DNA of 64,000 nucleotides from a virus. This document shows positions 1 through 64,000 of this stretch, in pieces. The stretch is from IMG/VR virus record IMGVR_UViG_3300027896_005002, positions 315,488 to 379,487 of that record. One strand, given 5' to 3'. The notes under the pieces were generated by a model. It saw nothing but the letters and a program-made list of their open reading frames with translations. It made no database searches and was not told the origin of the DNA. The position numbers and the translations under genes are program-made. How positions within the stretch are numbered: position 1 is the stretch's first letter; each line of letters begins with the position of its first letter.

Positions 1-167
1 TTACAATACTTTACATGATTTGACCAACTTGATTTATCTTTAAACGATGTATTACACTTATCACATTTATAATCTTTATTCTGTTTATGTCTCCATCTAA
101 AATGATTTGCAAATAAAGATGATGAACTAAATGGCAATTGACATTCATCACAAAAATAATTTTCCAT
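1..167 (-). CDS. C2H2-type zinc-finger protein, partial (the gene extends past the window start)
   Basis: Minus-strand ATG at 167..165 is preceded by AGGAG. The translation is MENYFCDECQLPFSSSSLFANHFRWRHKQNKDYKCDKCNTSFKDKSSWSNHVKYC. It has two tandem C-x2-C-x12-H-x3/4-H/C fingers. This ORF is not in the supplied track because it is cut by the window edge. Confidence 0.4.
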   Translation of the reverse strand, partial: MENYFCDECQLPFSSSSLFANHFRWRHKQNKDYKCDKCNTSFKDKSSWSNHVKYC

Positions 168-182
168 TATAACTCCTTTAAA

Positions 183-274
183 CGGAAGATGAGAGAATTG
201 AACTCCCAGTCCAATTTTTATTTGGACAACTGTTTAGCAAACAGCCCCGGCGAACCATTATCCGGCTATCTTCC
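183..274 (-). tRNA. tRNA-Ser (anticodon GCU), class II with a long variable arm
   Basis: Hand-folded. Acceptor GGAAGAT/ATCTTCC is a perfect 7 bp stem. Anticodon stem GCTGT/ACAGT closes loop TTGCTAA. Variable arm is GTCCAA-ATAAAAA-TTGGAC. T-arm is GGGAG-TTCAATT-CTCTC. Discriminator is G, as expected for Ser. CCA is not encoded. Confidence 0.65.
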
Positions 275-348
275 AATTATAGAAGTTATAAAGACATAAT
301 CAATTGTATTGCAATTAATTTAACCTCTCTAAGTTTACATTTATATAA

Positions 349-623
349 TGGCTGGCTCGGAGGGTTTCGAACCCCCAACCTACTGGTTACACTTATCTAT
401 ATATTTCTATATAGCGTGGACTTTCTCTTCACCATTTTCTATTTCTAGAATTTAGGTGCACCGTGTAAAGTCTCTACACATAAGAACTTTTAGTTCTCTT
501 GCTCGGGATTGCCATAGATTTCTCTTTAGGTTTCCCCGACTTAGCGGCGAGTTCATCTAAATATTTCTATTTAGAGCTGCGTTTGACCACAGCCAGTCGC
601 TCCGCCTATTGAGCTACGAGCCA
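349..623 (-). tRNA. tRNA interrupted in the anticodon loop by a ~199 nt intervening sequence; probably tRNA-Asn(GUU) if the intron is group I-like, otherwise tRNA-His(GUG)
   Basis: The 5' exon (623..589) reads TGGCTCG-TA-GCTC...GAGC-G-ACTGG-CTGT. The 3' exon (389..349) reads TAA-CCAGT-AGGT-TGGGG-TTCGAAA-CCCTC-CGAGCCA-G-CCA. Acceptor halves are 7/7 complementary and anticodon-stem halves (ACTGG/CCAGT) are 5/5 complementary. Splicing after U35 with the intron ending in G gives loop CTGTTAA and discriminator G, as in bacterial tRNA-Asn. Confidence 0.55.
390..588 (-). other. Intervening sequence (candidate group I-like intron) inside the tRNA anticodon loop
   Basis: 199 nt lie between two perfectly matching tRNA halves. 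The upstream exon ends in U and the intron ends in G, which is consistent with group I rules. It contains short hairpins such as GTGTAaagtctcTACAC. P/Q/R/S cores could not be verified by eye. Confidence 0.4.
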
Positions 624-665
624 GTAATTTGTACAATTTCAAAGAACATAACTTCGAAAATAATA

Positions 666-741
666 TGGTGGGCGCACTCCGAGTCGAACGGAGATAAGAA
701 GATTTTCAGTCTTCCGCCTTGTCCGCGTTGGCAATACACCC
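666..741 (-). tRNA. tRNA-Phe (anticodon GAA)
   Basis: Hand-folded. Acceptor GGGTGTA/TGCGCCC includes 2 GU pairs. Anticodon arm is GAAGA-CTGAAAA-TCTTC. T-arm is CTCCG-TTCGACT-CGGAG. Discriminator is A and CCA is encoded. Confidence 0.75.
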
Positions 742-771
742 ATATTTTCAAAGATCATTTATACTCAAAAT

Positions 772-810
772 AAAAAAGGCTCCATCAACATTTGTTGGTG
801 GAGCCTTTTT
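772..810. terminator. Bidirectional rho-independent terminator-like hairpin
   Basis: AAAAAA-GGCTCCA-(14 nt loop)-TGGAGCC-TTTTT. The A-run and T-run flank a 7 bp GC-rich stem. Confidence 0.5.
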
Positions 811-1518
811 ATAAATAATCGCCGATTATTTATTTAAGCAAACTCCACCAATTCGTTTTTGCTATTAAAGCAAAAACTACTAAACATGTTATTATTACAT
901 GTTTTGGTGTAGTTTTTCATTATTTCCTCTTAAAATTAAAGTTGGCTGGCGACCCATATTCAACATCGACTTGTGATCTTCATTTTCGCCAGCTAAACCT
1001 GAAGAATAAATTCGATGTTATTAAATGGTTTTATTATAAGGCGCCCTACTTTGGGCGCCATTTTCCTCAGCTTATACCCTACGACTTAGTAGGTTGATTC
1101 TTTCGAATCTCTCAAAATTTACGCAATTATAAATATAATATAAAAAAACTATTTTGTACAATTATTTGTAGGAATATAAATCCAACATAATAAAACAAAG
1201 CTGACTACTTCTATTGTTGGTAATAAATGTTCCATAGTTTATATAATCACTTATTTATCGAAGAATGGCCTATAATCAATCTTCGAATCACTTTCTATAA
1301 TTTTCCAATCACTTCCTCTTTTTTTAGAAGTTTTTTCAATCTTGCCATTATTCTTTAAAGTAATAAGGTTTGACCAGGTTAATCCATAATCAGCAAATGC
1401 CATTGGATTTTGTTCTTTTTATAAAAGAATTTATCAAAAATCAAATAAGAGAGATAATCTATGACTCCCAAGAGAATAAAAGAAGTTTTCATTTTTTATC
1501 CTTTGGTTTGTGGTAAAA

Positions 1519-1596
1519 TCAGCGGGGGTGGCTTCGAACCACCGCACTCCTCCATGTTTTAGAGGTGCTCTGATAATCCAGCTGAGCTACCCGCCG
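1519..1596 (-). tRNA. tRNA with canonical acceptor and T arms but an atypical D/anticodon region; anticodon unresolved
   Basis: Acceptor CGGCGGG/CCCGCTG. T-arm GGTGG-TTCGAAG-CCACC. D-stem GCTC/GAGC has a 13-nt loop. Anticodon arm is CCTCT-AAAACAT-GGAGG and lacks U33. Discriminator is A. The fold is 78 nt. Confidence 0.45.
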
Positions 1597-1604
1597 TTAT
1601 ATTT

Positions 1605-1781
1605 TTATATTCAATAAAAAGTCGAAGATTGGTCTTTAATCTCAATTTTAGCTAATCTTCTAGCTCTTTTCTTTGACTTTCCATTGTGGTATTCTTTTTC
1701 CCACCAATTTACATAGCCTTTTGGAGGATGATTATCGGGCATATTTGCAGGATGCTGAGGTTGTAGTCCATATTTTTTCAT
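1605..1781 (-). CDS. small hypothetical protein (58 aa), not in the supplied ORF track
   Basis: Its ATG overlaps the TGA of the upstream gene (ATGA) at 1778-1781. The translation is MKKYGLQPQHPANMPDNHPPKGYVNWWEKEYHNGKSKKRARRLAKIEIKDQSSTFY. It lies in the same minus-strand operon. Confidence 0.3.
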
Positions 1782-2050
1782 TTCATATCAATACGATTAA
1801 GAAATTTCATTGTATTAGATCGAGGAGAATTTCGTCGTTCGTCAAAATTAAAAATTTGAGTTCTATCAGGACCTTCACCTTTATAAATAGTACAATGAAC
1901 ACTATTATATAATTTAAGTAAATCATGTCTTACTTGTGTACGAAATTCTTTTATAGCAGTCACGTCATTTTCAAATTCTCGAACTGCATATTGAGATGGT
2001 GCAGTATTTTGATCATTCATTTTTTCAATAACTAAAAAATATCTTATCAT
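1778..2050 (-). CDS. hypothetical protein
   Basis: 90-aa ORF. Its start abuts the stop of the Cas4-like gene, and ATGA overlaps occur at both ends. Confidence 0.4.
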   Translation of the reverse strand: MIRYFLVIEKMNDQNTAPSQYAVREFENDVTAIKEFRTQVRHDLLKLYNSVHCTIYKGEGPDRTQIFNFDERRNSPRSNTMKFLNRIDMK

Positions 2051-2051
2051 A

Positions 2052-2852
2052 TCAACGATCCTTTTTTAAAAATGACTTTAAAGACTCATTGATATTATTC
2101 TCACAATCAACCCAATTACAATATTTACAATGATCACCTCTATTTTTCTCAAATTTATTATTTTCAATTGCATCAAACATCTTTTCTACTTCATTTGATA
2201 CAATCATATAATCTTCATCTTTTACTACAATGTCTATAATCTTATTCTCTTTTTTAGATGGATGTACAAATCTTACTTTCTCTTCCACAAGACCATACCT
2301 TTTGTACAAGGCCCAACTATAAATTAATCCTTGCATTCTATATTTCTCTACATCATGTTTTCCTGTTTTCCAATCTAAAATATTGAGACATCCATGTGAC
2401 TCAATAACTAAATCCATGAACCCATGCATATTTATTTCAAATCTTTTATTATTATATGGTAATAAAAATTCTAATTCAATTCCTTTTTTGCCGTCATTAA
2501 AAAGATAAACTTCATGTAACCAATCATGTTCTTTGGCCATTGCTACCCAGTTTTTGATCATTGTAAATCCAGTAGCTTTACTATATTTTAATTCTAATTG
2601 TTCTGCTTGTTGTTGTTTTGTTTCAATATCAAAAAATTTGGGCCAATTCTCAAATAATGTTTTAGTATTGCTAAATCTACCGGTATTATAAAATTTTTGA
2701 AGTAATTTATGAAGAGCCTGACCAAAAACTAGATGTACACTTGGTAATCTAATAACTTGACGTTTGTCTATTTTGTCTAGTTTGAAGGCCCAAGGACAGG
2801 TAGAAAAATTATTGATTGTAGAAGCAGATAAGTTAAAATGAAGTTTTTTCAT
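2052..2852 (-). CDS. Cas4-like PD-(D/E)XK exonuclease with a 4-Cys cluster
   Basis: N-terminal Cys (STCPWAF). Motifs D-LVIE...LDWKTGK give the D/ExK arrangement. C-terminus has C-x2-C-x5-C (CKYCNWVDC). Confidence 0.6.
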   Translation of the reverse strand: MKKLHFNLSASTINNFSTCPWAFKLDKIDKRQVIRLPSVHLVFGQALHKLLQKFYNTGRFSNTKTLFENWPKFFDIETKQQQAEQLELKYSKATGFTMIKNWVAMAKEHDWLHEVYLFNDGKKGIELEFLLPYNNKRFEINMHGFMDLVIESHGCLNILDWKTGKHDVEKYRMQGLIYSWALYKRYGLVEEKVRFVHPSKKENKIIDIVVKDEDYMIVSNEVEKMFDAIENNKFEKNRGDHCKYCNWVDCENNINESLKSFLKKDR

Positions 2853-4153
2853 TTTTGTTTTGACTGTACATATTCAGTCAAATAACTTATTGCTTTTTCA
2901 TGTTTTGCAGCGGTCTCACTAGCTTTATAGTTAACTTCTTTTTTCAGATTTGCAATAATTGACTTTTTCTCTTCTTCAGACTTTTGTAATTTTGTAGTTC
3001 TGTCTTGAATAAAAGCATCAACATCTTCTTTAGATGCAGTAATATTTCTTATATCACAAATATGATCTAAAAATATTTTTGATTCAAGAGTCTTTTCTAC
3101 ACGACGTTTTGTTTGAGCATAAAAAGTACTTTTTGCGTCTTTAAATTTTTTCAAATATTCTTCTTCACTTGTTGACATACGATACAGAAATTGATTCCAT
3201 TCACCATCTAATTCTCGACCAATCATAACCTCGGGTAAAGGCTCAATTTCCGAACTACTAATACATGCAGCTATTATTCCAGATTCAAAATTATCCTGAT
3301 CAATTTTTTCATAATCTTTTATCAATTTATTTTTAATAGTAGCTTTGTACTCATCAATAGATTGTGAATTTGCAGTAGCAAGTTCTTCAATTGATTTTTT
3401 AATAGTAGCTTCTTTTTTATGAATTGTAGTTGTAAAATCCGCAAATTTGCCATTAAGATCTTTGTTATGATATTCTTGAGGAAATTGAACTTTAATTATA
3501 CCACTAACACCTATTTTCATTTGTAGTAATTGTTCTTCAAATCCAGGGATAAATTTTGTTTGACCTATGACGTATCTAAAATTTTTAGATGCACCGCCTT
3601 GGAATAATTTTCCATCAATTCGTCCTTCATAGTCCATTGTTATGACATCATCAGTTTTTAAATTATATGAATCATCGACTACTGTATATGTTGTATCTTT
3701 ACTTTGAATAGCGCTAACTTGTTGACTAACCATTTGATCAGTGATTTCAGTAACTTTCTTAGTAAAATTCACTTTGTCAATATCAAATGATAATACTTTT
3801 GGTTTCAAAAACACAGTTGCTTGAATTGCTAAAGGTACTTTATCATCAAATTGTCCAAGGACTTCAAAATCATATGCGTCAACAACAGGTAATTGTTTTT
3901 CTTCAATAGCTTTTTGATAAAGAATTGTAAAAATATTTTGATATAGTTTAAATCTGTCAAGACGTTTTTCTGCTTCAGCTCGAGGCGCATGACCTTTTCT
4001 AAAACCAGGAATTTCAATATTGGATTTTACTTTGTCGTATTCTTGATCCATTAACTCTTTTACTACAGTTGCATCTGCAATAAATTTTAATTTATGCGGC
4101 GTTGCTTGTTTTGTCAGAGTTACTTGCATTTTTTCCTCCACATAAGAAATCAA
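2849..4153 (-). CDS. tig: trigger factor (ribosome-associated chaperone/PPIase) homolog
   Basis: MQVTLTK... is followed by the GFRKGHAP ribosome-binding signature (TF: GFRxGxxP). The FKBP-like PPIase block DYEGRIDGKLFQGGASKNFRYVIGQTKFIPGFEEQ...EYHNKDLNGKFADFTTTIHKKE parallels E. coli TF IDFTGSVDGEEFEGG...MIPGFEDG...EYHAENLKGKAAKF. The true start is probably the internal Met at about 4129. Confidence 0.8.
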   Translation of the reverse strand: MISYVEEKMQVTLTKQATPHKLKFIADATVVKELMDQEYDKVKSNIEIPGFRKGHAPRAEAEKRLDRFKLYQNIFTILYQKAIEEKQLPVVDAYDFEVLGQFDDKVPLAIQATVFLKPKVLSFDIDKVNFTKKVTEITDQMVSQQVSAIQSKDTTYTVVDDSYNLKTDDVITMDYEGRIDGKLFQGGASKNFRYVIGQTKFIPGFEEQLLQMKIGVSGIIKVQFPQEYHNKDLNGKFADFTTTIHKKEATIKKSIEELATANSQSIDEYKATIKNKLIKDYEKIDQDNFESGIIAACISSSEIEPLPEVMIGRELDGEWNQFLYRMSTSEEEYLKKFKDAKSTFYAQTKRRVEKTLESKIFLDHICDIRNITASKEDVDAFIQDRTTKLQKSEEEKKSIIANLKKEVNYKASETAAKHEKAISYLTEYVQSKQK

Positions 4154-4277
4154 ATTTTGCTAATTTGTCATTTTTGTTATTATTGTTAACTGTTGGCTTC
4201 GTATAATTTACATTTTTATCTTTTTTACACTTTTTAGCTATTTCAAACAATTCTGGAATTATAACAACTTTTTTCAT
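4092..4277 (-). CDS. small hypothetical protein
   Basis: 61 aa. Its ATG overlaps the TGA of the upstream gene (ATGA at 4274-4277). It also overlaps the tig 5' end. Confidence 0.25.
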   Translation of the reverse strand: MKKVVIIPELFEIAKKCKKDKNVNYTKPTVNNNNKNDKLAKFDFLCGGKNASNSDKTSNAA

Positions 4278-4930
4278 ATAATGCGTTTAAAGCTTAATAC
4301 TTCATCTTTTAAGTTATATTTTACAGGTATAACATTTAATTTTGTTAATTCTTTAGCTACTTGATCAAGAAAACTATTAGCAATAACAACACCAATTATT
4401 TCATCCCAAATTTTCAAAATAAGATTCAACTTAAAATCGAGAATATATTTATCAATTTGTGACACAACACTATAACGTGCTTCATTCTTTTTTACTTCAA
4501 TCAAATACATTGTAGTTTTATCTTTTACAACTATGTCGACAAAGCCGAATTGCGTAGGATGTTCTATATTATAAACAAAGAATTCATCAGAGGCATTAAA
4601 TAGTTTTTTGAGTAAATGGATATTTGTTACGATATTTTTTACTAAATCTTTTTCTTTTTCAGCTCTGTCATCATCTTCTTTAGTTTTTTCAATTTTTTGA
4701 CTATCTTTTTCATAATTGAATGTTTTGACAACTAAGTTATTGTCAACAATATAACCTAATTGTTTTAAATGACTGAATTTGTCACCTAATATGTTAAAAG
4801 CTTTTGGATTGTTTTCAAAATCATCTCGTAACATGCTCAAATACATTTTTGCATTGTTACTTTCGCCAAGTAGAACAGAGTTGTATAAGTAGTAATATAA
4901 GACTTCAACTTCCGTCGTCGTTATCGGCAT
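4274..4930 (-). CDS. putative PD-(D/E)XK family nuclease
   Basis: FGFVDIVVKDK...YLIEVKK is a D-x(n)-E-x-K arrangement. There are no other recognisable motifs. Confidence 0.35.
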   Translation of the reverse strand: MPITTTEVEVLYYYLYNSVLLGESNNAKMYLSMLRDDFENNPKAFNILGDKFSHLKQLGYIVDNNLVVKTFNYEKDSQKIEKTKEDDDRAEKEKDLVKNIVTNIHLLKKLFNASDEFFVYNIEHPTQFGFVDIVVKDKTTMYLIEVKKNEARYSVVSQIDKYILDFKLNLILKIWDEIIGVVIANSFLDQVAKELTKLNVIPVKYNLKDEVLSFKRII

Positions 4931-5135
4931 TTAATACTTCCAACACTTCTTTTAAAATGTTATCAAAATTTTCATTAACAAATTTAAAAATTCGTTGAAA
5001 ACACACTTTTTTATAGCCCGCAATATCTTTCAAATAATGACCGACAGTAGCAGTTATTAAATCTTGAACCATATCTCTATCAAATAATTGTTGATTTTTT
5101 GATCTATAATCAGTTTGTTCCATCTTCTTCTTCAC
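4905..5135 (-). CDS. hypothetical protein
   Basis: 76-aa ORF within the same operon, upstream of the 218-aa gene. Confidence 0.3.
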   Translation of the reverse strand: MKKKMEQTDYRSKNQQLFDRDMVQDLITATVGHYLKDIAGYKKVCFQRIFKFVNENFDNILKEVLEVLNADNDDGS

Positions 5136-6531
5136 CTACAATCTGTGCCATCACATCTTGATTTTCATTAGATTCCGGATCATATTCTATTCTCATAACA
5201 TCAAATTTTCTTTTTAAATACAATGTTGGTCCTTTACCATCTCTATATTTTATTATTGTCAATTTCAACCATTGCTGATCATCAGAAATAATACCTATCA
5301 TTACATCACTATTTTGACCAAGCCTATCAGAACTAGCAGAATCCATAGCATCCATGTCTCTGCCTTGTAAATGTCTCTTGTGACCTTCTCTATTAATTTG
5401 GTTTGCAGTTATCACAGGAACATCTAATTTTCGTCCTAATAATTTAAGGTCCCAAGAAATTTCACCTACAGGATCATCATCATTTCTTTGATTGGGTACC
5501 ATTAAATAGATAGGATCAACAATTATTAAATTAAATTTCTTTTTTGTCGCCTTTTCATAAGTATTAATTCTACTTTCAATAAAATTAGCAGAACATTTTG
5601 ATGGCGCATCTAAAATGACAAAATCACTTTCATATTGTGATTTAATTTCTTTAATTTTCTCTTCAAAAAATATTAATTCTTCTGATGATAAATGTTGAGA
5701 ATTTTTGATTTTAAAATATTTAACACCTGTCATTCTAGAATATAATCGTCTCTTTTGCTGCTTTATTGGCATTTCAATTGAAACATATAAAACATTATTG
5801 CCTGCAATCCAAGCTGAATATGCAAAATTTAATAATACAATTGATTTTCCTTGACCTGTTCTACCAATAACAGTTATTAAATCACCTTTTTGCCAACCAT
5901 TAGTTGCCAAAGTCAAGGGTTCTATTCCAGTGTCAATTCCTTTATATTTTTCAGGATTATTATGCATGTCTCTAATTTCATCAATATCTTTAGGAACATT
6001 TGCAAAAGCATCCTCCTGAATTATACGCTCTTTACTATTTTGAATATTAACTACTTCAATAGTGTTTTCTAATTTTTGTATTAATGGTACAGCACTTACA
6101 CTTGCAGCACCTTCTTTTATAGCTTTTAATGTGTTTAAAACATCTGTTGTTGTATCAAATACTTTTCGTAATTGATGTAAGTTTTTAAGTTCATCAATTA
6201 AGGGTAATAATTCTTCTTGTTCAAAAGTTTTTTGTAAGATCTTCTCTAATAAGGCATTAGCATCTTCAATTGCTTGATCTTTTTTATATTTTTTAGTTAT
6301 TTTCTGACGTAATAAATCAACTGTTAAAGCAGCAGAATATGAAAAATAATGTTCTGTTATAGCAGTATATAACCAAGATCTAAAGTCAGATGTGAAGAAA
6401 TCCGGAGAAACATTACTATTTATAGTTAATTCAATATTTCTTATTACAAGTTCTTGCGATAAATTTTCATTATTTAAGAGACCTTTGAATAATTTATTTT
6501 CACTTCTTATAGATACAAAAAGAGCCGACAT
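5110..6531 (-). CDS. dnaB: DnaB-family replicative DNA helicase
   Basis: Walker A is GRTGQGKS. The DnaB C-domain context is LITVIGRTGQGKSIVLLNFAYS...YVSIEMP. Walker B is LIIVDPIY. Confidence 0.85.
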   Translation of the reverse strand: MSALFVSIRSENKLFKGLLNNENLSQELVIRNIELTINSNVSPDFFTSDFRSWLYTAITEHYFSYSAALTVDLLRQKITKKYKKDQAIEDANALLEKILQKTFEQEELLPLIDELKNLHQLRKVFDTTTDVLNTLKAIKEGAASVSAVPLIQKLENTIEVVNIQNSKERIIQEDAFANVPKDIDEIRDMHNNPEKYKGIDTGIEPLTLATNGWQKGDLITVIGRTGQGKSIVLLNFAYSAWIAGNNVLYVSIEMPIKQQKRRLYSRMTGVKYFKIKNSQHLSSEELIFFEEKIKEIKSQYESDFVILDAPSKCSANFIESRINTYEKATKKKFNLIIVDPIYLMVPNQRNDDDPVGEISWDLKLLGRKLDVPVITANQINREGHKRHLQGRDMDAMDSASSDRLGQNSDVMIGIISDDQQWLKLTIIKYRDGKGPTLYLKRKFDVMRIEYDPESNENQDVMAQIVGEEEDGTN

Positions 6532-7263
6532 TTATTTACCTTTTTTCCCAATTTTTAATTGCTGTACTAATTCTTTTGATTTTTTCTCTCTAATGTCTTT
6601 TCCAACTACTTTCAATTCAATCAGATTTGACTTAAATAATGTAAGTAAAGATTCATTAATAGTATCAGATTCAGAATCAATTCCATATTTAGATGTTAAA
6701 ATAGTTGTTTTCTTTTGATTGCTTCTTGTCACAAATAATTTATCTAAAAATTGTGTTGATTGATTATTATTCTGTGTATGATAATTTCTATCAATATCAT
6801 CAACAACTAAAAAATCGACATTTGTAACGATATATTGATACTTTAGTTTTAAATTAAAATCTTTCCATCCAGAAGTCACAAAATCAACTAAATCATTCAT
6901 TGAAATAAAATAAGCAGTATACTTTAATTCAATTGCTTTTTTAAGTACAACAATTGCTGCTGTTGTTTTTGCTAAACCATACATCCCTGTTATAAACAAT
7001 CCAGTTCCATTTCGAGCAGCCTTTTCAATATTATTATAATATAATGTAAAATTTTCAATGGCTTCATCATTAGCAATATCATTACTCCAAGTCTCTAATA
7101 CGCTCTTGAATGTATAGTTATAATAATTAGCCGGTATATTTGCAAGTATTAAATGCCGTTTAACCTCATTCTGTTCATCTTTTAACATGTATCTTGAACC
7201 ATCTAATTCAGACATTTCATACATTCTAAAATAATGATCTAAAAATTTTCTCTTCTGGTTCAT
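6532..7263 (-). CDS. DnaC/IstB-like AAA+ helicase loader
   Basis: LFITGMYGLAKTTAAIVV is a P-loop variant. Walker B is FLVVDDID. It sits immediately downstream of the dnaB-like gene. Confidence 0.55.
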   Translation of the reverse strand: MNQKRKFLDHYFRMYEMSELDGSRYMLKDEQNEVKRHLILANIPANYYNYTFKSVLETWSNDIANDEAIENFTLYYNNIEKAARNGTGLFITGMYGLAKTTAAIVVLKKAIELKYTAYFISMNDLVDFVTSGWKDFNLKLKYQYIVTNVDFLVVDDIDRNYHTQNNNQSTQFLDKLFVTRSNQKKTTILTSKYGIDSESDTINESLLTLFKSNLIELKVVGKDIREKKSKELVQQLKIGKKGK

Positions 7264-7304
7264 GATTAAATCATATACCTTTTCAAACTAAAATTTTAAA
7301 CATA

Positions 7305-7330
7305 AAAAAGCCTTTACAAAAGGCCTTTTC
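7305..7330. terminator. weak intrinsic terminator/attenuator-like hairpin
   Basis: AAAAAA-GCCTTT-aca-AAAGGC-CTTTTC lies between the putative initiator gene and the loader gene. Confidence 0.3.
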
Positions 7331-7341
7331 AAAAATGACTT

Positions 7342-8229
7342 TTATTTTAACCATTCGTAGTTATGAAAAATTTCATCTTCTCTACTATCTTGTTTCAATA
7401 TTTCTTCACCTTTATGCCAAATAGATTTTAATTTATCAAATTGTTTACTTTCTAGTAATTTGGCATAAATTATACTTGATTCAATCTTGCCTAATGCTAC
7501 CTTTATTGCAAAATTTCTTTCACCATCATTTTTATTTTTTTCAACTTCTTTTATTGATACATCATCCGGTTCAAAATCATGTTCCATGTCCATTCCTTGG
7601 GCGATTCTCAGCACATATTTAAATCCTCTTAAACCGGCAATTTTTTGGTCATTATTATACTTCTTACAAACCTCTTTAATAACACTATTTTTATATTTTA
7701 TAAGACCAATTAAAAAAGTGCCTAATTTAGATAATGTAAAAGATTTTTCTCTCTCAATATGATATTGTTGTAATAATTGAACTGTTTTACACAGGCTTTT
7801 AAATAATCTATCATCAATATCAACAAATATCTGTCGTATTTTTCTCTCAATAATATCATTGTCCAAATTAATTACATCAACATTATTTTCATGATTAATG
7901 CTAAAAATTGTTACTCTTAATCTTCGCAACTTAATAGGTTGATTATCAAATAATAAATTGTCATTTTTAATCTTGTTACTATTTAAAATATAAATCGTTT
8001 TGTGTTTTTTCTCTTTTTTTATCACTAAATCATGTTGTACTAATTCATTAAAAACACTATTTGCAAACAATATAGTAGTTCCAATTGCTCGTTTTAATGC
8101 TCTATTACTAAGTATTTTTACGTCTCTATCTGATGACTTACTCAAATATAGCATTTTTAATAAAACTTTAATAGCATCACTACTCAAATCATTGATATAT
8201 TTTTCAAAAAATACAGTCTCAATATTCAT
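7342..8229 (-). CDS. putative replication initiation / DNA-binding protein
   Basis: Its position upstream of the DnaC-like and DnaB genes is typical of phage O/DnaD-like initiators. There is no diagnostic motif. Confidence 0.3.
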   Translation of the reverse strand: MNIETVFFEKYINDLSSDAIKVLLKMLYLSKSSDRDVKILSNRALKRAIGTTILFANSVFNELVQHDLVIKKEKKHKTIYILNSNKIKNDNLLFDNQPIKLRRLRVTIFSINHENNVDVINLDNDIIERKIRQIFVDIDDRLFKSLCKTVQLLQQYHIEREKSFTLSKLGTFLIGLIKYKNSVIKEVCKKYNNDQKIAGLRGFKYVLRIAQGMDMEHDFEPDDVSIKEVEKNKNDGERNFAIKVALGKIESSIIYAKLLESKQFDKLKSIWHKGEEILKQDSREDEIFHNYEWLK

Positions 8230-8299
8230 ATTAATAAATATTTATTTTTTTACTAAATCAATTTACTTATACTTTGAAAACAATGGTGATTATTAAGCT

Positions 8300-8524
8300 A
8301 TGACAAGAATTGCAGCAATAAAAATACTAATTTGCCGTGGTTGTGCAATAAAAGTTCACGCAATTAACAAATTTGAATCATCAATAGTACAACTTACTAC
8401 ATATCCTGGTGAACAAGGATGTTCTATATGCGGGCATACCGGCTTATTAAGTGAAGTAATAGTATATAAAGATCAATATTTGAAATATCGACAGCGACAG
8501 TTAACTAAACAAATTGAACTTTGA
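8300..8524 (+). CDS. small zinc-ribbon protein
   Basis: CRGC...CSICGH gives two CxxC pairs. It is a lone plus-strand ORF in a divergent region. Confidence 0.3.
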   Translation: MTRIAAIKILICRGCAIKVHAINKFESSIVQLTTYPGEQGCSICGHTGLLSEVIVYKDQYLKYRQRQLTKQIEL

Positions 8525-8552
8525 AGTTAATTACCATTAATCTCGTTCAGGA

Positions 8553-8768
8553 TTAAAGTGACTTAGCATATAAAGTAGCTAATCTATATGCAGATTCTTC
8601 AGCCTTTTTAGTATTAATAAACATTCTTTTAGTCCACTGATGGAATTCATCATCAGTCGGACTAGGATACATTTTCAGATAATTAATGACCATATTGTCA
8701 ATAAATCTATCTGGAAAAGTTCGAGCAATTTTTTTAAATTCAGATCGTATTTGAGCTAAATGTTTCAA
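8553..8768 (-). CDS. small protein of the MKHLAxIQSEF N-terminal-module family, probably with a TTG start
   Basis: An in-frame TTG-AAA-CAT-TTA-GCT encodes (M)KHLAQIRSEFKKIA... The motif sits 11 codons downstream of the first ATG (8801). AGAAAGG lies 8 nt upstream of the TTG. The annotated 8553..8945 ORF overlaps the next gene, which argues for this shorter start. Confidence 0.35.
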   Translation of the reverse strand: MKHLAQIRSEFKKIARTFPDRFIDNMVINYLKMYPSPTDDEFHQWTKRMFINTKKAEESAYRLATLYAKSL

Positions 8769-8811
8769 TATACATGCCTTTCTATATATTAAAACAGACA
8801 TTATAAAGATA

Positions 8812-9318
8812 TTATTTTTGTAAAGTGAATTTAGGTAAGTCTTCAGTATTTGAGGTCTTAAATGGATCTGAAAAATTGACTCCAGATCCACCTTCAGGAT
8901 GTTTATCATGGGATAATCTATGTCGAATGACTTCAAAAATATCATGAGCTATTTTTACCATCTCAGTCACATTGTTTGAACATATTGAATAAGATTGATT
9001 CGGCAACAAATCAAATAAAATTTTTCTTACTTTATTCAAACTATCTTCAACTTCTTGATCATATCCTTTTAATTTCGACGCAGGCATTGCTATATCTATA
9101 GCATTACTGAATTGAGTTAAACCCAATCTCATAAAAGCTTCTAGTGCGGCAACCATAGCACTTGCCTGATTTTCAGTTAACTCTAAAACATATTTGCCTC
9201 TTGATTGTACAAATGGACATTCTTCAGCACCACGAATAAAAAACTCAGTTGGCACAGTGTAACCATATGGGCATTGATTTTTCATTTTATCATCCATCAA
9301 TACTAATTCCTTCTCCAT
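8812..9318 (-). CDS. hypothetical protein
   Basis: 168 aa, directly downstream of and overlapping the RtcB gene. No archease motifs were seen. Confidence 0.4.
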   Translation of the reverse strand: MEKELVLMDDKMKNQCPYGYTVPTEFFIRGAEECPFVQSRGKYVLELTENQASAMVAALEAFMRLGLTQFSNAIDIAMPASKLKGYDQEVEDSLNKVRKILFDLLPNQSYSICSNNVTEMVKIAHDIFEVIRHRLSHDKHPEGGSGVNFSDPFKTSNTEDLPKFTLQK

Positions 9319-10630
9319 CTTTCATATTATGAATTGGTTTAATTTTATCCAAAATAATAGCTGTTGGCGCTATTGCTTCTTCAATTATTCTTGCGTCCTT
9401 ATAAGCATTAGGAGCTTCATCCAAAGTGCTTCTACCAACGGATGTTGAAAATACAGCTGTCATCTGTTTTTTGAATTCATCTATATTAAGTTCTCTTTTA
9501 GCTTGTGATCGACTCATCACACGCCCAGCTCCATGCGGTGCCGAAAAATTCCATTCAGGATTTGATTGACCTTCACAAAGTAAAATACCATCACGCATAT
9601 TAAAAGGAATAATCATCTTCTCATTTTTATATGATCGAATAGCACCTTTACGTATAATAAAATCATTAAAATCAATGAAATTATGTATGGTCTCAATCAT
9701 TTCTAAAGGCGTTACCTTTAAAATATCAGTGATGATATTCATCATGTATAAACGATTAGTATGAGCATATAATTGACAAAAAATCATATCAAACAAATAT
9801 CCTGCCATGTCTTCATTTTCTAACCACATCAATTCTTCAGGACATTTAATTGTAGGTTGTTCACCTTTTTTTGCTTCCTGAATTTTATGATAAAGTTCAT
9901 CACCTTTATATTGTTGACGTAATTCAATTATTTTATTTTGTATATCTTCTCTTGTCGTTTTCTTCAATTTCTTAATAGCTTTGTTTTGCCAATATTCACA
10001 AACCTTCTTACCAAAATTTCTTGAACCAGAATGTATTGTTATCCAAACATCACCTTTTGTTGACACTCCGGTTTCAATAAAATGATTACCACCGCCTAAT
10101 GTTCCAACACTATCAATAACTCTTTTAAAATTAGCTTCAAGAATTTTACATTTTTGAGTAAGCCAGTCAATATCATATTTTTCCAATTCATACGTAATAC
10201 CCACACGACTATTAAAAGCAGCAAAAAATTTCTGTGCTAATACATTGGCATCATGCCATGGAAAATCATTTTTCATATGAATTACAGATCTTTCATGAAC
10301 ATTTTGCCCAAATGGTACTCGCTGACGAATCTTTCGATCAAATTCATCTAATGATATATCTAACTTTTTCCCAATATTACAAGTCAACATACCGCATGAT
10401 ACATCAACACCAACAACATTCGGCACAATTTTATCAGTTAATTCCATTGTAAATCCGATAACACTACCTTTACCTGCATGAGTATCAGGCATAATTGCTA
10501 CAGGATTTGTAAACACTGGATTATTGATAAATTGAGTGATTTGACCGACACAAGTTTCTTCAACATTGTCGATCATTATTTTTGCGTTTGTATATTTTCC
10601 ATTCATTTGTATCATATTTAATATAATCAT
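9290..10630 (-). CDS. rtcB: RtcB-family RNA 3'-phosphate/2',3'-cyclic phosphate ligase
   Basis: MPDTHAGKGSVIGF...GGNHFIE...GSRNFG...SAPHGAGR are the hallmark RtcB metal- and GTP-binding motifs. Confidence 0.85.
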   Translation of the reverse strand: MIILNMIQMNGKYTNAKIMIDNVEETCVGQITQFINNPVFTNPVAIMPDTHAGKGSVIGFTMELTDKIVPNVVGVDVSCGMLTCNIGKKLDISLDEFDRKIRQRVPFGQNVHERSVIHMKNDFPWHDANVLAQKFFAAFNSRVGITYELEKYDIDWLTQKCKILEANFKRVIDSVGTLGGGNHFIETGVSTKGDVWITIHSGSRNFGKKVCEYWQNKAIKKLKKTTREDIQNKIIELRQQYKGDELYHKIQEAKKGEQPTIKCPEELMWLENEDMAGYLFDMIFCQLYAHTNRLYMMNIITDILKVTPLEMIETIHNFIDFNDFIIRKGAIRSYKNEKMIIPFNMRDGILLCEGQSNPEWNFSAPHGAGRVMSRSQAKRELNIDEFKKQMTAVFSTSVGRSTLDEAPNAYKDARIIEEAIAPTAIILDKIKPIHNMKDGEGISIDG

Positions 10631-10671
10631 ATAATATGCATTGATATGAAGGAAAATTTAACTTATAGAAA

Positions 10672-10707
10672 ATAAAAATGGTCGGCTTGGAATCTTCCTA
10701 GCCGACC
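10672..10707 (-). terminator. rho-independent terminator (minus orientation)
   Basis: GGTCGGCT-12 nt-AGCCGACC is followed on the minus strand by ATTTTTAT. Confidence 0.4.
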
Positions 10708-11040
10708 ATCCTCCAATTTTAAATTTAACTCTTTTACCAATTAAAATCTAAATTCTTTACCAATTAATCAATTTTTCTAATAACATCATTTTTTCTAATA
10801 ATTGATTGGGATTTTCTCCACAATCCGCGCGCATCTAGTTTCATTGCTCAATGAGCTCCACTAGTTTGAAGGGTTTATTACAACGACCTTTTTGCGCAGA
10901 CATATAAGTCTAATAACATAACAAAATTAAATATAACATCATAAATATTAAATAAAAATAATTATTAGTTGTTACGACATTTTGTCCTCCAAGAAAAAGT
11001 TTCATATTATCTATTTTCTAAAAATAAAAAGGATATTTAT

Positions 11041-11679
11041 TTATTCATGTTGTTTTTCGTAGATTGTTCTCGTTAACCATTGTCTTGCTTCTATCTGATC
11101 TACAGTATTATCTTTTATTCTATCATAAAATTCACTATATGAAATCTTCGGAAAAACATCTAGATTAGAATTTAGAGACACATTAAAAACATTTTTATAA
11201 TTTGAAAAAATCTTGAACTTATAAGTCTTTGTATATGGTCGTTCATTCTCTCGACCTCTATGTGGAATGTCATGGAAATGACTAACATTATTTACAAACC
11301 CACAATCGTAACCTAACAAATATATTTCTTTAAAATCTAAAGCAATTCCTAACGACAAAGAAAATAATCCTACTAGAAAAGAACTATATAAACCTTGTTT
11401 TAAACCTTGACCACCACAAAATACATCAGAATCCTGTAATTTCATAATATCTGACGGTACATTGCATACACTTCTTGTAATTTTTATGCATTTTTTATCA
11501 TCAATAAATTGTTTTTGTTTATCATAAAATTCTCTATCAACCCAAATCAAAGCAGTTGGTTCATAAAAATGACAAACAAAATTTGTTCCAAAAGTAAATT
11601 GATTATCTAATTTTTTAAAGTCAAGTTCTTTTATACTTGGTCCGCCACCAATTATTACAAGTTTATTATTCATTATCAT
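11041..11679 (-). CDS. DUF115/MptE-like (Maf-like) putative glycosyltransferase
   Basis: The N-terminal KLVIIGGGPS motif resembles MptE-like/Maf nonulosonic-acid transferases. Confidence 0.3.
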   Translation of the reverse strand: MIMNNKLVIIGGGPSIKELDFKKLDNQFTFGTNFVCHFYEPTALIWVDREFYDKQKQFIDDKKCIKITRSVCNVPSDIMKLQDSDVFCGGQGLKQGLYSSFLVGLFSLSLGIALDFKEIYLLGYDCGFVNNVSHFHDIPHRGRENERPYTKTYKFKIFSNYKNVFNVSLNSNLDVFPKISYSEFYDRIKDNTVDQIEARQWLTRTIYEKQHE

Positions 11680-11726
11680 CTTCTATCCTTATAAGACAGG
11701 AAGGAGATAAAGGTCCAAGGGAAGAC

Positions 11727-12620
11727 TTACTTAATATCTTTTAGGAATTGTTGCATTTTTTCAATATCAGTTTCTTTACCTTCCCAGAATAAAGATAAAT
11801 ATGGAATATTTGGATCATGCCAAGTGCCTGCCAATTTTCTTCCAGGAGGTTCATTAAATGGTGGATAATAACAACAAACTGGTGTATAAAGCACATTAGC
11901 TAAAACCATTAATCCACTACAAGCACCAAAATACATTTTACTTTGTTGAAGAAGTGCTATTACACATAATAAATCAGGTGTTCGTCCAACTAAACTAATA
12001 GCTTGTATGTTGCGTTTTAAAAGTTCAACGTGTATATCATTCGTATAGTCATCATAATATCCGCCAACAAATACTGGAATCCAATTTGTCTTTTTCACTA
12101 TATCTTGTACTACATCAGCCGAAATAGATACATCATAATATCCCCAAGCTTTTTTAGTGCCGTAAGAAGAAAAATTTACAATAAAATAATTTGCTTTTGT
12201 AGATTTAGTCAATGCACCTTCAATTTTATAATGGAAATCTGTTGTCGGAATCTCATCTTTAAGCCAAAGTTCTAGTCTATTGCCATCTTCAAGAAAAGTA
12301 TTTGATTCAACAAATGTTGAAGCACCATTATTTAATTGACAATATTTAACCATTTTTGTTCGATTAGAATAAACAGAGGGATTACGTGATTTACAGATTA
12401 GTTCTATAGGTTTAACATGTTTATTCCACATTGTATGATATTGACTATTAGGACCAAAACTAAGAATTTTATCTTTAGATAATAAATTTAGATAGGCTTT
12501 CATTCTGTCAGGTTCACCACCGGCATATTCAATGTGATATTGATCACCAGTTGTTACAAATTTACTCCATGTCCAACTAAAATCACCAATACCACTTGGC
12601 ACCAAAATTTTGTGAATCAT
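11727..12620 (-). CDS. GT9-like (heptosyltransferase-like) glycosyltransferase, paralog of 18557..19405
   Basis: KILVPSGIGDFSWTW resembles the GT9 N-terminus (ILVIRLSxLGD). It shares clear similarity with the 282-aa paralog (GIGDF.W...GPDR...YLxLL). Confidence 0.35.
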   Translation of the reverse strand: MIHKILVPSGIGDFSWTWSKFVTTGDQYHIEYAGGEPDRMKAYLNLLSKDKILSFGPNSQYHTMWNKHVKPIELICKSRNPSVYSNRTKMVKYCQLNNGASTFVESNTFLEDGNRLELWLKDEIPTTDFHYKIEGALTKSTKANYFIVNFSSYGTKKAWGYYDVSISADVVQDIVKKTNWIPVFVGGYYDDYTNDIHVELLKRNIQAISLVGRTPDLLCVIALLQQSKMYFGACSGLMVLANVLYTPVCCYYPPFNEPPGRKLAGTWHDPNIPYLSLFWEGKETDIEKMQQFLKDIK

Positions 12621-12632
12621 ATAGACTCCTAT

Positions 12633-13547
12633 CTAATTTAAAATTTTTTTCGCTCTATTAATGTTTAAATGATGTCTTTTAAGCAAATCAAACGAATTTA
12701 GAGCAACATTTTCCATTTCTTTTAAATGATCTAAATAATAATAAACTATGTCTTTTAAATTATTTTTATCAAAAAATATCATACTTTCACCATGTCTAAA
12801 AAATTGGTCTTCTAATTCAATATCTGGTTTATCTGCTATTACACAATTATAATTTGATAATAATTCCCATAATCTCATACAATCCCAACCAGCACCTCTA
12901 ATATGAAAATTTAATTTAGATTTTCTTGATATTTCATAGTATCTATCTCTATCTAGAAATGTATCAGTAGCATATACAATTTTAAATTGTTTATGCATAT
13001 TAAATAATATCTTTCCTACATCCCACCGTAATTGATTAGACAAATTTCCAGAAAAAAATATATCAATTGGTCTTTTGTCAAAACTAATAAATTCTTCATT
13101 TAACATATACTTATTTGCAGACATAAACAATGGAACAGCTATTTTCTTTTCATTTTCTTTTATGATTTCTCTTTGAAATATTTTATGAATTCTTATAGGC
13201 GGCAAATTGGGTAATGCAGCTTCATCAGATCCATTTATATAAATAATTTCACCATTAAATTTATTGAAAAAACATTCAATATCATCCCATTTAAAAAACC
13301 AAAAATAACAATAATTTATGATGATATGTGAAATTTCATTATTGTTTATCATTGACAAAATGTTAGATTTAGAATACGCTGTAGGATATTGATTGACTTT
13401 AGTAAATATTGGTGTGTTTTTACCTCGCATATAATCAATATTTGGGTAATCTATGACATTATCTGCTCCTAACAATTCAATTAATCCTGACCACAAAGTT
13501 CCTGCGACATAATCAAAATTTTGACAAGTTATATAAAGAATTTTCAC
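12633..13547 (-). CDS. putative glycosyltransferase (CgeB/GT1-like)
   Basis: Assigned by its context in the glycan island. Similarity is weak. Confidence 0.25.
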   Translation of the reverse strand: MKILYITCQNFDYVAGTLWSGLIELLGADNVIDYPNIDYMRGKNTPIFTKVNQYPTAYSKSNILSMINNNEISHIIINYCYFWFFKWDDIECFFNKFNGEIIYINGSDEAALPNLPPIRIHKIFQREIIKENEKKIAVPLFMSANKYMLNEEFISFDKRPIDIFFSGNLSNQLRWDVGKILFNMHKQFKIVYATDTFLDRDRYYEISRKSKLNFHIRGAGWDCMRLWELLSNYNCVIADKPDIELEDQFFRHGESMIFFDKNNLKDIVYYYLDHLKEMENVALNSFDLLKRHHLNINRAKKILN

Positions 13548-13558
13548 ATTAGATTCTC

Positions 13559-14179
13559 TTATTCATAAAATTTTTCTCTTTGCCAAATAGCTTGACCTTC
13601 AGGATTATACGATAAATTAGGAAAATAAATGATATGACCATTATATTTTGTCATTATTTGTTTAATGGCTTCTTTTACTTGACCTATTCCTACATTATCA
13701 AAATATACAGTATCAACGCCTAATTTATAAATTATATCAAATTCTTCAACAACATAATCCTTTTCATGACAGCTATCTAAAAAAGCAAAATTTATTTTTA
13801 CATCAATTTCATTTAAGAAATTAATACTATTATTACAAATAATCTTTATGTTGGTTAATCCTGATTTTGCTATATTATCTGATGCTATTGCAACTTTTTC
13901 AAGGGAAGAATCGCAAGTTAAAATTGTGCCATTATAACCAGAATCTTTTAAAGCCTGACCCATAATAATTGACGAACATCCATAATTCGTTCCAGTTTCT
14001 ATTAAAAGATTTTCACCTTGTCTTAAACAACCTATAATACAATAATATAGTAATCCCCATGCCGGGTATCCAATTGATGAACCATTTTTCAAAAACGCTT
14101 CACCATTATCATGAACATCATCCAAAATTTTTAGATATTCATTAGGAAGCAAATTTCTGTTATAATTGAAATATCTCAT
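13559..14179 (-). CDS. class I SAM-dependent O-methyltransferase (TylF/MycF-like)
   Basis: LIETGTNYGCSSIIMGQAL is SAM motif I. It is a tandem paralog of the next gene. Confidence 0.5.
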   Translation of the reverse strand: MRYFNYNRNLLPNEYLKILDDVHDNGEAFLKNGSSIGYPAWGLLYYCIIGCLRQGENLLIETGTNYGCSSIIMGQALKDSGYNGTILTCDSSLEKVAIASDNIAKSGLTNIKIICNNSINFLNEIDVKINFAFLDSCHEKDYVVEEFDIIYKLGVDTVYFDNVGIGQVKEAIKQIMTKYNGHIIYFPNLSYNPEGQAIWQREKFYE

Positions 14180-14751
14180 TTTCTTACACTCAAAAGTAGA
14201 CCTTTATTTGATGGAAATATTACAGTATTCCAATCTTTTAAACTTTTCATGTACTCATATATATGCATCATTCTATGATCTGTATAAATATCATGAAATA
14301 ATGCTATTCCTTCATGATATATTTTATCTTTAACTATATCAAATTCAGCTACTGCAGTTTGAAAAGAATGTTGACTATCATGAAAAAAAACATCACAATA
14401 CTTAATATTTTTTATTAACTCCGGCAATAATTGTAAAGAATTTCCCAATTTAAATTCAAATTTTGCATTTAGACCAAACTTATCAATCCACGATTTTGTC
14501 CCAAAATCAGTTACATCCATTGTAAATATTTTACCATTTATATCAGCATCCCGTAAAGCCAATGCCATACATATTGATGAATATCCTTTATTTGTACCTG
14601 TTTCTATAATAATAAATGGTTCTGAATCTCTACCTACTCTATTGCTGCTTTTAGCTTTAGATATGACAAAATAATATAATAAATAGCCTAGTTCAAACTC
14701 TACAGACATTCCAGTCATATTTTTATTTAATTCTTCAATATCATTTTGCAT
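14176..14751 (-). CDS. class I SAM-dependent O-methyltransferase (TylF/MycF-like)
   Basis: IIETGTNKGYSSICMALAL is SAM motif I. It has an ATGA overlap with its neighbour. Confidence 0.5.
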   Translation of the reverse strand: MQNDIEELNKNMTGMSVEFELGYLLYYFVISKAKSSNRVGRDSEPFIIIETGTNKGYSSICMALALRDADINGKIFTMDVTDFGTKSWIDKFGLNAKFEFKLGNSLQLLPELIKNIKYCDVFFHDSQHSFQTAVAEFDIVKDKIYHEGIALFHDIYTDHRMMHIYEYMKSLKDWNTVIFPSNKGLLLSVRK

Positions 14752-15706
14752 TTAAAAATTTCTTTCTTTCATATTCTAGACATTCAATAACTGTTTCTTG
14801 AATAGAAAATTTGGGATACCAACCTAAATCTACTCTTATTTTTCTAGAATCTGCAACTTTATCAAAAGCTTCTTTATATGCAGATCCATGTAACTTAACA
14901 GGATCTGTAAATTGAATTTCAGATTTACTTCCCGATAATTTTAAAACCATTTTAGCTAAATCTAAAATAGTAATTTTGTTTAATTCATTACCAACATTAA
15001 AAACTTCTCTATTTACATCAGAATTTTGTATAAGCATAATTCCAGAAACAATATCTTTTACATTAGTAAAACTTCTAACCATTTTACCATCATAATAAAC
15101 TGTTAATGGTTCATTTCTTAAAGCAGCATTAATAAATCGAGGTAAAACAAAACCTCCTGGGATTGCACTTTGTCGTAATCCAATAATATTAAAAGGTCTT
15201 ATAATATTTATCTTCAAATCTAAAACTGAACTAGTATTCAATCCGCTAATTTCAGCCAATAATTTACCAACAGCATATTCTTGTCTTGCACTTGAATCAC
15301 TAATTACTATTTTATTATCAGTTTCTGCTAAATGTTCTTTTGGTGACGGTCCATATAATTCTGATGTTGAAACATATAATAGTTTTGCACCAGTTTCAAT
15401 ACATAATTTCATAACATTGCTTGTTTCTTCAATAATTCTACGACCAATTTGACCTGAATACTTTAAAACACCAACAGGACCAACAACACTTGCACAATGA
15501 TAAATATGATCATACTTTTTACTAGTAACAAATGTATTAATATCCTGTTTAATTATTGTAACTTGATTTTGATTAAAGAATGATTCAGTAATAACGTTTG
15601 ATTGACAATTATCAACAATATCAATATTATCAATTGTATTTGCTAATAAATTTTCAACAATATGAGAACCCAAAAAGCCTAATCCTCCGGTTACTAGATG
15701 ATTCAT
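14741..15706 (-). CDS. NAD-dependent sugar-nucleotide epimerase/dehydratase (extended SDR)
   Basis: VTGGLGFLGSHIV is the GxxGxxG motif. YAVGK is the YxxxK catalytic motif. The protein is 321 aa. Confidence 0.7.
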   Translation of the reverse strand: MNHLVTGGLGFLGSHIVENLLANTIDNIDIVDNCQSNVITESFFNQNQVTIIKQDINTFVTSKKYDHIYHCASVVGPVGVLKYSGQIGRRIIEETSNVMKLCIETGAKLLYVSTSELYGPSPKEHLAETDNKIVISDSSARQEYAVGKLLAEISGLNTSSVLDLKINIIRPFNIIGLRQSAIPGGFVLPRFINAALRNEPLTVYYDGKMVRSFTNVKDIVSGIMLIQNSDVNREVFNVGNELNKITILDLAKMVLKLSGSKSEIQFTDPVKLHGSAYKEAFDKVADSRKIRVDLGWYPKFSIQETVIECLEYERKKFLNAK

Positions 15707-17934
15707 GATATCTGCCTCCTAATATAAGGTTCAATAAATTTGTTCCATTCATTAACTTGTTCACCTAATTTATAATCTAAAAAAGCATGATTTATATGAT
15801 ATCCTAATCGTTCAGCATTCATACCAAAATGTTTTGTAAATGCAAATTGTGTATCTAATGCTGTTATTCTATTTGAATCAATTTTTTCAGTATAAAGTGT
15901 CCTTCCCATAAAACCTTGACTTCTCAAATGTATAAATGGTCCTGATGGCACAGATAAACTAATATACCCTAAATACGCAGCTTTTGATCCCATCCAACCT
16001 TCATAAAAATTAAATCCTGGTAAAAATCCTCCAGCTTTTTCCCATAAAGCTCGTTTTACAATTATAAGCCCACCTGGCCAAAAAGCTAATCCCAATTTTT
16101 TATTCAAAAGTTTTTCTCTATTACCTTTAATTAAATCCATATATGGAAACCCAGAATGAGTCAACATACTACTAAAATTAGCAGGTAAATTAATATGATC
16201 AGAAAAGATGATTTCTTTATTTTTTTCTTTCCACACATCAAGATAATCAAAAAATAATTTATATGTTAAATTACCATTGTTCCATGCTGCATCATCTTTA
16301 TAAAATTCTTCAATTATTTTATAATAAATATCTATATTTGAATCATTTATCTCATATCTAAAAATCCAATTTAATGGATCCAAAGTTGTTGGTATAAATC
16401 CAACTAATGCTAATAATGGCGCTTCAATATGAGGCAATCCCAACATTCCTAATTCAACAGGTCCTTGAGGTCCATTTAATTTAACATTATTTACATTATT
16501 TATTAAAATATAAGCAGCATCTAACCATTCAAAAGATGGTAAAACACCATCTTCTATTATTGCAACCCACTCATTGTCACAATTTTTAAAAATAAAATTT
16601 AAATTACTAGATAAATCAGGAGTATCATTAACAATAAATTTAACCCCAAAAGAATCACAAATTACTTTTTTCTTTTCAACTTCATCTTGTAACGGTGTTC
16701 CATCGTCAGATACTATGTATTCTACATCTTTAACATTAGTAAATTTTTGCAATTGTGGTAATAATGCTTTTAATCTATGACTTGCTATACTAACACTTGG
16801 AATTGCAATAGTAATTTTCATATTACACCTATTTATATTTAATTTTGATAAATTGATTTCTTTTTCTTGCTGTTCAGATTGTTGTTGTTCAATAGTTTTT
16901 ACTTGTAATGTATCTAATATTGACTTAAAAGTTAATCTCCATCGTTTATGTGTAATTTTTCTCCAATTAATAAGAGATTTTGAAATTGATTCAACAGATA
17001 AAGAATCGCACCAATCAAGAATATTAAAAGGCTGCCATGGACAATGACTTATATCAATTCTAGATAAAAAAGGTATTTCATCTGCCAAAAATTGTCTATA
17101 ATCTGTTCCAAGTAATAAACTTGGCATACCACTACCTGAACATGGCAAAGCACCATTATTGCGAATGCCTATATAAACATCTTTATCATTAAAAAAATTG
17201 CAAAATTTATTAAATGTATCAAACCAATTAATTGTTTTTGACAATTTTTCTGTAAAATATTCTTGCAAACCAAGATAATTTGATAATTTCCTCTCATATA
17301 TTAAATGAACATTATATTTACTTTTCTCAAATTCATCTATTATATATTTCATTTTTTCAAAATAATTCTTAAATGTATCATCAGTGCTACAACCAACTTC
17401 AGAAGGATTAGCTATTGATAATACAATATCTTTTTTACTAATTACTGATTTTGGCTCAAATGAATAAAAAGCAGGACAAGGTAAAATATGAGTAATATTA
17501 GATGCAAATCCATTCTTTACTGTTAACCACCAATAACAAAATCTATCTCTACAAACAACTAAATCAATAAGTTTTGAATCACGTAATTCAATTAATTCTT
17601 CTTTACCATAATAAAAATCGCTATTATATGGAACTGTTAATCCTACGCCAAGTAACATTAGCCTTTTTTTATATTTAATACAATACTTCCAAGATAATCT
17701 ATGTTCTATATCAAGCCATGATGGTATACCTGGTATAATAACATAATTTGCATTTTTTATTAAGGTTTCTAAAACTGTCGGCCCTTTGTCTTTTAATACT
17801 TTTGATGAAAATATAATATCAAAATTTTGTTGTAATTCGGGTAATAATTTAAAAATACCTTCAATAATAAAGTTACTACCTCCACCATCAAACTCCCAAG
17901 CAGTTGAAATCATTACAATATAATCTTTAGTCAT
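15703..17934 (-). CDS. large multidomain glycosyltransferase (central GT2-like GT-A domain)
   Basis: The central region KITIAIPSVS...YIVSDDGT is GT-A-like. The N- and C-terminal domains are not recognisable. Confidence 0.4.
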   Translation of the reverse strand: MTKDYIVMISTAWEFDGGGSNFIIEGIFKLLPELQQNFDIIFSSKVLKDKGPTVLETLIKNANYVIIPGIPSWLDIEHRLSWKYCIKYKKRLMLLGVGLTVPYNSDFYYGKEELIELRDSKLIDLVVCRDRFCYWWLTVKNGFASNITHILPCPAFYSFEPKSVISKKDIVLSIANPSEVGCSTDDTFKNYFEKMKYIIDEFEKSKYNVHLIYERKLSNYLGLQEYFTEKLSKTINWFDTFNKFCNFFNDKDVYIGIRNNGALPCSGSGMPSLLLGTDYRQFLADEIPFLSRIDISHCPWQPFNILDWCDSLSVESISKSLINWRKITHKRWRLTFKSILDTLQVKTIEQQQSEQQEKEINLSKLNINRCNMKITIAIPSVSIASHRLKALLPQLQKFTNVKDVEYIVSDDGTPLQDEVEKKKVICDSFGVKFIVNDTPDLSSNLNFIFKNCDNEWVAIIEDGVLPSFEWLDAAYILINNVNNVKLNGPQGPVELGMLGLPHIEAPLLALVGFIPTTLDPLNWIFRYEINDSNIDIYYKIIEEFYKDDAAWNNGNLTYKLFFDYLDVWKEKNKEIIFSDHINLPANFSSMLTHSGFPYMDLIKGNREKLLNKKLGLAFWPGGLIIVKRALWEKAGGFLPGFNFYEGWMGSKAAYLGYISLSVPSGPFIHLRSQGFMGRTLYTEKIDSNRITALDTQFAFTKHFGMNAERLGYHINHAFLDYKLGEQVNEWNKFIEPYIRRQIS

Positions 17935-17943
17935 AATTCCTTT

Positions 17944-18651
17944 TTATAGACGATTCTTTGCCGTCTGTTTCCTTTTAAACCGTCTTGATGCTTGATAATG
18001 TATTATTACTGGATTTTCAACTTTTATATAAGGTTCTTTTCCATCTGGTAAACTAAAAATATATGAATATTCTATAGGCAAATAATAACACTTTAAATTA
18101 GTAGAATTTACTAATCGTTCAAACCATATATGTTCTCCAGTATCTAAACTAAAACATTTCTTTCTCCATTCAGTTACAAATTTAAGAACATTATCATTAT
18201 TTCGAAAAAATATCGTTCCATTAAAAACTTCTTTTTTATTTGTATTAGTTCTATACCAAACATTATGGTCTAATACATGAAAAGCAATATCACATTCTTC
18301 AGGAATTGAATCAAATAATTTAGGATAACATTGCACTACAGCATCAGTATCAAGATAAACAATATTTTTAGGTTTGTTTTCAATTAATGCATTTAAAATA
18401 ATAGTTGGTTTGTGTGCAATATTAGCAAGCCAACTACCTTGATCTTCAACTTTTTTACACTCAAATTCAAGTTCCAATCTTTGTAATGATGGTAAAAGAA
18501 TGTCATTTGCCATTTGTTCATAACTACCAGGAGTATAAAAACTAATTACTTTGAATTTATTCATATATACTTTTAACAAATTTACATAAAGCTGTAATGT
18601 CTTGCTTATAATCAGACCATAAAAACCATTTATAAGGAACGTTTGGATCAC
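17944..18651 (-). CDS. GT-A fold nucleotide-sugar transferase (DxD); the true start is probably 18564
   Basis: Contains a YLDTDAV DxD motif. The internal Met MNKFKVISFYTPGSY gives an ATGAATAA overlap with the upstream stop. Confidence 0.4.
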   Translation of the reverse strand: MIQTFLINGFYGLIISKTLQLYVNLLKVYMNKFKVISFYTPGSYEQMANDILLPSLQRLELEFECKKVEDQGSWLANIAHKPTIILNALIENKPKNIVYLDTDAVVQCYPKLFDSIPEECDIAFHVLDHNVWYRTNTNKKEVFNGTIFFRNNDNVLKFVTEWRKKCFSLDTGEHIWFERLVNSTNLKCYYLPIEYSYIFSLPDGKEPYIKVENPVIIHYQASRRFKRKQTAKNRL

Positions 18652-19405
18652 TCCAACTGGTTGGTAATTGCGGTCTTGGCCACCATGACGCTGACGGAAT
18701 ACTTACCAAATTAGATAACATTGTCATACCGGAACTAACACAACCTAAAAAGAATTTACTACATTGAATTTGATGCAAGGCACTTAATACGTCTACTGTT
18801 TGTCCAATAAAATTGGTAACATTTGCATTTATTTTTACATATTCATCATAAACAGCTTTTGCAAAATCATCATAATCAGCACCAATAAAAATTGGTCTCC
18901 AATTTGTCTGTTTTTGTACAGCATATATTATTTCTAACCATCGAGGAACATCATATGTTTTCCAAATCTTTTGCATTTTCCATGATGACAGATGAACAAT
19001 AAATTGATCTTGTTGAACAGGATTTTTAAGCAATCCATTAAGTTCATAATGAAAATCTATTTTTAATTCTGGCATCCATACTTCAATACGACCACCATTT
19101 TCCAAATGTGTATTTGCTTCGACATAAGTTTGCTCATTTACTAACAAATCACTATAATTGAATGCTTTTCGCACAGCTGGAATTATTTTCATTTCCAAAT
19201 TTGAAAGAATAAATTGAGCTTTATAAGCTTTATTTTGCTTATAACCAACAATTTTATTTTTAGGTAGGAGAGTCAAATAAGGCCCTAATCTATCAGGGCC
19301 TGTATCTGGATATTCAACAAAATAACTGTCTTGTGTTGTAGATAATTTACACCATAACCAATGAAAATCACCAATTCCTGGAGGTACAATAATTTTGTAT
19401 AACAT
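18557..19405 (-). CDS. GT9-like glycosyltransferase, paralog of 11727..12620
   Basis: MLYKIIVPPGIGDFHWLWCKLSTT aligns with the 297-aa paralog. Confidence 0.35.
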   Translation of the reverse strand: MLYKIIVPPGIGDFHWLWCKLSTTQDSYFVEYPDTGPDRLGPYLTLLPKNKIVGYKQNKAYKAQFILSNLEMKIIPAVRKAFNYSDLLVNEQTYVEANTHLENGGRIEVWMPELKIDFHYELNGLLKNPVQQDQFIVHLSSWKMQKIWKTYDVPRWLEIIYAVQKQTNWRPIFIGADYDDFAKAVYDEYVKINANVTNFIGQTVDVLSALHQIQCSKFFLGCVSSGMTMLSNLVSIPSASWWPRPQLPTSWSDPNVPYKWFLWSDYKQDITALCKFVKSIYE

Positions 19406-19467
19406 AATTTTCCTAAATTTAAATTTAATTTATTTTATTTACTAATTTATATTAAATTTTACTGCAG

Positions 19468-20910
19468 TTATCGAATATCATATGCCGTTGGATCAACACC
19501 CTCTTTAGACGTACCAAACATAGAAATAGATACGCCTGCAGCAGTGCCAATAATCTCGTTGTTAGTTCTTGTTGATGTGGTTACTATAGGCTCTGCTTGA
19601 GTAAATTTTACATCATCAAATCTAGCAATTTCTGGTTTTGATAAAACGCCTGCGGTTATAGGTACTTTTTTTCCTATAATTGTTTTTTTTACAATCAATA
19701 ATGCCTTGTCAGATATCACATCTGGAGAAACACCATTAAAAATTCTAACAGAATAATTACCAGAGTCACTAGCTATTAAATTAATAATGGTCAATACAGC
19801 TGTATTTGTACCAGATATCCTACTACCACTGATTAGTGGTGTATGATTTCGTCTCCATTCATAAGATACTGTCGGTACACCTGTAGCTGTCACAGAAAAC
19901 ATGACAGTATCACCAAACATTTTATTTGCATCGATAGGCTGTACTATAATTTCAGGAGCTTGAGATAATATAACTTTTAAATAAGATCCTATATCTGCAT
20001 GTCCGGTTCTATTTACATTATTATAATCTACAGTCGGAACAACAGATTCTGCTGCATGATTAATACCTCTCCCGATACATGGACTATCATCTTGTAAAGT
20101 AAAATCATCTCCTGTAGGATTTGTAAACATAGGATCAGTGTTATGTATATTATGACTTCCAACAAATAATCCTGCATTTGCTCCAAATTCTTCAATACCA
20201 TAATTATAAGAAATACCATAATCAATAATTAAATTACATGTATCAGGTGTTTCTATCCTATAACACTCACTAGTATTATTCGAACATATATTATTTAACC
20301 ATTTTCCATTTACATGACCGTTACTTGTTTGTAAAATACCACGAGCACCCCCATAAAAAACATTATTGCAAATATTACCATAAAAAGTAACACCCGCTCC
20401 TTGAGCGATTTCAATTAAATTAACACCCATAATAAGGTCTTGACATATATTATTAGTTACAAGAGCTTCTACATCTGTCGAACAGTCAAATCGAAAAGTA
20501 GTAATATTGAAATGACATCTACTAATCTCGGATACAATTGTATTTAATCCTGCAATTTGTATTAATGAGAAAAAATTACCTTCACCAATAGTAGATTCAA
20601 ATCGTATATCATATAAGTTAATTGCTTTAGGAAAAAACAAAGATGCAAAACTTCCATCACTACCTGCAAGTTTCCATGTAGGTTTATTTGTATTCCCGCT
20701 CCAGGATCTAATTGTAATTGAATAAGGTGGCATCTCAATTACATGACCTGAATCATCAATCACTCCATTATCTACCAATTCTATAATAGTTCCATCAACA
20801 ATTGAATCTCCTATAATAGATTGTATTAGATCATACATGGAATGAAAGCCGGCATCAGGAGTAAGACCAGATGGAACAACGCCTGCAGCATTTAAATAAA
20901 AAGTTGACAT
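19468..20910 (-). CDS. beta-helix plus Ig-like domain protein (fibre/spike-like)
   Basis: Parallel beta-helix-like N/G-rich repeats (NICQDLIMGVN...NICNNVFYGGARG...NNICSNNT) are followed by an I-set Ig-like block (VSYEWRRNHTPL...DSGNYSV). Confidence 0.45.
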   Translation of the reverse strand: MSTFYLNAAGVVPSGLTPDAGFHSMYDLIQSIIGDSIVDGTIIELVDNGVIDDSGHVIEMPPYSITIRSWSGNTNKPTWKLAGSDGSFASLFFPKAINLYDIRFESTIGEGNFFSLIQIAGLNTIVSEISRCHFNITTFRFDCSTDVEALVTNNICQDLIMGVNLIEIAQGAGVTFYGNICNNVFYGGARGILQTSNGHVNGKWLNNICSNNTSECYRIETPDTCNLIIDYGISYNYGIEEFGANAGLFVGSHNIHNTDPMFTNPTGDDFTLQDDSPCIGRGINHAAESVVPTVDYNNVNRTGHADIGSYLKVILSQAPEIIVQPIDANKMFGDTVMFSVTATGVPTVSYEWRRNHTPLISGSRISGTNTAVLTIINLIASDSGNYSVRIFNGVSPDVISDKALLIVKKTIIGKKVPITAGVLSKPEIARFDDVKFTQAEPIVTTSTRTNNEIIGTAAGVSISMFGTSKEGVDPTAYDIR

Positions 20911-20936
20911 ATAATCCTTTCAAATATTATGAAAAC

Positions 20937-21617
20937 TTAACTTCGTTTTATTGATGATACATTATATCCAACAGGCTTACTTGCCTTAACAGGAGGAACA
21001 ATATTAACTAAATAACTAAAAATATTACTAGTTCTTATTCTATCATTAACTGTTACAAAAATATTTCGTGTAGTAGTATTTGAACTTCCAGTAATAATAA
21101 CTTTTGCAGAAGTATCAGTCATTGATATAATATTATATCCTACACCATCGGTCACAGATAACAAAAATGACCCTGGATATACTTTATCTGTAGTGACTAT
21201 TAAGTTTGCTAAACTAATATTTAAATAAGATCCTACATATAATTTTGGCACACTTACTTGTCCAATAATTTGCGGCATTGAAATCACAGTAATACTTAGA
21301 TTAAAATAATCAGACCATATAACTCCACCATCACTTACTCTAACAGGGACTGTTAAATCACCAACAAAATCTGTTGTCGGAATAACATCAAATTGATTTA
21401 GCACGCCAGATGCAAAAGATATTGTATAATGACTTCCAGCCAATGCTTCTATCATCCAATCTGTACCACTACCATCAGGATATGATGGATCATTAACATA
21501 TAAATCTGATAATACAACAAGTCGGTCAACATTAATAGCAGTCGATAATGCTTTTTGTCCAATAATAATGGCCATACACCCATCCTTGTTAAATGTTTTA
21601 ATTAGTAGAAAAATCAA
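20937..21617 (-). CDS. hypothetical (structural-like) protein
   Basis: A beta-rich S/T/V composition follows the spike-like gene. Internal Met 15 may be the real start. Confidence 0.3.
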   Translation of the reverse strand: MIFLLIKTFNKDGCMAIIIGQKALSTAINVDRLVVLSDLYVNDPSYPDGSGTDWMIEALAGSHYTISFASGVLNQFDVIPTTDFVGDLTVPVRVSDGGVIWSDYFNLSITVISMPQIIGQVSVPKLYVGSYLNISLANLIVTTDKVYPGSFLLSVTDGVGYNIISMTDTSAKVIITGSSNTTTRNIFVTVNDRIRTSNIFSYLVNIVPPVKASKPVGYNVSSIKRS

Positions 21618-21701
21618 ACTTTTATTTATTGAATAATTTATTTATATACGCTCATATTTACATAGTAAAAAAACGTACGTCAATCAACAAGAAAAGATCT
21701 G

Positions 21702-23168
21702 ATGAAACATTTAGCAAAAATACAATCTGAATTTATTAAATCTGCATTAACCAAGGCAGATATAAATTTGTCTGTAGTGGCTACTTCTCAAAATCAACTA
21801 ATGTTTTTTACTAAAGAACAAAGCAAGCATTTCAATGATTTCATTGGTGAAAAAAATGAATTAAACGTTAGACATAATGCTAACAATTCAATAATATATG
21901 TTGGCTGTGGTAATGAAAATCAAATCACTCAACATGTTATTCGTAGTGCTACATCATTCGGCATTCAAAAAGCACAACATTTAAACTGGCAAAAAATATC
22001 TGTTATTATTCCACCGTGGTTTAATAATACATATAAATATGCGTGTATAGAAGGAACATTACTTGGGTCATATATTTTTGATGAATATAGATCAATAAAA
22101 AAGCCAAAAATTTTAATAGAAATTGTTGATAAAGATTTTTCCACTGAACAATTGGAAGAAATTAAAATAATTTGTAATTGTACAAATTATGCTAGAGATC
22201 TTACAAACAGAAATGCAAGTGATAAATATCCTGAGAAATATGCCGAAGAAATTAGTAATCTTTTTTCAAAATACAATGTAACAATTAATATTTTAACAGA
22301 AAAAGAAATTGTAGAAAAAGGACTAGGTCTTTTAAATGCTGTTAGTAGTGGTTCACCAAAACCTCCTCGATTAATTATTCTCCAATATAAAGGTAATCCT
22401 ACATCAAAAGAAAATATTGCTATTATAGGCAAGGGCATCATATTTGACACTGGTGGACTAGATCTCAAAGAAGAAAATATGAAATATATGCGAAGAGATA
22501 TGGCTGGCAGTGCAGTAGTTGCTGCATTAATGAAAGCTATTTGCGAATTAAAAATGCAAATAAATATTACTGGAGTGATGCCATTATCTTATAATTCAGT
22601 CGACGCAAAATCATATCTTCCTGGTGATATTTATAAATCATATGATGGAAAAACAGTTCAAATTGATAATACTGACGCTGAAGGTCGATTAGTTCTTGCA
22701 GATGCTATTGCTTATTGTAAAAAGAATTATAATCCAACAATGATAATTGATGTTGCAACATTAACAAAAGCCGTTTCAACTGCATTAGGTAAAATCGCTG
22801 CTGGTCTATTTAGTAATGATGATGATTTAGCTAAAAATTTAATAGAAGCCGGTTTAAGAACCAATGAAAAATTATGGCGTTTACCATTATATAAAGAATA
22901 TGAAGAATCTATTCGTAGTGATCTTGCAGATTTAAAAAATTCTGATGAATATGAACAAGCAAAATCTGCTATGGGTGCTGCTTTCCTTAAACAATTCGTT
23001 GGACAAACTCCATGGGCACATCTTGATATTGCAGGTGTAGCTTACATTGAAAGATTAGGCGATGCACCAGAACATTTATCTCATGGTGAAGATCCTCATT
23101 ATGCTACAGGTTTTGGCGTTAGATTATTATGGCAATATCTTAAAAATAAAATAAGGATTACTAAATGA
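21702..23168 (+). CDS. pepA: M17 leucyl aminopeptidase carrying the N-terminal MKHLAKIQSEFIK module
   Basis: NTDAEGRLVLADAIAY is the M17 signature. VMPLSYNSV and DVATLT are the surrounding conserved blocks. Confidence 0.85.
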   Translation: MKHLAKIQSEFIKSALTKADINLSVVATSQNQLMFFTKEQSKHFNDFIGEKNELNVRHNANNSIIYVGCGNENQITQHVIRSATSFGIQKAQHLNWQKISVIIPPWFNNTYKYACIEGTLLGSYIFDEYRSIKKPKILIEIVDKDFSTEQLEEIKIICNCTNYARDLTNRNASDKYPEKYAEEISNLFSKYNVTINILTEKEIVEKGLGLLNAVSSGSPKPPRLIILQYKGNPTSKENIAIIGKGIIFDTGGLDLKEENMKYMRRDMAGSAVVAALMKAICELKMQINITGVMPLSYNSVDAKSYLPGDIYKSYDGKTVQIDNTDAEGRLVLADAIAYCKKNYNPTMIIDVATLTKAVSTALGKIAAGLFSNDDDLAKNLIEAGLRTNEKLWRLPLYKEYEESIRSDLADLKNSDEYEQAKSAMGAAFLKQFVGQTPWAHLDIAGVAYIERLGDAPEHLSHGEDPHYATGFGVRLLWQYLKNKIRITK

Positions 23169-23581
23169 AGCATTTAGCAACAATTCAGTCTGAATTTTTA
23201 AAAGAAGCTCGCAAATGGGATAGTTTATCTGAAAAACAACAACGAGCTTATTTAAAAAGACATCCAAAATCTAAAAGAAGATTAACTTTTAAATCAAAAC
23301 CAAAAACTAATGTTATAGATGATGACGATGAACTAGATAGATTCATTACAGATTTTAGTGAAAAACATAATAGCGCTGCAGAAATATGGATGTCAGATAC
23401 TTCAAAAGAAAAATTAAAAAAGTTATATGATTCAAAAAAATATAAATTTAAAAGTATAATAAAAGATATTGAAGATGTAAAAGATGATTATATTGAAAAA
23501 ATGAAAGATAGAGGTTGGAAATTATTTGAAGATGAAGATAATATAGATCAAATTGAATTTATTTTTTACAAGGCAAAATAA
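23165..23581 (+). CDS. MKHL-module protein (MKHLATIQSEFLKEARKWD...RAYLKRHPKSKRRL)
   Basis: Its ATGA overlap lies on pepA's stop. The first ~47 aa are shared with the 54906..55664 protein. Confidence 0.5.
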   Translation: MKHLATIQSEFLKEARKWDSLSEKQQRAYLKRHPKSKRRLTFKSKPKTNVIDDDDELDRFITDFSEKHNSAAEIWMSDTSKEKLKKLYDSKKYKFKSIIKDIEDVKDDYIEKMKDRGWKLFEDEDNIDQIEFIFYKAK

Positions 23582-23582
23582 T

Positions 23583-24158
23583 ATGAAACATTTGTCTCAA
23601 ATACAATTAGAATTTGTTAAAAATGCTGCTTGGGACGATTATTCTGAAAGTCAACAACAGCGATATCTCAGACGACATCAAAAATCAAAATTAAGACCAA
23701 CTACACATGATCCTAAAACTTGTAGAAATTGTGGCAGTCAACTTAGAATTAAAGATCATGGTACTTGGGAAGGATATCATTGTCCTAGTTGTGGTCAAGG
23801 TGGTTCAAGAACTAAAAAATGTCATTTAAAAAATAAAGGATGGCGTCCACCATTTCATAGTCCTATTCTTTCTACACCTAGTTCAGATTTTCAAAAAACA
23901 ATAGCTGATCAATTTACAGATACTGTGGACATTAAACCTGAATTTTATAATGCAAAAACTCGAACATTTAGTTTCGAATTATCAGATGTTAATATTGGTT
24001 CTGCTCCTAAAGTAATTACTTTAAGAAATCCAAAAACAAATACATCTGAAAAATTTATTCAATATAAAGTCGACAAAGATTCGACCGGAGAAGATACTTA
24101 TGGTTGGCATTATCTAAGTGAAGGCGGAAAATACAATTTACTTATCATAAATGATTAG
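23583..24158 (+). CDS. MKHL-module protein with a zinc ribbon
   Basis: Start taken at MKHLSQIQLEFVKNAAWDD..., preceded by AAGG. A CRNCG...CPSCG zinc ribbon follows. The track ORF begins 30 nt upstream. Confidence 0.5.
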   Translation: MKHLSQIQLEFVKNAAWDDYSESQQQRYLRRHQKSKLRPTTHDPKTCRNCGSQLRIKDHGTWEGYHCPSCGQGGSRTKKCHLKNKGWRPPFHSPILSTPSSDFQKTIADQFTDTVDIKPEFYNAKTRTFSFELSDVNIGSAPKVITLRNPKTNTSEKFIQYKVDKDSTGEDTYGWHYLSEGGKYNLLIIND

Positions 24159-24927
24159 AGAGATAGGAACACTAATGGCTGCGACTCAATCGATAAAATT
24201 AAAAGATCATATTAATAAGATTTTTTCAGATTGTGAAGAACATTTTTCCTATCCTCATTTTACACAATATTTTGATAAAAAACCGGTTAACCTAAAAGAC
24301 TTCTTATCTATTCGTAATAATCCAATTAATGTTATGCCAGAATCTGATGATGATTGGGATAATCTAGTAAATATCATAAAACGACATGAATCTAGTGACG
24401 GTATTATGTCTTTACAAGAATGTAAAGAAGATACTAAAGAACGAATAGAAAAAATACTTTCATATTTATCATGTCCAAATTCTTTTCTGTTTTTAAACGT
24501 CGGTTCTTTCCACAATAATGTTTTTAACAGTGATAAAAGAATGATAAATATGATTAAAAACCGACTTAAAGAAGAAAAATTTAGATTTATTGTATCTTCT
24601 GCTAATTATGTCATGATGAAAAATGGACATAATACATTTCTAGAAACATTATTAAAACATCCTGATAAAGGTGTTGTTGTTAACGCTGGTAAAAGAATGC
24701 CACTGCATTTCATTTCCGTAGCATATGATAGTGTTTGTGGACCAAGAACATTAATTAGCTTTGAACATGAACATGATGAGTCACAAAATATTAGAAAACG
24801 ATATACCCCTTACAGTATAAAGTCTCTCAATCTACTATATGCCTCACAATTAAAACAAATACTCAAAAATGGCTTCCTTGTACAATCAGTCAACGACTTT
24901 GAGGAATATAATGGACTCTACGCATGA
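24151..24927 (+). CDS. hypothetical protein
   Basis: 258 aa with no recognisable motif. Confidence 0.35.
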   Translation: MIREIGTLMAATQSIKLKDHINKIFSDCEEHFSYPHFTQYFDKKPVNLKDFLSIRNNPINVMPESDDDWDNLVNIIKRHESSDGIMSLQECKEDTKERIEKILSYLSCPNSFLFLNVGSFHNNVFNSDKRMINMIKNRLKEEKFRFIVSSANYVMMKNGHNTFLETLLKHPDKGVVVNAGKRMPLHFISVAYDSVCGPRTLISFEHEHDESQNIRKRYTPYSIKSLNLLYASQLKQILKNGFLVQSVNDFEEYNGLYA

Positions 24928-25873
24928 AGGATTAATCCGAGAAAATAAAATACTGAATCACCAAAACAAAAAGCTCACGTCTGTTGTTTTATCAATGTTA
25001 GAATGTCTAGAATGCAAAGATGGATATACTCATAGTCATTCCAAAAGAGTCGGTGAGTTTGCTGTTTTATTAGCTATTGCAGCCGACTATCAAGGTCAAT
25101 GTGATGTATTAAAAAAAGGTTGTCTCCTTCATGACATTGGCAAAATTGCAGTCATGGACTCTTTACTTAAAAGAAAAAGTGACTTGTCAAATAATGAATT
25201 AAAATACCTCAGAACTACACACGAAGTCGTCGGCTATAAAATGTTAGCAGGATTTGATGAAGGTGTCATTCCACCATTCATTGCGGGCTTTCATCATACA
25301 AAATTTTGTAATTTAGATGATGATATACTTAATGCTAAATTAAAATTTGGTACTGAACATGACATTAAAAAAATGAGTAAAAATATGATTGAAGAAATAA
25401 AAAATCATATTTCTATTGCAAGAATTGCAGATTGCTTTGATGCTATTGTTACAGAAAGACCTTATCATCCAAAAAGAACATTAGAAGAAGGAAAAGACTT
25501 ATTAAGAAAATTAATAGCTGAACAACATGTTCATCCTAAATTTGGTGAATTTTTTTTAAATGAAGATAATAAAAAATTGCAAACTATTTTAGAAATGTAT
25601 CCACAACAATTTTATGAAATACCAGATATTCATCCGTATGATGTATCACAATCTCAACGAACATTAACGTCTTCTTATAATGAAGATATTAAATATCTCT
25701 TTTCATTCTGTAAAAGTGTTAAATCTAAATATAAAGAAAATGACAAAGGAAGCAATTTTATTTATATTGAAACATTGCATGATAAGAAGATAGATCCAGC
25801 ATGTTCACCACTTATTCTTAGTCAATCAGATCATAAAAACTTTATTTCATATTTATCTAATATGGAATCTTAA
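24869..25873 (+). CDS. HD-domain phosphohydrolase (HD-GYP-like)
   Basis: H..HS.RVGEFAV...LLHDIGK places HD within helix-rich context. A later GFHH motif follows. Confidence 0.55.
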   Translation: MASLYNQSTTLRNIMDSTHEGLIRENKILNHQNKKLTSVVLSMLECLECKDGYTHSHSKRVGEFAVLLAIAADYQGQCDVLKKGCLLHDIGKIAVMDSLLKRKSDLSNNELKYLRTTHEVVGYKMLAGFDEGVIPPFIAGFHHTKFCNLDDDILNAKLKFGTEHDIKKMSKNMIEEIKNHISIARIADCFDAIVTERPYHPKRTLEEGKDLLRKLIAEQHVHPKFGEFFLNEDNKKLQTILEMYPQQFYEIPDIHPYDVSQSQRTLTSSYNEDIKYLFSFCKSVKSKYKENDKGSNFIYIETLHDKKIDPACSPLILSQSDHKNFISYLSNMES

Positions 25874-27351
25874 TTAAAACTTTCTACTATTTTAAATCGT
25901 CTTTCGCCTTCACAAATTTCTCGTCTCTTTTTATAATGACCCAACAAATATCGAACGCTATCTCTAAAATCTATAACTATAGCATCCTTTTTTCCAGGTG
26001 ACAATCTCAATACTCTACCAATTCTCTGAATCATTCTTGTCGGTGACTTTCCTCCACCAGCTAATATAAGTGAATCTAAAGCCGGTATGTTCAGACCCTC
26101 ATCAGCCAATGTCGTCCCAATAATCACATCCAATTTTTTGTCACGAATTTGATCAATATATTTTTTTCTAACCATCTTGTCAACATGACTATAAATAAAT
26201 TCAACTGATATACCAGTTTCTTTAATTAACTTCAATAAAATTTTGCCATGATTTATTGTCGTAACGGTTATTAATACAGACTTTTTCAATTCTTTTAATC
26301 TGGAAACACAATCTTTTATCAAATTATTTCTATATCCATTTTTTACAATATATTTATTATATAAGGTTCTATATCTTTGACGTTTATATAAATATTTAGT
26401 TGATGGTAATCCAGGTAAAAAATAAATCGTTGGCGGCACTAAATATCCATGATCTATCAAATAAGAAGCTGTTACTTTACCTATTATACTTCCGGCATAT
26501 GCCTGCAAAATCATATCGCGCCCGTCACCAGATTGAGGTGTCGCTGATAATCCTCCTCTAAAAAATGCTCTTTTACAAGCCTTCATGACATTTACATATC
26601 CAGTGGCTCTTAAATGGTGACACTCATCAATTAATACACATTCAACTTCTTCAATAAATTTTCTAAGATCGTTATATTTAACAAAACTTTTCCTTACTAT
26701 TTCATCGTGTTCCATTAATTCTTTTTCATCATCATCAAATGGAATATATTTTTTATCTAAAGCTGCATGAATTGTTTGAATCATACAGACATTTATTTGT
26801 TTAATGTCACATAATCCACCACCAATTCGACCAATTGGTATTTTTAACAGTTTAGATAATTCATCATATGATTGTTCAAACAAATCACCAGTATGAACAA
26901 TAAATATAGATTTTAAATTTAATTTTGCAAGTATTGCTGCTGCTATTATAGTTTTTCCACCACCAGTAGCTACTTGAATTATAAATCTTTCTCGTTCAAT
27001 AGCATTATCAATAATTAATTTTTGAAAATTATATGGTTTGACGACATGTAGTTTTAGTGAAGGTCTTTTTTGAGGTTCTACACGATTATCAATTACATCA
27101 TATTTTATATTATTTTCCTCAAAAACTTCAATTGCTTTTGAACATAAACCGGTGGGAAAGGACTGTTTCAATTTGTTAAAAAGATTATGTTCGACAGTTG
27201 CAAAATCAAATCCATTATATTCCAATGTTTCATATTTCATTATTTCAGATAGTTTACCTATAATAAAAATCGACACTTCACCAGTTAATGAAGTATTAAT
27301 ATTTCCAATATTCATCATAATCATAAATCTTAACCTATTAATTTTTATCAA
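25870..27351 (-). CDS. SF2 helicase (type III-restriction-res / DEAD-like)
   Basis: Walker A is VATGGGKT. Motif II is LIDECHH. Motif VI-like is RIGRVLR. Confidence 0.65.
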   Translation of the reverse strand: MIKINRLRFMIMMNIGNINTSLTGEVSIFIIGKLSEIMKYETLEYNGFDFATVEHNLFNKLKQSFPTGLCSKAIEVFEENNIKYDVIDNRVEPQKRPSLKLHVVKPYNFQKLIIDNAIERERFIIQVATGGGKTIIAAAILAKLNLKSIFIVHTGDLFEQSYDELSKLLKIPIGRIGGGLCDIKQINVCMIQTIHAALDKKYIPFDDDEKELMEHDEIVRKSFVKYNDLRKFIEEVECVLIDECHHLRATGYVNVMKACKRAFFRGGLSATPQSGDGRDMILQAYAGSIIGKVTASYLIDHGYLVPPTIYFLPGLPSTKYLYKRQRYRTLYNKYIVKNGYRNNLIKDCVSRLKELKKSVLITVTTINHGKILLKLIKETGISVEFIYSHVDKMVRKKYIDQIRDKKLDVIIGTTLADEGLNIPALDSLILAGGGKSPTRMIQRIGRVLRLSPGKKDAIVIDFRDSVRYLLGHYKKRREICEGERRFKIVESFN

Positions 27352-27508
27352 GTTAAATAATCACAACAAAAACCATAGTATCAACACTACTTATAACTAG
27401 TTGATTCTGTTAAGATTATATCATATAGGTTTTCAACCACTTTTTGACCTGTTTTTTGTTAATTAGTGTGATTATAATAATATAATATAATATAAACAAG
27501 GAGGATTT

Positions 27509-28915
27509 ATGAAGTACAAAGTTTTTTTAATTGTCAGTCTTTTTTGTATGTCGGGCATCGCATCATCAAATGATACGATGAAATTTTATGATAGGGTAAT
27601 ATGTGATTCAACCGGAACAAATGTTTACGGCAAAGCCGTAACAGTTTACACATGTTACAAAATGATTCTTCAGTCGAAAATAAACGAGTACATTGAAAAT
27701 GTGCTTTTAGCTAATGGATGGTCAAGAACCATTAGCTCAAATGACACAAATTGTCATATTACATTATTGAATAAAGTAAACAGTGATTCATTCGTTGCAC
27801 TTGACACTTCGTTATATACATACAACAAATCAACACATACTTACTTTCTTTCAGGATTATTTACGGATTACACAAACCTTTATTATAGCGTGGATTCAAA
27901 AGTTGTAAAATCGTATTTAATTACTGAAGCATTTGATTGCCCAAACAATGGCAAAACAATTTTCATCATCAGACCGATAAATGGCGGTAACACTTATCGG
28001 GATACTACTACGATGCACTATAGAGGATATGATACAATTAACGTAAAGAATGTTGACACCACCAGATTATCTCCCGCAAAGAAAGAAATTGCTGCCGGTG
28101 ATTCTGTCAAACTTGGAACAATCGCACTTATGTCATCATACAAAAATATTTCATGGAAAGTAAATGACACAAATTGTCATATTTGCAAAATTGATTCAAC
28201 AAGATATTGCTGGATTTCAGCAACCATTTCAAAATCCTATGTAATCACTGAATCTTACGACAATGACAACACAAAATCTTATATGGTCAATAATAACCCG
28301 CTTATAGAATTTATAGGCGCTTACAACCCGCCGCCTGCTCATTATAAATCATATGATACTGTAAAAGTAAAAGCTGGAAAGACGACGACAATGAGTTTCA
28401 AAGCCGATACTTTACGAAAAACTGCACTTCGAGCAATAATTTTTGGAAGCTCAAAAGCTGACAGTCTTGATATCAAACCAATCAATAGCAAATTGGATAC
28501 AGTACATACTTTTCAAACAAGTGGCAAAGTTTACATAGTACAATATGACAAATACGGTAATTATGCAGGACTTGCAACTGATTCAATGACAATCAAATTT
28601 TCCAGCAATTATATGTCGGCAATAGCAAATCATGGAGAAATTACCATCACCAGATTAAAAACTGATAATACTTCAAATATTACGGATAATATGATTGTAA
28701 CATGTGATTCCATAAATGCAAGTATCGCTTGCACACTCAAACCAATTACTATGACTGAAGTTCTTTACACTAATTCAATTCAGCAACATCATGAAAAACT
28801 AATAATAAAAATGCTCAGTATTAATGGTCGGTCATTACCAACAGTTATGAAAACATCCTCAATAAAATGTATCCAAATTAATTCAAACACTGCAAAAATT
28901 ATTACAAGATTTTAA
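27509..28915 (+). CDS. secreted protein with a signal peptide and an internal duplication
   Basis: A strong AAGGAGG RBS precedes it. The N-terminus MKYKVFLIVSLFCMSGIASS is a signal peptide. NDTNCHI...SY(L/V)ITE(A/S) blocks are duplicated. It is an isolated plus-strand gene with its own terminator. Confidence 0.5.
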   Translation: MKYKVFLIVSLFCMSGIASSNDTMKFYDRVICDSTGTNVYGKAVTVYTCYKMILQSKINEYIENVLLANGWSRTISSNDTNCHITLLNKVNSDSFVALDTSLYTYNKSTHTYFLSGLFTDYTNLYYSVDSKVVKSYLITEAFDCPNNGKTIFIIRPINGGNTYRDTTTMHYRGYDTINVKNVDTTRLSPAKKEIAAGDSVKLGTIALMSSYKNISWKVNDTNCHICKIDSTRYCWISATISKSYVITESYDNDNTKSYMVNNNPLIEFIGAYNPPPAHYKSYDTVKVKAGKTTTMSFKADTLRKTALRAIIFGSSKADSLDIKPINSKLDTVHTFQTSGKVYIVQYDKYGNYAGLATDSMTIKFSSNYMSAIANHGEITITRLKTDNTSNITDNMIVTCDSINASIACTLKPITMTEVLYTNSIQQHHEKLIIKMLSINGRSLPTVMKTSSIKCIQINSNTAKIITRF

Positions 28916-28931
28916 GAAAAAGATTTGAAGT

Positions 28932-28957
28932 AAAAAAGGACCTTCGGGTCCTTTTTT
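28932..28957. terminator. bidirectional intrinsic terminator
   Basis: AAAAAA-GGACC-TTCG-GGTCC-TTTTTT. Confidence 0.6.
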
Positions 28958-29456
28958 ATTTATGATTAGTCACAGCCATTTTTAGTCGAAAAAAAACTGA
29001 TGATATTAAATTACGCAATGGATGATCCATAGGTCTTGATGCGCCATGAGATAAAATACGAGGATCAATATGACCATTTTTATCGTGCGAGGGAATTAAA
29101 TAATATCTATTAACAATATTTTTATTATCCATGTCAATAATTTCAAAATCAACTAAATCAGGTTGATTTTTAATTACTCGAATTCTTAAACTGTCAATAT
29201 GATTTGAACAATCTATTTTAGGTTCTGCAGTACATCCATAGCACTGACAGTTTTTACAGCAAGATTTTTCCCATAATTCCCTAAATTCAGAAGCATGATC
29301 TTTTATCCAATTTATATAAAAGGTTTCAATTTCATGACCAGTATTATCTTTTCCTAAATCACGACGAGCTTTCTCACTTTCAATCCATTTTGATCTGTTT
29401 ATTTCATCTATCTGTTTATCTAAAAAATGTTTTAATTGTGCTGCATTTTTTGTCAT
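28956..29456 (-). CDS. hypothetical Cys-cluster protein
   Basis: Contains a CCKNCQCYGC...C cluster. The function is unknown. Confidence 0.35.
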   Translation of the reverse strand: MTKNAAQLKHFLDKQIDEINRSKWIESEKARRDLGKDNTGHEIETFYINWIKDHASEFRELWEKSCCKNCQCYGCTAEPKIDCSNHIDSLRIRVIKNQPDLVDFEIIDMDNKNIVNRYYLIPSHDKNGHIDPRILSHGASRPMDHPLRNLISSVFFRLKMAVTNHK

Positions 29457-29462
29457 TTGTCC

Positions 29463-32459
29463 TCAACTTTTTATCAACGGTCTCTTGTTAATAAAAAAGA
29501 AATCCACTGCAATGCTTACTGCATTTGTTGGATAAAATGTATCGTTTGATGGTACAAAATTATTATTTAAATCATGAGTTGTTAATGTCCAAACATAAAG
29601 AACCAGCTCATTTTGTAAACCAAAATTAGCAGTTGCAAGCCCAAAAATTACAGCTTGCTTTAAATCAGTTGGTCCAAACAAACCATATAACATTTGTTGT
29701 AACATTGCAGCTTTTGCAGTCGTTGCTTGATTTCCGCCTCGTTCTACAGAATATGAACCAGGATTATATATTGCAGTAACAATATCACCTTCAGTTAATG
29801 GTGTTGCTACACCAATTTCTGAAGCATCAAAAACTTTTCTAAACGAATAACATACCGGTATATCACCAGTTGCTCCTAAAATGACTCCTGCATCTGGATC
29901 ATACTGACCTTGCACATCTGCCCGTTTTACTGATGATTCAAATCCTAATGGTGTTGGTAAATAAGAAATTATAGATCTTGGATACTTAATTGCATCAATA
30001 CCAATTTGTGAATATTCTGTTCCACCAGTACCATCAGTATGAATAAATCCCATCATTGATTTTAATACACCTTGTAATTGTACTAATTCAACAAAACCTT
30101 GATATGGTAAATATTTATAAATCATTTTAATTAACGCACCATTATGAGGTACTCCAATATAATCTAAATCTAAATATAATGTTTGACCCGTAACAACACC
30201 GGTTCCTGACCTTAATTTAATTGTATTAGTAGTAGGATCAGAATCATCTGAATTGTAATCATTATATACACTAACATCAGAAGTTAATATACTTCTATGA
30301 GTTATATTATATTGACTTGCAATACCTGTTGCAATATATTGAGTTCCAGTTGTATAATGAACCAGAATAAATTGATTTACATGTCCACCACTAGTTTGTC
30401 TAAATACTGGAACGTATGAACCACCGCTACCATATAATAATTCAATCGAAGTTGGATCTAAAACAGATGTAATTTTTGCAAAAGAGTATCCACTTGTAGG
30501 ATGAACAAAAACATTACTTACTATTGCACTTGGATGTTCTGCTGCAGGCAATGTTGTAGCTACTTCATTTCCTCCACTAGCAGCATCATAAATACCACGT
30601 ATAAACCACACATGATTTCGTCTAAATGGTAAACATACTAATCTAGTAGCTGCATCATAATTATTAGCAGATATTGTTCGAGTTGTTCCATCAATAGTTG
30701 TCGTTGATGAAATTAATGGATGAATATTTATTGTTTTACTTCTATTATCAACATTATAATTTGATAAATAAAATGGAGGTGTAAAAACAGTAGAATTTCC
30801 CATATGACTAAAATCTAACTGTTTAGTATGTCTTGATGTTAATTGTATTGATTTATTCAATAAATCAACTTCTCCTGCAATATTTGGCATTCTTAAAACA
30901 CCAGTATGCGGAAAATAAGCAGCAGATACAGTTGGATATGATGAAGCATTAATATAATTTAATTTTAATAATTGATCAGGCGAATATGTTAATCCATAAT
31001 TTTGTGGATAAAGTACATCAAACTGTATCCACAATTCCTGATTTGTTAATGAAGCATTAATTCCTAATGTAAAAGTAGCTGCAGCTGTGTCAAGTCCTGC
31101 CCATGCTCCTTGAACTGTTACTAAACCACCACCAATTATATTTTGAAAATAAACTGCCACACTCGTTGATTGAATTACTGTACCTACCGGTGACCCATGA
31201 GGCGCTTTAACTCTAATTGTATTACCTGCAGTCCAGTTTCCAACTCCACTTACTCTATAAAAATCTTGAGAAGAATCCATATCGCCAATATTTAATCTAA
31301 ATACTTTTATGCCAGAAAAATAACTAGTGTATTTATCAATATCAGCATTTGATGTATCATCACTCCATGCTGATCTAATTCTATCACAAACACTAATAAC
31401 TGAATAATTAGTTATACTAGTATTACTAATAGCATCATATTGCAATAATTCTCGTTCACGAACTTTATTTTTACCCATTAATAAATCATTAACTGCAGTT
31501 TTTAAAATCTCATTAGCACTATAATCTCTACTAAGTACTAAATGTCTTAAATCAATAACATCAGTTTCATCAACTGAATTATAAAATAATCCATCAGGTC
31601 TATCTGATACTCCGCCTATAGCTATACCAGAACCAAATTGGTTCGTTTCATCATTATAAGCAATTGTATTTCTTCTAAAAATAAGTGCTATAGGTATTGC
31701 ATATGTGTATCCATCAATGGTTTGTAATTGCGTTCTTGATGCAAAATCACCATTTCCTGCTCTCCATAAGCCATAATCTCCAATTGCTGCTCCCATATTA
31801 GTATACAAAAATGAACCAATTGGAGAAATAGCTGCACCTTGACCAAATGTTTGACTATCAAATATATTAGTACGTTGTTTATTTGGAACTGTAACATTTT
31901 GTTGTATTCTTATTCTATATTGAATCTGCACTCTTTTTGTTGATTCACCGGGTGTTGGTAATAAAGCAGGATCAATAATATCATCAGGTAAAATTTCAGA
32001 AACTATAGTGTTTTGTACATTTCCATCTTTATAAATTCCTGCAGATGATGGTTTATGTGTTGTTGTTCCACCACTAATAATTGTTTTCCATACTTCAAGA
32101 AAGACAAAATCATATCTTTCAGAACTTGAAGCAGCTGGAAGAATTATACTATTATGTGTATTATTAAACACGGGACTAACATTAACTTGACAACCATTAA
32201 CAATTGCAACATCATCTGACATTACAAACATATTAGAATAAGACACATTTAATGGATCAAATGTAAATAAATCTACTTTGTAGAATCCACTTTGATAATT
32301 ACTTTTGATATAATTTTGTAATCTATTAGACATTATATCAAAATGTAAATTCCAATCTGCATCCATTACAGGTTTTCCATGTTGCCAAATAATGGTGTCA
32401 AAAGATCTATTATCTGGCTGTAATGTTCTAGATACTGTTAAACCATAATCGGTCGTCAT
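29463..32459 (-). CDS. large virion structural protein (putative)
   Basis: 998 aa, beta-rich, with no enzymatic motifs. It lies at the head of the structural block. Confidence 0.35.
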   Translation of the reverse strand: MTTDYGLTVSRTLQPDNRSFDTIIWQHGKPVMDADWNLHFDIMSNRLQNYIKSNYQSGFYKVDLFTFDPLNVSYSNMFVMSDDVAIVNGCQVNVSPVFNNTHNSIILPAASSSERYDFVFLEVWKTIISGGTTTHKPSSAGIYKDGNVQNTIVSEILPDDIIDPALLPTPGESTKRVQIQYRIRIQQNVTVPNKQRTNIFDSQTFGQGAAISPIGSFLYTNMGAAIGDYGLWRAGNGDFASRTQLQTIDGYTYAIPIALIFRRNTIAYNDETNQFGSGIAIGGVSDRPDGLFYNSVDETDVIDLRHLVLSRDYSANEILKTAVNDLLMGKNKVRERELLQYDAISNTSITNYSVISVCDRIRSAWSDDTSNADIDKYTSYFSGIKVFRLNIGDMDSSQDFYRVSGVGNWTAGNTIRVKAPHGSPVGTVIQSTSVAVYFQNIIGGGLVTVQGAWAGLDTAAATFTLGINASLTNQELWIQFDVLYPQNYGLTYSPDQLLKLNYINASSYPTVSAAYFPHTGVLRMPNIAGEVDLLNKSIQLTSRHTKQLDFSHMGNSTVFTPPFYLSNYNVDNRSKTINIHPLISSTTTIDGTTRTISANNYDAATRLVCLPFRRNHVWFIRGIYDAASGGNEVATTLPAAEHPSAIVSNVFVHPTSGYSFAKITSVLDPTSIELLYGSGGSYVPVFRQTSGGHVNQFILVHYTTGTQYIATGIASQYNITHRSILTSDVSVYNDYNSDDSDPTTNTIKLRSGTGVVTGQTLYLDLDYIGVPHNGALIKMIYKYLPYQGFVELVQLQGVLKSMMGFIHTDGTGGTEYSQIGIDAIKYPRSIISYLPTPLGFESSVKRADVQGQYDPDAGVILGATGDIPVCYSFRKVFDASEIGVATPLTEGDIVTAIYNPGSYSVERGGNQATTAKAAMLQQMLYGLFGPTDLKQAVIFGLATANFGLQNELVLYVWTLTTHDLNNNFVPSNDTFYPTNAVSIAVDFFFINKRPLIKS

Positions 32460-32665
32460 TTGATATCTCCGTGTTTATGTATTTGAATAGCTCTTTCTTG
32501 AGCTAATGCTTTTTCTTTAGAAGGATGTCGACCTAATAATTTTTTTCCTTTACTGTCATACAAACAAAATTTACTTGGTTTGCCTTTTTTCTTATCCTTT
32601 TGTGGACATTTCCTGATTATTGATTCTTTGACAAATTCAGATTGTATTTGCTGTAAATGTTTCAT
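32456..32665 (-). CDS. small basic protein with the N-terminal MKHLQQIQSEFVKE module (internal-protein-like)
   Basis: 69 aa and K/R-rich. It has an ATGA overlap with the upstream FtsK-like gene. Confidence 0.5.
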   Translation of the reverse strand: MKHLQQIQSEFVKESIIRKCPQKDKKKGKPSKFCLYDSKGKKLLGRHPSKEKALAQERAIQIHKHGDIK

Positions 32666-34935
32666 TTACCTAATAATCCTTTTAATAAATTTAATCTGTC
32701 CAAAAAATGTTTCTTTTTAGTTTGCATATTCTTTCTAACATCTTCAGCTGACACTGTTCTTGACAATTCATTAATTTCTTTTTGAGTATCATCATCAACT
32801 GAAGATTCAGGTTCTTCTTCTGGTTCTTCAACTTCCGGTTCTTCACTTAATAATTTTTTTCTTTCTTCTTCTTTTTTAGCAATTTCTTCTTCACGTCTTT
32901 TTTGTTGTTCATTTCTTTCTTTTTGAGTAATATCACTTTTAGAAATTTCTTCTTCAGTTCCAGTATCTCCAAGTATTTCTTTTATTCGTTTTCGTCTAGC
33001 TTCAATTTGTTTTTTAATATTTGAATATTCATCTTCTGGTTCTTGTTTTTCAATTTCTTCTTTTGGTATTGTAGTTGATTCTTCTTTTGGTTTTATGGAT
33101 TGCAAAAGATCTTGTTTTCCTTGACTCTTTTCACTAAATTTAGTTGATTCATTACCAGAAACAAAACCTGATTGAAATCTCTTTTTCGGTTGACCCTCAG
33201 CAGCATAAAAAGCATCACCGTGACTTAATAAATCAGTAGCATCTGGTAAATCTACACTTTCAGCATCTGCATGTTGATTCAAATGTAATATGACTTTTGA
33301 CCCTAAATTTGCTTGTAATTGTCTAGGTATTGCTTTTAATGCAGGTGATTGAGTTGCCAATATAATATTTATACCCGATTGTCTTGCAACAGCAAGCATG
33401 TCATCTATATAACCTTTAATTTTACTTGCATTTTTATTTACTTCTGGATTTAATAAACTTTTAACCTCATCTGCAACTAAAAATATTTGAGGTATAACTT
33501 TTCTTTCTTCAGGTGCTAATTTTTCAAATGCTACTTTTTCTTCTTCAGTTTTATCTTTTTTATCAATAAATGCATTAAATGACTGTGTATCTTTGAATGT
33601 TAATCCTGATTTTTTGCTTAATTCTTGTATTTTCTTAAATCTATTTCCACTTTCCTTGTGCAAATTCTGTAATGATTTAATTGCACTATTTTCATCTTTT
33701 GCAACAGGATCAGCTAAATATTTACTTCCGTCATATAAACCAAATTCATTACCTTTTTTTGCAACATCTAACATAACAAATTTAACATGATCAGAATCCT
33801 GCGTTGCCATTAATGAATTAACCATAGAATTAATAAATACTGATTTTCCGGAACCAGTTCCTCCTGCAACTAGCATGTGAGGATTTACTTTAAAATCATG
33901 TATGATTACTTCACCATTAGCATCTTTACCAAAAGGTACAACTAATTTTTTAGGATTACTTGACTCATTAACAAACTTGTCACTTGTTAATATATCTTTC
34001 AAATATACAGTATCACGATTTGCATCATCTTTTGGAACTTCAATATTAACCATTCCTGATTTTCTATCTTCAGATATGATTACATCTCGATCTTTCCCAA
34101 CCATTGAACTAATAATATTTTTTCCATCATTACTTAATAACCATCTAGTACCTTTAACTTTTGCAACATCATCATCAAATTTTATTTTAAATGTCATAGA
34201 ATTAGGTGCGTTAGTTGCCTCGGCTATATTAGAACCTTTAATGTTTGCAGCAGTAAATGATCTACGAATAGCATCAACTGAATGATCAACTTCTTCTATA
34301 CTGCCCTTTGACGGTGGCGGAGGATCATTTAAAAAACTAATATCATTTTTTAATTTACCTTCATTTGCTTTAATTCTATCATTTTTTTGTTGATATTGTT
34401 CAGTTTTGTCACCTGCTTTATCTAATTCTATTTTTTTCTGATTAATAATTTGTTCTTCAACTTTGTCACTCTTGATTTCATTATTAATTGCTTTATCCGT
34501 TGGTTTATTTTTTAATTCTGTCTTTTTAGCATCAAGCTTTTCCTTTAATTTAGGCTGTTTCTGTTCTCGCTTTATTTTCTTAAGTTCTTCTCTTTGCTTC
34601 TTTAATTTTTCCTGCAATTTTGTTAATTTATCTTCTCGTTTAGTAACAGAACTTACTCCTGAAACGCCTGTGCCTTTCCACTGTTTGTACAACTCTCTAA
34701 ACAATCGTTGTTGAGGAGAATTTTTATCATAACCCTTTAACGATTTTATTTTGATACGTGGCTTTTTAGCTTTTAAATCGGGATTTCTAACTTCTCTCTC
34801 TCCCATTTCTTTCAAAAAACTACCAAGATCACCTTTACTGGGCGATAAAACACGAGGCGTTTTAATAGTAGCTGCATCTTTACGAGTATATAACTCTGTC
34901 ATAAACTCATTTTGTACTAAATCAAAATGTTTCAA
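32662..34935 (-). CDS. FtsK/SpoIIIE-family ATPase with an N-terminal MKHFDLVQNEF module and K/E-rich low-complexity arms
   Basis: Walker A is LVAGGTGSGKS. Walker B is IFLVADE. ILATQSP matches the FtsK ATQRP motif. The N- and C-terminal regions are charged and repetitive. Confidence 0.65.
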   Translation of the reverse strand: MKHFDLVQNEFMTELYTRKDAATIKTPRVLSPSKGDLGSFLKEMGEREVRNPDLKAKKPRIKIKSLKGYDKNSPQQRLFRELYKQWKGTGVSGVSSVTKREDKLTKLQEKLKKQREELKKIKREQKQPKLKEKLDAKKTELKNKPTDKAINNEIKSDKVEEQIINQKKIELDKAGDKTEQYQQKNDRIKANEGKLKNDISFLNDPPPPSKGSIEEVDHSVDAIRRSFTAANIKGSNIAEATNAPNSMTFKIKFDDDVAKVKGTRWLLSNDGKNIISSMVGKDRDVIISEDRKSGMVNIEVPKDDANRDTVYLKDILTSDKFVNESSNPKKLVVPFGKDANGEVIIHDFKVNPHMLVAGGTGSGKSVFINSMVNSLMATQDSDHVKFVMLDVAKKGNEFGLYDGSKYLADPVAKDENSAIKSLQNLHKESGNRFKKIQELSKKSGLTFKDTQSFNAFIDKKDKTEEEKVAFEKLAPEERKVIPQIFLVADEVKSLLNPEVNKNASKIKGYIDDMLAVARQSGINIILATQSPALKAIPRQLQANLGSKVILHLNQHADAESVDLPDATDLLSHGDAFYAAEGQPKKRFQSGFVSGNESTKFSEKSQGKQDLLQSIKPKEESTTIPKEEIEKQEPEDEYSNIKKQIEARRKRIKEILGDTGTEEEISKSDITQKERNEQQKRREEEIAKKEEERKKLLSEEPEVEEPEEEPESSVDDDTQKEINELSRTVSAEDVRKNMQTKKKHFLDRLNLLKGLLGK

Positions 34936-34977
34936 TTTATATCCTCCATTTTATATTACACACTTATAAATCATTAA

Positions 34978-36378
34978 TCAATCCCTACAATACAATGACG
35001 GTGTTACTTTAATATTTTGACTTCCAGTTTCCCATAATGGTATTAAATGCATGTACTTTCGTTTTAATCTTCTCCATATATCTGATCGTTGTTCTAACAC
35101 ATTAATTATCTTATCTGGATAACATAACTTAAAAACATTTATTTTTCTTAATGATTCATCACCAATAGTTTGCTTTAATTCGATATATGTACCTAATTTC
35201 CAATATTCAAAATTATCTAATAATTTAATATCTGGAATATAAGCATGAAAATCTTTATCATTTAATTTAAATATCTCTTTTTCATATTCATAGTGTATAT
35301 TATTTAATTTTAACATTCTACAAAAATTAGCTTCTATTGTACTCCTAACAAAATGACCAACATCTCTTCTAAAACCATAATAACCTCTATTTTGAAATAT
35401 AAGTGCGTCTGTGTCTAACATTGTTTTAGTTGCAGTAAAAGATGATCTTTCTACAACATCTCTTGTAACTAATGGTGCATTAACAAATATTTTCTGATAC
35501 ATATTAATAGTAAGTTTATGTTTATCTAAATGTCTAGCAGACATTCGTTTAACACATTTCAAACAATATCTACAATAAATTTTATTGTTACTATCTTGCA
35601 ATTTGCTTTTATTAAATTGATTAATTATTTCTATATAACTATTTATATCAAATTCTTCTTCCCAAATTAATCGTTTATCATCTCTATTAATTTTAATTTC
35701 GGGATATTCTAATCTAAATTGCTTAGTAGTATAATTATGTCGTTTCAAATGACTAGTTGTCATTAAACCAACCCTAGATAAAATTTCATCATTTGTTTCT
35801 TTCAAACACAATGGACAAACCACAAACTCTTTCAATTGACATTTACTATTTCGTTTTTTATTCTTTCGTCGTTCCAATGTTAATGGTCGACGTTTTTTTC
35901 CTGCTTTATAAAGACTTTCAGAAATTCTCTGTTTATGTTCTTCACTCAACACTTTTATCTTTAGACTATCCCGCATTGACTTACATCTAAATTTTCTTAC
36001 ATCTTCATTAGACCAACTTGCTTTTGCTGCTTTACTCATCTTTTGCCGACATTCATCATCTTTCAATTTTAATTTCATACTATTTTTAGCAAAAACAGGT
36101 GCATTATATTTATTCTTGTACTCATCTAATGTTAAATTATGCATCTTTTTAATGTGAAAATCCAATCGACGTTTTACAATGTTACATATACGACAATAAA
36201 TAAATTCCTCAGTATCATAATCTCTTTTTCCTTTAGGTATTTTTCCTAACTTTTGTTGACAATCTTCACATTGAACTATTGTAACATATTTAGATTCAAC
36301 CAAGACAACATTACCACAGGTCTTGCATTTTCTTTCAAACATAAAACTTTCTTCATACAAAATAAAAAACGGATTCAT
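34978..36378 (-). CDS. multi-zinc-finger protein with a C-terminal PD-(D/E)XK-like nuclease domain
   Basis: Repeated C-x2-C...H-x4-H units (for example CRICNIVKRRLDFHIKKMH) are each followed by LDEYKNKY-like motifs. The C-terminus DFHAYIPDIK...YIELKQ is D..E.K-like. Confidence 0.35.
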   Translation of the reverse strand: MNPFFILYEESFMFERKCKTCGNVVLVESKYVTIVQCEDCQQKLGKIPKGKRDYDTEEFIYCRICNIVKRRLDFHIKKMHNLTLDEYKNKYNAPVFAKNSMKLKLKDDECRQKMSKAAKASWSNEDVRKFRCKSMRDSLKIKVLSEEHKQRISESLYKAGKKRRPLTLERRKNKKRNSKCQLKEFVVCPLCLKETNDEILSRVGLMTTSHLKRHNYTTKQFRLEYPEIKINRDDKRLIWEEEFDINSYIEIINQFNKSKLQDSNNKIYCRYCLKCVKRMSARHLDKHKLTINMYQKIFVNAPLVTRDVVERSSFTATKTMLDTDALIFQNRGYYGFRRDVGHFVRSTIEANFCRMLKLNNIHYEYEKEIFKLNDKDFHAYIPDIKLLDNFEYWKLGTYIELKQTIGDESLRKINVFKLCYPDKIINVLEQRSDIWRRLKRKYMHLIPLWETGSQNIKVTPSLYCRD

Positions 36379-36442
36379 AATAATATTATAAACCCGTTTA
36401 TGAAGAAAATTTACTAGAAATCAATATACTATTATAGTACTA

Positions 36443-36988
36443 CTAGAATGTCAGTCGCCAAGTAATAGTGAGTGTAGCGGTGCTGGGTTTATTCCAGACG
36501 GGCATTGTATAATAGTTGATTTGAGTTCCACCATTAGCAACTGAATATCCAAAACCAGTACTAGGATTTAAACCACCACCAAAAAGACCTTGCTCAACAA
36601 GTGCGCCTACAGCTTGTGTTTCAGTAAATATTGCTTGAAAATCAACAATATTTGTTCTTGTTACCGATGGTAAAAATGTTATAGGATCAACATAATTTTT
36701 AGTTAACGATGCTCTTGCAATCTCATTAACTAATGTATGTTGCGCCGCAGTTGCAACTGGTGGATTTTGTAAATCCCAACCAGGATCACCAACACCAACT
36801 GCTAATCTCATAATTCCAGCAACAGTTGATGGATCATCTTGAATAGCCCATTGAGCCATTTGTAACGATGCATCATCAACAATAACATTATGATCTTCAC
36901 GATGTTCAATCATACCATTATTGTGCTTCATCTCCATTACAATCAATCCACTTTTTATTCGAAAACGACTACCCAAATCTATAAGCAT
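36443..36988 (-). CDS. tail-fibre N-terminal (P2 gpH-like baseplate-attachment) domain protein
   Basis: LAVGVGDPGW...PPVATAAQHTLVNEIARASL...NIVDFQAIFTETQAVGALVEQGLFGG parallels P2 gpH MAVGDGGG...QTGLIHEVWR...IIAELVIPPEVGGFWMRELGLYDDAG. Confidence 0.55.
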   Translation of the reverse strand: MLIDLGSRFRIKSGLIVMEMKHNNGMIEHREDHNVIVDDASLQMAQWAIQDDPSTVAGIMRLAVGVGDPGWDLQNPPVATAAQHTLVNEIARASLTKNYVDPITFLPSVTRTNIVDFQAIFTETQAVGALVEQGLFGGGLNPSTGFGYSVANGGTQINYYTMPVWNKPSTATLTITWRLTF

Positions 36989-37000
36989 GGTTAACTCCTT

Positions 37001-37132
37001 TTAAAATTTGCGTTCTTCAATTCTTCCATCACTATGCTTCATAACACTAACACAAGCATCTGATTTTACTTTTGAAAATTCTTCAGTATTTGAAGGTTTT
37101 GACTTTGGTTTTTCTTTCTTTTTCTCTTGCAT
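37001..37132 (-). CDS. small hypothetical protein (43 aa), not in the ORF track
   Basis: AGGAG lies 7 nt upstream of the ATG. The translation is MQEKKKEKPKSKPSNTEEFSKVKSDACVSVMKHSDGRIEERKF. Confidence 0.3.
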   Translation of the reverse strand: MQEKKKEKPKSKPSNTEEFSKVKSDACVSVMKHSDGRIEERKF

Positions 37133-37140
37133 ATTTTCTC

Positions 37141-40100
37141 CTAAACTACTCGCTCAATTTGATAATACAATAAATTATTAACTGTGTTTGTTACTGAATT
37201 AGCTCTATTCGTAGTAAACATTATTTTTACCAAATTAGGCTTATTTGATTCAATCATTACAGCAGATTCATCAACAATTGTCTGTATTAATTCATCTATC
37301 TCAGTTACAAGATCTGAAAATACTACTTCCTCAGGAATTTCAATATGTGTTGTAATCGTTAATGTTGTTCCATAAAAATTATCTTGAATCCCTGATGTTA
37401 AAATTGTTTCATTTCTTGATTCAATATAATTTGAATAACCTGTTTCCTCAGTTAATGGAAATTTCCGTTCAATAAATGGTTCAAATTGCCATTCTACATC
37501 TACAAAAGATTCACATATATGTGCATGTAAATCTTCAGGAATATTATAACTAATTATTGTACTAGCATTTGTAATCTGATTCATCAAATACGGTTGTGTC
37601 AAATCAAAATGATCACCTTGAACCGTATAAGTATTTAAAAGAAAATTTAACTGTCTATATATGACGTATTTATTAAATTTATAGATAATTTTTACGATCT
37701 CAACAACAGATGGATTGCTATCAAAACAAACTGTTCCTGACAATCCATCAACAGAACTAACAGATAACATATTACCTGACTGTGACGTCATCGTTTGCGT
37801 TCCAGCACCAATTGTTGTCAATGTAATCGGAAATCCACCTGATGTCGCAGATAATTGAATATGTGTTGAATCAATTCTAATTACAAAATATATTACCATT
37901 GGCACTAATGGCGCCGGTAATAATGCTGATGTTTCAAATGTTACTGTGTCATTATTAAACCAATCTTGATCAATAGTTATTTGCGAATTCAAAAGATTCA
38001 CAGCTGTTGGAGTAAATTGAATAGAAACAGTAACCTGAATATCATTCGGATTATTAGTTATTGTATTTTCACTCCAACTTAAAATTGGCTTATAAAATGT
38101 TGTACAACAATGATTTGTACCATTAAACTGAAATGATACATCTTCAGTTATAATTTGAGCTTGTTTATATTTATCTGCACAATTAGTTCTTACATCATCA
38201 CTACCTAAAAATTTAAAATCTATTTTTGTTATTTGATCAATAATATTCTTTGTTCTTATAGTCTCAAAAAACAAATATCTTAATAAAAAGAAAGTATGGG
38301 CAGGTTTTATCAATTTCAGCACATTAGTTGCACTTGTGTTAAAACTTTGCCAATCGGTAAATTTCTTATTATTTGCGTCAATATCAACAGCAAAAGTAAA
38401 TTGTCTTGCAATATCATACAAGAAATATTCAGTAATATTTACTGATAATGAACTAACAGTATGTTCTAATCCTAAAAACATTGTCAATCCATCAGTAATA
38501 CTTTCAATTGTTGATCCTTTAAAAAACATTTGCATTAATGTCAATAATGCTTGTCTATAATCAGAATTTATTGGAAATGCAGGTGATGGCGGCGTCTTCA
38601 ATAAATAACCCAAATTTTGATACAATAATTCAGTAGATTCCGATGTTGATGCATTATAATACATGTCATTATTATAAGATTCTGCTCGTTCTTTTGCTCG
38701 AGCTATTTCAGAAGCTATCATTCTAAAATAACCATCAAATACTGTCGATTCAGTATCTTTATTATACGTGCTTTCTAAATTATTCAGAATATTGCTAATA
38801 ATTTCAATTTGATATTTATACCATAAATCTCTTGTCGTTCTTGACGGTGTAACAATATCTCTGCAAACAAATGAATATGTTTGTGTCGGCATTACATGAG
38901 GACCATTTAATCCACTATAAAAATCTTTTGCGTCAATAGCTACATTTACTGTAGCTTTATCTTCAAATATTTCATTAGGAGTGATAGCAATCAAATATCC
39001 ACGACTTCTTGGAATATAAAAGAAATTCTTATTATCGTCAAAACTTGCAAGTGATAATACTAATGAATTAACAATTGCAATATTATACAAATTTATTAAA
39101 TCAATACTTGGTAAATATGCATAATTATCATTCAAAATTGTTGAACTAAAATATGGCAATGTATTAATATAGTTGTTAACTTTCTTTATAGTTGAAAATT
39201 CATCTCTTGTCAAATTCATTGTAGCAATAACAACGCCATCAACTATAATTCTCAATAAATATTCATCCAATGTTAAAAATACTTGAGTTGATGACCCAGA
39301 ATAATCTATTCTTAAGGCGTCTTTTACAACCAATTGATAAGTAGTATTTGAAATCTTAACTTTTACTGTTCTTATATCAACACCAGATACATCATCATCA
39401 ATAAAAAACATTACATTTGTTTCTCGAGAAACATCAACTGCTTTATCACGAGGCCAGCAACCTTTTAAATACGGCGCGCTTGAATCAATCGGTGTCAAAT
39501 TGATAGTCTTAATATTTGCTAAATTTCCAGCAACATCTTTAGCATAAATAACAACACTATCAATATCATCAAAATTTGGAATATTTGCTACTGGCCCAAT
39601 TTGTACCTGTAATGAGTAATACCCACCACCAGGATTAATTGGGCCAACACCAGTATAATTAAAGAATGACGAATTTTTAACAGTTGAATATTCGATGTCA
39701 TCAACAAATATTTTAACTGAATTAACATCAATTCCAGAACAAGTACTATCTGTTGATGATAATGGATCATAAAGATTTATTGTTAAATATGTATATAATG
39801 TAAAATCTAAATCAGCAGGAACAACTGATGTCACTATAGGTTTTATTACATCCAAATAAAAAAAGCGCTCAACTGGTGTAGTTGCTACAATATAATTTGT
39901 CTTTATTTCAGTCGCAGAATATGATCCTTTTGTAGCTGTCAAAGTAACAGTATATACTCCGGCAGTATTATAAACATGAATAGGATGTTGTAAACTACTA
40001 TGTGGCGTTGCATCACCAAAATTCCAATTCCAGCTAGTTGGACCACCAGTAGTCAAATCTAGAAAACTGACAGCTAAATTAATATTACCTATAGTCGGAG

Positions 40101-41574
40101 AACCACTGAAATCTACAACAATCGGTACTGTCACTATAATATAATTTGGTTTAACATTAATAGAAGAGCTAATACCTCTTGAAGCAGTTAAAGTAACAGT
40201 ATAAATGCCAGGAACATTATAAATGTGACTTGGATTTTGTAAACCACTATGAGGCGATGCATCACCAAAATCCCAATCCCAACTAGTAGGATTTCCCAAT
40301 GTTGAATCAATAAAATTTACAGTTAAAGGAGCATTACCAGAAGTAGTAGAACTAGAAAAATCAGTTATAATATTAACAGTAATATAATCTGTTTTTACTG
40401 CAGTAGAAGTATGTAAACCATCTGAAGCTATCAAAGTAACAGTATATATTCCGGCAGTGTCATAAATATGAATCGGATTTTGATCACCACTATGAAGTGA
40501 TCCATCACCAAAATCCCAATCCCAAATTGTTGCTCCGCCTGTCGTTAAGTCAGTGAAATTTACTGTTAAATTGGCATCACCAGAAGTAACAGAAGCAGAA
40601 AAATCTGCTACTATAACAACTAAATCTTCATAAGCACCTATACTTGGAGGATTTAATCTAGTTGTTTTAAGCACATCATCAACCGGACTATCAGTAAAAT
40701 GATGACCTGTATGTCTGGCTGGACTGCCATCTTGTAATGCATAAGGTTCTGCACCAGAACCTATAAAAAGAGGATCACCCTGTATTTCAGTAATATCTGG
40801 CGAAAATGGAACTGAATGATCTGTATAAGTATAAGCATCATAGCCATTATATTTCAAAACAATATTATAAGAATGTTGAAAATCAGCTATAATATGACCA
40901 AATAAAAGCGTATTATCAATTGTTATTCCCCCATATGTTGTAACTTCATTCTCAGTGACTATATTATTTCGAATATATACTTTATTAACTGCTTTATTTC
41001 CACGAATAGCAAAATTTATGTCGGTAGTTCTAATAAATGTATTATTTTCTATTATTATATGATCGACATCACCTGCAGCATCAGTATCTATAAGAACATC
41101 ACCATAACCAACACCATCACAATAAAAAATATTATTTGTGATTATACAATCATTTCCATAATTACCATGAATGAATAAATCACATACTTGTGATGGAGTA
41201 CCTACAAAACCAATCTTACAATACTTCATGTCTTTACAATCTATAATGATAAGACCACCTGAAGTATCATCATTTGTCCAAATATGTAAATCTCTAAGTT
41301 CTCCAATATTTTCAAACCAATTATCTACACCCAAATAAATCTCATCAGTATGAAAATCAGTACCATGCATTGTACAGGCGCCCATTCCATATACAAAACT
41401 AGAAGTCACTGATTCAGTAATAACTCCTCTAACTTCAACAACATCAGTTGGACTCAAAGTTACACTATGGGCATCCAATCCTACAAAAAGATCATTAAAA
41501 GTGAGTGCGGCTTTAACTTCAGTATCAAATGGCCAAGTATTTGATCCGGTTGCTTTTACATAATAAACAGCCAT
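37141..41574 (-). CDS. giant fibre/adhesin-like protein with an N-terminal beta-helix and 3 PKD domains
   Basis: Three tandem PKD units ...TVNFTD...W(D/N)WDFGDGS...HIYDTAGIYTVTL. The N-terminal region carries parallel beta-helix repeats (NNTFIRT...NNIVTEN). Confidence 0.6.
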   Translation of the reverse strand: MAVYYVKATGSNTWPFDTEVKAALTFNDLFVGLDAHSVTLSPTDVVEVRGVITESVTSSFVYGMGACTMHGTDFHTDEIYLGVDNWFENIGELRDLHIWTNDDTSGGLIIIDCKDMKYCKIGFVGTPSQVCDLFIHGNYGNDCIITNNIFYCDGVGYGDVLIDTDAAGDVDHIIIENNTFIRTTDINFAIRGNKAVNKVYIRNNIVTENEVTTYGGITIDNTLLFGHIIADFQHSYNIVLKYNGYDAYTYTDHSVPFSPDITEIQGDPLFIGSGAEPYALQDGSPARHTGHHFTDSPVDDVLKTTRLNPPSIGAYEDLVVIVADFSASVTSGDANLTVNFTDLTTGGATIWDWDFGDGSLHSGDQNPIHIYDTAGIYTVTLIASDGLHTSTAVKTDYITVNIITDFSSSTTSGNAPLTVNFIDSTLGNPTSWDWDFGDASPHSGLQNPSHIYNVPGIYTVTLTASRGISSSINVKPNYIIVTVPIVVDFSGSPTIGNINLAVSFLDLTTGGPTSWNWNFGDATPHSSLQHPIHVYNTAGVYTVTLTATKGSYSATEIKTNYIVATTPVERFFYLDVIKPIVTSVVPADLDFTLYTYLTINLYDPLSSTDSTCSGIDVNSVKIFVDDIEYSTVKNSSFFNYTGVGPINPGGGYYSLQVQIGPVANIPNFDDIDSVVIYAKDVAGNLANIKTINLTPIDSSAPYLKGCWPRDKAVDVSRETNVMFFIDDDVSGVDIRTVKVKISNTTYQLVVKDALRIDYSGSSTQVFLTLDEYLLRIIVDGVVIATMNLTRDEFSTIKKVNNYINTLPYFSSTILNDNYAYLPSIDLINLYNIAIVNSLVLSLASFDDNKNFFYIPRSRGYLIAITPNEIFEDKATVNVAIDAKDFYSGLNGPHVMPTQTYSFVCRDIVTPSRTTRDLWYKYQIEIISNILNNLESTYNKDTESTVFDGYFRMIASEIARAKERAESYNNDMYYNASTSESTELLYQNLGYLLKTPPSPAFPINSDYRQALLTLMQMFFKGSTIESITDGLTMFLGLEHTVSSLSVNITEYFLYDIARQFTFAVDIDANNKKFTDWQSFNTSATNVLKLIKPAHTFFLLRYLFFETIRTKNIIDQITKIDFKFLGSDDVRTNCADKYKQAQIITEDVSFQFNGTNHCCTTFYKPILSWSENTITNNPNDIQVTVSIQFTPTAVNLLNSQITIDQDWFNNDTVTFETSALLPAPLVPMVIYFVIRIDSTHIQLSATSGGFPITLTTIGAGTQTMTSQSGNMLSVSSVDGLSGTVCFDSNPSVVEIVKIIYKFNKYVIYRQLNFLLNTYTVQGDHFDLTQPYLMNQITNASTIISYNIPEDLHAHICESFVDVEWQFEPFIERKFPLTEETGYSNYIESRNETILTSGIQDNFYGTTLTITTHIEIPEEVVFSDLVTEIDELIQTIVDESAVMIESNKPNLVKIMFTTNRANSVTNTVNNLLYYQIERVV

Positions 41575-41601
41575 GTATTACTCCATACTATAATTTTTAT
41601 A

Positions 41602-44600
41602 CTAACCAACTTTTATAGATTCAACATTACCAGCAACATCAACAGAAAAATATTTTATATGATAAATTCCGCTCAATGGTACAGTTATTGTAAAAGTTTC
41701 AGTATACGGTGAAAGTAATGTTGGATCTGGTACTGGAATAGATGATAATCTTATTTCATAATATGTCCGTTTTGCACCAGATACATTGTCAATAGCTGTA
41801 AATGTAATCACTGGATTATTTGTCCATTGACCTGAAATATTATCAATTGTAGTCGGCGGATTTACATCTAATTTAAAAACATAACTTTTAATTTGTTCAG
41901 TATTTCCAACATTGTCAACACTAAAAAAGTATAAAGTATGAATGCCTTCAGATGGTATTAAAAATACGCCAGTATATACCATAAAGAAAATACTATTGTC
42001 CCATTTATAATAAATAGCATTTACACCTGAATGCGCATCAACAGCTGTTAAGCTTATATTTGGATTTGTAACATACCAATTTTCTAAACCGTTAGGTGGA
42101 CTTACAACAACACTTGTAATTGGCGCAATATTATCAATTTGAACAATATCTGTAGCGGTTTGAACTAATTCAATATTTCCTGCATAATCTTGTGCGAAAT
42201 ATTTAATTGTATATTGACCTGAAATATCAAGTATTATTGATGCATCAAATATATCAACGGGTGTAGGACTTGTAACAACTACATCAGGCACTAAACCGTG
42301 TATATTGTAAGTTATGCTCTTAATTCCAGAATTGTTCGGTGTATTAAAATCTGTAGCTGACAATGTAACTATAGCAGATGATACCCAACCAGTATGACCT
42401 GGAGCGGGATTCCAGCCAATTATTGATGATGTGTCATCTGTTGTTACGGGAATAAAAGTATCTAATTTTATGATATTATTGAATCCGACCAACTGTGTGA
42501 TAGTAGATTCAATTGTAAGATTATTATTTTTATCAATTATTGCTACAAAAGCAGTATGTTGACCCTCAAAATTATATGTATATGATACGCCATTGAAGAA
42601 TAAATGCGGACTTAATTGATTGTAAAAATCATCAACATAACTAACAGTAGATGTTGAATGTGGTATAATATCAATTTGTTTTGATAACGGTGTCACATTA
42701 TCCTGAGAAGTCGTAAAAATATAATCAATTTCAAAAGTATCATTGCCTAAAAGAGCAACATTTGTTGCAGCAAAAAATCTACTAGGATTTATATCCAAAG
42801 TAATAGAAGAATATATTCCACCATGAATAGTGTTAACAATACTTGAAACTGAAATCATTTGTTCTATAAATGGATCAACTCTAAAGGCTTCAAATGTAAC
42901 TATATATGCGCCACTTATAGAAATAGTTTCTAAATAAACAACTGTTGATGATGATGTTACAAAAAATGTATCACCTTGAACAATTGATGATCCTTTAGCA
43001 GCTGCGAGTGCTCCATCACCTGTATCAGTACCATCACCTGAAAAAAATCTATTTGCATTGTTTAAGGATCCACTGCCGTCAGTCGTTAAATCAATGAAGA
43101 TATTATTTACAGCATCATTATATGTTAATGCTAACTTTAATTCAGTAGATGACACATAAATTGCATAATATGCTGTCATTGTAGTTAACGGTGTCGGTAA
43201 TAAATCTGGAAATATAGGAGCTATAATTTCAACAACATCACCTGTTTCATAAGTATTTACTGGAACAGTTAATATATCTGTTGCTGCACTTGCAACAAAT
43301 GATGTTTGTGGAAAATATGAAATTAATAAATTTTCAGTTGTCGTTAATTGGGTTAAATTTGCATATAATGATGGAATGACAGATTTATTGATACTAACAA
43401 CAAAAGAACTTTCTTTAAAAACATAATGTAATTGATCTTCAAATGTTACCTTTATTTCGGGTGATGTCCCGTTAATATACCAACCATCACTATTTGGAGA
43501 TAACGGATTATTTGTATGTAAACTATCAACAATGTCTGTTATAATTACTGGTCTTTGATTTATAATAGCAATTTTTGCAGGATATGTTTCAAATGGTTCA
43601 ACATTACCTGCAATATCAGTCGATCTATATTGTAAATTGTAAAATCCACTATCTGCAAGAATGACAATTAAACCAGAGCCTGATCGTGTAGTGAAATTAA
43701 TATCATCTGCTGAATATGTAACTATATAATCTGTGGACGTTATTCTAGAATATGTGTAATTAACCAATATATTATCACTTACGCCAAAAGGTTCTAATAT
43801 ATAAATTTTGTTGTCATTAAAATAGTCAACTGTTAAATATTGACTTGTAGTATCATTAAATACTGTAACAATACTGTCTATAATGCCACTAACAGTTAAT
43901 ATATTATTGACAACATCTCTATCTATCGGTAATTCAGTAACAGTAACAGATAAATCATCAGTAGGTAACAAATATAATCTGAAATCTGTTATAATATTTC
44001 CTGAACCTAATGATGCTAATTCAATAGCATTATTTGCAATTGCATTAGCATATGAATATGCAAGCTTTATTGCAATTGGAGACAATTTAATAATGTAATA
44101 AGTTTGATTTCGTACTAATGGTTCTGGTAATGATAGACCTGTCAGTTTTACTGCATCTCCAGTAGCATATTTATAATTAGGTTCTGATAAATCTAAAGTG
44201 TCATCTATTATTATTGATACAGTAAATAATGTTGGTGCATGACTATTAAAAATTGTTGCTTCTGGCGTTACTCTAACTAAATCGCCATTACCACTAGATG
44301 TTAAATCAATCGGTGTAGGAACAATTGCAATTGCATCAGCATAAGTTGCTGCAAGTTGTAATTGTGTTGCAGACAATCTAATTGCATAATAATTTGTTGA
44401 TTCAGTTAATGGTGCTGGTAATGAAGATCCTATAACATTTACAACATATCCCGTTTGATAAATATTAGAGCTAACAGTTAATATATCAGTTAATGAGTCA
44501 GCTGTAAATGCTATATGAGTATAATTTAAATTTAAAGTTGCCAAATAAGCATCTAATTCAGTCCATGTTCTAAAATATTGTAAAGTTTGTCTTAATGACG

Positions 44601-47600
44601 GCGTCATCAATGATGTAATTTCATATTGTCTCGTAACATCATTATAATCAACTACAGGAGCTAATGTGCAAAGAATATCATATCTAGAAGGTACGATAAA
44701 TCCTGCATCTTGTATATGATCGCCAATGGGTCCATAATTATTTTGCCACTTTTCATCAGTTTCTTCATCAGTATCTTGAATTCTATCAATATCGGTAAAA
44801 TCGTTAATATAATTTGTAGATACACTATTTATTGATGTTATAGGTGGCGCGATATCAAAATTTAATATTATTTCATGTGGTGATTCAATATTTCCAGCAA
44901 TATCTGATGAAAAATAAACGAATGTTATTGTTCTAGATGCTAATACAAATGGTAATTGTATGGGTCCCGTATAATAGCGGATCGTGGGATCCTTATCCAT
45001 TTGATAAATAATTTTGTCAACGCCTGAAATATTATCTGTCGCAGTTAATGTTATTTGCTGTTGTTGTGTATAATAATTATTAATTGATCCAGGAAAGATA
45101 CTTATACTGGTTTCAGGATTTGTTGAATCAAGATAATAAATCTTTTGTGTTATTGCAGTTTCTGTATCAGTAACAGCTTTAGCACTTACCAACCAAATAT
45201 TATCACTTGGTAATGTAAATAGATTTGTATAGGTCTGATATAAATAAGTTTCTGTAAATGTATATTCTGGTTGAAGATCAAAATCAAGACCAAACACAGT
45301 TAAAGTAGCATCAAATTTTCCAGGATTAACAAATTTTATTTCTGATGTTGCAACTCCAGTTGCTGCAGCCGGTGATGTAACAGTAATATATCCAGTTCCA
45401 GCTAAACCATCAACACCAGTTTGCGTTGCTATAACTGTACCAATAGCATTGTTGATGCCATCAATAATGTCTTGAATCGATGTATTTCTAGAGTCGACAC
45501 CTCTAATGTCAATTGTTAATGGTTGACCTGATTGATCAATTTCAAGAGAAATTAATGACCCATTAAATAAATCAATTGGACTTGTTATTTGAACTGTACT
45601 AGTATAGGTTGCTGTCGTTGGTTTGCTGTTTGGAGCAATTTTATATTGTAATGTGTTTATTAAGTTAGGTTTGTTTGTAACAACACCAATATCAGGCGAT
45701 GATCTATACCAACCGTGTTTTCCGTTTATTGGAAAACTTTCAGTTAATATTACTTGTAGAGTTGTTTCACCAAGCTCAATTCTAAATGGATCAGATTGTT
45801 TTACACTTTCAATATTTCCAGCATCATCTACTGAAAAGAATTTTACAACATATAATCCAGAATCTTTAATTTCAAAAGATGATCCCGATTTAGAATTAAT
45901 TGTAGGAGTTGTTCCATCAATTGTATAATATGTTGTTGTATTATCTGATGCACTATCTGTTGTTAAAAAAGTTATTGTAACTGGTTCATGAGAAACAGTT
46001 AATGGGATTAAAATTTCAGTTGATGGAACAATATTATCATATTTGAACACTTGCGTTAAAGCATCTTCTTTATTTCCTGCTATATCTACAGAATAAGCTT
46101 GTAAATAATGAACACCAATATTTGGTATTGTTATAAACAATGATGTATATTCTTGAAATGGTTGACCATCCCAAGAATAAAATATTTGTTTTAACCCAGA
46201 TACATTATCAGTAGCAGATAATGAAATAATCGGAGATGTTAAATACCAATTATTTGACCCATCAGGTACAATATTAGTATTTACAGTTGTAATAGGCGAA
46301 TGACTGTCAATTTTTACATATTCTGTTTGTACATCATTTATCTCGCTAGTAGAATGGCTTATTGAATAATATCTTATTCTTAATCCGGTTATTGTTATAT
46401 CACCAGTGCCTGCAAAAGTAAAATCAATAAAATTATTAGCTACTGCATTGGCAAAAGTTGTCGCAAGTCTTATAGTTGTTGAAGATAATCTAATAACATA
46501 ATATTGTGTACCTGAAACTAATGGTACTGGAATAGATGGTCCTGAAACAGTAACAATATCTCCAGTAAAATAATTATTGTCGTTGCTTATTGTTATTATA
46601 CTAGTTATTAACCGTCCTATACCTGTTGAAGCAATATCAACAAAATTAATATCTCTAGCATTTTCCTGAGATATCGACAATCTTATTTGCGTGTCAGATA
46701 ATCTAATGATATAATAATTAGTTGTTTCTGACAATACTGAAGGTAACGAGTCATCAAATAAAACAGTACTTAAAGTATCAACTGTAAAGGCATCATCTGC
46801 ATTAAGTGACGCAGCCTTTGCAGTCGTTAATTCTCCACTAGTAACATCTGACCCGTCAGCAGTATTAAATATATCTGATATACTTAAATTTTCGCCAATA
46901 ATAAGATCTGCCAATGTGGCATAATTTGACGGAATAACTGGTTTTCCTGCTCCAGATACAGTAGTAATAGAATAACTACGGACAGTACCAGATCCATTAT
47001 TTGTTAAATGAATTGCAATATTCGCTTTTGCATCATCAAATGTTAAAGCAAGTTTTAAAGAACTTTCAGAAATTCGAATCGCATAATAATTTGTTGATGT
47101 ATTTAATGGTGATGGTAAAGAATTTCCAGAAACTGTTATGATATCACCAGTAGTATAAATGTCTAATGACAAATTCAAATATAATATATCATCACCTAAA
47201 TCAGAAATGAAATTAATCGGCATATCACGAATAAATAAAATTTCACTCGCTGTTGCTGCACCACCAGTTGTTAAATCTATAGGTATATTAGCCAATGCAT
47301 CAGTATACGATGCTGCTAGTTTTATTGAAGTATTACTAATATGAATTACAAAATAATATATATTTTCTTGTAACGGTGTGGGTAATGATCCACCAGTTAA
47401 AGTTACGATATCTCCAGTATTATAAGAATTATTGCCAATCAAAAGATCTGTTATACTATCACACACAAAAACATTCGCAGGAATATCAACATTCAATATA
47501 CTTGTTTCTAACTGTCCTCCAACACCTGTGCTAATCAATGTAATAAAATTGTTTAAAATAGCATCATCATATGTTAAAGCTAATTGTATTGTTGTCGGAG

Positions 47601-47985
47601 ATGTAATGATTACATAATAATTTGTTCCTACAACTAATGGATCTGGCAACGCAAATCCCGAAACATTTACAATATCACCAACAGTATAAATACTAGAATC
47701 AAAAACATTTAATTCGCTTGTTAGTATATTAGCAATAAAAGATACTGGACCATTTACTGTGAAATTAAATGCATTACTCGACCAAAAACCTTTAGCAACT
47801 ATGGGATAAGTTTCGTCTTGTAATATAAATGGACTGATATATTGTAATCTTGTAATCGAAGTTTTAGGATCAGTACCATCTAAAGTATAATATGTATCAC
47901 TTGGTTCATTTACTGTAAAATAAACTGCAAAAAAACTATTACACCACTGTGTTGAAATATTGCTAACAGTTATTGGAATTCCCAT
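41602..47985 (-). CDS. giant fibre protein (2127 aa) with repeated ~55-aa Y-TGD-V...LP-PL...YY-IR repeats and CHB_HEX_C-like modules
   Basis: At least 10 copies of ...Y.TGDIVTVSG.SLP.PL...T.YY.IR.S.T.I.LA.T..DA.AN..I.LT..G.G. Several YYTIDGT.P...I..SG.Y.VKFFSVD.AGN.E modules (chitobiase/hexosaminidase C-terminal-like) occur. Confidence 0.5.
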   Translation of the reverse strand: MGIPITVSNISTQWCNSFFAVYFTVNEPSDTYYTLDGTDPKTSITRLQYISPFILQDETYPIVAKGFWSSNAFNFTVNGPVSFIANILTSELNVFDSSIYTVGDIVNVSGFALPDPLVVGTNYYVIITSPTTIQLALTYDDAILNNFITLISTGVGGQLETSILNVDIPANVFVCDSITDLLIGNNSYNTGDIVTLTGGSLPTPLQENIYYFVIHISNTSIKLAASYTDALANIPIDLTTGGAATASEILFIRDMPINFISDLGDDILYLNLSLDIYTTGDIITVSGNSLPSPLNTSTNYYAIRISESSLKLALTFDDAKANIAIHLTNNGSGTVRSYSITTVSGAGKPVIPSNYATLADLIIGENLSISDIFNTADGSDVTSGELTTAKAASLNADDAFTVDTLSTVLFDDSLPSVLSETTNYYIIRLSDTQIRLSISQENARDINFVDIASTGIGRLITSIITISNDNNYFTGDIVTVSGPSIPVPLVSGTQYYVIRLSSTTIRLATTFANAVANNFIDFTFAGTGDITITGLRIRYYSISHSTSEINDVQTEYVKIDSHSPITTVNTNIVPDGSNNWYLTSPIISLSATDNVSGLKQIFYSWDGQPFQEYTSLFITIPNIGVHYLQAYSVDIAGNKEDALTQVFKYDNIVPSTEILIPLTVSHEPVTITFLTTDSASDNTTTYYTIDGTTPTINSKSGSSFEIKDSGLYVVKFFSVDDAGNIESVKQSDPFRIELGETTLQVILTESFPINGKHGWYRSSPDIGVVTNKPNLINTLQYKIAPNSKPTTATYTSTVQITSPIDLFNGSLISLEIDQSGQPLTIDIRGVDSRNTSIQDIIDGINNAIGTVIATQTGVDGLAGTGYITVTSPAAATGVATSEIKFVNPGKFDATLTVFGLDFDLQPEYTFTETYLYQTYTNLFTLPSDNIWLVSAKAVTDTETAITQKIYYLDSTNPETSISIFPGSINNYYTQQQQITLTATDNISGVDKIIYQMDKDPTIRYYTGPIQLPFVLASRTITFVYFSSDIAGNIESPHEIILNFDIAPPITSINSVSTNYINDFTDIDRIQDTDEETDEKWQNNYGPIGDHIQDAGFIVPSRYDILCTLAPVVDYNDVTRQYEITSLMTPSLRQTLQYFRTWTELDAYLATLNLNYTHIAFTADSLTDILTVSSNIYQTGYVVNVIGSSLPAPLTESTNYYAIRLSATQLQLAATYADAIAIVPTPIDLTSSGNGDLVRVTPEATIFNSHAPTLFTVSIIIDDTLDLSEPNYKYATGDAVKLTGLSLPEPLVRNQTYYIIKLSPIAIKLAYSYANAIANNAIELASLGSGNIITDFRLYLLPTDDLSVTVTELPIDRDVVNNILTVSGIIDSIVTVFNDTTSQYLTVDYFNDNKIYILEPFGVSDNILVNYTYSRITSTDYIVTYSADDINFTTRSGSGLIVILADSGFYNLQYRSTDIAGNVEPFETYPAKIAIINQRPVIITDIVDSLHTNNPLSPNSDGWYINGTSPEIKVTFEDQLHYVFKESSFVVSINKSVIPSLYANLTQLTTTENLLISYFPQTSFVASAATDILTVPVNTYETGDVVEIIAPIFPDLLPTPLTTMTAYYAIYVSSTELKLALTYNDAVNNIFIDLTTDGSGSLNNANRFFSGDGTDTGDGALAAAKGSSIVQGDTFFVTSSSTVVYLETISISGAYIVTFEAFRVDPFIEQMISVSSIVNTIHGGIYSSITLDINPSRFFAATNVALLGNDTFEIDYIFTTSQDNVTPLSKQIDIIPHSTSTVSYVDDFYNQLSPHLFFNGVSYTYNFEGQHTAFVAIIDKNNNLTIESTITQLVGFNNIIKLDTFIPVTTDDTSSIIGWNPAPGHTGWVSSAIVTLSATDFNTPNNSGIKSITYNIHGLVPDVVVTSPTPVDIFDASIILDISGQYTIKYFAQDYAGNIELVQTATDIVQIDNIAPITSVVVSPPNGLENWYVTNPNISLTAVDAHSGVNAIYYKWDNSIFFMVYTGVFLIPSEGIHTLYFFSVDNVGNTEQIKSYVFKLDVNPPTTIDNISGQWTNNPVITFTAIDNVSGAKRTYYEIRLSSIPVPDPTLLSPYTETFTITVPLSGIYHIKYFSVDVAGNVESIKVG

Positions 47986-47993
47986 AGTATCCC

Positions 47994-50900
47994 TTAGATA
48001 ATATTGATGATTAATGATTTAAGATTCAAATAATCTAAATCTGATACAATGATGTCATTCGCACCAGATTCTCCATGTACATTATATGCGACAGTCACAT
48101 TAAAATTTGTCACGCTTGAACTAATCTGACTGACAATTGTATGATTCCCTGTACCTTGATTTATAAAAGGTATTGCAATTCCGGACTGAGCATTAGCTAG
48201 TGAACTTGCAATTCTAATATAAATATTGTTAAGAAATATCACATAATAATCTGTTAATGGTAGTAAAGGATCAGGTAATGATCCTGTTGAAATAAATTGA
48301 ACCTTTGTTCCTGTTTCCCATACTTGACTTACAAGAATAGTGTTATTTACTATATTTATATCAGTTGCGGCAACAACTTCCTGTTGATAATTAACAGATA
48401 AATAGATAGATCCATCACTACTAATATATGCTTGATTTGCAAAAGTTTTGACATCATCTGGTGTCGCAACTAATGTAAGATCAACATTATCTTTTGTCAC
48501 TCTCCAAAATTTTGAAATATCACTGCTACTACCCAATGTCTTATATCTTAATATACCAGCTAATGTTTTATAAACAATAGCATTTCCAACTTGATAAATA
48601 AACCAATTAATACTGTTTGGTATTACCTCGTTTGCAATATGAACACCATCAGATATTTTCATTGTTGTCATAGGCAAACTAACATAATCAACATCTGCAC
48701 TATCATCAATTACAGCAACGACATCACTTTGACTAATTCTATCACCCATTTTCTTTTGATCAAATATTGTAAACAATTTAGTTGAAAGTTGATCTTTAAC
48801 TACTGGAGTATTTGCACCAGTAGCTAATTTTACATTAAATTCTAAGTCAACATCAATTTGATTTGCAGCTTTAACCAAAACATCTGCAGTAACGTGTCTT
48901 GAAACATTTATTTTATCTTGTATAGTTTTAATTAATGAATTCACAGTATAAGTTGCAGTCATTTGTTCACCATATTTATAACTTACGATAACTGTTTGAC
49001 CCGTTGATATTGAAGATGTATTTGATCTTGCAATTTGAACATAATTAAATGGTGTTTCTGCAGACAATATCAAATAATCATTATTTAATTCATATGTTAT
49101 TGTTTGTGTTAAATCAGTAACTACAATTGTATGCTCATCAATTCCTTTTTTATTTAACGACTTGTAATCAAGTCCGGCAAGCACAACATTCTCACTAAAA
49201 TCATATAATTGTCCTTCAGGCATTCCTGTACTAGGATTATATAGTAGTGTCACACTTCGTTGTGATCTTACTGAATTTCCTTCAATTAAAATATCGTCAA
49301 CCTTATTAAATGTGTATCCTGAACCTTCCTGTAAAACTGTCCCATTAGCTGTAACAATAGAAACAATAGTATCAACTGGTTGATTTGAAAAAATAATCGG
49401 CGGCGATTTACGATAACGATATGTCATTCTAACAATATCTGTTGACAATAATCCAATAGTACTATTAATAGCATTATGAGTATTAATATTAATAGTTTTT
49501 CCATCAGCTTCTATTAATATCGCTTCAACAACATTGTCATGACTTAATAATGCTGTTATTTCTCCACCAGAAGCACTTGCAATAACAACTTCATTTAATA
49601 CTGTTGTAACATATTTATAATCTGCAGTCAACATGTCACCAACAGCAATAAATGTATTATAAAATCTTTGTGTCGTCAATGCACTATTTATTGTTACAAT
49701 GCCCGTACTATAATCTATTGTATAATCTAAATCTTTTACTAATGTCACTTTTGTATCAGGAGTAATTACTAATGATCCAAAACCAGCATCAACAAAACCA
49801 ATTGCCACACCTGCTAATGCATTTTCTATTGTTGTGGCTAATTTCAACTGTCTTGTTCCAGTTTCTGTTAATCTACTACAAATCACATAATAGCCTATAT
49901 CAGCTACTAATGGAGCAGGTAATATTCCTGAAGGACTTGAAACTAAGACTTTATCACCAGTTCTGAAAATATGACGTTCACCTGTTGTTATTGTTATAAC
50001 TGATACTGGAAAACCAACTGTTGATATTGTCCACGGATTAAATGATCCTGATCCAGCAGTAGACGTCACATTCACGACTAAAATTCCTGTCATCACATCA
50101 TATGATGTTACAGCTCCTTGCATTTTATGTGTATCATCATATTTAAGTTCAATGACTTCATCAACACTAAACATCAAATTCAAATCATTTGTAATTACAG
50201 TTTGTAATCCTGTACTTATTGAAACTATCGTATTTGATGTTGTTAAATTTCCAACTACAAAATTATTTGTTCTCGATCCATAAATTATCTCAGAAAATAA
50301 TGCTACTGGATTATTAATAGTTTGAATAGTTTGGGGATCAAGAACTATTACTGTTTCATTTGTAATTGCAACTTTATAATCATAATCTGCAACTATTTGA
50401 TCACCAAACGATAATGGTGTATCAAATGTCATTTCTCCCGTTATTAAATCCATTGAATATTGATCTTTAGGTAAAATAACAGCATTTCTTTTAATTGTAA
50501 AATTGCCTGTCAAATCATATAATTTACTTTTTGTTATATTCTCAATCATTTGTATTAAATAAACAGGATCATCAATTGAAACATCTGGATTTATAACTTG
50601 AATTCTCCACTGTACTGGTAAACTAGCAACAACAACCACTACTGTTTCATCAATCACACCATTATATACAAAACCAAAAGTATCAGTATAACTTATTTCT
50701 GAAAATCCTTTAAAATAAATATCAACTTTTCCATAAGCATGCTGCTTTCTTACAATATCATAATCTCTTTGCATTAATGGATGACCTGCATCAACTACTA
50801 AAACATCTTGAACGTATTGAACACCAATAGTTGTTCTTAAATATCCGTCAAGAGTTCCAATATCTAAACCAGTAAAAGCCAACATTGCTCTAAAAGCTAA

Positions 50901-52040
50901 ATTACTATTACTTTCACTATCAGATCCTTCTTGCGTCGGCCTTATATTTGTTACCTGAAATTGTGTAAATGTAGAGTTTGTAATTGTGCCAGCATCAACA
51001 TTTGTTATAGAGCCTGTTTGAACAGATTGTACTGGAGCAGTTACTTCATATCGTTGTGTAGCTTCATTAAAATATTGATCAATTGAAGATATCAACATTT
51101 TAGCTTCAGCCAATGTTTGAAAATTTATGGCAGGCACTGTTGATGTTGCTGTCGTTGACACAATAGTATTTAACGGTACAGTTATTGTTGCTGTTGGTTT
51201 TATTATAGTATAAAAAACAACTTCACCTATAGATCCAGTTGCAGGCTCTCTAAATGTTTGACTATTTGCTGCAAGTTTGTCAAAAGAAAAATCAATCAAA
51301 CTTTGTACATCTGCATCTACAGTTAAATGTAATGCTGCCTTTAACTGTTGTTTATATACAGAATTTGATACACTGATTGATGATCCAGTATTATTAGGAT
51401 CATCAATATTTAACAACGTTAGAAAAGATTGTGACCTCAAAAGAAAATCAATATAAATGTATAAATCACCATAATTAGCAGCATGTGGATCAATATGAAT
51501 GTCTCTAGTCATTGTACCAGGTTTAACATCAAGATCAGGATATCTATCAAGCATTCGACCAATCATTGTTTGAGCTACATCACTTGTAGATCTAACAGGA
51601 AAATCAACAATACTTGATGTTATTATTATTGGTACATCGCTTATTTCAATAGAAAATAAACTTTCTTCATTACCATTATTAACAGCAGTAATTACATAAT
51701 ATTGTCGTCTATTATCAACAAGCCCGCTATGAGTATAAGCATAAATTGATATATTTTGAAAGTCTTCAACTGTTGTTGTAGTTTTTACACCACCTATTAC
51801 TTGTACTGTAGTTGTAGAATCAATCACTTTTTGAACAACACTATTCACAACTGTAATTAATTCATTATTTAATTTAGCATATCCACTAACACCACCACCA
51901 GAAGTAGTGGCATTATAAATATTATAACCTTTAATATCAGTTTCAGGATTGGCATCCCATTTTATGATGACTGCATTTCCTGATGATTCTGTAAATAGAC
52001 CGGTAGGCTGTGAAGGTCTAGACATGAAATGTCCTTTCAA
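47994..52040 (-). CDS. giant structural protein (1348 aa) with an N-terminal FN3 domain and both repeat families
   Basis: PSQPTGL...VIIKWDANPETDIKGYNIYN is FN3-like. It has copies of the SY(D/N)..TG.LVVN.TS..GSGS..PW repeat and of the TGD.V...G.LP.PL...YYVI repeat. Confidence 0.45.
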   Translation of the reverse strand: MKGHFMSRPSQPTGLFTESSGNAVIIKWDANPETDIKGYNIYNATTSGGGVSGYAKLNNELITVVNSVVQKVIDSTTTVQVIGGVKTTTTVEDFQNISIYAYTHSGLVDNRRQYYVITAVNNGNEESLFSIEISDVPIIITSSIVDFPVRSTSDVAQTMIGRMLDRYPDLDVKPGTMTRDIHIDPHAANYGDLYIYIDFLLRSQSFLTLLNIDDPNNTGSSISVSNSVYKQQLKAALHLTVDADVQSLIDFSFDKLAANSQTFREPATGSIGEVVFYTIIKPTATITVPLNTIVSTTATSTVPAINFQTLAEAKMLISSIDQYFNEATQRYEVTAPVQSVQTGSITNVDAGTITNSTFTQFQVTNIRPTQEGSDSESNSNLAFRAMLAFTGLDIGTLDGYLRTTIGVQYVQDVLVVDAGHPLMQRDYDIVRKQHAYGKVDIYFKGFSEISYTDTFGFVYNGVIDETVVVVVASLPVQWRIQVINPDVSIDDPVYLIQMIENITKSKLYDLTGNFTIKRNAVILPKDQYSMDLITGEMTFDTPLSFGDQIVADYDYKVAITNETVIVLDPQTIQTINNPVALFSEIIYGSRTNNFVVGNLTTSNTIVSISTGLQTVITNDLNLMFSVDEVIELKYDDTHKMQGAVTSYDVMTGILVVNVTSTAGSGSFNPWTISTVGFPVSVITITTGERHIFRTGDKVLVSSPSGILPAPLVADIGYYVICSRLTETGTRQLKLATTIENALAGVAIGFVDAGFGSLVITPDTKVTLVKDLDYTIDYSTGIVTINSALTTQRFYNTFIAVGDMLTADYKYVTTVLNEVVIASASGGEITALLSHDNVVEAILIEADGKTININTHNAINSTIGLLSTDIVRMTYRYRKSPPIIFSNQPVDTIVSIVTANGTVLQEGSGYTFNKVDDILIEGNSVRSQRSVTLLYNPSTGMPEGQLYDFSENVVLAGLDYKSLNKKGIDEHTIVVTDLTQTITYELNNDYLILSAETPFNYVQIARSNTSSISTGQTVIVSYKYGEQMTATYTVNSLIKTIQDKINVSRHVTADVLVKAANQIDVDLEFNVKLATGANTPVVKDQLSTKLFTIFDQKKMGDRISQSDVVAVIDDSADVDYVSLPMTTMKISDGVHIANEVIPNSINWFIYQVGNAIVYKTLAGILRYKTLGSSSDISKFWRVTKDNVDLTLVATPDDVKTFANQAYISSDGSIYLSVNYQQEVVAATDINIVNNTILVSQVWETGTKVQFISTGSLPDPLLPLTDYYVIFLNNIYIRIASSLANAQSGIAIPFINQGTGNHTIVSQISSSVTNFNVTVAYNVHGESGANDIIVSDLDYLNLKSLIINII

Positions 52041-52809
52041 CTATTTTATTTCTAATTTTTCTTGTTATAATCAATGTCTTAATAATTTTAGATAATTTTT
52101 TTCCTTTTTTTGATTCACCAATTTTTCTTTTTGTTTCTTCAGATAATTTTTTTCCTTTTCTTGACTCACTAATTTTTTTCCTAGCTTCTTCAGACATTTT
52201 TTTACCTTTTTTTGATTCACTAATTTTTCTTCTAGTTTCATCAGAACATGGTCTATTATAAAAATTAGGATTGTTTTTTCTTGTTTCATTCATTTTTCTT
52301 TTCACTTCATCTGAAAGATGTTTACCAAATAAATAATGATTTTCACCTTTATTTGATTCACTTATTTTCTTTCTAGTCTTTTTTGAATGATGCTTGCCAA
52401 ACATTGGATGATTTTTACCTGACTTTATTTCACTTAATTTCTTTTTATGCTCTTCAGTAAATTTCCTACCCTTTGATGCTATACTTAATTTTTTTCTAGT
52501 TTCTTCTGATATTATTTTACCCTTACCACCTTCATTTAAGTTATAACCTTTTTGTGGATTCATAGTATTATGCATTTTTATAAAATACTGTTCAGCTTTA
52601 TCTAAAGTAGAGTTGTCTAAAGTATTACATTTTATACTCCACTCAAATTTATCAAACCCATACTTTCTAAGAGCTCTATGAAAATAAAGATCATCATTTT
52701 TCATAGCATCTTTAAAATGTTGAATCCTTCGTTTTTCTAAAGTTCTAGTAGTCTGACCAAAATAAAGTTTTCCGTTTATTTTATTTTTAACTTGATAAAT
52801 TATAGACAT
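52018..52809 (-). CDS. GIY-YIG homing endonuclease with NUMOD3-like DNA-binding repeats
   Basis: IYQVKNKINGKLYFGQTTRTLEKRRIQHF is the GIY...YFG motif. Five SEETRKKISESKKGK-type NUMOD3-like repeats follow. It is inserted between two giant structural genes. Confidence 0.75.
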   Translation of the reverse strand: MSIIYQVKNKINGKLYFGQTTRTLEKRRIQHFKDAMKNDDLYFHRALRKYGFDKFEWSIKCNTLDNSTLDKAEQYFIKMHNTMNPQKGYNLNEGGKGKIISEETRKKLSIASKGRKFTEEHKKKLSEIKSGKNHPMFGKHHSKKTRKKISESNKGENHYLFGKHLSDEVKRKMNETRKNNPNFYNRPCSDETRRKISESKKGKKMSEEARKKISESRKGKKLSEETKRKIGESKKGKKLSKIIKTLIITRKIRNKIVERTFHV

Positions 52810-54305
52810 TAATTTCCTTGAAAGAGCGGCTTGTTAAACATTAGTGATGTGTCCAACTGAATAGCTGTCGCAGCTTGAGATACAACAGTAGCATCTATAT
52901 CATAAAAATCTGGATCAATATCACTCTGTTCAACAATAATATTACTAAGAAAACTAAAAAATTCTTCATCATCAACTTGTTGATACTGTGTCTGTTGTGT
53001 TTGTAAATCTTTCATCTTCTCACCAGCATCAATAATCTCACCTTTAAATTTCGGTATATAATATTCCGATGGCTTAGCTGTACCAATATAAGATATTAAT
53101 GATGTTCCATACCATGGATGTGCTGTATTTGTTCCTTTTATTGCTGTTACAAGTTTCAATAAATCTTGCAACATTTTTTGCTCTTTAACCACTGTAATTA
53201 CATCATGTAACTTATCATAATCATAATCATTAACTTGACCAGTTCTTCTACATTTTCTGCATTTTAATATTGTGACTTGATAATCTAATGATATTATATC
53301 TGTCGGCACATTTTCATCTCTATAATTATATGAAATTGTCACAGTATCAGTTATTTTTGGTACAAATCCTAAATTAATTTCACCTGTTATTGCATCCATA
53401 TTAACTGGAGTAATACGTTGTCCATTAACTAATACAGCTACTTGAGTTATCATTGTTGCATTTGGATCTGTTCTTATTTTTGCTTTTGGTGGAATTATAG
53501 GTTTATGTTGTGTATAAAAATAATTTTCAATACCAGTAAATTGATTTGACACATCTTCATCCTGAATCAAAAATTGATTTGTTTGTTTTTGTTGATCAAA
53601 AATAATCTTACTTACACCAAATGTGTTATCAAATGTTAATTGCCACCCATCCTTAAATAATGGATAATAAAATATTGCAACAGTTTGATTCGTTGGAATA
53701 ACCTCTTTAATTGTTATTCTACCTGTTGTTGCGTCAACATTCTTAACATGCGCCCTATATATATAAGATACAGTCACAATTGCACCAGCAACCGGCGCAT
53801 TTTTTAATATTATTTTACCAAATATAGGTTCAATAGAATCAATATCTACAATAACAGAATTAACTTTGACTGTAATATCATTTTTTGTTAGTTGTGTTGC
53901 ATATATGTCATATTTTGACATTAAAGGTCTATGTTGTGTCACTAAAAGTGTATCTATACCTGTAAACTGAGCTGAAGCATCTTCATCAGTAATAGTTACT
54001 TGTACAATTACATCATAAGGTCTTGATGCCAATATTTTTCTATTTGAACCATCATAAATTGGTATTTTAGATGCTACATAAATAGTATTTGATCCTGTAA
54101 TTTGTGATGTTACATCTTCTGTAAATAAAAGTTCTGTTGTGTTATTTCTATTTAAAGGCACACCATCAACTCTAACAATCATACTATCAGGATTTGCAAC
54201 AATAGAACTAATTGTCACTGTTTTGAAATCAGTATCTTCAACACAGTATTCATCCTCAGATACTTTATGATCACAATATCGTAAAAGTTTTGTATCAAAT
54301 GACAT
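52809..54305 (-). CDS. structural protein with an internal domain duplication
   Basis: QFTGIDTLLVTQHRPL...VTVSYIYR and QFTGIENYFYTQHKPI...VTISYNYR are two copies of one domain. A CRKCRRTG motif is present. Confidence 0.35.
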   Translation of the reverse strand: MSFDTKLLRYCDHKVSEDEYCVEDTDFKTVTISSIVANPDSMIVRVDGVPLNRNNTTELLFTEDVTSQITGSNTIYVASKIPIYDGSNRKILASRPYDVIVQVTITDEDASAQFTGIDTLLVTQHRPLMSKYDIYATQLTKNDITVKVNSVIVDIDSIEPIFGKIILKNAPVAGAIVTVSYIYRAHVKNVDATTGRITIKEVIPTNQTVAIFYYPLFKDGWQLTFDNTFGVSKIIFDQQKQTNQFLIQDEDVSNQFTGIENYFYTQHKPIIPPKAKIRTDPNATMITQVAVLVNGQRITPVNMDAITGEINLGFVPKITDTVTISYNYRDENVPTDIISLDYQVTILKCRKCRRTGQVNDYDYDKLHDVITVVKEQKMLQDLLKLVTAIKGTNTAHPWYGTSLISYIGTAKPSEYYIPKFKGEIIDAGEKMKDLQTQQTQYQQVDDEEFFSFLSNIIVEQSDIDPDFYDIDATVVSQAATAIQLDTSLMFNKPLFQGN

Positions 54306-54769
54306 TAGGTCACAATCCCTTCTGTCTTTAAATACCTATGTTTATTGTCAAACAATGAATTAATTGTTTCGATATTAGTTCTAAAATCTGACTTAGTAAT
54401 CCGTAACAAATGAATTCTTTCTTGCAATTGTTCTATTTTATCAAGAATTTTTCTATTTCGATGTTCAATATTATCTCTTACTTTAATATTTGAATAAAAA
54501 GGTTCTTTTATTCTCTGTACTAAAATAGCAGAATCAATGTCATCAACTTGTGTAGGTACTACTCTAAAAAAAGATTTTTCAAAAGTTTTAAACTTAACAT
54601 TCATACGATTGGAATAATCTGATAAATCAGATAATGTTTTCTGTAACTGGCCTATCTCAAAAATCATATGATTAATTTGTGCATCTACACTATCAAGTTG
54701 ACTTTGCAGATACGTACGTAAAGATTCAAGTTCTTGTTTTGAAAATATTCCCAAAAAATCAAATGCCAT
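54305..54769 (-). CDS. coiled-coil protein
   Basis: Heptad-rich 154 aa. Its start/stop are coupled with the downstream gene (ATGA-like overlap at 54305). Confidence 0.3.
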   Translation of the reverse strand: MAFDFLGIFSKQELESLRTYLQSQLDSVDAQINHMIFEIGQLQKTLSDLSDYSNRMNVKFKTFEKSFFRVVPTQVDDIDSAILVQRIKEPFYSNIKVRDNIEHRNRKILDKIEQLQERIHLLRITKSDFRTNIETINSLFDNKHRYLKTEGIVT

Positions 54770-54837
54770 GAATGTCTCTTTTCATAATTGTAAGATATTA
54801 TGATTTTATAAAACGATTATCGATATTGAGAGGATAT

Positions 54838-54874
54838 AAAGACATTCTCCCTTAATAGGTCGATGAATGTCTTT
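54838..54874. promoter_or_regulatory. inverted repeat AAAGACATTC / GAATGTCTTT (candidate operator), with a third copy at the start codon of the 154-aa gene
   Basis: A 10-bp IR with a 17-bp spacer. The same AGACATTCAT motif recurs at 54771-54780 directly upstream of the ATG at 54769. Confidence 0.3.
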
Positions 54875-54905
54875 GAGGGATAAAAGAAGCAAGAATTATA
54901 AATTT

Positions 54906-55664
54906 TTAATCGTACATCTCACCTTCTCGATGTTGTGCTAAAGATTTAAGATCACTAATAAAATAACTGTCAACTTTTGAAATTTCAGGACCCCAGTCAC
55001 CAGATCTTAGTACTGCTTTTTTATGTTCTTTTGTTGGAATAACCATAAGAGTCATACCGTCAGGATCTACACCACCATGTGGTCCCTCACCAACAGAAAA
55101 TAATTGTTTGGGATATTTCTTCTTCAACTTAATAATTCTATTTACCATTCTTTTAGGACTAGTATGTGACATATCAAAATCAAAAGTTTTTAAACCTTTT
55201 ACTAATTTTTGATCAGCATCTTCTAATTCTTTATTTTCTTTTGTTAAAATACTAACAACAGTATTTTTACTATATTTCTTATATGAAAGTATAATTTCAT
55301 TTCCATCTTTATTCCATGTTCTGACGCCAATATGGTAATCAGTTTTAGGTAATTTCTTACTTTTTCCATAATGTTCATTAAATTGTTTAAATAATTCTTT
55401 ATATTTTCTTTTAGATTTATCTGGAAACGATTCACGTATTGCATAATCTCCATCACCTTCAGGCTCATTTTGCAATAATGATTTAATAGATTCAGAATGT
55501 TCTTGCGTGTCTTCTCCAGAAACTTCACGTTTTGGTCTCGCAGTTAACCGTCTTTTACTTTTCCTATGTCTTTTTAAATAAGCCCTTTGTTCATCTAAAG
55601 ACAAATCATCCCATTTTCTTGCTTCTTTAACAAATTCTGATTGAATTATAGCCAAATGTTTCAT
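54906..55664 (-). CDS. MKHL-module protein (MKHLAIIQSEFVKEARKWDDLSLDEQRAYLKRHRKSKRRL), paralog of 23165..23581 over the first ~47 aa
   Basis: The N-terminal module is near-identical at the protein level but diverged at the DNA level. The C-terminal 200 aa are unrelated. Confidence 0.5.
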   Translation of the reverse strand: MKHLAIIQSEFVKEARKWDDLSLDEQRAYLKRHRKSKRRLTARPKREVSGEDTQEHSESIKSLLQNEPEGDGDYAIRESFPDKSKRKYKELFKQFNEHYGKSKKLPKTDYHIGVRTWNKDGNEIILSYKKYSKNTVVSILTKENKELEDADQKLVKGLKTFDFDMSHTSPKRMVNRIIKLKKKYPKQLFSVGEGPHGGVDPDGMTLMVIPTKEHKKAVLRSGDWGPEISKVDSYFISDLKSLAQHREGEMYD

Positions 55665-55711
55665 TATTACTCCTTGAATGTTTCTTAAACTATAACTGAC
55701 TTATCAATTGA

Positions 55712-58700
55712 TTAAAAAAACAAATTCAAAAAGCCTTGAATCTTATCTACATTCGGTCCACCAATCAATAATACCAATCCAGCAGTATAACCATTTTGAC
55801 CTGAATCAGGACCTCCAATTGCAGATTTAACCTGAGCTTTTATTCTTTCAACACCACCAGTTTTAACATCAATTCTAAGAATATAAAAACCTGCATTCGG
55901 AGAAAAAATAGTCTTTATAGTATCAATAATTTTTTCAATTTGATCTATAAAATCTGCCAATGTATTAATCTTAACAGTCAACAAATCTATAAATTGTGTT
56001 ACAGATTCAGATCCTTTTTGAATTGCATCAAGTTCTGAATTAACCCAAGCTTCTAATGATTTAATAAAATCCTCAACGGGTTTAAATAAACTTTGTGCAG
56101 TCATATTCATCCAATTTGGGTATGTACCAGTAACACCTTCTTCTATTGATGTATAACCGGCACAAGAACCTGATGAATTACCTATCGTTGGCAAACAATA
56201 ATTTGGATCATTTCTATATTGCTTATTATAATATTGTACTTCACCACCTATTGTTCCATCCTGACATAAAACAGTATCAAAAAATAATCTATTTGGCACA
56301 CATTTAGTACCTAACTTTGTATAACCGACATTTAAGCATGCGTTTCCACTATCATAAACACATCGTTTATTTACATATTGTTCACAAATTTGTTTATTGA
56401 CACCATTAGCACACAAAATTTCATCAAAATTTATATTTTGTTTTCTACAAGCTGGTGAATAAGCCTTTATAGTATATTCTACGTATATATCATCACCATT
56501 TTGATAACCAATACTTGAAATATCACTAATTGTTAATATAGTTTTATTATTCTGTCTAGCTATTAACAAATCCCAACCATAAGTTAACTTTGTATCATTT
56601 AGTACTGTTATAAATCGATCATATCCAGGAGCATTTGTATCAATTTTGCTCGTTTCCACATCAATGAATCTATCATAGTTAAAATTTAGATCATTACTTT
56701 TCATTCTACGTATAGTTTCACTCAAATTTCTAATTGAGATATATCTCATGTCAATCATATCATCAATTGTAAAAGTAAATGTATTTACTTGTTGAAATCC
56801 TGCATTAATTTGTATTTTTGTACTAACAGAAAAATTACTAGATTGCTTCGCAATACCACTTCTATTAATAGATTTTACAATTACATTACTAAGTTTTTTG
56901 ATCACAGTTGTTTGTGACTTATCAATATTACAAGCAAAATTTGCACATCTTTCAAAAATAACAGAATCTATCGATGGTTTTGCAAATAATTTTGATGAAC
57001 CTACAACTTCATTTGATAATACACTACCACTACTCGATCCCATTGTAGTTCTAATAGTATAATAATAATTTGTACCATTTTCAACACTTAAATCTTGATA
57101 CTCATATCCTAACGGCATTGCAGGTTGAACATCTTTGCTCCAACCAACAGCAAAATTGCTAAATCTAAGTTTATATTCAGATGCTTTCACACTACCTATC
57201 GGTTTTAACTTTTGTTTTGTTTGAGAATCAATAACATCACCTCTATTAGATATTATTGTCTTATTATCTGTATCATAATAATCTTGTTGAGCAATTATAG
57301 CATTTGATTGTAGTTGAGTCCTGTAAATATCAAATCCAGAAACTAAATCAATTAAATTTTGTTTATGAAATATTCCAGATATACTAAATGTTATAAATTC
57401 CGGCAATTCCCATCGTACTATAACTTTTGAACTTCCAGAAACAGCTGTAACATTTTTTGGTTCTTGAACCTGTGGTTGCCAATCTATTGACGTAAATATT
57501 TTCTGTAATGATTTTATTCCATTTATCACGTCAACAAGGTTTCCAGAATCAATAGCAATAATATATGCACCTACATCCGCTGATTCAGAAAATTGTGGTC
57601 GTTTACTATCAAAAATATCATCAAAAGAATCAGTAACTCTTTTCTTAAAAGCTTCAGATCCACCTCCAACACTTGCCAAAAATTTTGCAAATCCAGGTTC
57701 AGCTTCTACAGTCGGATCATTATAATTTATATTTGGAAATACAGGCAATAAATAAACACCAGATGCAGCTAAATCATTAACATATTGTTCAATAGCTTTT
57801 GATAATGCAGTCAATATTGCTTTTAATGCACTTCCAGTATCAACCAATAATACTTTAACAACACTTAACACACTATTAATTAATTTTAATATTGTCTTCA
57901 TTGGATCTATTACATTTTTAATAGCATCTGCTGTTGATATAATAGACTTCGGTAACATTGACTGTAAATCAAATGATTCCCATGCACCTTCAGGAACAAC
58001 TCCAAGACCTTTTAACACAACATCTACTTGAGGTCGATCTATATCACTACTATTTATTCGAATTTTTCCTAAAAGATCACCTGATGTACTTGGTGCAAAT
58101 ATTATTGAATAAAACGCTGAACCGCCAGGAGCTATAGTTGTCGGTATAAATCCTGCAACACTATACGAAGATGAAGCACTATCTATAACACTAATATTAG
58201 TAACACTCAATGTATCATTACCAATATTATTAATCGTCACAGTTCTTTGACTTGAAGTTTTAACATTAGTATCTGCAAATAATATTTTATCTTCAACTTC
58301 AATAATTGGTTTATGAACACCAGTACCAGTGATAGTAATAATAATTTGACTATTTATAGGATCATCACATGTAATTCTTAATTTAGCTGTATATGACACT
58401 GTATCTAATGGTTTGAATATTACATCAAAATTATAGAAATTATTTGCTAAAACAATAGCTGATATTGGAGAAATTACAAAAACATCTGATATTAATTGTA
58501 TTGAAACAATCAAATCAACACTATTAATGTTTTGTATTGACAATATATGCTTACTTTCAATATTAGTAGGTTGATTTCCAAAATTTATATCTGATGTATC
58601 AACTAAAATTTGAGGATATATACCTTGACCAGTGACATGAATTGATAAATCATTTAGTGAATTACTTTGTACAACAATATCTTGATCCACCAATGCATCA

Positions 58701-59521
58701 TCAGTAGGTTGAAAAAATATGCCTAAAGTATAAATATTTCCAGGATTAATACTAAAAGGATAACTCTCATTTACAGAAAATGGCAAACTAAAATTTATGT
58801 TTGAAACTGTAATTACAACATTTCCTGTGTTCTTAAGTTCAACTTTTTGCTCAATTTTTTGACCAACTTTTGTTTCAAATTTTGATGGTATACTATTTAA
58901 AAATAATGATATTATTGGTTCAATTCCTGCGCCAGAACAAACTATTGGATCAATCAATATATTTGCAGTAAAAGTTAATTGAGCAGCTATAAGTTGCTCA
59001 ACTGTAGTAGGAGTAAAAGTTACAGCAACAACGATAGATTCACCGCTAACAACTTCAAAACTTGTTTGACTAATAGTTATATCAGGATTTAGCAATGCTT
59101 GAATGTTTGTTATATTTAAAATCGAACCATTTGTAGCAATATTAGACACAGTCATTGATAAAGTTAACAATTCACCAATAACAACATCTCCAAAATTAAG
59201 AATTCCTGGATCAATAGATACAATGGGTTCTAATATTACAGCTATTGCATCGATAATAACATCGGGACCAGCATTATTTGAAATAGTTATTGTAGCAGAT
59301 TGATCAGTATTTGCAGTATATACAAATGTAATTTGCACCCAGTCATAAGCAGCAATAGTAAAAGGTACAGCATTAGTATTAAAATCTACACTTGAAATAT
59401 TTATATTAGTGATATCAACGGGATTATTACTAGTATTATATAGCGACAATATTTTTGATGCCGAATATCCTTTAGATACTGGGTCAAAATCAATTACAGT
59501 TAATGATGGTGTTACACTCAT
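55712..59521 (-). CDS. giant adhesin-like protein with repeated Ig/ASH (choice-of-anchor-D-like) domains, an FN3 domain and a Cys-rich C-terminal region
   Basis: Repeats of L.FG.V.IG....L.I.N.G...L.I..I......F.......G.S...V.F.P. A VTAVSGSSKVIVRWELPE block is FN3-like. About 20 Cys are clustered near residues 1000-1100. Confidence 0.45.
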   Translation of the reverse strand: MSVTPSLTVIDFDPVSKGYSASKILSLYNTSNNPVDITNINISSVDFNTNAVPFTIAAYDWVQITFVYTANTDQSATITISNNAGPDVIIDAIAVILEPIVSIDPGILNFGDVVIGELLTLSMTVSNIATNGSILNITNIQALLNPDITISQTSFEVVSGESIVVAVTFTPTTVEQLIAAQLTFTANILIDPIVCSGAGIEPIISLFLNSIPSKFETKVGQKIEQKVELKNTGNVVITVSNINFSLPFSVNESYPFSINPGNIYTLGIFFQPTDDALVDQDIVVQSNSLNDLSIHVTGQGIYPQILVDTSDINFGNQPTNIESKHILSIQNINSVDLIVSIQLISDVFVISPISAIVLANNFYNFDVIFKPLDTVSYTAKLRITCDDPINSQIIITITGTGVHKPIIEVEDKILFADTNVKTSSQRTVTINNIGNDTLSVTNISVIDSASSSYSVAGFIPTTIAPGGSAFYSIIFAPSTSGDLLGKIRINSSDIDRPQVDVVLKGLGVVPEGAWESFDLQSMLPKSIISTADAIKNVIDPMKTILKLINSVLSVVKVLLVDTGSALKAILTALSKAIEQYVNDLAASGVYLLPVFPNINYNDPTVEAEPGFAKFLASVGGGSEAFKKRVTDSFDDIFDSKRPQFSESADVGAYIIAIDSGNLVDVINGIKSLQKIFTSIDWQPQVQEPKNVTAVSGSSKVIVRWELPEFITFSISGIFHKQNLIDLVSGFDIYRTQLQSNAIIAQQDYYDTDNKTIISNRGDVIDSQTKQKLKPIGSVKASEYKLRFSNFAVGWSKDVQPAMPLGYEYQDLSVENGTNYYYTIRTTMGSSSGSVLSNEVVGSSKLFAKPSIDSVIFERCANFACNIDKSQTTVIKKLSNVIVKSINRSGIAKQSSNFSVSTKIQINAGFQQVNTFTFTIDDMIDMRYISIRNLSETIRRMKSNDLNFNYDRFIDVETSKIDTNAPGYDRFITVLNDTKLTYGWDLLIARQNNKTILTISDISSIGYQNGDDIYVEYTIKAYSPACRKQNINFDEILCANGVNKQICEQYVNKRCVYDSGNACLNVGYTKLGTKCVPNRLFFDTVLCQDGTIGGEVQYYNKQYRNDPNYCLPTIGNSSGSCAGYTSIEEGVTGTYPNWMNMTAQSLFKPVEDFIKSLEAWVNSELDAIQKGSESVTQFIDLLTVKINTLADFIDQIEKIIDTIKTIFSPNAGFYILRIDVKTGGVERIKAQVKSAIGGPDSGQNGYTAGLVLLIGGPNVDKIQGFLNLFF

Positions 59522-59718
59522 ATTTTTGACTTCAATTCTTTTATTTTGTTATTAAATATTTCATCATCAATTTGAATCACACCTAATTTTTTTAAATTCT
59601 CTAACTTATGTATCAATTGTTCTTGTTCATGTACTAAAGCTTCTTTTAAAGACTTTAATAATGGTTCTAAAATATTATCTTGAAGGCCTAATGATGTTTT
59701 CTTTTCCCAAGTAGCCAT
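59518..59718 (-). CDS. small hypothetical protein
   Basis: 66 aa, with coupled overlaps. Confidence 0.3.
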   Translation of the reverse strand: MATWEKKTSLGLQDNILEPLLKSLKEALVHEQEQLIHKLENLKKLGVIQIDDEIFNNKIKELKSKI

Positions 59719-59720
59719 AT

Positions 59721-60239
59721 TTATCCTTTTGTCAATTCAGCAATTTTCTTTTTAAGTTCAACTATTTCCAATTTAGCTTTCTCTAATTCCGTTTTTTCAT
59801 TTATACATATTGGCAATAATGCATCAGATTGTTCTATTGATAAAGACTCTGGCAACAAATTTTCATCTATCAGGAATGGATCAATTTCAACTTCTTCATT
59901 CATTGCAGCTTGCACATCCATGACTGAATATTCTTTTATTAAAGTTTCTAATTCTTTACCAAAATTATCCATGTCTTGTAGCACATAATTATTATCCATT
60001 ATAGTCGGCATGTTTTTTTCATTTTTTATTGAATATTTTTGACATAATATTCGTCGTTTCTTTTCAAATTCAACTAAAGGTCTTTCAATATCAATTATAA
60101 CAGTCATCTCTTCATGAAATCTTACTTTATTTTTAGAAATAGCTATAGCAAATTTTGTATTAACTTTTTCTTTACTAAAACTATTTATTATTACATGTAA
60201 TTTTTTCAAACTATTTCGACTAATTTTAATCATATTCAT
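59721..60239 (-). CDS. hypothetical protein (C-terminal coiled coil)
   Basis: 172 aa. The C-terminus is ELEKAKLEIVELKKKIAELTKG. Confidence 0.3.
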   Translation of the reverse strand: MNMIKISRNSLKKLHVIINSFSKEKVNTKFAIAISKNKVRFHEEMTVIIDIERPLVEFEKKRRILCQKYSIKNEKNMPTIMDNNYVLQDMDNFGKELETLIKEYSVMDVQAAMNEEVEIDPFLIDENLLPESLSIEQSDALLPICINEKTELEKAKLEIVELKKKIAELTKG

Positions 60240-60243
60240 CTCC

Positions 60244-63200
60244 TTAAATCATTGATTTTAATTCATTAATTTTAGAATTATTATTTGAAATCATGTTTGT
60301 CGCTGTTACAATGTTCTGTTGTTTTTCACCAACTTTATAATAAGACCCAGTTTTCTTATTCAAACGTTTTATCACTTGCTGCCATCTATTATCATAATAT
60401 GATCCTGGATTATAAAAATACAAATAATTTTCAATATTAATTAGTCTAGTAATAACCCAGGGTATCCTACCATTAGGAGAATTATTAATTGCTGCTATTC
60501 TATTACCAATGAGATTAAATCTTGCAATTCTATCACTATCCGTCATTCCCGACATACAATGTACTAAACTACTATAATTATTATTTTCACTTGTAATAGC
60601 AGTTATTAAATCAGGATTTGGATTACCACTATTAATCGGATCATACATACTATTTGAAAGTTCTTGACCCAATACTAATAACTCATTTCCTGCAACAGAC
60701 AATTCTGAACTTGCAATAGTATGCCAACTACTAAAACTAAATGATGGTAATACATACCAACTATTAAAAGTGCCTGATCCAGTTATAGATGTTATATTAA
60801 CAATTAATGTTCCAGGACCTGGATTGTATGATATTACAGTACCTATCATTGTATGAGTATTATCATAATAAATTGTAATCGACTGTCCAAATGACAATGA
60901 TAAAGTAGAATTAACATGTAACGTCTGACTACCAGTTGAAATTAACAGTGATGTATTACTTGTAGATAATAATAATAATGTATGTTCAGATTGTAAATAT
61001 CCTAATTCAGGATAAACTAAAAAATTATAAAAAACATTCCAATAATCATATGACCCTGAACCTACAGTTGATGTTATGTTAACAACTAAACTTCCATTTA
61101 AAGGATTATAAGATGTCACTGTGCCAATCATTTCATTTGAACTAGTATTTGCTAGAACAATATACTGTCCTGGATTTATTATTAATCCTAAATCAACTGT
61201 TATTAAAGTTTTTGTTCCTAAACCTATTGTCAATGGTGTTCCTGATAAAGTAAATGAACATTCTTTAAGACTATTGACAGTATAATACGGTGGCTGATAA
61301 TTAAATACTTGTTTTTGTACAAATTGCGGAATTTCTGACATACTAAAAAAATCAGCACCAGAAAAAGTTACAGAATAATTTGCTGTAAAAGTTCCCGGTC
61401 CTACTAAATCAACTTCTGAAAAACCTAAATATCTTGCCATGCTAAAGGCTTTATTTGATCCTGAACCAAATAAAAATGAACCTGCTGTAAGGGTTATAAT
61501 AAATTTTGATAATGATTGTTTATATTGAACAGTACAAATTGGTATAGTATCCTGAATTAATGTTGCTAATTCTGATTCAGAATAATTACCATAAGCGAAT
61601 GCATAAGGTCCTATAGGTATATCAATAATATTATTACCACCATCAATTTTTAATTTTCCACCATATAATCTTGGTTGCCCTAAACTAGCAGTATCGTATT
61701 CATTTGTCGTTTGTAAAACCAAACCTGTATTTAAAACATCTGTTGATATGATCATCGGATTTTGTATTGAAAGTAATGAATAACATGAATGCCAATAATC
61801 AGTTGTTAAATCTGAACAACTAAATCCATTACTATTTAGAAAATCATACAAAGCTTTTATTGTATCATATGATGTCTCATTATTTCTTACTTCTGTTGGT
61901 GTTACCATTCCAATAAAAGGACTTAAATCTCTAAGAGGATCTTCTGCAGCTAAAAATTGTATTGACGACGTCGGACCAAAAGTCGGAGAATACACTGTAA
62001 ATTTATTATTTGTAGTATAATAATCACATTCAACATCAGGTACAGACTCCCGAATTTTACTTTGAATCAATACTGCTAATGCAGAACCATTATTTGCCTG
62101 TGCGGGCTTCAATAAACTATCAGTAAAATCCCATCGCCAATCAGAACTGAAATCATCTAAAGCATACCCTAAATTATTGTTAAATTCTGGTTTTCTAATA
62201 TCACCATAAGTAAATTCTAATCTATATACATTACCATCAATATTTACTTTCAATTTATTATTAGCATATCTACCGATAATTTGTTTTTGATTGTCAAATC
62301 CCATTAAACTTGATAATTCAATTGTTGAAACTATCCAATACCTATAAACTTGTGATGGAGGACCTGAAGAAACAATGCTTGTAGCATTTATTGCTATTTC
62401 TCCATTTATAGGATTATATGAAATAATATTGCCTCTCATAAAATTCAAATTGTCATAAATAATATCAACCATTTCACCAACAAATAAAGTTGTCAAATTC
62501 TTTTCAACATTAAATATTCGTAATCCAATATTTATTGTAAGTGCAGAATCAGAAATTGTCAATATTTTTCTATTTATTATCCAATTACTATACATTCCAG
62601 AACCAATCACAGTTGTAATATTAACAATTAATTTGCCTGTGACTGGATCATATGATACAACACTACCGACCATTCTATTATTTTCGTCATTAAATAATTC
62701 AACAATCGAATTTACAGGAAATATTAATTTAGTATCTACAGTTAAAGTCTGTTGTTCTGCTACTAATGCCAAAGTATCAAAAGATTGTATTGTCTTATTT
62801 ACAATAACTTGTGCTGTCGATGTCGGACCAACATTACTTGATGCAATTGTAAAAGTTTTTGCTGAACTATTATAAATACATTTTGCATCTGCAAAACCAG
62901 CAGCACCTAATGCTAATGTAATTTGTCCGGCTAAAGCATCAGCTGCAATATCTGATTTACCACTTAAAGCATTTAAAATATCTTCAGTATAAACTTGAAC
63001 ATCAGTATCAATACCGCCATCAAAATTAACAGTTATGAAATTATTACTATTATAAATTGTATAACTTAATGGTACATTTCTATATGTTGTTGTTGACCCA
63101 TGTCTATCTCTAGTCCACAATTCAAAATTGGGACTAGTTATATTACCTGAAACATTATAAGCTCGAGAAGAAATAATAGGAACATTTATTGGCGGAGTAG

Positions 63201-63960
63201 TTGCTATAAATCTACTATCATTTATAGTGATTCTAACATCAAACGTTGTACTAATAAAAGATGCTCTTGCTGATCCTTGATATATCCAATGTATTGTTCT
63301 TATAACATTACTATTATTGAATGCTAGTACTCTTACTAAAATTCTATCAGTTACAAGCAAAGAAATATCTGAAGAAATAATATAATTAACAATTTCATTT
63401 TGTGCAGACAAAGATGACACAGCAGTAATAGCTGATGTAGAATCTGTAATAAATAATGAAGTTATTATTCCATTAACATCTATTTTACAAACTTCAAATT
63501 TTACAGTTACTATTCCAATACTTATTGAATCAACCCAAAACCAACCATTAAAAGTCCAAGTTCCAGCACGTATAACATTATTGTTAGTAAATGTTCGTCC
63601 AGGAAAATCTATAGCAGTTATATAATTTTCAATTACATCACCACTATTGTCAATATTGATGATTTCAAATGATCTATCTTGTTCTACACCAAATGCTATT
63701 CCTTCAGTAAATTGTTTATTGTTAATAACAAAAGTAACAAATGATTTTCCTGTATCTTCATATGTTAATATAGTACATGCGCTTAAAATTAATTCCAAAT
63801 CATTGACAACTATCACTGTATAAATACCATCATTTAATGATGAATTTGTTACTTTAAGTCTACATTGTGATATCCAACCATCTTGAATAAAACTACCTGA
63901 TCTTCTAGTTATTATATTTGGATGTATAAATTTTACTTTGTTTACATTTGCCTCGGACAT
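60244..63960 (-). CDS. giant structural protein (1238 aa) with at least 4 copies of the SYNP.(T/N)G.L.VN.TS..GSG repeat
   Basis: The repeats are IVELFNDENNRMVGSVVSYDPVTGKLIVNITTVIGSGMYSNW, MVDIIYDNLNFMRGNIISYNPINGEIAINATSIVSSG, IVLANTSSNEMIGTVTSYNPLNGSLVVNITSTVGSGSYDYW and ITIYYDNTHTMIGTVISYNPGPGTLIVNITSITGSGTFNSW. Confidence 0.45.
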   Translation of the reverse strand: MSEANVNKVKFIHPNIITRRSGSFIQDGWISQCRLKVTNSSLNDGIYTVIVVNDLELILSACTILTYEDTGKSFVTFVINNKQFTEGIAFGVEQDRSFEIINIDNSGDVIENYITAIDFPGRTFTNNNVIRAGTWTFNGWFWVDSISIGIVTVKFEVCKIDVNGIITSLFITDSTSAITAVSSLSAQNEIVNYIISSDISLLVTDRILVRVLAFNNSNVIRTIHWIYQGSARASFISTTFDVRITINDSRFIATTPPINVPIISSRAYNVSGNITSPNFELWTRDRHGSTTTYRNVPLSYTIYNSNNFITVNFDGGIDTDVQVYTEDILNALSGKSDIAADALAGQITLALGAAGFADAKCIYNSSAKTFTIASSNVGPTSTAQVIVNKTIQSFDTLALVAEQQTLTVDTKLIFPVNSIVELFNDENNRMVGSVVSYDPVTGKLIVNITTVIGSGMYSNWIINRKILTISDSALTINIGLRIFNVEKNLTTLFVGEMVDIIYDNLNFMRGNIISYNPINGEIAINATSIVSSGPPSQVYRYWIVSTIELSSLMGFDNQKQIIGRYANNKLKVNIDGNVYRLEFTYGDIRKPEFNNNLGYALDDFSSDWRWDFTDSLLKPAQANNGSALAVLIQSKIRESVPDVECDYYTTNNKFTVYSPTFGPTSSIQFLAAEDPLRDLSPFIGMVTPTEVRNNETSYDTIKALYDFLNSNGFSCSDLTTDYWHSCYSLLSIQNPMIISTDVLNTGLVLQTTNEYDTASLGQPRLYGGKLKIDGGNNIIDIPIGPYAFAYGNYSESELATLIQDTIPICTVQYKQSLSKFIITLTAGSFLFGSGSNKAFSMARYLGFSEVDLVGPGTFTANYSVTFSGADFFSMSEIPQFVQKQVFNYQPPYYTVNSLKECSFTLSGTPLTIGLGTKTLITVDLGLIINPGQYIVLANTSSNEMIGTVTSYNPLNGSLVVNITSTVGSGSYDYWNVFYNFLVYPELGYLQSEHTLLLLSTSNTSLLISTGSQTLHVNSTLSLSFGQSITIYYDNTHTMIGTVISYNPGPGTLIVNITSITGSGTFNSWYVLPSFSFSSWHTIASSELSVAGNELLVLGQELSNSMYDPINSGNPNPDLITAITSENNNYSSLVHCMSGMTDSDRIARFNLIGNRIAAINNSPNGRIPWVITRLINIENYLYFYNPGSYYDNRWQQVIKRLNKKTGSYYKVGEKQQNIVTATNMISNNNSKINELKSMI

Positions 63961-64000
63961 TACTGTTTGATCAAGTATTAGATATAAATCATTAACATTT

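Follow-up and report, generated by a model that had tools for sequence, protein, structure and literature searches.

The locus

The stretch of DNA analysed here (64,000 nucleotides, hereafter the window) carries on its minus strand a single tRNA in two halves, 623..589 and 389..349, with 199 nt (588..390) lying in between. Read from 623 to 349, the gene runs UGGCUCG-UA-GCUC…GAGC-G-ACUGG-CUGU / 199 nt / UAA-CCAGU-AGGUU-GGGGG-UUCGAAA-CCCUC-CGAGCCA-G-CCA. It is flanked by two further tRNA genes, and a gene for an RNA ligase is found elsewhere in the window; the features of the locus are these:

666..741, minus strand: tRNA-Phe(GAA), the upstream neighbour, on the same strand as the split gene
589..623, minus strand: exon 1 of the probable tRNA-Asn(GUU), tRNA positions 1-35, comprising the acceptor 5' strand UGGCUCG, the D arm, the anticodon-stem 5' strand ACUGG and C32 U33 G34 U35; from the ARAGORN fold of the spliced sequence, with the 5' splice site after U589 taken from the Rfam and R1 alignments
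390..588, minus strand: group I intron, 199 nt, ORF-less (no homing endonuclease); from RF00028, hand fold, MFE z-score and stops in six frames
349..389, minus strand: exon 2 of the probable tRNA-Asn, positions 36-76, comprising U36 A37 A38, the anticodon-stem 3' strand CCAGU, the variable loop, the T arm, the acceptor 3' strand CGAGCCA, discriminator G352 and CCA at 351..349; from the sequence and the ARAGORN fold
182..275, minus strand: tRNA-Ser(GCU), the downstream neighbour, on the same strand as the split gene
9290..10630, minus strand: RtcB RNA ligase gene (Pfam PF01139, E = 1e-62), given for context and standing outside the mechanism proposed below

When the 199 nt are removed in silico, ARAGORN folds the remainder into a canonical 76-nt cloverleaf with 7/7 pairs in the acceptor stem, a four-base-pair D stem, 5/5 pairs in the anticodon stem and a five-base-pair T stem containing one G-U, together with the T loop TTCGAAA, discriminator G and an encoded CCA. 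An earlier note on this DNA had recognized two halves of one tRNA from the complementarity of the acceptor and anticodon stems, the T arm and the CCA, and the cloverleaf bears this out. The 199-nt separation that it gave is also what the intron mode of ARAGORN reports, detecting the split gene directly at 349..623 on the minus strand, under the name Thr(tgt) i(34,199).

A group I core in the intervening sequence

The earlier note had raised self-splicing by a group I intron as one of two possibilities, and had named the Rfam Intron_gpI model as a means of checking it. With positions 150..1200 as the search space, that model (RF00028) matches 598..397 on the minus strand over its full span, positions 1-253, with E = 4.6e-13 and a score of 55.2 bits against a curated cut-off of 50, just 5 bits over it. 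The intron shows in Rfam only when about 1 kb is searched; scans of the whole 64-kb window missed it in both gathering and E-value modes, a failure that we attribute to speed filters. A second covariance model, R1, which was built from four sequences and a hand fold, found no further introns in the window when run with its filters off.

A complete set of helices from P1 to P9 can be drawn by hand with standard pairs only (slashes within sequences mark splice sites):

575..594, minus strand: P1 hairpin, in which 594..588 (GGCUGU/G) pairs with the guide sequence 581..575 (CGCAGCU) in seven pairs, including the wobble U589·G580; Rfam alignment and hand fold
557..574, minus strand: P2, a 7-bp hairpin with GAAA tetraloop 567..564; hand fold and MFE
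545..549, minus strand: P3 5' strand CGCCG, partner 463..459 (CGGUG); hand fold
503..539, minus strand: P4-P5 domain, with P4 539..534/508..503 and P5 530..529/513..512; Rfam, hand fold, family alignment and MFE
478..502, minus strand: P6/P6a hairpin, 502..501/479..478 and 498..493/487..482; hand fold
467..472, minus strand: P7 5' strand GACUUU, partner 424..419 (AAAGUC), the helix of the guanosine-binding pocket, in a pseudoknot with P3; hand fold and MFE
430..463, minus strand: P3 3' strand 463..459, then P8/P8a, 458..455/433..430 and 450..446/441..437; hand fold, family alignment and MFE
419..424, minus strand: P7 3' strand AAAGUC, preceded by J8/7 UGAAGAG; hand fold
397..414, minus strand: P9, a 7-bp hairpin with GAAA tetraloop 407..404; hand fold
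390, minus strand: predicted terminal guanosine (omega-G), with the 3' splice site G390/U389; sequence, register and a tail like that of the spliced homologue

Consistent with this drawing, an unconstrained minimum-free-energy fold recovers P1, P2, P4, P5, P6a, P7, P8 and P9, with a z-score of -4.3, and none of 200 shuffled sequences folds as well. P5 contains a tetraloop-receptor-like motif, CCUAAA (530..525) with UAUGG (516..512). The corresponding receptor motif in P8 is degenerate and P10 is weak, with three of four possible pairs, although in tRNA introns the anticodon stem keeps the parts together. Beyond P9 the intron closes in a 7-nt tail ending in G390. Since stop codons interrupt all six frames, the intron encodes no homing endonuclease, and no terminator-like site was found inside the insert on the strand of the gene.

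Conservation of the fold

A pattern drawn from three conserved blocks of the core retrieved 13 viral loci, and one scan each of metagenome and genome collections added 86 more. Model R1 aligned 91 introns from the fetched loci, giving 83 distinct rows, in which 93.4% of the cells are paired as against 63.4% in shuffled alignments and at most 49% when the partners are slid; changes on both sides are seen in 40 of 46 pairs. Because such an alignment is fitted to the model, the pair counts are inflated toward the structure, although the margin is large. Among individual helices, there are double changes in all seven pairs of P2, covariation in all five pairs of P3 (97% of cells paired) and, in a separate test of P7, 83% of cells paired versus 76.5% in shuffles. 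Two of the candidates retrieved were rejected as relatives, one (L047) being a different intron beside an HNH-like ORF and the other (L136) a chance match within a coding region.

A close homologue lies on a 128-kb contig, IMGVR_UViG_3300035659_001474 (L002), where the corresponding tRNA is split at the identical site by an intron of 200 nt; this contig shares with the window the gene order Phe, split tRNA, Ser. The two introns differ in 23 of 216 aligned columns. Unpaired columns account for 14 of these differences; three pairs are fully compensated (A-U to G-C in P6a, and U-A to C-G twice in P9), one pair changes from C-G to U-G, and one difference is an indel in P8a. In the exons, inspection by eye reveals compensatory swaps at acceptor pairs 5-68 and 6-67 and at anticodon-stem pair 27-43. 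Judged from the sequences, this pattern of substitution bespeaks selection on what would be a working ribozyme within a working tRNA.

Other tRNA-Asn genes split at the same point include one viral (L137), which ARAGORN itself names Asn(gtt) i(35,197), and one from a metagenome (L099). Across the viral contigs, group I introns were found in tRNA-Asn at 35/36 (the window, L002 and L137), in tRNA(CAU) and tRNA-Arg(UCU) at 36/37, and in tRNA-Leu(UAA) at 34/35. When the region and 25 kb of the window were compared with GenBank phages by blastn, nothing close appeared; at relaxed E-values the only matches were 40-nt core matches to introns of protein genes and matches to the T arm.

Splice register and tRNA identity

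Two registers have U as the last exon base and G as the last intron base, and they lead to different tRNAs. With U589/G390 the spliced loop is CUGUUAA and the insertion lies at 35/36 of tRNA-Asn(GUU), while with U591/G392 the loop is CUUGUAA and the insertion lies at 33/34 of tRNA-Thr(UGU). In both covariance models (Rfam and R1) U589 falls in the splice-site column of P1, a conserved position that reads U·G in 53 of the 83 sequences of the family alignment; U591 pairs with A578 in Watson-Crick fashion. Given a 5' site at U589, only G390 produces a tRNA-Asn cloverleaf with this anticodon stem and a 7-nt loop, and this is the sole register for omega-G that joins U(-1) at the P1 wobble with an anticodon loop of that length.

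The body of the split tRNA has U1-A72 and G73, a combination present among the intron-less tRNAs of the fetched loci in 12 of 26 tRNA-Asn, 0 of 25 tRNA-Thr and 0 of 11 tRNA-His. We judged isotype by this 1-72/73 table in place of whole-body similarity, since the latter, taken beyond the anticodon arm, gave no guidance: its best matches were scattered among Val, Lys, Gly, Phe and Asn. The spliced anticodon arm, GACUGGCUGUUAACCAGU, has exact matches in 33 viral loci, almost all of them tRNA-Asn genes. No intron-less allele of the split tRNA (an empty site) was found among the viral contigs searched. The P1 column, the U1-A72/G73 combination, the anticodon-arm matches and a published case of the identical ambiguity, described below, lead us to favour tRNA-Asn(GUU), with a predicted 35/36 register. 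This is the product that the earlier note had derived from group I rules, with loop CUGUUAA and discriminator G, and it agrees as well with the identity of the junction to one that has been sequenced after splicing. The note's further suggestion, that other registers give tRNA-His(GUG), fares poorly: that register does not call for U(-1) or for a terminal G, position -1 is occupied by C624 and not by G, and position 73 is G and not C.

Relation to known introns

The class to which this intron would belong is already known, having been described in 2020 and its splicing validated in 2025/26. A catalogue of 21 tRNA/intron settings was given by Williams (Williams, 2020, bioRxiv 10.1101/2020.01.27.920355), among them, according to Nakagawa and co-workers, one termed "Asn.4Ug" (Nakagawa et al., 2026, mSystems, PMC13011429). 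The latter workers find that tRNA-Asn(GUU) introns of group I at 35/36 undergo self-splicing in vitro, with the product sequenced and the junction proven, that such introns are strongly enriched in Patescibacteria, that 25 of the 28 published ones fall in subgroup IA, and that ARAGORN and tFind often mis-call them as Thr(UGU) 33/34 introns through a two-base shift (PMC13011429). In their supplementary table the validated gene of GCA_016700035.1 reads …GUUGGCUGU/uaaaggcagcc…caggug/UAACCAA… (PMC13011429).

The window and that gene have an identical junction, UGGCUGU/…GUG/UAACCA (seven exon bases before and six after), and they also agree in the guide sequence, GCAGC, and in the GUG with which the intron closes. 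The window shares with the published 35/36 tRNA-Asn class as a whole a GAAA-capped P9 hairpin with a short G-terminated tail behind it, the combination of U1-A72, G73 and CCA, and the ARAGORN mis-call as Thr(UGU) 33/34. The validated intron differs in being 234 nt long, as opposed to 199 nt, with extra sequence between P7 and P8, and global identity between the two is only 60%. The published class, moreover, resides on bacterial chromosomes, mainly those of Patescibacteria, whereas the present intron lies on a phage-like contig of 416 kb.

The Azoarcus-type (IC3) introns of tRNA-Ile(CAU), tRNA-Arg(CCU), tRNA-Leu(UAA) and tRNA-fMet, whose architecture is well established, are likewise ORF-less, of about 200 nt and placed in the anticodon loop. 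Like the window intron, they build P1 together with the anticodon stem-loop, cap P2 and P9 with GAAA tetraloops, carry receptors of the CCUAAG/UAUGG type in P5 and P8, and contain the core blocks GAAACCUAA…UAUGGCAA…GUAGAGACU. The window intron differs from them in its site (35/36, as opposed to 36/37, 34/35 or 33/34), in its host tRNA and in the degeneracy of its P8 receptor. A difference of subgroup, IC3 versus IA, was considered and dropped, as the published IA clade includes Azoarcus-type hosts (tRNA-Ile2 introns).

The most similar cores, at 70-71% global identity, are those of metagenome introns at 36/37 of tRNA-Thr(UGU) (L131, L077/L132 and L074/L101), with which the window shares an identical block of 30 nt, GUGUAGAGACUUUACACGGUGCACCUAAAU, and whose 5' exon also ends in …UGU. 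Their tRNA has G1-C72 and U73, their site is one nucleotide off, and the sequences of P1, P2, P6 and P9 differ. That the Thr introns are the nearest relatives was not upheld as a conclusion, the margin over the other Asn introns (65-67%) being small, and it is kept as a lead only.

Among phages, the classical group I introns (T4 td/nrdB/nrdD, SPO1 DNA polymerase, Twort and Jug phage) resemble this one as members of a self-splicing class carried on phage genomes, but they interrupt protein-coding genes, and only short core matches link the window to such phages. According to a 2014 review, all phage group I introns then known lay in protein-coding genes, despite the many tRNA genes of phages (PMC3984707). 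For the Lak megaphages, whose genomes are huge, split tRNA genes have been described; the introns, one of them in a "tRNA Thr(TGT)", were left unclassified, termed "enigmatic" and reported as the first of their kind in phages (Devoto et al., bioRxiv 356790); the likeness to the present locus is one of description only. To our knowledge, within the part of the literature covered, no paper explicitly describes a group I intron in a tRNA gene of a phage.

Genomic setting

Two assemblies made independently (ENA ERZ27247850 and JGI 3300003852) contain the 1.7-kb region around the split gene with 100% identity, and the RtcB protein together with the 100% identical tRNA region occurs on both a 415,903-bp ENA contig (k141_2484546) and a 39-kb JGI contig. 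A third dataset, SRR5272259, carries the structural region. The window itself was found neither in IMG/VR nor in the GenBank phage records. Because the region recurs in independent datasets, an assembly artefact is unlikely. The window encodes a baseplate wedge protein (PHROG 6, 6e-19; Pfam Baseplate_J, 4e-14), tail-fibre and tail-protein PHROGs and a free-standing GIY-YIG/NUMOD3 homing endonuclease, and a gene of the Phage_endo_I family lies directly outside it. Two syntenic relatives are found in IMG/VR, namely L138, which lacks the tRNA cluster, and L002, in which the order of the cluster is conserved. The contig of 416 kb is most probably that of a huge phage.

Homologues of RtcB occur in 642 of 50,697 GenBank phage records, mainly from Mycobacterium, Bacillus and Listeria phages, so that the presence of one near a tRNA cluster is unremarkable; the best GenBank-phage match to the RtcB of the window comes from a 735-kb uncultured phage. 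The earlier note was correct in placing an RtcB gene at 9290..10630, yet nothing ties this protein to the intron. A simpler reading of RtcB alongside phage tRNAs is that it may serve in general tRNA repair and supply.

Competing explanations

Several of these observations admit other readings, two of which concern the intron and its tRNA. It could be held that the tRNA is Thr(UGU) and that the 199-nt group I insert lies two bases over (exon 1 ending at U591, intron 590..392, insertion at 33/34), as is precisely the call of the ARAGORN intron mode; U591 before the site and G392 as the last intron base satisfy the simple U/G rule, and the most similar intron cores do come from genuine tRNA-Thr(UGU) genes (L131 at 71% and L077 at 70% global identity). 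The genuine intron-bearing Thr genes, however, have G1-C72, U73 and an intron at 36/37, the U1-A72 and G73 of the split gene were seen in none of the tRNA-Thr compared, and it is U589 that holds the conserved U·G column of P1 while U591 forms a Watson-Crick pair. The same two-base mis-call has also been published, and disproved by the sequenced spliced product, for a gene with an identical junction (PMC13011429), and we regard the Thr reading as very improbable. Somewhat less so, yet still improbable, is the view that the intron has decayed and no longer splices, and that the tRNA is a pseudogene. An Rfam score barely over threshold, the degenerate P8 receptor and the absence of a homing endonuclease could all be taken in this sense, and phage tRNA genes are often dispensable. 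Against decay, every core helix is intact, the bases that differ from L002 lie in loops or have a compensating change, both in the intron and (by inspection) in the tRNA stems, and the P7, J8/7 and P3 segments of the core are identical to those in introns of other tRNA genes.

The remaining readings concern the proteins and the genome around the intron. As its second possibility the earlier note had proposed splicing in the archaeal or eukaryal style, in which an endonuclease would cut a bulge-helix-bulge and the halves would be sealed by the phage RtcB. In that endonuclease-dependent pathway of tRNA splicing the ligase is indeed RtcB, and a bona fide copy lies 9 kb off on the same strand; nevertheless, an exhaustive search for the bulge-helix-bulge at the junctions, which the note had also suggested, returned no strict or relaxed motif in two geometries and four splice registers. 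No member of a tRNA splicing endonuclease family was found by Pfam in a scan of 38 of the larger ORFs, confined to the 64 kb of the window, and no RtcB was found near other tRNA-intron loci within their fetched flanks. RtcB is, as noted, widespread among phages, and the insert has a complete group I core. Group I splicing proceeds by two transesterifications that leave the exons ligated, and so no 3'-phosphate/5'-OH break would arise for RtcB to seal. Of the earlier note's two options, then, the group I intron has gained in the Rfam match, the P1 U·G pair, the conserved fold, the tRNA identity elements and the junction, while protein-dependent splicing is scarcely credible. Greater weight, though well short of an even chance, attaches to the proposal that the contig comes from a small-genome bacterium, for example one of the Patescibacteria, in which case the setting would not be new. 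In its favour are the strong enrichment of 35/36 introns in that group (PMC13011429), the 29% GC of the window, a set of cellular-type genes (trigger factor, DnaB, a DnaC-like loader, an FtsK-like ATPase and an M17 aminopeptidase) and the failure to see a capsid gene or an unambiguous terminase in the window. The baseplate wedge, the tail PHROGs, the GIY-YIG endonuclease and the Phage_endo_I gene point instead to a phage, as do the syntenic relatives L138 and L002 in IMG/VR, the 735-kb uncultured phage as the source of the best GenBank-phage match to RtcB, and the absence of ribosomal and aminoacyl-tRNA synthetase genes from the 64 kb; a bacterial origin is accordingly unlikely.

Proposed course of splicing

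Our preferred reading, to which we assign a probability of roughly 0.88, is that 623..349 on the minus strand is a tRNA-Asn(GUU) gene carrying an ORF-less 199-nt group I ribozyme intron between U35 and U36. The gene would presumably be co-transcribed with the flanking tRNA-Phe and tRNA-Ser, and the intron would fold into its P1-P9 core, with the guide sequence 581..575 pairing with tRNA positions 30-35 to form P1 and to place U589 in the U·G wobble. From the P7 pocket, where it is bound, a free guanosine would attack after U589; G390 would then take the same pocket, and the 3'-OH of U589 would attack the G390/U389 bond. The exons would thereby be ligated to give the loop CUGUUAA, in a spliced product reading …GGCUGUUAACC…, with release of the intron and without need of a protein endonuclease or ligase. 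As far as can be judged from sequence, this copy is very probably self-splicing and independent of RtcB.

Implications

What is known of the mechanism is unchanged by this locus, as both the class and its splicing had been established experimentally before; only the setting, probably a phage, is modestly new. There are practical consequences for annotation, for the gene is missed by ARAGORN with default settings and by a whole-window Rfam scan, and is otherwise mis-named tRNA-Thr, so that phage tRNA repertoires and analyses of codon supply go wrong. The locus and its viral relatives indicate that what interrupts the tRNA genes of phages is, at least in some cases, an ordinary group I intron.

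A broader scheme may be offered tentatively, and we consider it doubtful: that group I introns have repeatedly colonised the tRNA genes of large phages, that phage tRNA clusters act as a vehicle between bacterial phyla, and that the likeness to the Thr(UGU) cores reflects site-hopping by reverse splicing at a 3-nt match. A hop guided by the shared UGU, between Thr 36/37 and Asn 35/36, is a lead only, because the margin of identity is small (70-71% versus 65-67%). If the scheme is true, a phage vehicle would explain the patchy distribution of 35/36 introns. Phage-borne copies are a plausible route for the horizontal spread of tRNA introns that lack an endonuclease of their own.

Related introns in viral and other contigs

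Interrupted tRNA genes were found on four viral contigs, at the following positions:

L003:2345-2548, viral contig, interrupted tRNA gene
L005:2879-3084, viral contig, interrupted tRNA gene
L011:6239-6426, viral contig, interrupted tRNA gene
L137:13651-13921, viral contig, interrupted tRNA gene

Such interruptions therefore seem to recur across viral contigs. Another viral contig, L009 (204 kb), carries a tRNA-Arg(UCU) gene with a group I intron at 36/37, and a GOLLD RNA (RF02032, 165 bits) lies ~6 kb from it:

L009:1207-1645, GOLLD RNA
L009:7370-7588, split tRNA-Arg(UCU)

The query matches in locus L059 (a contig binned as ‘Bacteroidales MAG’) and in locus L126 are identical, so these may be one and the same element.

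Among the genome and metagenome loci L048-L133, related introns are seen in tRNA-Phe(GAA) at 33/34 on many MAG and metagenome contigs of candidate phyla (Patescibacteria, Peregrinibacteria). Further related introns in this set occupy insertion sites outside tRNA genes.

In L002, the 128-kb viral contig with the homologous split tRNA, the tRNA cluster includes a CUA-anticodon tRNA (amber suppressor; 1022-1096, minus strand), labeled ‘Pyl’ by ARAGORN, a hint that TAG may be recoded in this phage.

Genes and ORF-poor sequence of the window

Four protein-coding genes of the window are listed here:

2849-4153, trigger factor
21702-23168, M17 leucyl aminopeptidase
32662-34935, FtsK/SpoIIIE-like ATPase
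52018-52809, minus strand, free-standing GIY-YIG + NUMOD3 homing endonuclease

The first three are cellular-type genes on a phage-like contig. The trigger factor is full-length, and its counterpart in L138, a viral contig syntenic with the window, is 50% identical and likewise syntenic. The endonuclease gene is flanked, with slight overlap, by a 1348-aa baseplate-wedge gene and a 498-aa tail-module gene.

Upstream of the tRNA cluster (~900 nt), window 742-1672 contains no ORF of at least 60 aa, and an Rfam search of this segment returned no family at threshold. GC-rich hairpins occur within it, e.g., at 1040-1059.

Detection of the intron

A filter-free search of the 64-kb window with a custom covariance model found no second copy of the intron. 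Rfam cmscan run over the full 64 kb overlooks the group I intron within window 349-623, which scores above the gathering cut-off when the Rfam search is restricted to 1 kb. Introns in other places could likewise escape a full-length Rfam cmscan.

Follow-up and report, generated by a model that had tools for sequence, protein, structure and literature searches.

A full-length RtcB RNA ligase encoded by a huge phage and its candidate role in re-sealing RNA cut by the host

RtcB enzymes seal RNA ends that carry a 2',3'-cyclic phosphate or a 3'-phosphate to ends that carry a 5'-OH. In archaea and animals RtcB is the splicing ligase; in E. coli the rtcBA/RtcR arrangement places RtcA and RtcR directly adjacent to it. 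The T4 Pnkp and Rnl1 proteins, which act on tRNA-Lys cleaved by PrrC, likewise provide phage-encoded ligation at 2',3'-cyclic-phosphate/5'-OH breaks, but their enzyme family and chemistry are unrelated to those of RtcB, which ligates the 3'-phosphate directly in a GTP-driven reaction with no healing step. To our knowledge, this classic pair is the only established viral RNA-repair counter-defence so far. A further setting of RtcB involves RlaP, an RNA-ligase-associated Pol-beta nucleotidyltransferase. In bacteria, genes for RlaP and RtcB are known to be linked (PMC12776372).

Phage RtcBs are collected in PHROG 1075, which includes gp17 of Bacillus phage CAM003 and proteins of other Bastille-like herelleviruses, of cluster K1 and other mycobacteriophages, and of the 735-kb uncultured phage LR756501. 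Protection against host tRNA cleavage has been proposed as the role of these proteins (PMC3203893; PMC7824862), and the literature covers both the T4 case and the part that phage RNA ligases have been proposed to play (PMC7824862, PMC3203893, PMC10264068). That a phage RtcB undoes host tRNA cutting is therefore an already published idea (Pope 2011, PMC3203893; Iyer 2021, PMC7824862), and our literature search turned up no experimental study of a phage RtcB.

In this study, we describe an rtcB gene within a 64-kb stretch of phage DNA (the window), compare it with these systems, and weigh the roles that its product may have. RtcB genes are common in phages and the present one is an ordinary case: a homologue is encoded in 642 GenBank phage records, which argues that phages retain rtcB recurrently.

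An intact RtcB in a huge phage

The gene and its product are as follows.

9290..10630, minus strand: rtcB, an uninterrupted 446-codon ORF for a member of the 3'-phosphate/5'-hydroxyl RNA ligase family

Residues 30-437 of the product align to positions 1-425 of the 426 in the PF01139 profile with a score of 213.2 bits, where the cutoff is 27 bits (E 1e-62), far beyond chance, and the product also matches phrog_1075, "tRNA splicing ligase", with an E of 1.7e-122. Its AF2 model (pLDDT 89.3, pTM 0.88) was compared with the PDB at a significance threshold of E below 0.001, and all 16 matches at that level were RtcB structures (TM 0.56-0.67, E 5e-19 to 6e-13). Full-length alignment to the PHROG 1075 proteins gives 41-45.5% identity; like the present gene, those for these phage proteins are single genes without RtcA or RtcR.

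Identity to E. coli RtcB is 30%, with every catalytic residue conserved. The metal-binding residues D76, C79, H183, H200 and H316 correspond to D75, C78, H168, H185 and H281 of the E. coli enzyme, N182 and R204 to N167 and R189, and R370 and R374 to R341 and R345. H366, within the motif SAPHGAGR, is the counterpart of H337, the histidine that is guanylylated. H366, R370 and R374 all lie inside SAPHGAGRVMSR and are invariant in a 34-sequence alignment, and D49 and H51 are present in the motif MPDTH. All of the listed catalytic residues are invariant in that alignment except D49, which is conserved in at least 90%. The phage gene is a genuine full-length RtcB with the RtcB fold and an intact active site, as the initial annotation had held of its catalytic motifs, and judged by these residues the enzyme is apparently catalytically active.

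The protein belongs to a subfamily of about 440 aa which, unlike E. coli RtcB, has some 30 extra residues in a helical segment at 222-265; this segment falls in the helical region 204-304 of the AF2 model. No NCBIfam model placed the phage protein in a subfamily at its cutoff, and E. coli RtcB fell below cutoff as well. Homologue starts align to Met6 of the ORF, and initiation there (10615) gives a protein of 441 aa; Met6, and not the first ATG, is probably the true start.

The carrier of rtcB is a huge phage of roughly 416 kb. Over its first 12 kb the window is 100% identical to a 39-kb metagenome contig (L034), and the 410-nt intergenic stretch that precedes rtcB is 100% identical in a metagenome contig of 415,903 bp (L029). 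Genes for a baseplate wedge, a tail fibre, an FtsK/terminase-like protein, DnaB, a DnaC-like loader and a homing endonuclease are found in the window, and these structural and replication genes, taken with the family and fold matches, bear out the earlier description of the ligase as phage-encoded. The phage also encodes trigger factor and an M17 aminopeptidase. Near-identical DNA was found in none of the GenBank phages, and the FtsK/terminase-like protein has only remote matches among cultured phages.

Genomic setting and the tRNA island

The rtcB gene has a sugar-modification cluster on one side and the replication module on the other, whereas that of CAM003 is located in an early region of small ORFs. 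It is flanked by a 168-aa ORF of unknown function and by a gene for a sialyltransferase/MptE-like protein, and none of its immediate neighbours is an RNA gene. On the same strand and 2-7 kb away are the genes for the DnaC-like loader, DnaB, a NucS-like nuclease and a Cas4-like PD-(D/E)XK nuclease. A tRNA island lies near the start of the window.

182..275, minus strand: tRNA-Ser(GCU), called by ARAGORN
349..623, minus strand: intron-interrupted tRNA gene, with a 199-nt group I intron at 390-588
666..741, minus strand: tRNA-Phe(GAA), called by ARAGORN; Rfam 46.9 bits
1519..1596, minus strand: the tRNA nearest to rtcB, a perfect cloverleaf; Rfam RF00005 36.8 bits, E 9.6e-07, in a search of a short stretch

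The island comprises these four genes and two just outside: it runs past the window start in L029 and L034, where a DUF559/zinc-finger ORF and two tRNA-Cys(GCA) genes are found. The tRNA at 1519..1596 scores above the RF00005 gathering score of 29 bits in the short-stretch search. It was missed by default ARAGORN and by wider Rfam scans, and ARAGORN recovered it at a relaxed threshold only, as a tRNA with an 8-nt loop. Its anticodon loop, AAAACAU, is non-canonical, with A instead of U at position 33.

The intron in the gene at 349..623 is matched by RF00028 at 397-598 with 55.2 bits (E 6.5e-13), above the gathering score of 50 bits. Run with -i, ARAGORN reports a 199-nt intron and the identity Thr(UGU). 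In the Rfam alignment the P1 U.G pair puts the splice after CUGU, and ARAGORN calls the resulting spliced sequence Asn(GTT). From the sequence, the gene most likely encodes tRNA-Asn(GUU) and is interrupted at position 35/36. A Thr/Asn mis-call of the same sort has been documented, and tRNA introns of the 35/36 type self-splice in vitro (PMC13011429).

The ligase had been described as lying beside this island. The island is real and is encoded on the same strand as rtcB, but its nearest gene (1519-1596) is 7.7 kb away, with 13 called genes in between. No conserved linkage of tRNA genes to RtcB was found, tRNA genes being present within 10 kb of RtcB in only two of 26 related loci and none within 8 kb of it in Bacillus phage CAM003.

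Related loci and RNA-repair partners

Related metagenomic contigs carry rtcB as well, with 99% identity, and L030 has one that is 70% identical. The closest relatives of the protein are metagenomic, with 55-70% identity, and no conserved local neighbourhood of the gene was found among relatives. Among phage relatives, the closest (49-64% identity) encode a CCA-adding enzyme no more than about 10 kb from RtcB, as in L001, L002, L005/6, L007, L009, L010 and L025; RlaP is near RtcB in all of these except L002, and L001 additionally carries Thg1 and an Rnl1-type ligase. All of these partners either repair tRNA ends or are associated with RNA repair (PMC12776372). The arrangement of RtcB with RlaP and the CCA-adding enzyme is thus present exactly in the closest phage relatives, but the partners are absent from the 64-kb window described here. 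By association, their presence in related contigs supports a putative RNA- or tRNA-repair role for RtcB.

Within the 64-kb window, no CCA-adding enzyme, RlaP, Thg1, Rnl1, Pnkp, RtcA or archease was found; the sole match in the homologue search for partners came from the GIY-YIG domain of a homing endonuclease. Among the best 120 homologues of the L001 CCA-adding enzyme, none came from the 415,903-bp contig. Neither RtcA nor RtcR adjoins rtcB, so there is no rtcBA-rtcR operon arrangement as in E. coli. Close cellular homologues, at 57-59% identity, come from a Chitinivibrionales MAG and from a 601-kb contig that encodes a Fibrobacter-type protein domain (PF09603); both stand alone in an ordinary chromosomal setting.

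Roles considered for the phage ligase

The best explanation of the locus, in our analysis, is that a huge phage carries an active RtcB which re-seals RNA cut by the host during infection, and we place its probability at roughly 0.55. Following established RtcB enzymology, His366 would be guanylylated in the presence of Mn2+ and GTP. A 2',3'-cyclic phosphate end would first be opened to a 3'-phosphate, the GMP would then be passed to this phosphate, and attack of the 5'-OH on the activated phosphate would yield a normal 3'-5' phosphodiester, all without prior healing by a kinase/phosphatase. During infection the enzyme would re-seal tRNAs, and possibly rRNA or mRNA, that metal-independent host RNases have cut, the candidates being anticodon nucleases of the PrrC/RloC type, HEPN effectors (Cas13, Csm6) and colicin-like or toxin RNases. 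Such re-sealing would keep translation running and would make RtcB a one-enzyme counterpart of T4 Pnkp plus Rnl1, the pair from which the hypothesis takes its functional analogy. The phage's own tRNA genes on the rtcB strand were counted in favour of a repair role, and a function against anticodon nucleases is plausible, with indirect support from the CCA-adding enzyme and RlaP genes near RtcB in related phage contigs. Counted against this explanation are the absence of repair partners from the 64-kb window, the sugar-modification and replication genes that adjoin rtcB, and the inconsistent presence of tRNA genes near RtcB in relatives. The close cellular homologues, which stand alone on chromosomes, also count against it, as the phage may have acquired the gene recently from a host and retain it for a generic role.

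Toprim and HNH tRNases would be out of the reach of RtcB, the ends that they leave being 3'-OH/5'-P. PARIS-type cleavage, which the initial annotation had listed among the sources of ends that RtcB seals, is the work of a Toprim nuclease; this class is reported to leave 5'-P/3'-OH ends, as measured for P2-OLD and described as conserved among Toprim nucleases (PMC12445682), and RtcB cannot join ends of this kind.

Proof that a phage RtcB reverses damage by anticodon nucleases or HEPN effectors would supply the first experimental example of viral counter-defence by RNA repair in one step, and it would help to explain the build-up of RNA-repair genes in large phages. The question is general to hundreds of phage RtcBs. 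The present gene gives no special leverage on it because the partner genes of its relatives are absent from the window.

The alternative that survives best, though we consider it unlikely, is general translation upkeep, in which RtcB mends any cyclic-phosphate breaks in rRNA, tRNA and mRNA over the long infection of a large-genome phage; such breaks could come from MazF-type stress-induced toxins or from the phage's own RNases. The trigger factor, M17 aminopeptidase and tRNAs encoded by the phage fit this alternative, as do the stand-alone, housekeeping-type genes of the cellular members of the subfamily, and bacterial RtcB is known to act on broken rRNA as well as tRNA (PMC9304027, PMC7790460). 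It overlaps heavily with re-sealing of host-cut RNA, from which sequence separates it poorly. Against it, there is no PrfH partner, with no PrfH/release-factor domain in the scanned ORFs and a score of 71.9 bits for the phage protein with TIGR03073, the release-factor-coupled RtcB model, whose cutoff is 271.8 bits; moreover, the CCA-adding enzyme, Thg1 and Rnl1 found near RtcB in relatives point specifically to tRNA.

Re-sealing of host-cut RNA could also form one layer of a two-layer defence, a doubtful extension in which RtcB repairs cyclic-phosphate breaks and the phage supplies private tRNAs that host nucleases may recognise poorly. This private set would include the tRNA with the AAAACAU loop and the intron-split tRNA-Asn(GUU). 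The tRNA-Asn(GUU) isoacceptor is a target of colicin E5-type nucleases. If this extension were true, the subfamily of about 440 aa with the helical insertion would provide the first RtcB shown to be a viral counter-defence enzyme.

It is improbable that rtcB is a passenger, taken up recently from a bacterial host and without a selected role in the phage. In favour of this reading are its 57-59% identity to the chromosomal RtcBs and the unconserved neighbourhood. The gene is, however, full length with all catalytic residues intact, rtcB recurs in hundreds of unrelated phages, and RNA-repair modules contain RtcB in related phages. In addition, its G+C content is as low as that of the rest of the phage, which argues against a fresh import.

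The adjacent replication and nuclease genes raise a role at DNA ends, where RtcB would seal or GMP-cap 3'-phosphates in concert with the products of its neighbours. The E. coli and Myxococcus enzymes reportedly act on DNA 3'-phosphate ends, according to work from the Shuman laboratory. We regard this role as very improbable, because relatives show no conserved linkage of RtcB to replication genes and the linkage that does exist among them is to RNA-repair genes.

Least credible, and rejected, is that RtcB serves as the splicing ligase for the island's one intron-containing tRNA, as in the archaeal/eukaryal pathway, since this intron is a self-splicing type of group I intron, with a U.G pair in P1 at the splice site and a terminal G, for whose removal RtcB would not be needed, and neither a splicing endonuclease nor an archease domain was found in any scanned ORF; the suggestion that this tRNA might be the only substrate of the enzyme is accordingly unlikely.

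Sequences adjoining rtcB

Two further features border the gene.

8812..9318, minus strand: ORF168, of unknown function; 168 aa as the longest ORF, 161 aa according to gene callers
10669..10709, minus strand: terminator-like hairpin, read from the sequence, with a 10-bp stem AUGGUCGGCU/AGCCGACCAU followed by UUUUAUUUU

ORF168 is downstream of rtcB, co-oriented with it and packed tightly against its stop codon; Met12 (9285) is the start that best fits the closest homologue. It had been noted that no archease was obvious in this ORF, and searches against Pfam, PHROG and NCBIfam agree in giving no match, a weak test given an AF2 model that is unreliable (pLDDT 37.7) and too poor for a fold search. 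Only three homologues were present among 5.8 billion proteins, and tblastn against 28 loci gave no match. The contig with the 70%-identical RtcB (L030) has no ORF168 beside rtcB, and a 56% homologue of ORF168 in L031 has no adjoining RtcB. ORF168 was rejected as a conserved RtcB partner on these grounds.

Upstream of rtcB, the 410-nt non-coding stretch (10631-11040) was considered as the site of a structured RNA, Y-RNA-like or other, but this was not supported: an Rfam search of the stretch gave no credible match (a weak FopS-like hit, E 0.27, was driven by the hairpin), and neither hairpin nor stretch was conserved in other loci. The fold of 10665-10925 has a z of -3.46, mostly due to the terminator-like hairpin, which closes the non-coding stretch, its end lying 38 nt before the first rtcB ATG.

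An intact RtcB in a probable huge-phage genome

The rtcB gene is real and correctly identified, and its product is very probably an active RtcB ligase.

9290-10630, minus strand: rtcB, a 446-codon ORF with no interruption

The product is matched end to end by the Pfam RtcB family PF01139 (E 1e-62, 213 bits against a cutoff of 27 bits) and belongs to the known phage RtcB group PHROG 1075 (phrog_1075, "tRNA splicing ligase", E 1.7e-122); solved RtcB structures of Thermus, Pyrococcus and human are also among its sequence matches. When aligned with E. coli RtcB, the phage protein contains the metal and active-site residues D76/C79 (E. coli D75/C78), N182/H183 (N167/H168), H200 (H185), R204 (R189), H316 (H281), H366 (H337, the guanylylated histidine) and R370/R374 (R341/R345), the residues known to be essential in the E. 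coli enzyme, and none of these varies in 34 homologues. An AlphaFold model from the 34-homologue alignment was confident (pLDDT 89.3), and a PDB search with this model gave significant matches only to 16 RtcB chains (E 5e-19 to 6e-13). The profile, residue and structure evidence thus confirms the initial annotation of an intact RtcB. Since the homologues start at the position of Met6, the actual start may be at 10615.

Compared with E. coli RtcB, the phage protein belongs to a subfamily of ~440 aa in which a helical segment is lengthened by additional residues. Three subfamily members, P0094, P0098 and P0106, are 740-765 aa long; P0094 contains intein and HNH domains, and the inserts of the other two are without annotation.

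The most fitting reading of the window is a segment of a huge phage genome of ~416 kb, because it carries phage genes and stretches of it are identical to parts of two other contigs. The 410 nt ahead of rtcB recur with 100% identity in L029, from a 415,903-bp ENA contig, and L034, from a 39-kb JGI contig, matches the window's first 12 kb at 100% identity; no near-identical DNA was found among GenBank phages. With a G+C content of ~29% throughout, the window codes for a baseplate wedge protein, a tail-fibre-like giant protein, an FtsK/terminase-like ATPase, DnaB, a DnaC-like loader, helicases and a GIY-YIG homing endonuclease. Its unusual cargo comprises genes for a full-length trigger factor and for an M17 aminopeptidase, and a cluster of sugar-modification genes.

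47994-52040: baseplate-wedge-like structural gene, in a run of large genes and adjoining the homing endonuclease
52018-52809, minus strand: GIY-YIG homing endonuclease (phrog_314, E 3e-42)

Flanks of rtcB and neighbourhoods of its relatives

11041-19405, minus strand: sugar-modification cluster, directly upstream of rtcB
10631-11040, minus strand: non-coding gap of 410 nt upstream of rtcB, with a G+C-richer core at ~10800-10910
10709-10669, minus strand: strong terminator-like hairpin and U-tract, terminating the gap
Downstream, tightly packed against rtcB: ORF of 157-168 aa

The sugar cluster encodes a sialyltransferase/MptE-like protein, glycosyltransferases, two class-24 methyltransferases, an NAD-dependent epimerase/dehydratase and a nucleotide-diphospho-sugar transferase, whose targets may be DNA, the virion or the host surface. 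The gap has a fold z of -3.46; an Rfam search of it returned nothing credible (a weak FopS-like match only, E 0.27), and its conservation was not found in the other compared loci.

The downstream ORF is not a conserved RtcB partner, because it matches no family profile, has just three homologues in a search of 5.8 billion proteins, is missing next to the 70%-identical RtcB of locus L030, and has its 56% homologue in locus L031 away from any RtcB. The model of its structure is too poor to use (pLDDT 37.7), and nothing marks the ORF as an archease, in keeping with the initial annotation. Across the window, the scanned ORFs included no RtcA, RtcR, PrfH, splicing endonuclease or archease, and no Pnkp, Rnl1, Thg1, RlaP or CCA-adding enzyme.

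Within the window this rtcB is isolated, in contrast to relatives that have the usual partner genes, and the features specific to it, namely the helical-segment subfamily and the isolated position, are modest. Homologues number in the thousands, the best being metagenomic (99%, 70%, then 55-64% identity). Among the closest phage-like relatives, a CCA-adding enzyme lies within ~10 kb of RtcB in L001 (a 60-kb ENA contig), L002, and the IMG/VR contigs L005/6, L007, L009, L010 and L025, and RlaP, an RNA-ligase-associated Pol-beta nucleotidyltransferase whose name reflects that linkage (PMC12776372), is near RtcB in all of these but L002. The three genes form a recurrent tRNA/RNA-repair neighbourhood. 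L001 additionally has Thg1, an Rnl1-type ligase, an HD_4 protein and NADAR, and the CCA-adding enzyme of L002 is fused to a GIY-YIG domain. RtcB stands alone in two cellular relatives, a Chitinivibrionales MAG, where it adjoins efflux-pump and ribonucleotide-reductase genes, and a 601-kb contig, one of whose proteins has a domain of Fibrobacter type (PF09603).

A proposed counter-defence role and its rivals

RtcB enzymology is established. By analogy, Mn2+ and GTP would yield guanylylated His366, a 2',3'-cyclic phosphate would be opened to a 3'-phosphate and activated as RNA-3'-ppG, and attack by a 5'-OH end would re-form the phosphodiester. The likeliest use for the phage would be repair of tRNA, perhaps of rRNA or mRNA too, after cleavage by metal-independent RNases of the host, with PrrC/RloC anticodon nucleases, HEPN effectors and colicin-like or toxin RNases as candidate cutters. 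RtcB cannot join 5'-P/3'-OH ends. Such ends are reportedly left by Toprim tRNases; they were measured for P2-OLD and are described as a conserved product of the Toprim nucleases, to which PARIS AriB belongs (PMC12445682). The nuclease list first proposed was therefore too broad in naming PARIS-type cleavage.

We give a counter-defence role a probability of about 0.55, on the indirect support of the intact active site, the recurrent retention of RtcB in phages (homologues in 642 of 50,697 GenBank phage records) and the repair-gene neighbours in relatives. Such a function is plausible but already published: protection from host tRNA cleavage by phage RtcB and phage tRNAs was proposed for cluster K1 mycobacteriophages in 2011 (PMC3203893) and extended to jumbo phages in 2021 (PMC7824862), and a complementary proposal of nuclease-resistant phage tRNAs followed in 2023 (PMC10264068). 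In the literature searched, the coverage of which was incomplete, no phage RtcB was found to have been tested by experiment.

General upkeep of the translation machinery is a less probable role, one that overlaps counter-defence and agrees with the phage tRNAs and with two other genes of the window.

2849-4153, minus strand: full-length trigger factor, a ribosome-associated chaperone (TIGR00115, 242.9 bits against a cutoff of 180; 3/3 Pfam domains)
21702-23168, plus strand: M17 leucyl aminopeptidase (PF00883, E 1e-110)

The trigger factor has matches in only 29 GenBank phage records, mostly unannotated metagenomic fragments; the aminopeptidase gene is on the strand opposite to the majority of window genes. 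That rtcB is a passenger recently captured from a host is improbable, as its residues are intact, its composition is phage-like and it recurs in phages. A function in DNA 3'-phosphate end transactions, tied to the replication and nuclease genes in the vicinity, is more doubtful still, for no conserved linkage supports it.

The tRNA island

182-275: tRNA-Ser(GCU), default ARAGORN
349-623, minus strand: split tRNA gene with a 199-nt group I intron at about 390-588
666-741: tRNA-Phe(GAA), default ARAGORN
1519-1596, minus strand: tRNA with an odd anticodon loop (Rfam, 36.8 bits in a short-stretch search; gathering score 29)
L034 11884-14826, beyond the window start: 405-aa DUF559/zinc-finger ORF, two tRNA-Cys(GCA) genes, then NAD-dependent DNA ligase

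Default ARAGORN found only the Ser and Phe genes; two further tRNA genes are present. The island is real, as initially annotated, but "beside" rtcB is too strong, since 7.7 kb and 13 called genes separate rtcB from the nearest tRNA gene. Only two of 26 loci have tRNA genes within 10 kb of RtcB, and in Bacillus phage CAM003 rtcB sits amid small ORFs without known function, with no tRNA nearby.

The insert of the split gene matches the group I intron model RF00028 (55.2 bits, gathering score 50; E 6.5e-13). With introns allowed, ARAGORN called a tRNA-Thr(UGU), placing the intron at 33/34. The U.G pair in P1 sets the 5' splice site behind CUGU, and a tRNA spliced there is called as Asn(GUU). This U.G pair, together with U1-A72 and G73, which agree with bacterial tRNA-Asn, indicates from sequence a tRNA-Asn(GUU) with its intron at the unusual 35/36 position. 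Group I introns at 35/36 are reported to be enriched in Patescibacteria, self-splice in vitro and are routinely mis-annotated by the same Thr/Asn mis-call (PMC13011429, 2026). Because the intron is a ribozyme, the split tRNA would splice without need for RtcB, which contradicts a role as tRNA-intron splicing ligase, the least likely of all, and makes improbable the initial alternative that this tRNA is the only RtcB substrate.

The tRNA at 1519-1596, missed by default ARAGORN and two wider Rfam scans, has a perfect cloverleaf, but its anticodon loop is non-canonical (AAAACAU, position 33 being A). Such a tRNA may serve to evade nucleases or act as a decoy, or the gene may be a defective copy. 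This aberrant-loop tRNA, the 35/36 intron in a phage tRNA-Asn and the phage trigger factor are the more unusual features of the window. Past the window start, the DUF559/zinc-finger ORF is possibly a homing-type endonuclease, and the two tRNA-Cys genes that follow it have odd lengths of 91 and 68 nt.

What the first reader, a model, noticed from the sequence alone, without database searches (positions are those of the whole stretch)
11041..19405. Eight-kb glycan-modification island directly adjoining fibre/spike-like genes
On the minus strand in succession: a DUF115/Maf-like gene, two GT9-like paralogs (11727 and 18557, clearly paralogous), a CgeB-like gene, tandem TylF-like sugar O-methyltransferases, an extended-SDR epimerase/dehydratase, a 743-aa multidomain GT and a DxD GT-A transferase. 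Next come a beta-helix/Ig protein and a structural-like ORF. Taken together these could synthesise a methylated glycan. Candidate targets are virion fibres (decoration or shielding, as in glycosylated giant-virus fibrils) or the host surface (superinfection exclusion).
Basis: inference. Interest (0 to 1): 0.55.

Follow-up and report, generated by a model that had tools for sequence, protein, structure and literature searches.

The report
Phage glycan-building gene island
A huge (about 416 kb) uncultured phage carries nine back-to-back genes for building a methylated, probably xylose-containing and possibly pyruvylated sugar chain. Their core is a gene cassette found almost only on phage-like metagenome contigs, and what the sugar chain is attached to (a phage tail protein, the host surface or something else) is still unknown.

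Summary
Nine co-oriented, tightly packed minus-strand genes at 11041-19405 encode sugar-handling enzymes:
- a DUF115/Cst-II-like transferase;
- two paralogous, very divergent GT9-fold transferases;
- a CgeB-like GT1 protein;
- two cation-dependent O-methyltransferases;
- an SDR closest to UDP-glucuronate decarboxylase (UXS);
- a 743-aa fusion of a pyruvyl-transferase-like (PF04230) domain and a GT2 domain;
- a DxD GT-A transferase.

The two GT9-like genes bracket a conserved cassette: GT9-A, GT-A, PF04230, methyltransferase(s), GT9-B, often with DUF115. This cassette recurs in at least 8 other distinct metagenomic phage-like contigs (20-133 kb). It is absent from 50,697 GenBank phage records. 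Among 185,579 prokaryotic species genomes it occurs once, on a 21-kb MAG contig.

No island protein has a convincing membrane segment, and there is no flippase, polymerase or lipid-carrier transferase. I therefore infer cytoplasmic, carrier-independent glycosylation.

The acceptor is unresolved. Adjacency to fibre-like genes holds in about half of the loci, and the beta-helix neighbour again sits beside an unrelated transferase cluster elsewhere. My estimates are virion protein about 0.4, host LPS or capsule about 0.3, DNA under 0.1.

This is a new variant of a known kind, of moderate interest.

The parts
11041..11679 (-). DUF115/MptE-like, Cst-II (GT42)-like putative CMP-sugar transferase, 212 aa
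   Evidence: Pfam MptE-like 1.9e-5, below cut-off. PHROG 4603 at 1.1e-13. Solved Cst-II at 2.5e-4. Homologs lie beside the cassette in L007, L013 and L019, and a few genes away in L004 and L014.
11727..12620 (-). GT9-fold glycosyltransferase, B-type paralog, 297 aa
   Evidence: 34% identical to 18557-19405. AF2 pLDDT 95.9, with GT9 structures as top PDB matches. Profile hits WaaF at 8.5e-4. G10-I11-G12-D13 is invariant in 55 sequences.
12633..13547 (-). CgeB-type GT1 domain protein (Glyco_trans_1_2), 304 aa; add-on specific to this lineage
   Evidence: Pfam PF13524 at 1.5e-8, above cut-off. No homolog in the other cassette loci.
13559..14179 (-). Class I cation-dependent O-methyltransferase (Methyltransf_24), 206 aa
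   Evidence: Pfam 2.2e-9; weak CmcI/rhamnosyl-OMT hits.
14176..14751 (-). Class I cation-dependent O-methyltransferase (Methyltransf_24/Methyltransf_3), 191 aa
   Evidence: Pfam 2.9e-15. 30% identical to its neighbour. Solved O-methyltransferases are the best PDB hits.
14741..15706 (-). Extended SDR, UDP-glucuronate decarboxylase (UXS)-like, 321 aa
   Evidence: Epimerase 1e-31. Best solved relative is human UXS1 at 7.5e-34, ten orders of magnitude ahead of other SDR classes; STSELYG and YxxxK motifs are present. NCBIfam top hit is UDP-4-keto-pentose/UDP-xylose synthase, below the equivalog cut-off.
16888..17934 (-). N-terminal domain of the 743-aa protein: polysaccharide pyruvyl-transferase-like (PF04230)
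   Evidence: 43-61% identical to stand-alone ~350-aa orthologs. Eight of 9 family members hit PF04230, best 9.4e-14. The window copy itself gives no direct hit.
15703..16887 (-). C-terminal domain of the 743-aa protein: GT2-family GT-A glycosyltransferase
   Evidence: Direct Pfam GT2 hit just below cut-off. Profile hits solved chondroitin synthase at 8e-17. Only 32 homologs among 1.84 billion representatives. D61, D62 and D113 are nearly invariant.
17944..18564 (-). DxD GT-A transferase (Nucleotid_trans, PF03407), 206 aa from the ATG at 18564
   Evidence: Pfam 1.5e-6, above cut-off. 46% identical to its L004 ortholog over the full 206 aa. The public gene call is 206 aa. DTD motif present in the sequence.
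18557..19405 (-). GT9-fold glycosyltransferase, A-type paralog, 282 aa
   Evidence: 46-53% identical to A-type orthologs in 7 other loci.
19468..20910 (-). Putative virion protein: beta-helix-like N-terminal part plus I-set Ig domain, 480 aa; candidate acceptor or partner
   Evidence: Ig_3 at 1.3e-10. Solved phage tail protein 9c2d_S at 3e-13. A homolog lies in a baseplate module. The beta-helix is only suggestive.
20937..21575 (-). Unknown 212-aa ORF at the head of the co-oriented gene block
   Evidence: No Pfam or PHROG hit. The public gene call is 212 aa. Membership in the unit rests only on position and orientation.

Best explanation
**What it is.** The island is a phage-encoded glycan assembly line that works in the cytoplasm without a lipid carrier.

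**Proposed steps.** A UXS-like SDR converts host UDP-glucuronate to UDP-xylose or a 4-keto-pentose. Five or six soluble transferases then build a short oligosaccharide directly on an acceptor. These are two GT9-fold paralogs, a DxD GT-A, a GT2 domain, a CgeB-type GT1 and a Cst-II/Maf-like enzyme. Two O-methyltransferases and a pyruvyl-transferase-like domain cap or decorate the chain.

**Most likely acceptor.** A phage virion protein, with the apparently co-transcribed beta-helix/Ig tail-spike-like protein (19468-20910) or other fibres as first candidates. The result would be a glycan-coated fibre, comparable to giant-virus fibril glycosylation and mycobacteriophage virion glycosylation.

**Shown versus inferred.**
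- Shown: enzyme family or fold assignments, paralogy, cassette conservation, near-restriction to phage-like contigs, and absence of membrane components.
- Inferred: donor sugars, order of reactions and the acceptor.
- Confidence in the enzymology is about 0.9. The figure of 0.4 refers to the whole statement, including the virion acceptor.
For: - **Enzyme identities:**
- **Operon-like layout:** eleven co-oriented genes run from a divergent 84-nt intergenic region at 21618-21701 down to a 410-nt gap before RtcB.
- **No membrane machinery:** no island protein has a convincing membrane segment. The highest hydrophobicity score (1.75, in the DUF115-like protein) lies in its Rossmann-like core. No Wzx, Wzy, ABC transporter or priming transferase is present.
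- **Conserved cassette:** it occurs in 8 other distinct loci (L004, L005, L007, L009, L011, L012, L013, L014) with variable insertions.
- **Near-restriction to phage-like contigs:** 64 family members in 5.8 billion proteins, all from metagenomes or MAGs. One MAG contig among 185,579 species genomes. No match in 50,697 GenBank phage records.
- **Fibre-like neighbours:** the cassette adjoins fibre-like or baseplate genes in the window, L004, L005, L007 and L014. Evidence includes Gp10_C, RCC1+DUF2793, Gly_rich_2+Laminin_G_3, PHROG tail-spike and virion hits, and fibre-like amino-acid composition.
- **The beta-helix protein family:** one homolog lies in a baseplate module. Another lies beside an unrelated GT/MT cluster.
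- **Precedents for protein acceptors (established knowledge):** relatives of three of the enzyme families glycosylate proteins. TibC/Aah act on beta-helix autotransporters, Maf on flagellin, and CgeB on the spore crust.
- **Functional analogue:** the Mimivirus fibril cluster combines transferases, a pyruvyltransferase, a methyltransferase, an SDR and the fibril protein gene (PMC10117803).
Against: - In L009, L011, L012 and L013 the cassette sits among integrase, RusA, ParB, Rep_O, DNA methylase or small early-type genes, not next to fibres.
- In the window it is flanked by RtcB/DnaC/DnaB and M17 peptidase/HD/helicase genes, 16 kb from the main baseplate module.
- The beta-helix assignment is weak, and the 212-aa ORF has no annotation.
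- No glycosylation site or sequon was identified.
- The adjacent fibre-like proteins in different loci are not homologous to each other, so no common acceptor is visible.
- The GT9-fold proteins share only 9-16% identity with the top GT9 matches, so acceptor type cannot be read from family membership.
Confidence: 0.4

Rival explanations
1. Host-envelope remodelling. The enzymes act at the inner face of the membrane on host lipid A-core/LOS or another lipid-linked precursor. They would add heptose-like, hexose, pentose or nonulosonate residues with methyl caps. This would change the phage receptor and so block superinfection, or stop progeny from adsorbing to cell debris.
For: - The family set mirrors LOS/LPS-core loci: a WaaC/WaaF-like GT9 pair, a weak GT8-like signal in the GT-A, and a Cst-II-like transferase.
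- WaaC and WaaF are soluble, peripheral enzymes, so the lack of membrane segments is compatible.
- The cassette lies in accessory or early regions of integrase-bearing contigs.
- Published reading of multi-transferase clusters in jumbo cyanophages is capsule or LPS modification (PMC7824862).
Against: - The family occurs in only one of 185,579 prokaryotic species genomes, a 21-kb MAG contig, so it is not a recently borrowed LPS gene set.
- The residue aligned with the WaaF Asp of the DSG donor motif is Ser or Cys.
- The family's median pI is 6.5, not basic as would be expected for membrane-lipid-binding transferases (weak evidence).
- The cassette is adjacent to fibre genes in 5 of 9 loci.
- No export or ligase functions are present.
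Confidence: 0.3
2. DNA hypermodification. The transferases glycosylate hydroxymethyl-pyrimidines in phage DNA, and the glycan is then methylated, to evade restriction and CRISPR.
For: - In the window and several loci the island lies among replication and DNA-metabolism genes: DnaB, DnaC, helicase, ParB, a DNA methylase and dGTP_diPhyd_N.
- Phage multi-transferase plus epimerase DNA-glycosylation clusters are known (bioRxiv 10.1101/2023.12.21.572611).
- A ThyS-like gene sits beside the beta-helix homolog and a different transferase cluster in L021.
Against: - The gene tables for the seven cassette loci that carry precomputed Pfam hits (within 10 kb of the looked-up GT9-like gene) list no Tet/JBP, thymidylate-synthase-like or C5-methyltransferase family.
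- The window has no relative of the L021 ThyS-like protein. None of its ORFs scanned with Pfam or PHROGs hit such a family; a few ORFs at both ends of the window were not scanned.
- The known DNA glycosyltransferases described in that preprint are T4 beta-GT-like GT-B or specific GT-A enzymes, not GT9, PF04230 or DUF115.
- Five or six transferases with O-methyl and pyruvyl decoration have no precedent on DNA.
- The family pI is near neutral.
Confidence: 0.07
3. Another acceptor or role. The cassette might make a soluble or carrier-protein-bound glycoconjugate or metabolite. Alternatively, the beta-helix protein might be an enzymatic partner, such as a lyase or epimerase acting on the same glycan, rather than its substrate.
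For: - PP-binding carrier-protein genes lie just after the cassette in L009 and L011.
- The top fold matches of the beta-helix part are polysaccharide lyases and esterases, though not significant.
- No common acceptor protein is seen across loci.
Against: - No carrier-protein gene is present in the window.
- A beta-helix homolog sits inside a baseplate module.
- No core scaffold-forming enzymes for a metabolite are present.
Confidence: 0.12

Closest known systems
Megavirinae (Mimivirus) fibril glycosylation gene clusters (PMC10117803, PMC8456856)
   Same: A virus-encoded, host-independent cluster that combines an SDR nucleotide-sugar enzyme, several glycosyltransferases (some multidomain), a pyruvyltransferase and a SAM methyltransferase. 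It sits beside a gene for a surface fibre protein. The product there is a methylated and pyruvylated glycan on virion fibrils.
   Different: That system belongs to a eukaryotic giant virus, not a tailed phage. There is no detectable sequence relationship. The sugars differ (Rha, GlcNAc, Vio4NAc versus a likely pentose here). GT9-fold and DUF115-like enzymes are not part of the Mimivirus cluster. Glycosylation of the virion is not demonstrated here.
Mycobacteriophage virion glycosylation (Freeman et al. 2023, as cited in PMC12619734; the paper itself could not be read here)
   Same: Phage-encoded transferases modify virion proteins in the cytoplasm.
   Different: Different hosts, different transferase families and fewer genes. 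The target there is the C-termini of the capsid and tail-tube subunits, and it was shown experimentally.
CAZy GT9 heptosyltransferases: WaaC/WaaF (LPS core) and TibC/Aah (autotransporter heptosylation)
   Same: GT-B fold, with GT9 structures as the best matches. An N-terminal G-x-G-D motif and a C-terminal SGL motif are present. The enzymes occur as a pair, like WaaC/WaaF. TibC acts on a beta-helix protein encoded next to it.
   Different: About 290 aa, against 320-400 aa for the known enzymes. Only 9-16% identity to the top GT9 matches. The window proteins do not reach the PF01075 threshold. The residue aligned with the WaaF Asp of the DSG donor motif is Ser or Cys. The family is almost confined to phage-like contigs, and its donor and acceptor are unknown.
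Multi-glycosyltransferase 'capsular polysaccharide modification' clusters of jumbo cyanophages (PMC7824862, PMC12801897)
   Same: Large phages carry clusters of paralogous transferases, NDP-sugar enzymes and O-methyltransferases, variable between relatives and of unproven target.
   Different: Different transferase families. The cassette described here also occurs on contigs of about 20-57 kb and has a fixed gene order bracketed by the two GT9-fold paralogs.
Phage DNA glycosylation clusters (5mYOX/ThyS plus GT plus epimerase; bioRxiv 10.1101/2023.12.21.572611)
   Same: Phage-encoded sequential transferases with a partner SDR, often near replication genes.
   Different: The defining hydroxymethyl-base-forming enzyme is missing from the scanned window ORFs and from the Pfam-annotated related loci, and the transferase families differ.

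Membership tests
CAZy GT9 / Pfam PF01075 (the two paralogs) | GT-B two-Rossmann fold closest to solved GT9 enzymes | tested here: met
   AF2 pLDDT 95.9. Foldseek top matches are 3tov, WaaC, WaaF and TibC, E 3e-7 to 1e-4, TM 0.43-0.59.
CAZy GT9 / Pfam PF01075 (the two paralogs) | Sequence match to the family model above its threshold | tested here: not met
   Neither window paralog gives a Pfam or NCBIfam hit. Only 5 of 64 family members carry a precomputed PF01075 hit. The family profile hits WaaF at 8.5e-4.
CAZy GT9 / Pfam PF01075 (the two paralogs) | Catalytic and donor-binding residues: N-terminal G-D Asp, and the Asp of the C-terminal DSG motif | tested here: inconclusive
   G10-I11-G12-D13 is invariant in 55 sequences; its equivalence to WaaC Asp13 is recalled from memory, not aligned here. 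In the alignment with WaaF, the Asp before SGL is Ser or Cys in this family.
Polysaccharide pyruvyl transferase, PF04230 (N-terminal domain of the 743-aa protein) | Match to PF04230 | tested here: inconclusive
   The window domain gives no hit at E<=0.01. Eight of its 9 family members (43-61% identical orthologs plus one 18% paralog) do hit, best 9.4e-14. No solved relative was found by sequence. Pyruvyl-transfer activity is not testable here.
GT2 (C-terminal domain of the 743-aa protein) | GT-A fold family 2 signature with DD and DxD-type acidic motifs | tested here: met
   Direct PF00535 score is 21.5 bits against a cut-off of 23.3. The profile hits solved chondroitin synthase at 8e-17 and cellulose synthase at 8e-9. 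Eighteen of 28 homologs hit PF00535. D61, D62 and D113 are nearly invariant.
UDP-glucuronate decarboxylase (UXS/ArnA-type extended SDR) | Closest to UXS; GxxGxxG, S/T-S-E-x-Y-G and YxxxK motifs | tested here: met
   Human UXS1 at 7.5e-34; the next SDR class is at 1e-23 or weaker. The aligned motifs are GGLGFLGSH, STSELYG and YAVGK. NCBIfam equivalog cut-offs are not reached, so the exact product is inferred.
   Hits are to Methyltransf_24, Methyltransf_3, weak CmcI/rhamnosyl-OMT and COMT-like structures. No TylF family appears at E<=0.01. Membership in the cation-dependent O-methyltransferase superfamily is met.
DUF115/MptE-like, including Maf and GT42 Cst-II | Match to the family models | tested here: inconclusive
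   PF01973 scores 25 bits against a cut-off of 34.6. PHROG 4603 at 1.1e-13. Cst-II at 2.5e-4 in two stretches.
Virus-encoded virion glycosylation system | Glycan covalently attached to a virion protein | not testable with these tools
   Only gene-neighbourhood evidence is available.
Phage DNA glycosylation system | Enzyme forming a hydroxymethyl pyrimidine (ThyS homolog, or C5-MT plus 5mYOX) in the same cluster | tested here: not met
   The gene tables for the seven Pfam-annotated cassette loci (within 10 kb of the looked-up GT9-like gene) list no such family. The window has no relative of the L021 ThyS-like protein and no such hit among its scanned ORFs. The rest of the 416-kb genome was not seen.
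Lipid-carrier-dependent O-antigen/capsule pathway or Gtr-type seroconversion | Polytopic membrane components: Wzx, Wzy, ABC transporter, priming transferase, GtrA/B/C | tested here: not met
   No convincing membrane segment in any island protein, and no such Pfam family.

The most novel reading that the evidence does not exclude
Tailed phages of very different genome sizes share a cassette seen almost only on phage-like contigs. In it, a pair of TibC-like GT9-fold enzymes and their partners directly glycosylate a tail spike or fibre protein in the cytoplasm. The glycan would be O-methylated, pyruvylated and pentose-containing. This would be a bacterial-virus counterpart of giant-virus fibril glycosylation, with variable add-on genes diversifying the virion's sugar coat.
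Probability: 0.35. Interest if true: 0.75.

Novelty: new variant of a known kind. Interest (0 to 1): 0.55.

Why it matters
Virus-encoded glycosylation is well documented for chloroviruses and mimiviruses, and for a few mycobacteriophages. For most phage transferase clusters the target is only guessed.

This cassette is compact, conserved and almost confined to phage-like contigs. It has a fixed gene order and recurs on contigs from about 20 kb to 416 kb, so it is a tractable unit for heterologous expression.

If it decorates tail proteins, it would add a layer to host-range determination, immune or defence evasion and particle stability. It would also supply new protein glycosyltransferases, such as short GT9-fold enzymes that probably do not use heptose. 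If it instead rewrites the LPS core, it would be a new receptor-masking mechanism in lytic and huge phages.

Tried and rejected
- **Nucleotide search:** the island has no DNA match in GenBank phages.
[quoted passage not shown] The exhaustive search then found 32 relatives.
- **Structure of the 480-aa protein:** only 3 homologs were available. The model was poor (pLDDT 45.7) and its fold matches were not significant. They are used only as a hint.
- **Solved-structure sequence searches** gave nothing for the full 743-aa protein, the DxD GT-A, the CgeB-like protein or the PF04230-like profile.
- **Promoter and terminator scan:** promoter-like sites were at chance level in this AT-rich DNA, and the few terminator-like sites lie inside coding sequence, so the scan did not delimit the transcription unit.
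- **Rfam:** no RNA family in 9000-23000.
- **Recent horizontal acquisition by composition:** rejected. Island GC is 27-30%, the same as its flanks.
- **Homology between fibre-like neighbours in different loci:** none found.
- **Freeman et al. 2023** could not be read.
- **Literature:** searches found no description of this cassette.

Full report
**Source and context**

The window is part of a 415,903-bp metagenome contig, ena:ERZ27247850:k141_2484546. GC content is about 29% throughout. The gene content is that of a huge tailed phage:
- Replication and repair: DnaB-like helicase, DnaC-like loader, exonuclease, RtcB ligase, a second helicase and an FtsK-like ATPase.
- Virion: a Baseplate_J/gp6-like 1348-aa protein and PKD- and Ig-rich proteins of 1269-2127 aa, at 37141-64000.
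- A GIY-YIG homing endonuclease and two tRNAs.

**Checking the observation**

All are on the minus strand, separated by at most 47 nt or overlapping by 4-11 nt. The assignments are as follows.
- 11041-11679 is DUF115/MptE-like. The Pfam hit is below cut-off, but it matches PHROG 4603 'alpha-2,3-sialyltransferase' at 1.1e-13 and solved Cst-II at 2.5e-4.
- 11727-12620 and 18557-19405 are real paralogs, 34% identical, E 2e-65. Neither has a Pfam or NCBIfam hit.
  - A 55-sequence alignment gave an AF2 model with pLDDT 95.9.
  - Its best solved matches are GT9 enzymes: Veillonella GT9 3tov, WaaC, WaaF and TibC, at E 3e-7 to 1e-4.
  - The family profile hits WaaF at 8.5e-4 and TibC at 0.09.
  - 'GT9-like' therefore holds at the level of fold and remote homology.
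  - An N-terminal G-I-G-D motif is invariant. The Asp that precedes SGL in WaaF is Ser or Cys here, so ADP-heptose should not be assumed as donor.
- 12633-13547 carries the CgeB-type Glyco_trans_1_2 domain, 1.5e-8.
- 13559-14179 and 14176-14751 are both Methyltransf_24 and are 30% identical to each other. They belong to the cation-dependent O-methyltransferase superfamily. No TylF hit was seen.
- 14741-15706 is an extended SDR. Its closest solved relative by ten orders of magnitude is human UDP-glucuronate decarboxylase (7.5e-34), with matching STSELYG and YxxxK motifs.
- 15703-17934 (743 aa) is a two-domain fusion.
  - The C-terminal half is GT2: profile against chondroitin synthase 8e-17, and 18 of 28 homologs hit PF00535.
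  - The N-terminal half is orthologous (43-61% identity) to stand-alone ~350-aa proteins that hit PF04230, polysaccharide pyruvyl transferase.
- 17944-18564 is a Nucleotid_trans DxD GT-A. Its real start is the ATG at 18564, not the GTG at 18651.

**The two neighbours**

- The 480-aa protein at 19468-20910 has a clear I-set Ig domain. That domain also matches a solved phage tail protein, 9c2d_S, at 3e-13.
- Its N-terminal 310 residues look like a right-handed beta-helix, but the evidence is only suggestive:
  - repeated N-x-C-x-N motifs in the sequence;
  - weak DUF5123 and choice-of-anchor-Q hits;
  - an AF2 model of stacked short strands with pLDDT 60-79;
  - beta-helix lyases and tailspikes as top fold matches, all non-significant at E>=0.009.
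- The 'structural-like' ORF at 20937-21617 has no hit of any kind.
- 'Directly adjoining fibre/spike-like genes' is therefore half true. There is one plausible virion protein next to the island. The phage's main tail module is 16 kb away, and the island's other flanks are RtcB/DnaC/DnaB on one side and an M17 aminopeptidase, HD protein and helicase on the other.

**A conserved cassette**

- The GT9-fold family has only 64 members (90%-identity clusters) among 5.8 billion proteins, all from metagenomes or MAGs. They split into A-type and B-type proteins, which co-occur on the same contigs.
- Gene neighbourhoods, tblastn and all-against-all clustering show a fixed order:
  - GT9-A, then the DxD GT-A, then the PF04230-like protein;
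  - then Methyltransf_24, then a second methyltransferase (types 11, 21 or 24), then GT9-B;
  - the DUF115-like gene is often beside it.
- This order occurs in the window and in eight other distinct loci: L004, L005, L007, L009, L011, L012, L013 and L014. Their contigs range from about 20 to 133 kb.
- A few loci lack one element or have it displaced:
  - no GT-A was found in L005 or L011;
  - L013 lacks the PF04230-like gene and has its GT-A displaced;
  - the L005 A-type copy is divergent.
- The window version is expanded by the GT2 fusion, the UXS-like SDR and the CgeB-like gene. L007 is expanded differently, with a second PF04230 gene, extra methyltransferases and an unrelated SDR.
- A scan of one genome for each of 185,579 prokaryotic species found a single locus, a 21-kb MAG contig that resembles L004.
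- A tblastn search against 50,697 GenBank phage records found nothing.
- Fold-level relatives annotated 'RfaF' or 'Aah/TibC' do exist in uncultured Caudovirales, at 16% identity or less.
- Literature searches found no description of this cassette.

**How it probably works**

- No island protein has a convincing membrane segment. There is no flippase, polymerase, exporter or polyprenyl-phosphate priming transferase. I therefore infer that the sugars are added one by one to an acceptor available in the cytoplasm.
- The inferred sequence is as follows:
  - The UXS-like SDR supplies a pentose donor from host UDP-glucuronate.
  - Five or six transferases extend the chain.
  - The two O-methyltransferases and the PF04230 domain cap or decorate it.
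- Enzyme classes are shown by the searches. Donors, reaction order and acceptor are inferred.

**Which acceptor: evidence for a virion protein**

- The island and the beta-helix/Ig gene form one co-oriented block. It runs from a divergent 84-nt spacer at 21618-21701 to a 410-nt gap before RtcB.
- The cassette adjoins fibre-like or baseplate genes in the window, L004, L005, L007 and L014. The evidence is Gp10_C, RCC1+DUF2793, Gly_rich_2+Laminin_G_3, PHROG tail-spike and virion hits, and fibre-like composition.
- L007 has a third GT9-domain gene inside its fibre module.
- A 32%-identical homolog of the beta-helix part lies in a baseplate module with Phage_base_V and GPW_gp25.
- A 46%-identical homolog lies next to an unrelated cluster containing a GT2+methyltransferase fusion and a 767-aa multi-transferase protein.
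- From established knowledge, three of the enzyme families include protein glycosyltransferases: TibC/Aah, Maf and CgeB.

**Which acceptor: evidence against a virion protein**

- In L009, L011, L012 and L013 the cassette lies among integrase, RusA, ParB, Rep_O, DNA methylase and small early-type genes.
- The adjacent fibre-like proteins are not homologous across loci.

**Rival acceptors**

- Host LPS-core or LOS remodelling is a serious alternative.
  - The enzyme set resembles an LOS locus.
  - This is also the usual published reading of jumbo-phage transferase clusters (PMC7824862).
- DNA glycosylation is less likely.
  - Its defining hydroxymethylase or dioxygenase genes do not appear in the gene tables of the seven Pfam-annotated cassette loci.
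  - The window has no relative of the L021 ThyS-like protein and no such hit among its scanned ORFs.
  - The transferase families also differ from known DNA glycosyltransferases (bioRxiv 10.1101/2023.12.21.572611).

**Comparison with known systems**

- The nearest functional analogue is the Mimivirus fibril glycosylation cluster. It combines an SDR, several transferases, a pyruvyltransferase and a methyltransferase beside the fibril protein gene, and it yields methylated and pyruvylated glycans (PMC10117803).
- The nearest phage analogue is mycobacteriophage virion glycosylation. It is known here only through citations, because the paper itself is not in the held library.
- Neither system is related in sequence to this island.

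**Verdict**

The island is a real glycan-synthesis unit. It is a new variant of a known kind, virus-encoded glycosylation clusters. Its added interest is that its core is a conserved, uncharacterised cassette almost confined to phage-like contigs. The target of the glycan is the open question, and a simple expression experiment could settle it.

Noticed in passing
window 52018-52809 (-): A GIY-YIG homing endonuclease (PHROG 314, 3e-42) sits between the Baseplate_J-like 1348-aa gene (47994-52040, overlapping it by 23 nt) and the next structural gene. It looks like a mobile endonuclease inserted in the baseplate module.
   Followed up: no
window 21702-23168 (+): A full-length M17 leucyl aminopeptidase (Peptidase_M17, 1.2e-110) is encoded divergently from the island block. 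This is an unusual enzyme for a phage.
   Followed up: no
window 9290-10630 (-) and 182-741: An RtcB RNA ligase lies immediately after the island, and tRNA-Ser(GCU) and tRNA-Phe(GAA) lie at the window start. The best phage RtcB match (45% identity) is in the 735-kb uncultured phage records LR756501 and LR756503.
   Followed up: partly
window 37141-41574, 41602-47985, 55712-59521, 60244-63960 (-): Giant proteins of 1238-2127 aa, three of them with PKD repeats, HYDIN/ASH-type Ig domains or chitobiase C-terminal-like domains, surround the baseplate gene. They are probably tail fibres or decorations and are further candidate glycan acceptors. The 1238-aa ORF (60244-63960) was not scanned.
   Followed up: partly
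L021 3248-9961 (jgi 3300063008 Ga0598244_0000192): A 46%-identical homolog of the beta-helix protein is followed by a thymidylate-synthase-like gene (weak hit), a 656-aa GT2+Methyltransf_11 fusion and a 767-aa multi-transferase protein. This is a different glycan or modification cluster next to the same protein family.
   Followed up: partly
L007 2071-3663 (ena ERZ27247725 k141_1954217): A 530-aa protein with a clear PF01075 (GT9) hit lies between Gp10_C baseplate and RCC1/DUF2793 fibre genes, upstream of the cassette. It is a third GT9-type gene, embedded in the tail module.
   Followed up: no
L009 15655-15903; L011 14215-14487: Small PP-binding (acyl/peptidyl carrier) proteins are encoded just downstream of the cassette in two loci. 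In L011, dGTP_diPhyd_N and nucleoside deoxyribosyltransferase-like genes also follow. Any link to the cassette is unknown.
   Followed up: no
L004, L007, L014 (F8, ~105 aa); L004, L005, L013, L014 (F6, 130-148 aa): Two small conserved ORF families of unknown function flank the cassette in several loci: F8 just before GT9-A, and F6 close after GT9-B (in L013, just before GT9-A). Both are absent from the window.
   Followed up: no
window 10631-11040: A 410-nt stretch between the island and RtcB has no ORF longer than 35 aa and no Rfam match. It may hold the terminator or promoter that ends the island's transcription unit.
   Followed up: partly
window 15706-16887 (tool behaviour): The word-indexed protein search returned no hit for the GT2 domain, not even its own parent protein. 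The exhaustive representative search found the parent and 31 relatives. Negative results from the indexed search should be treated with care.
   Followed up: yes
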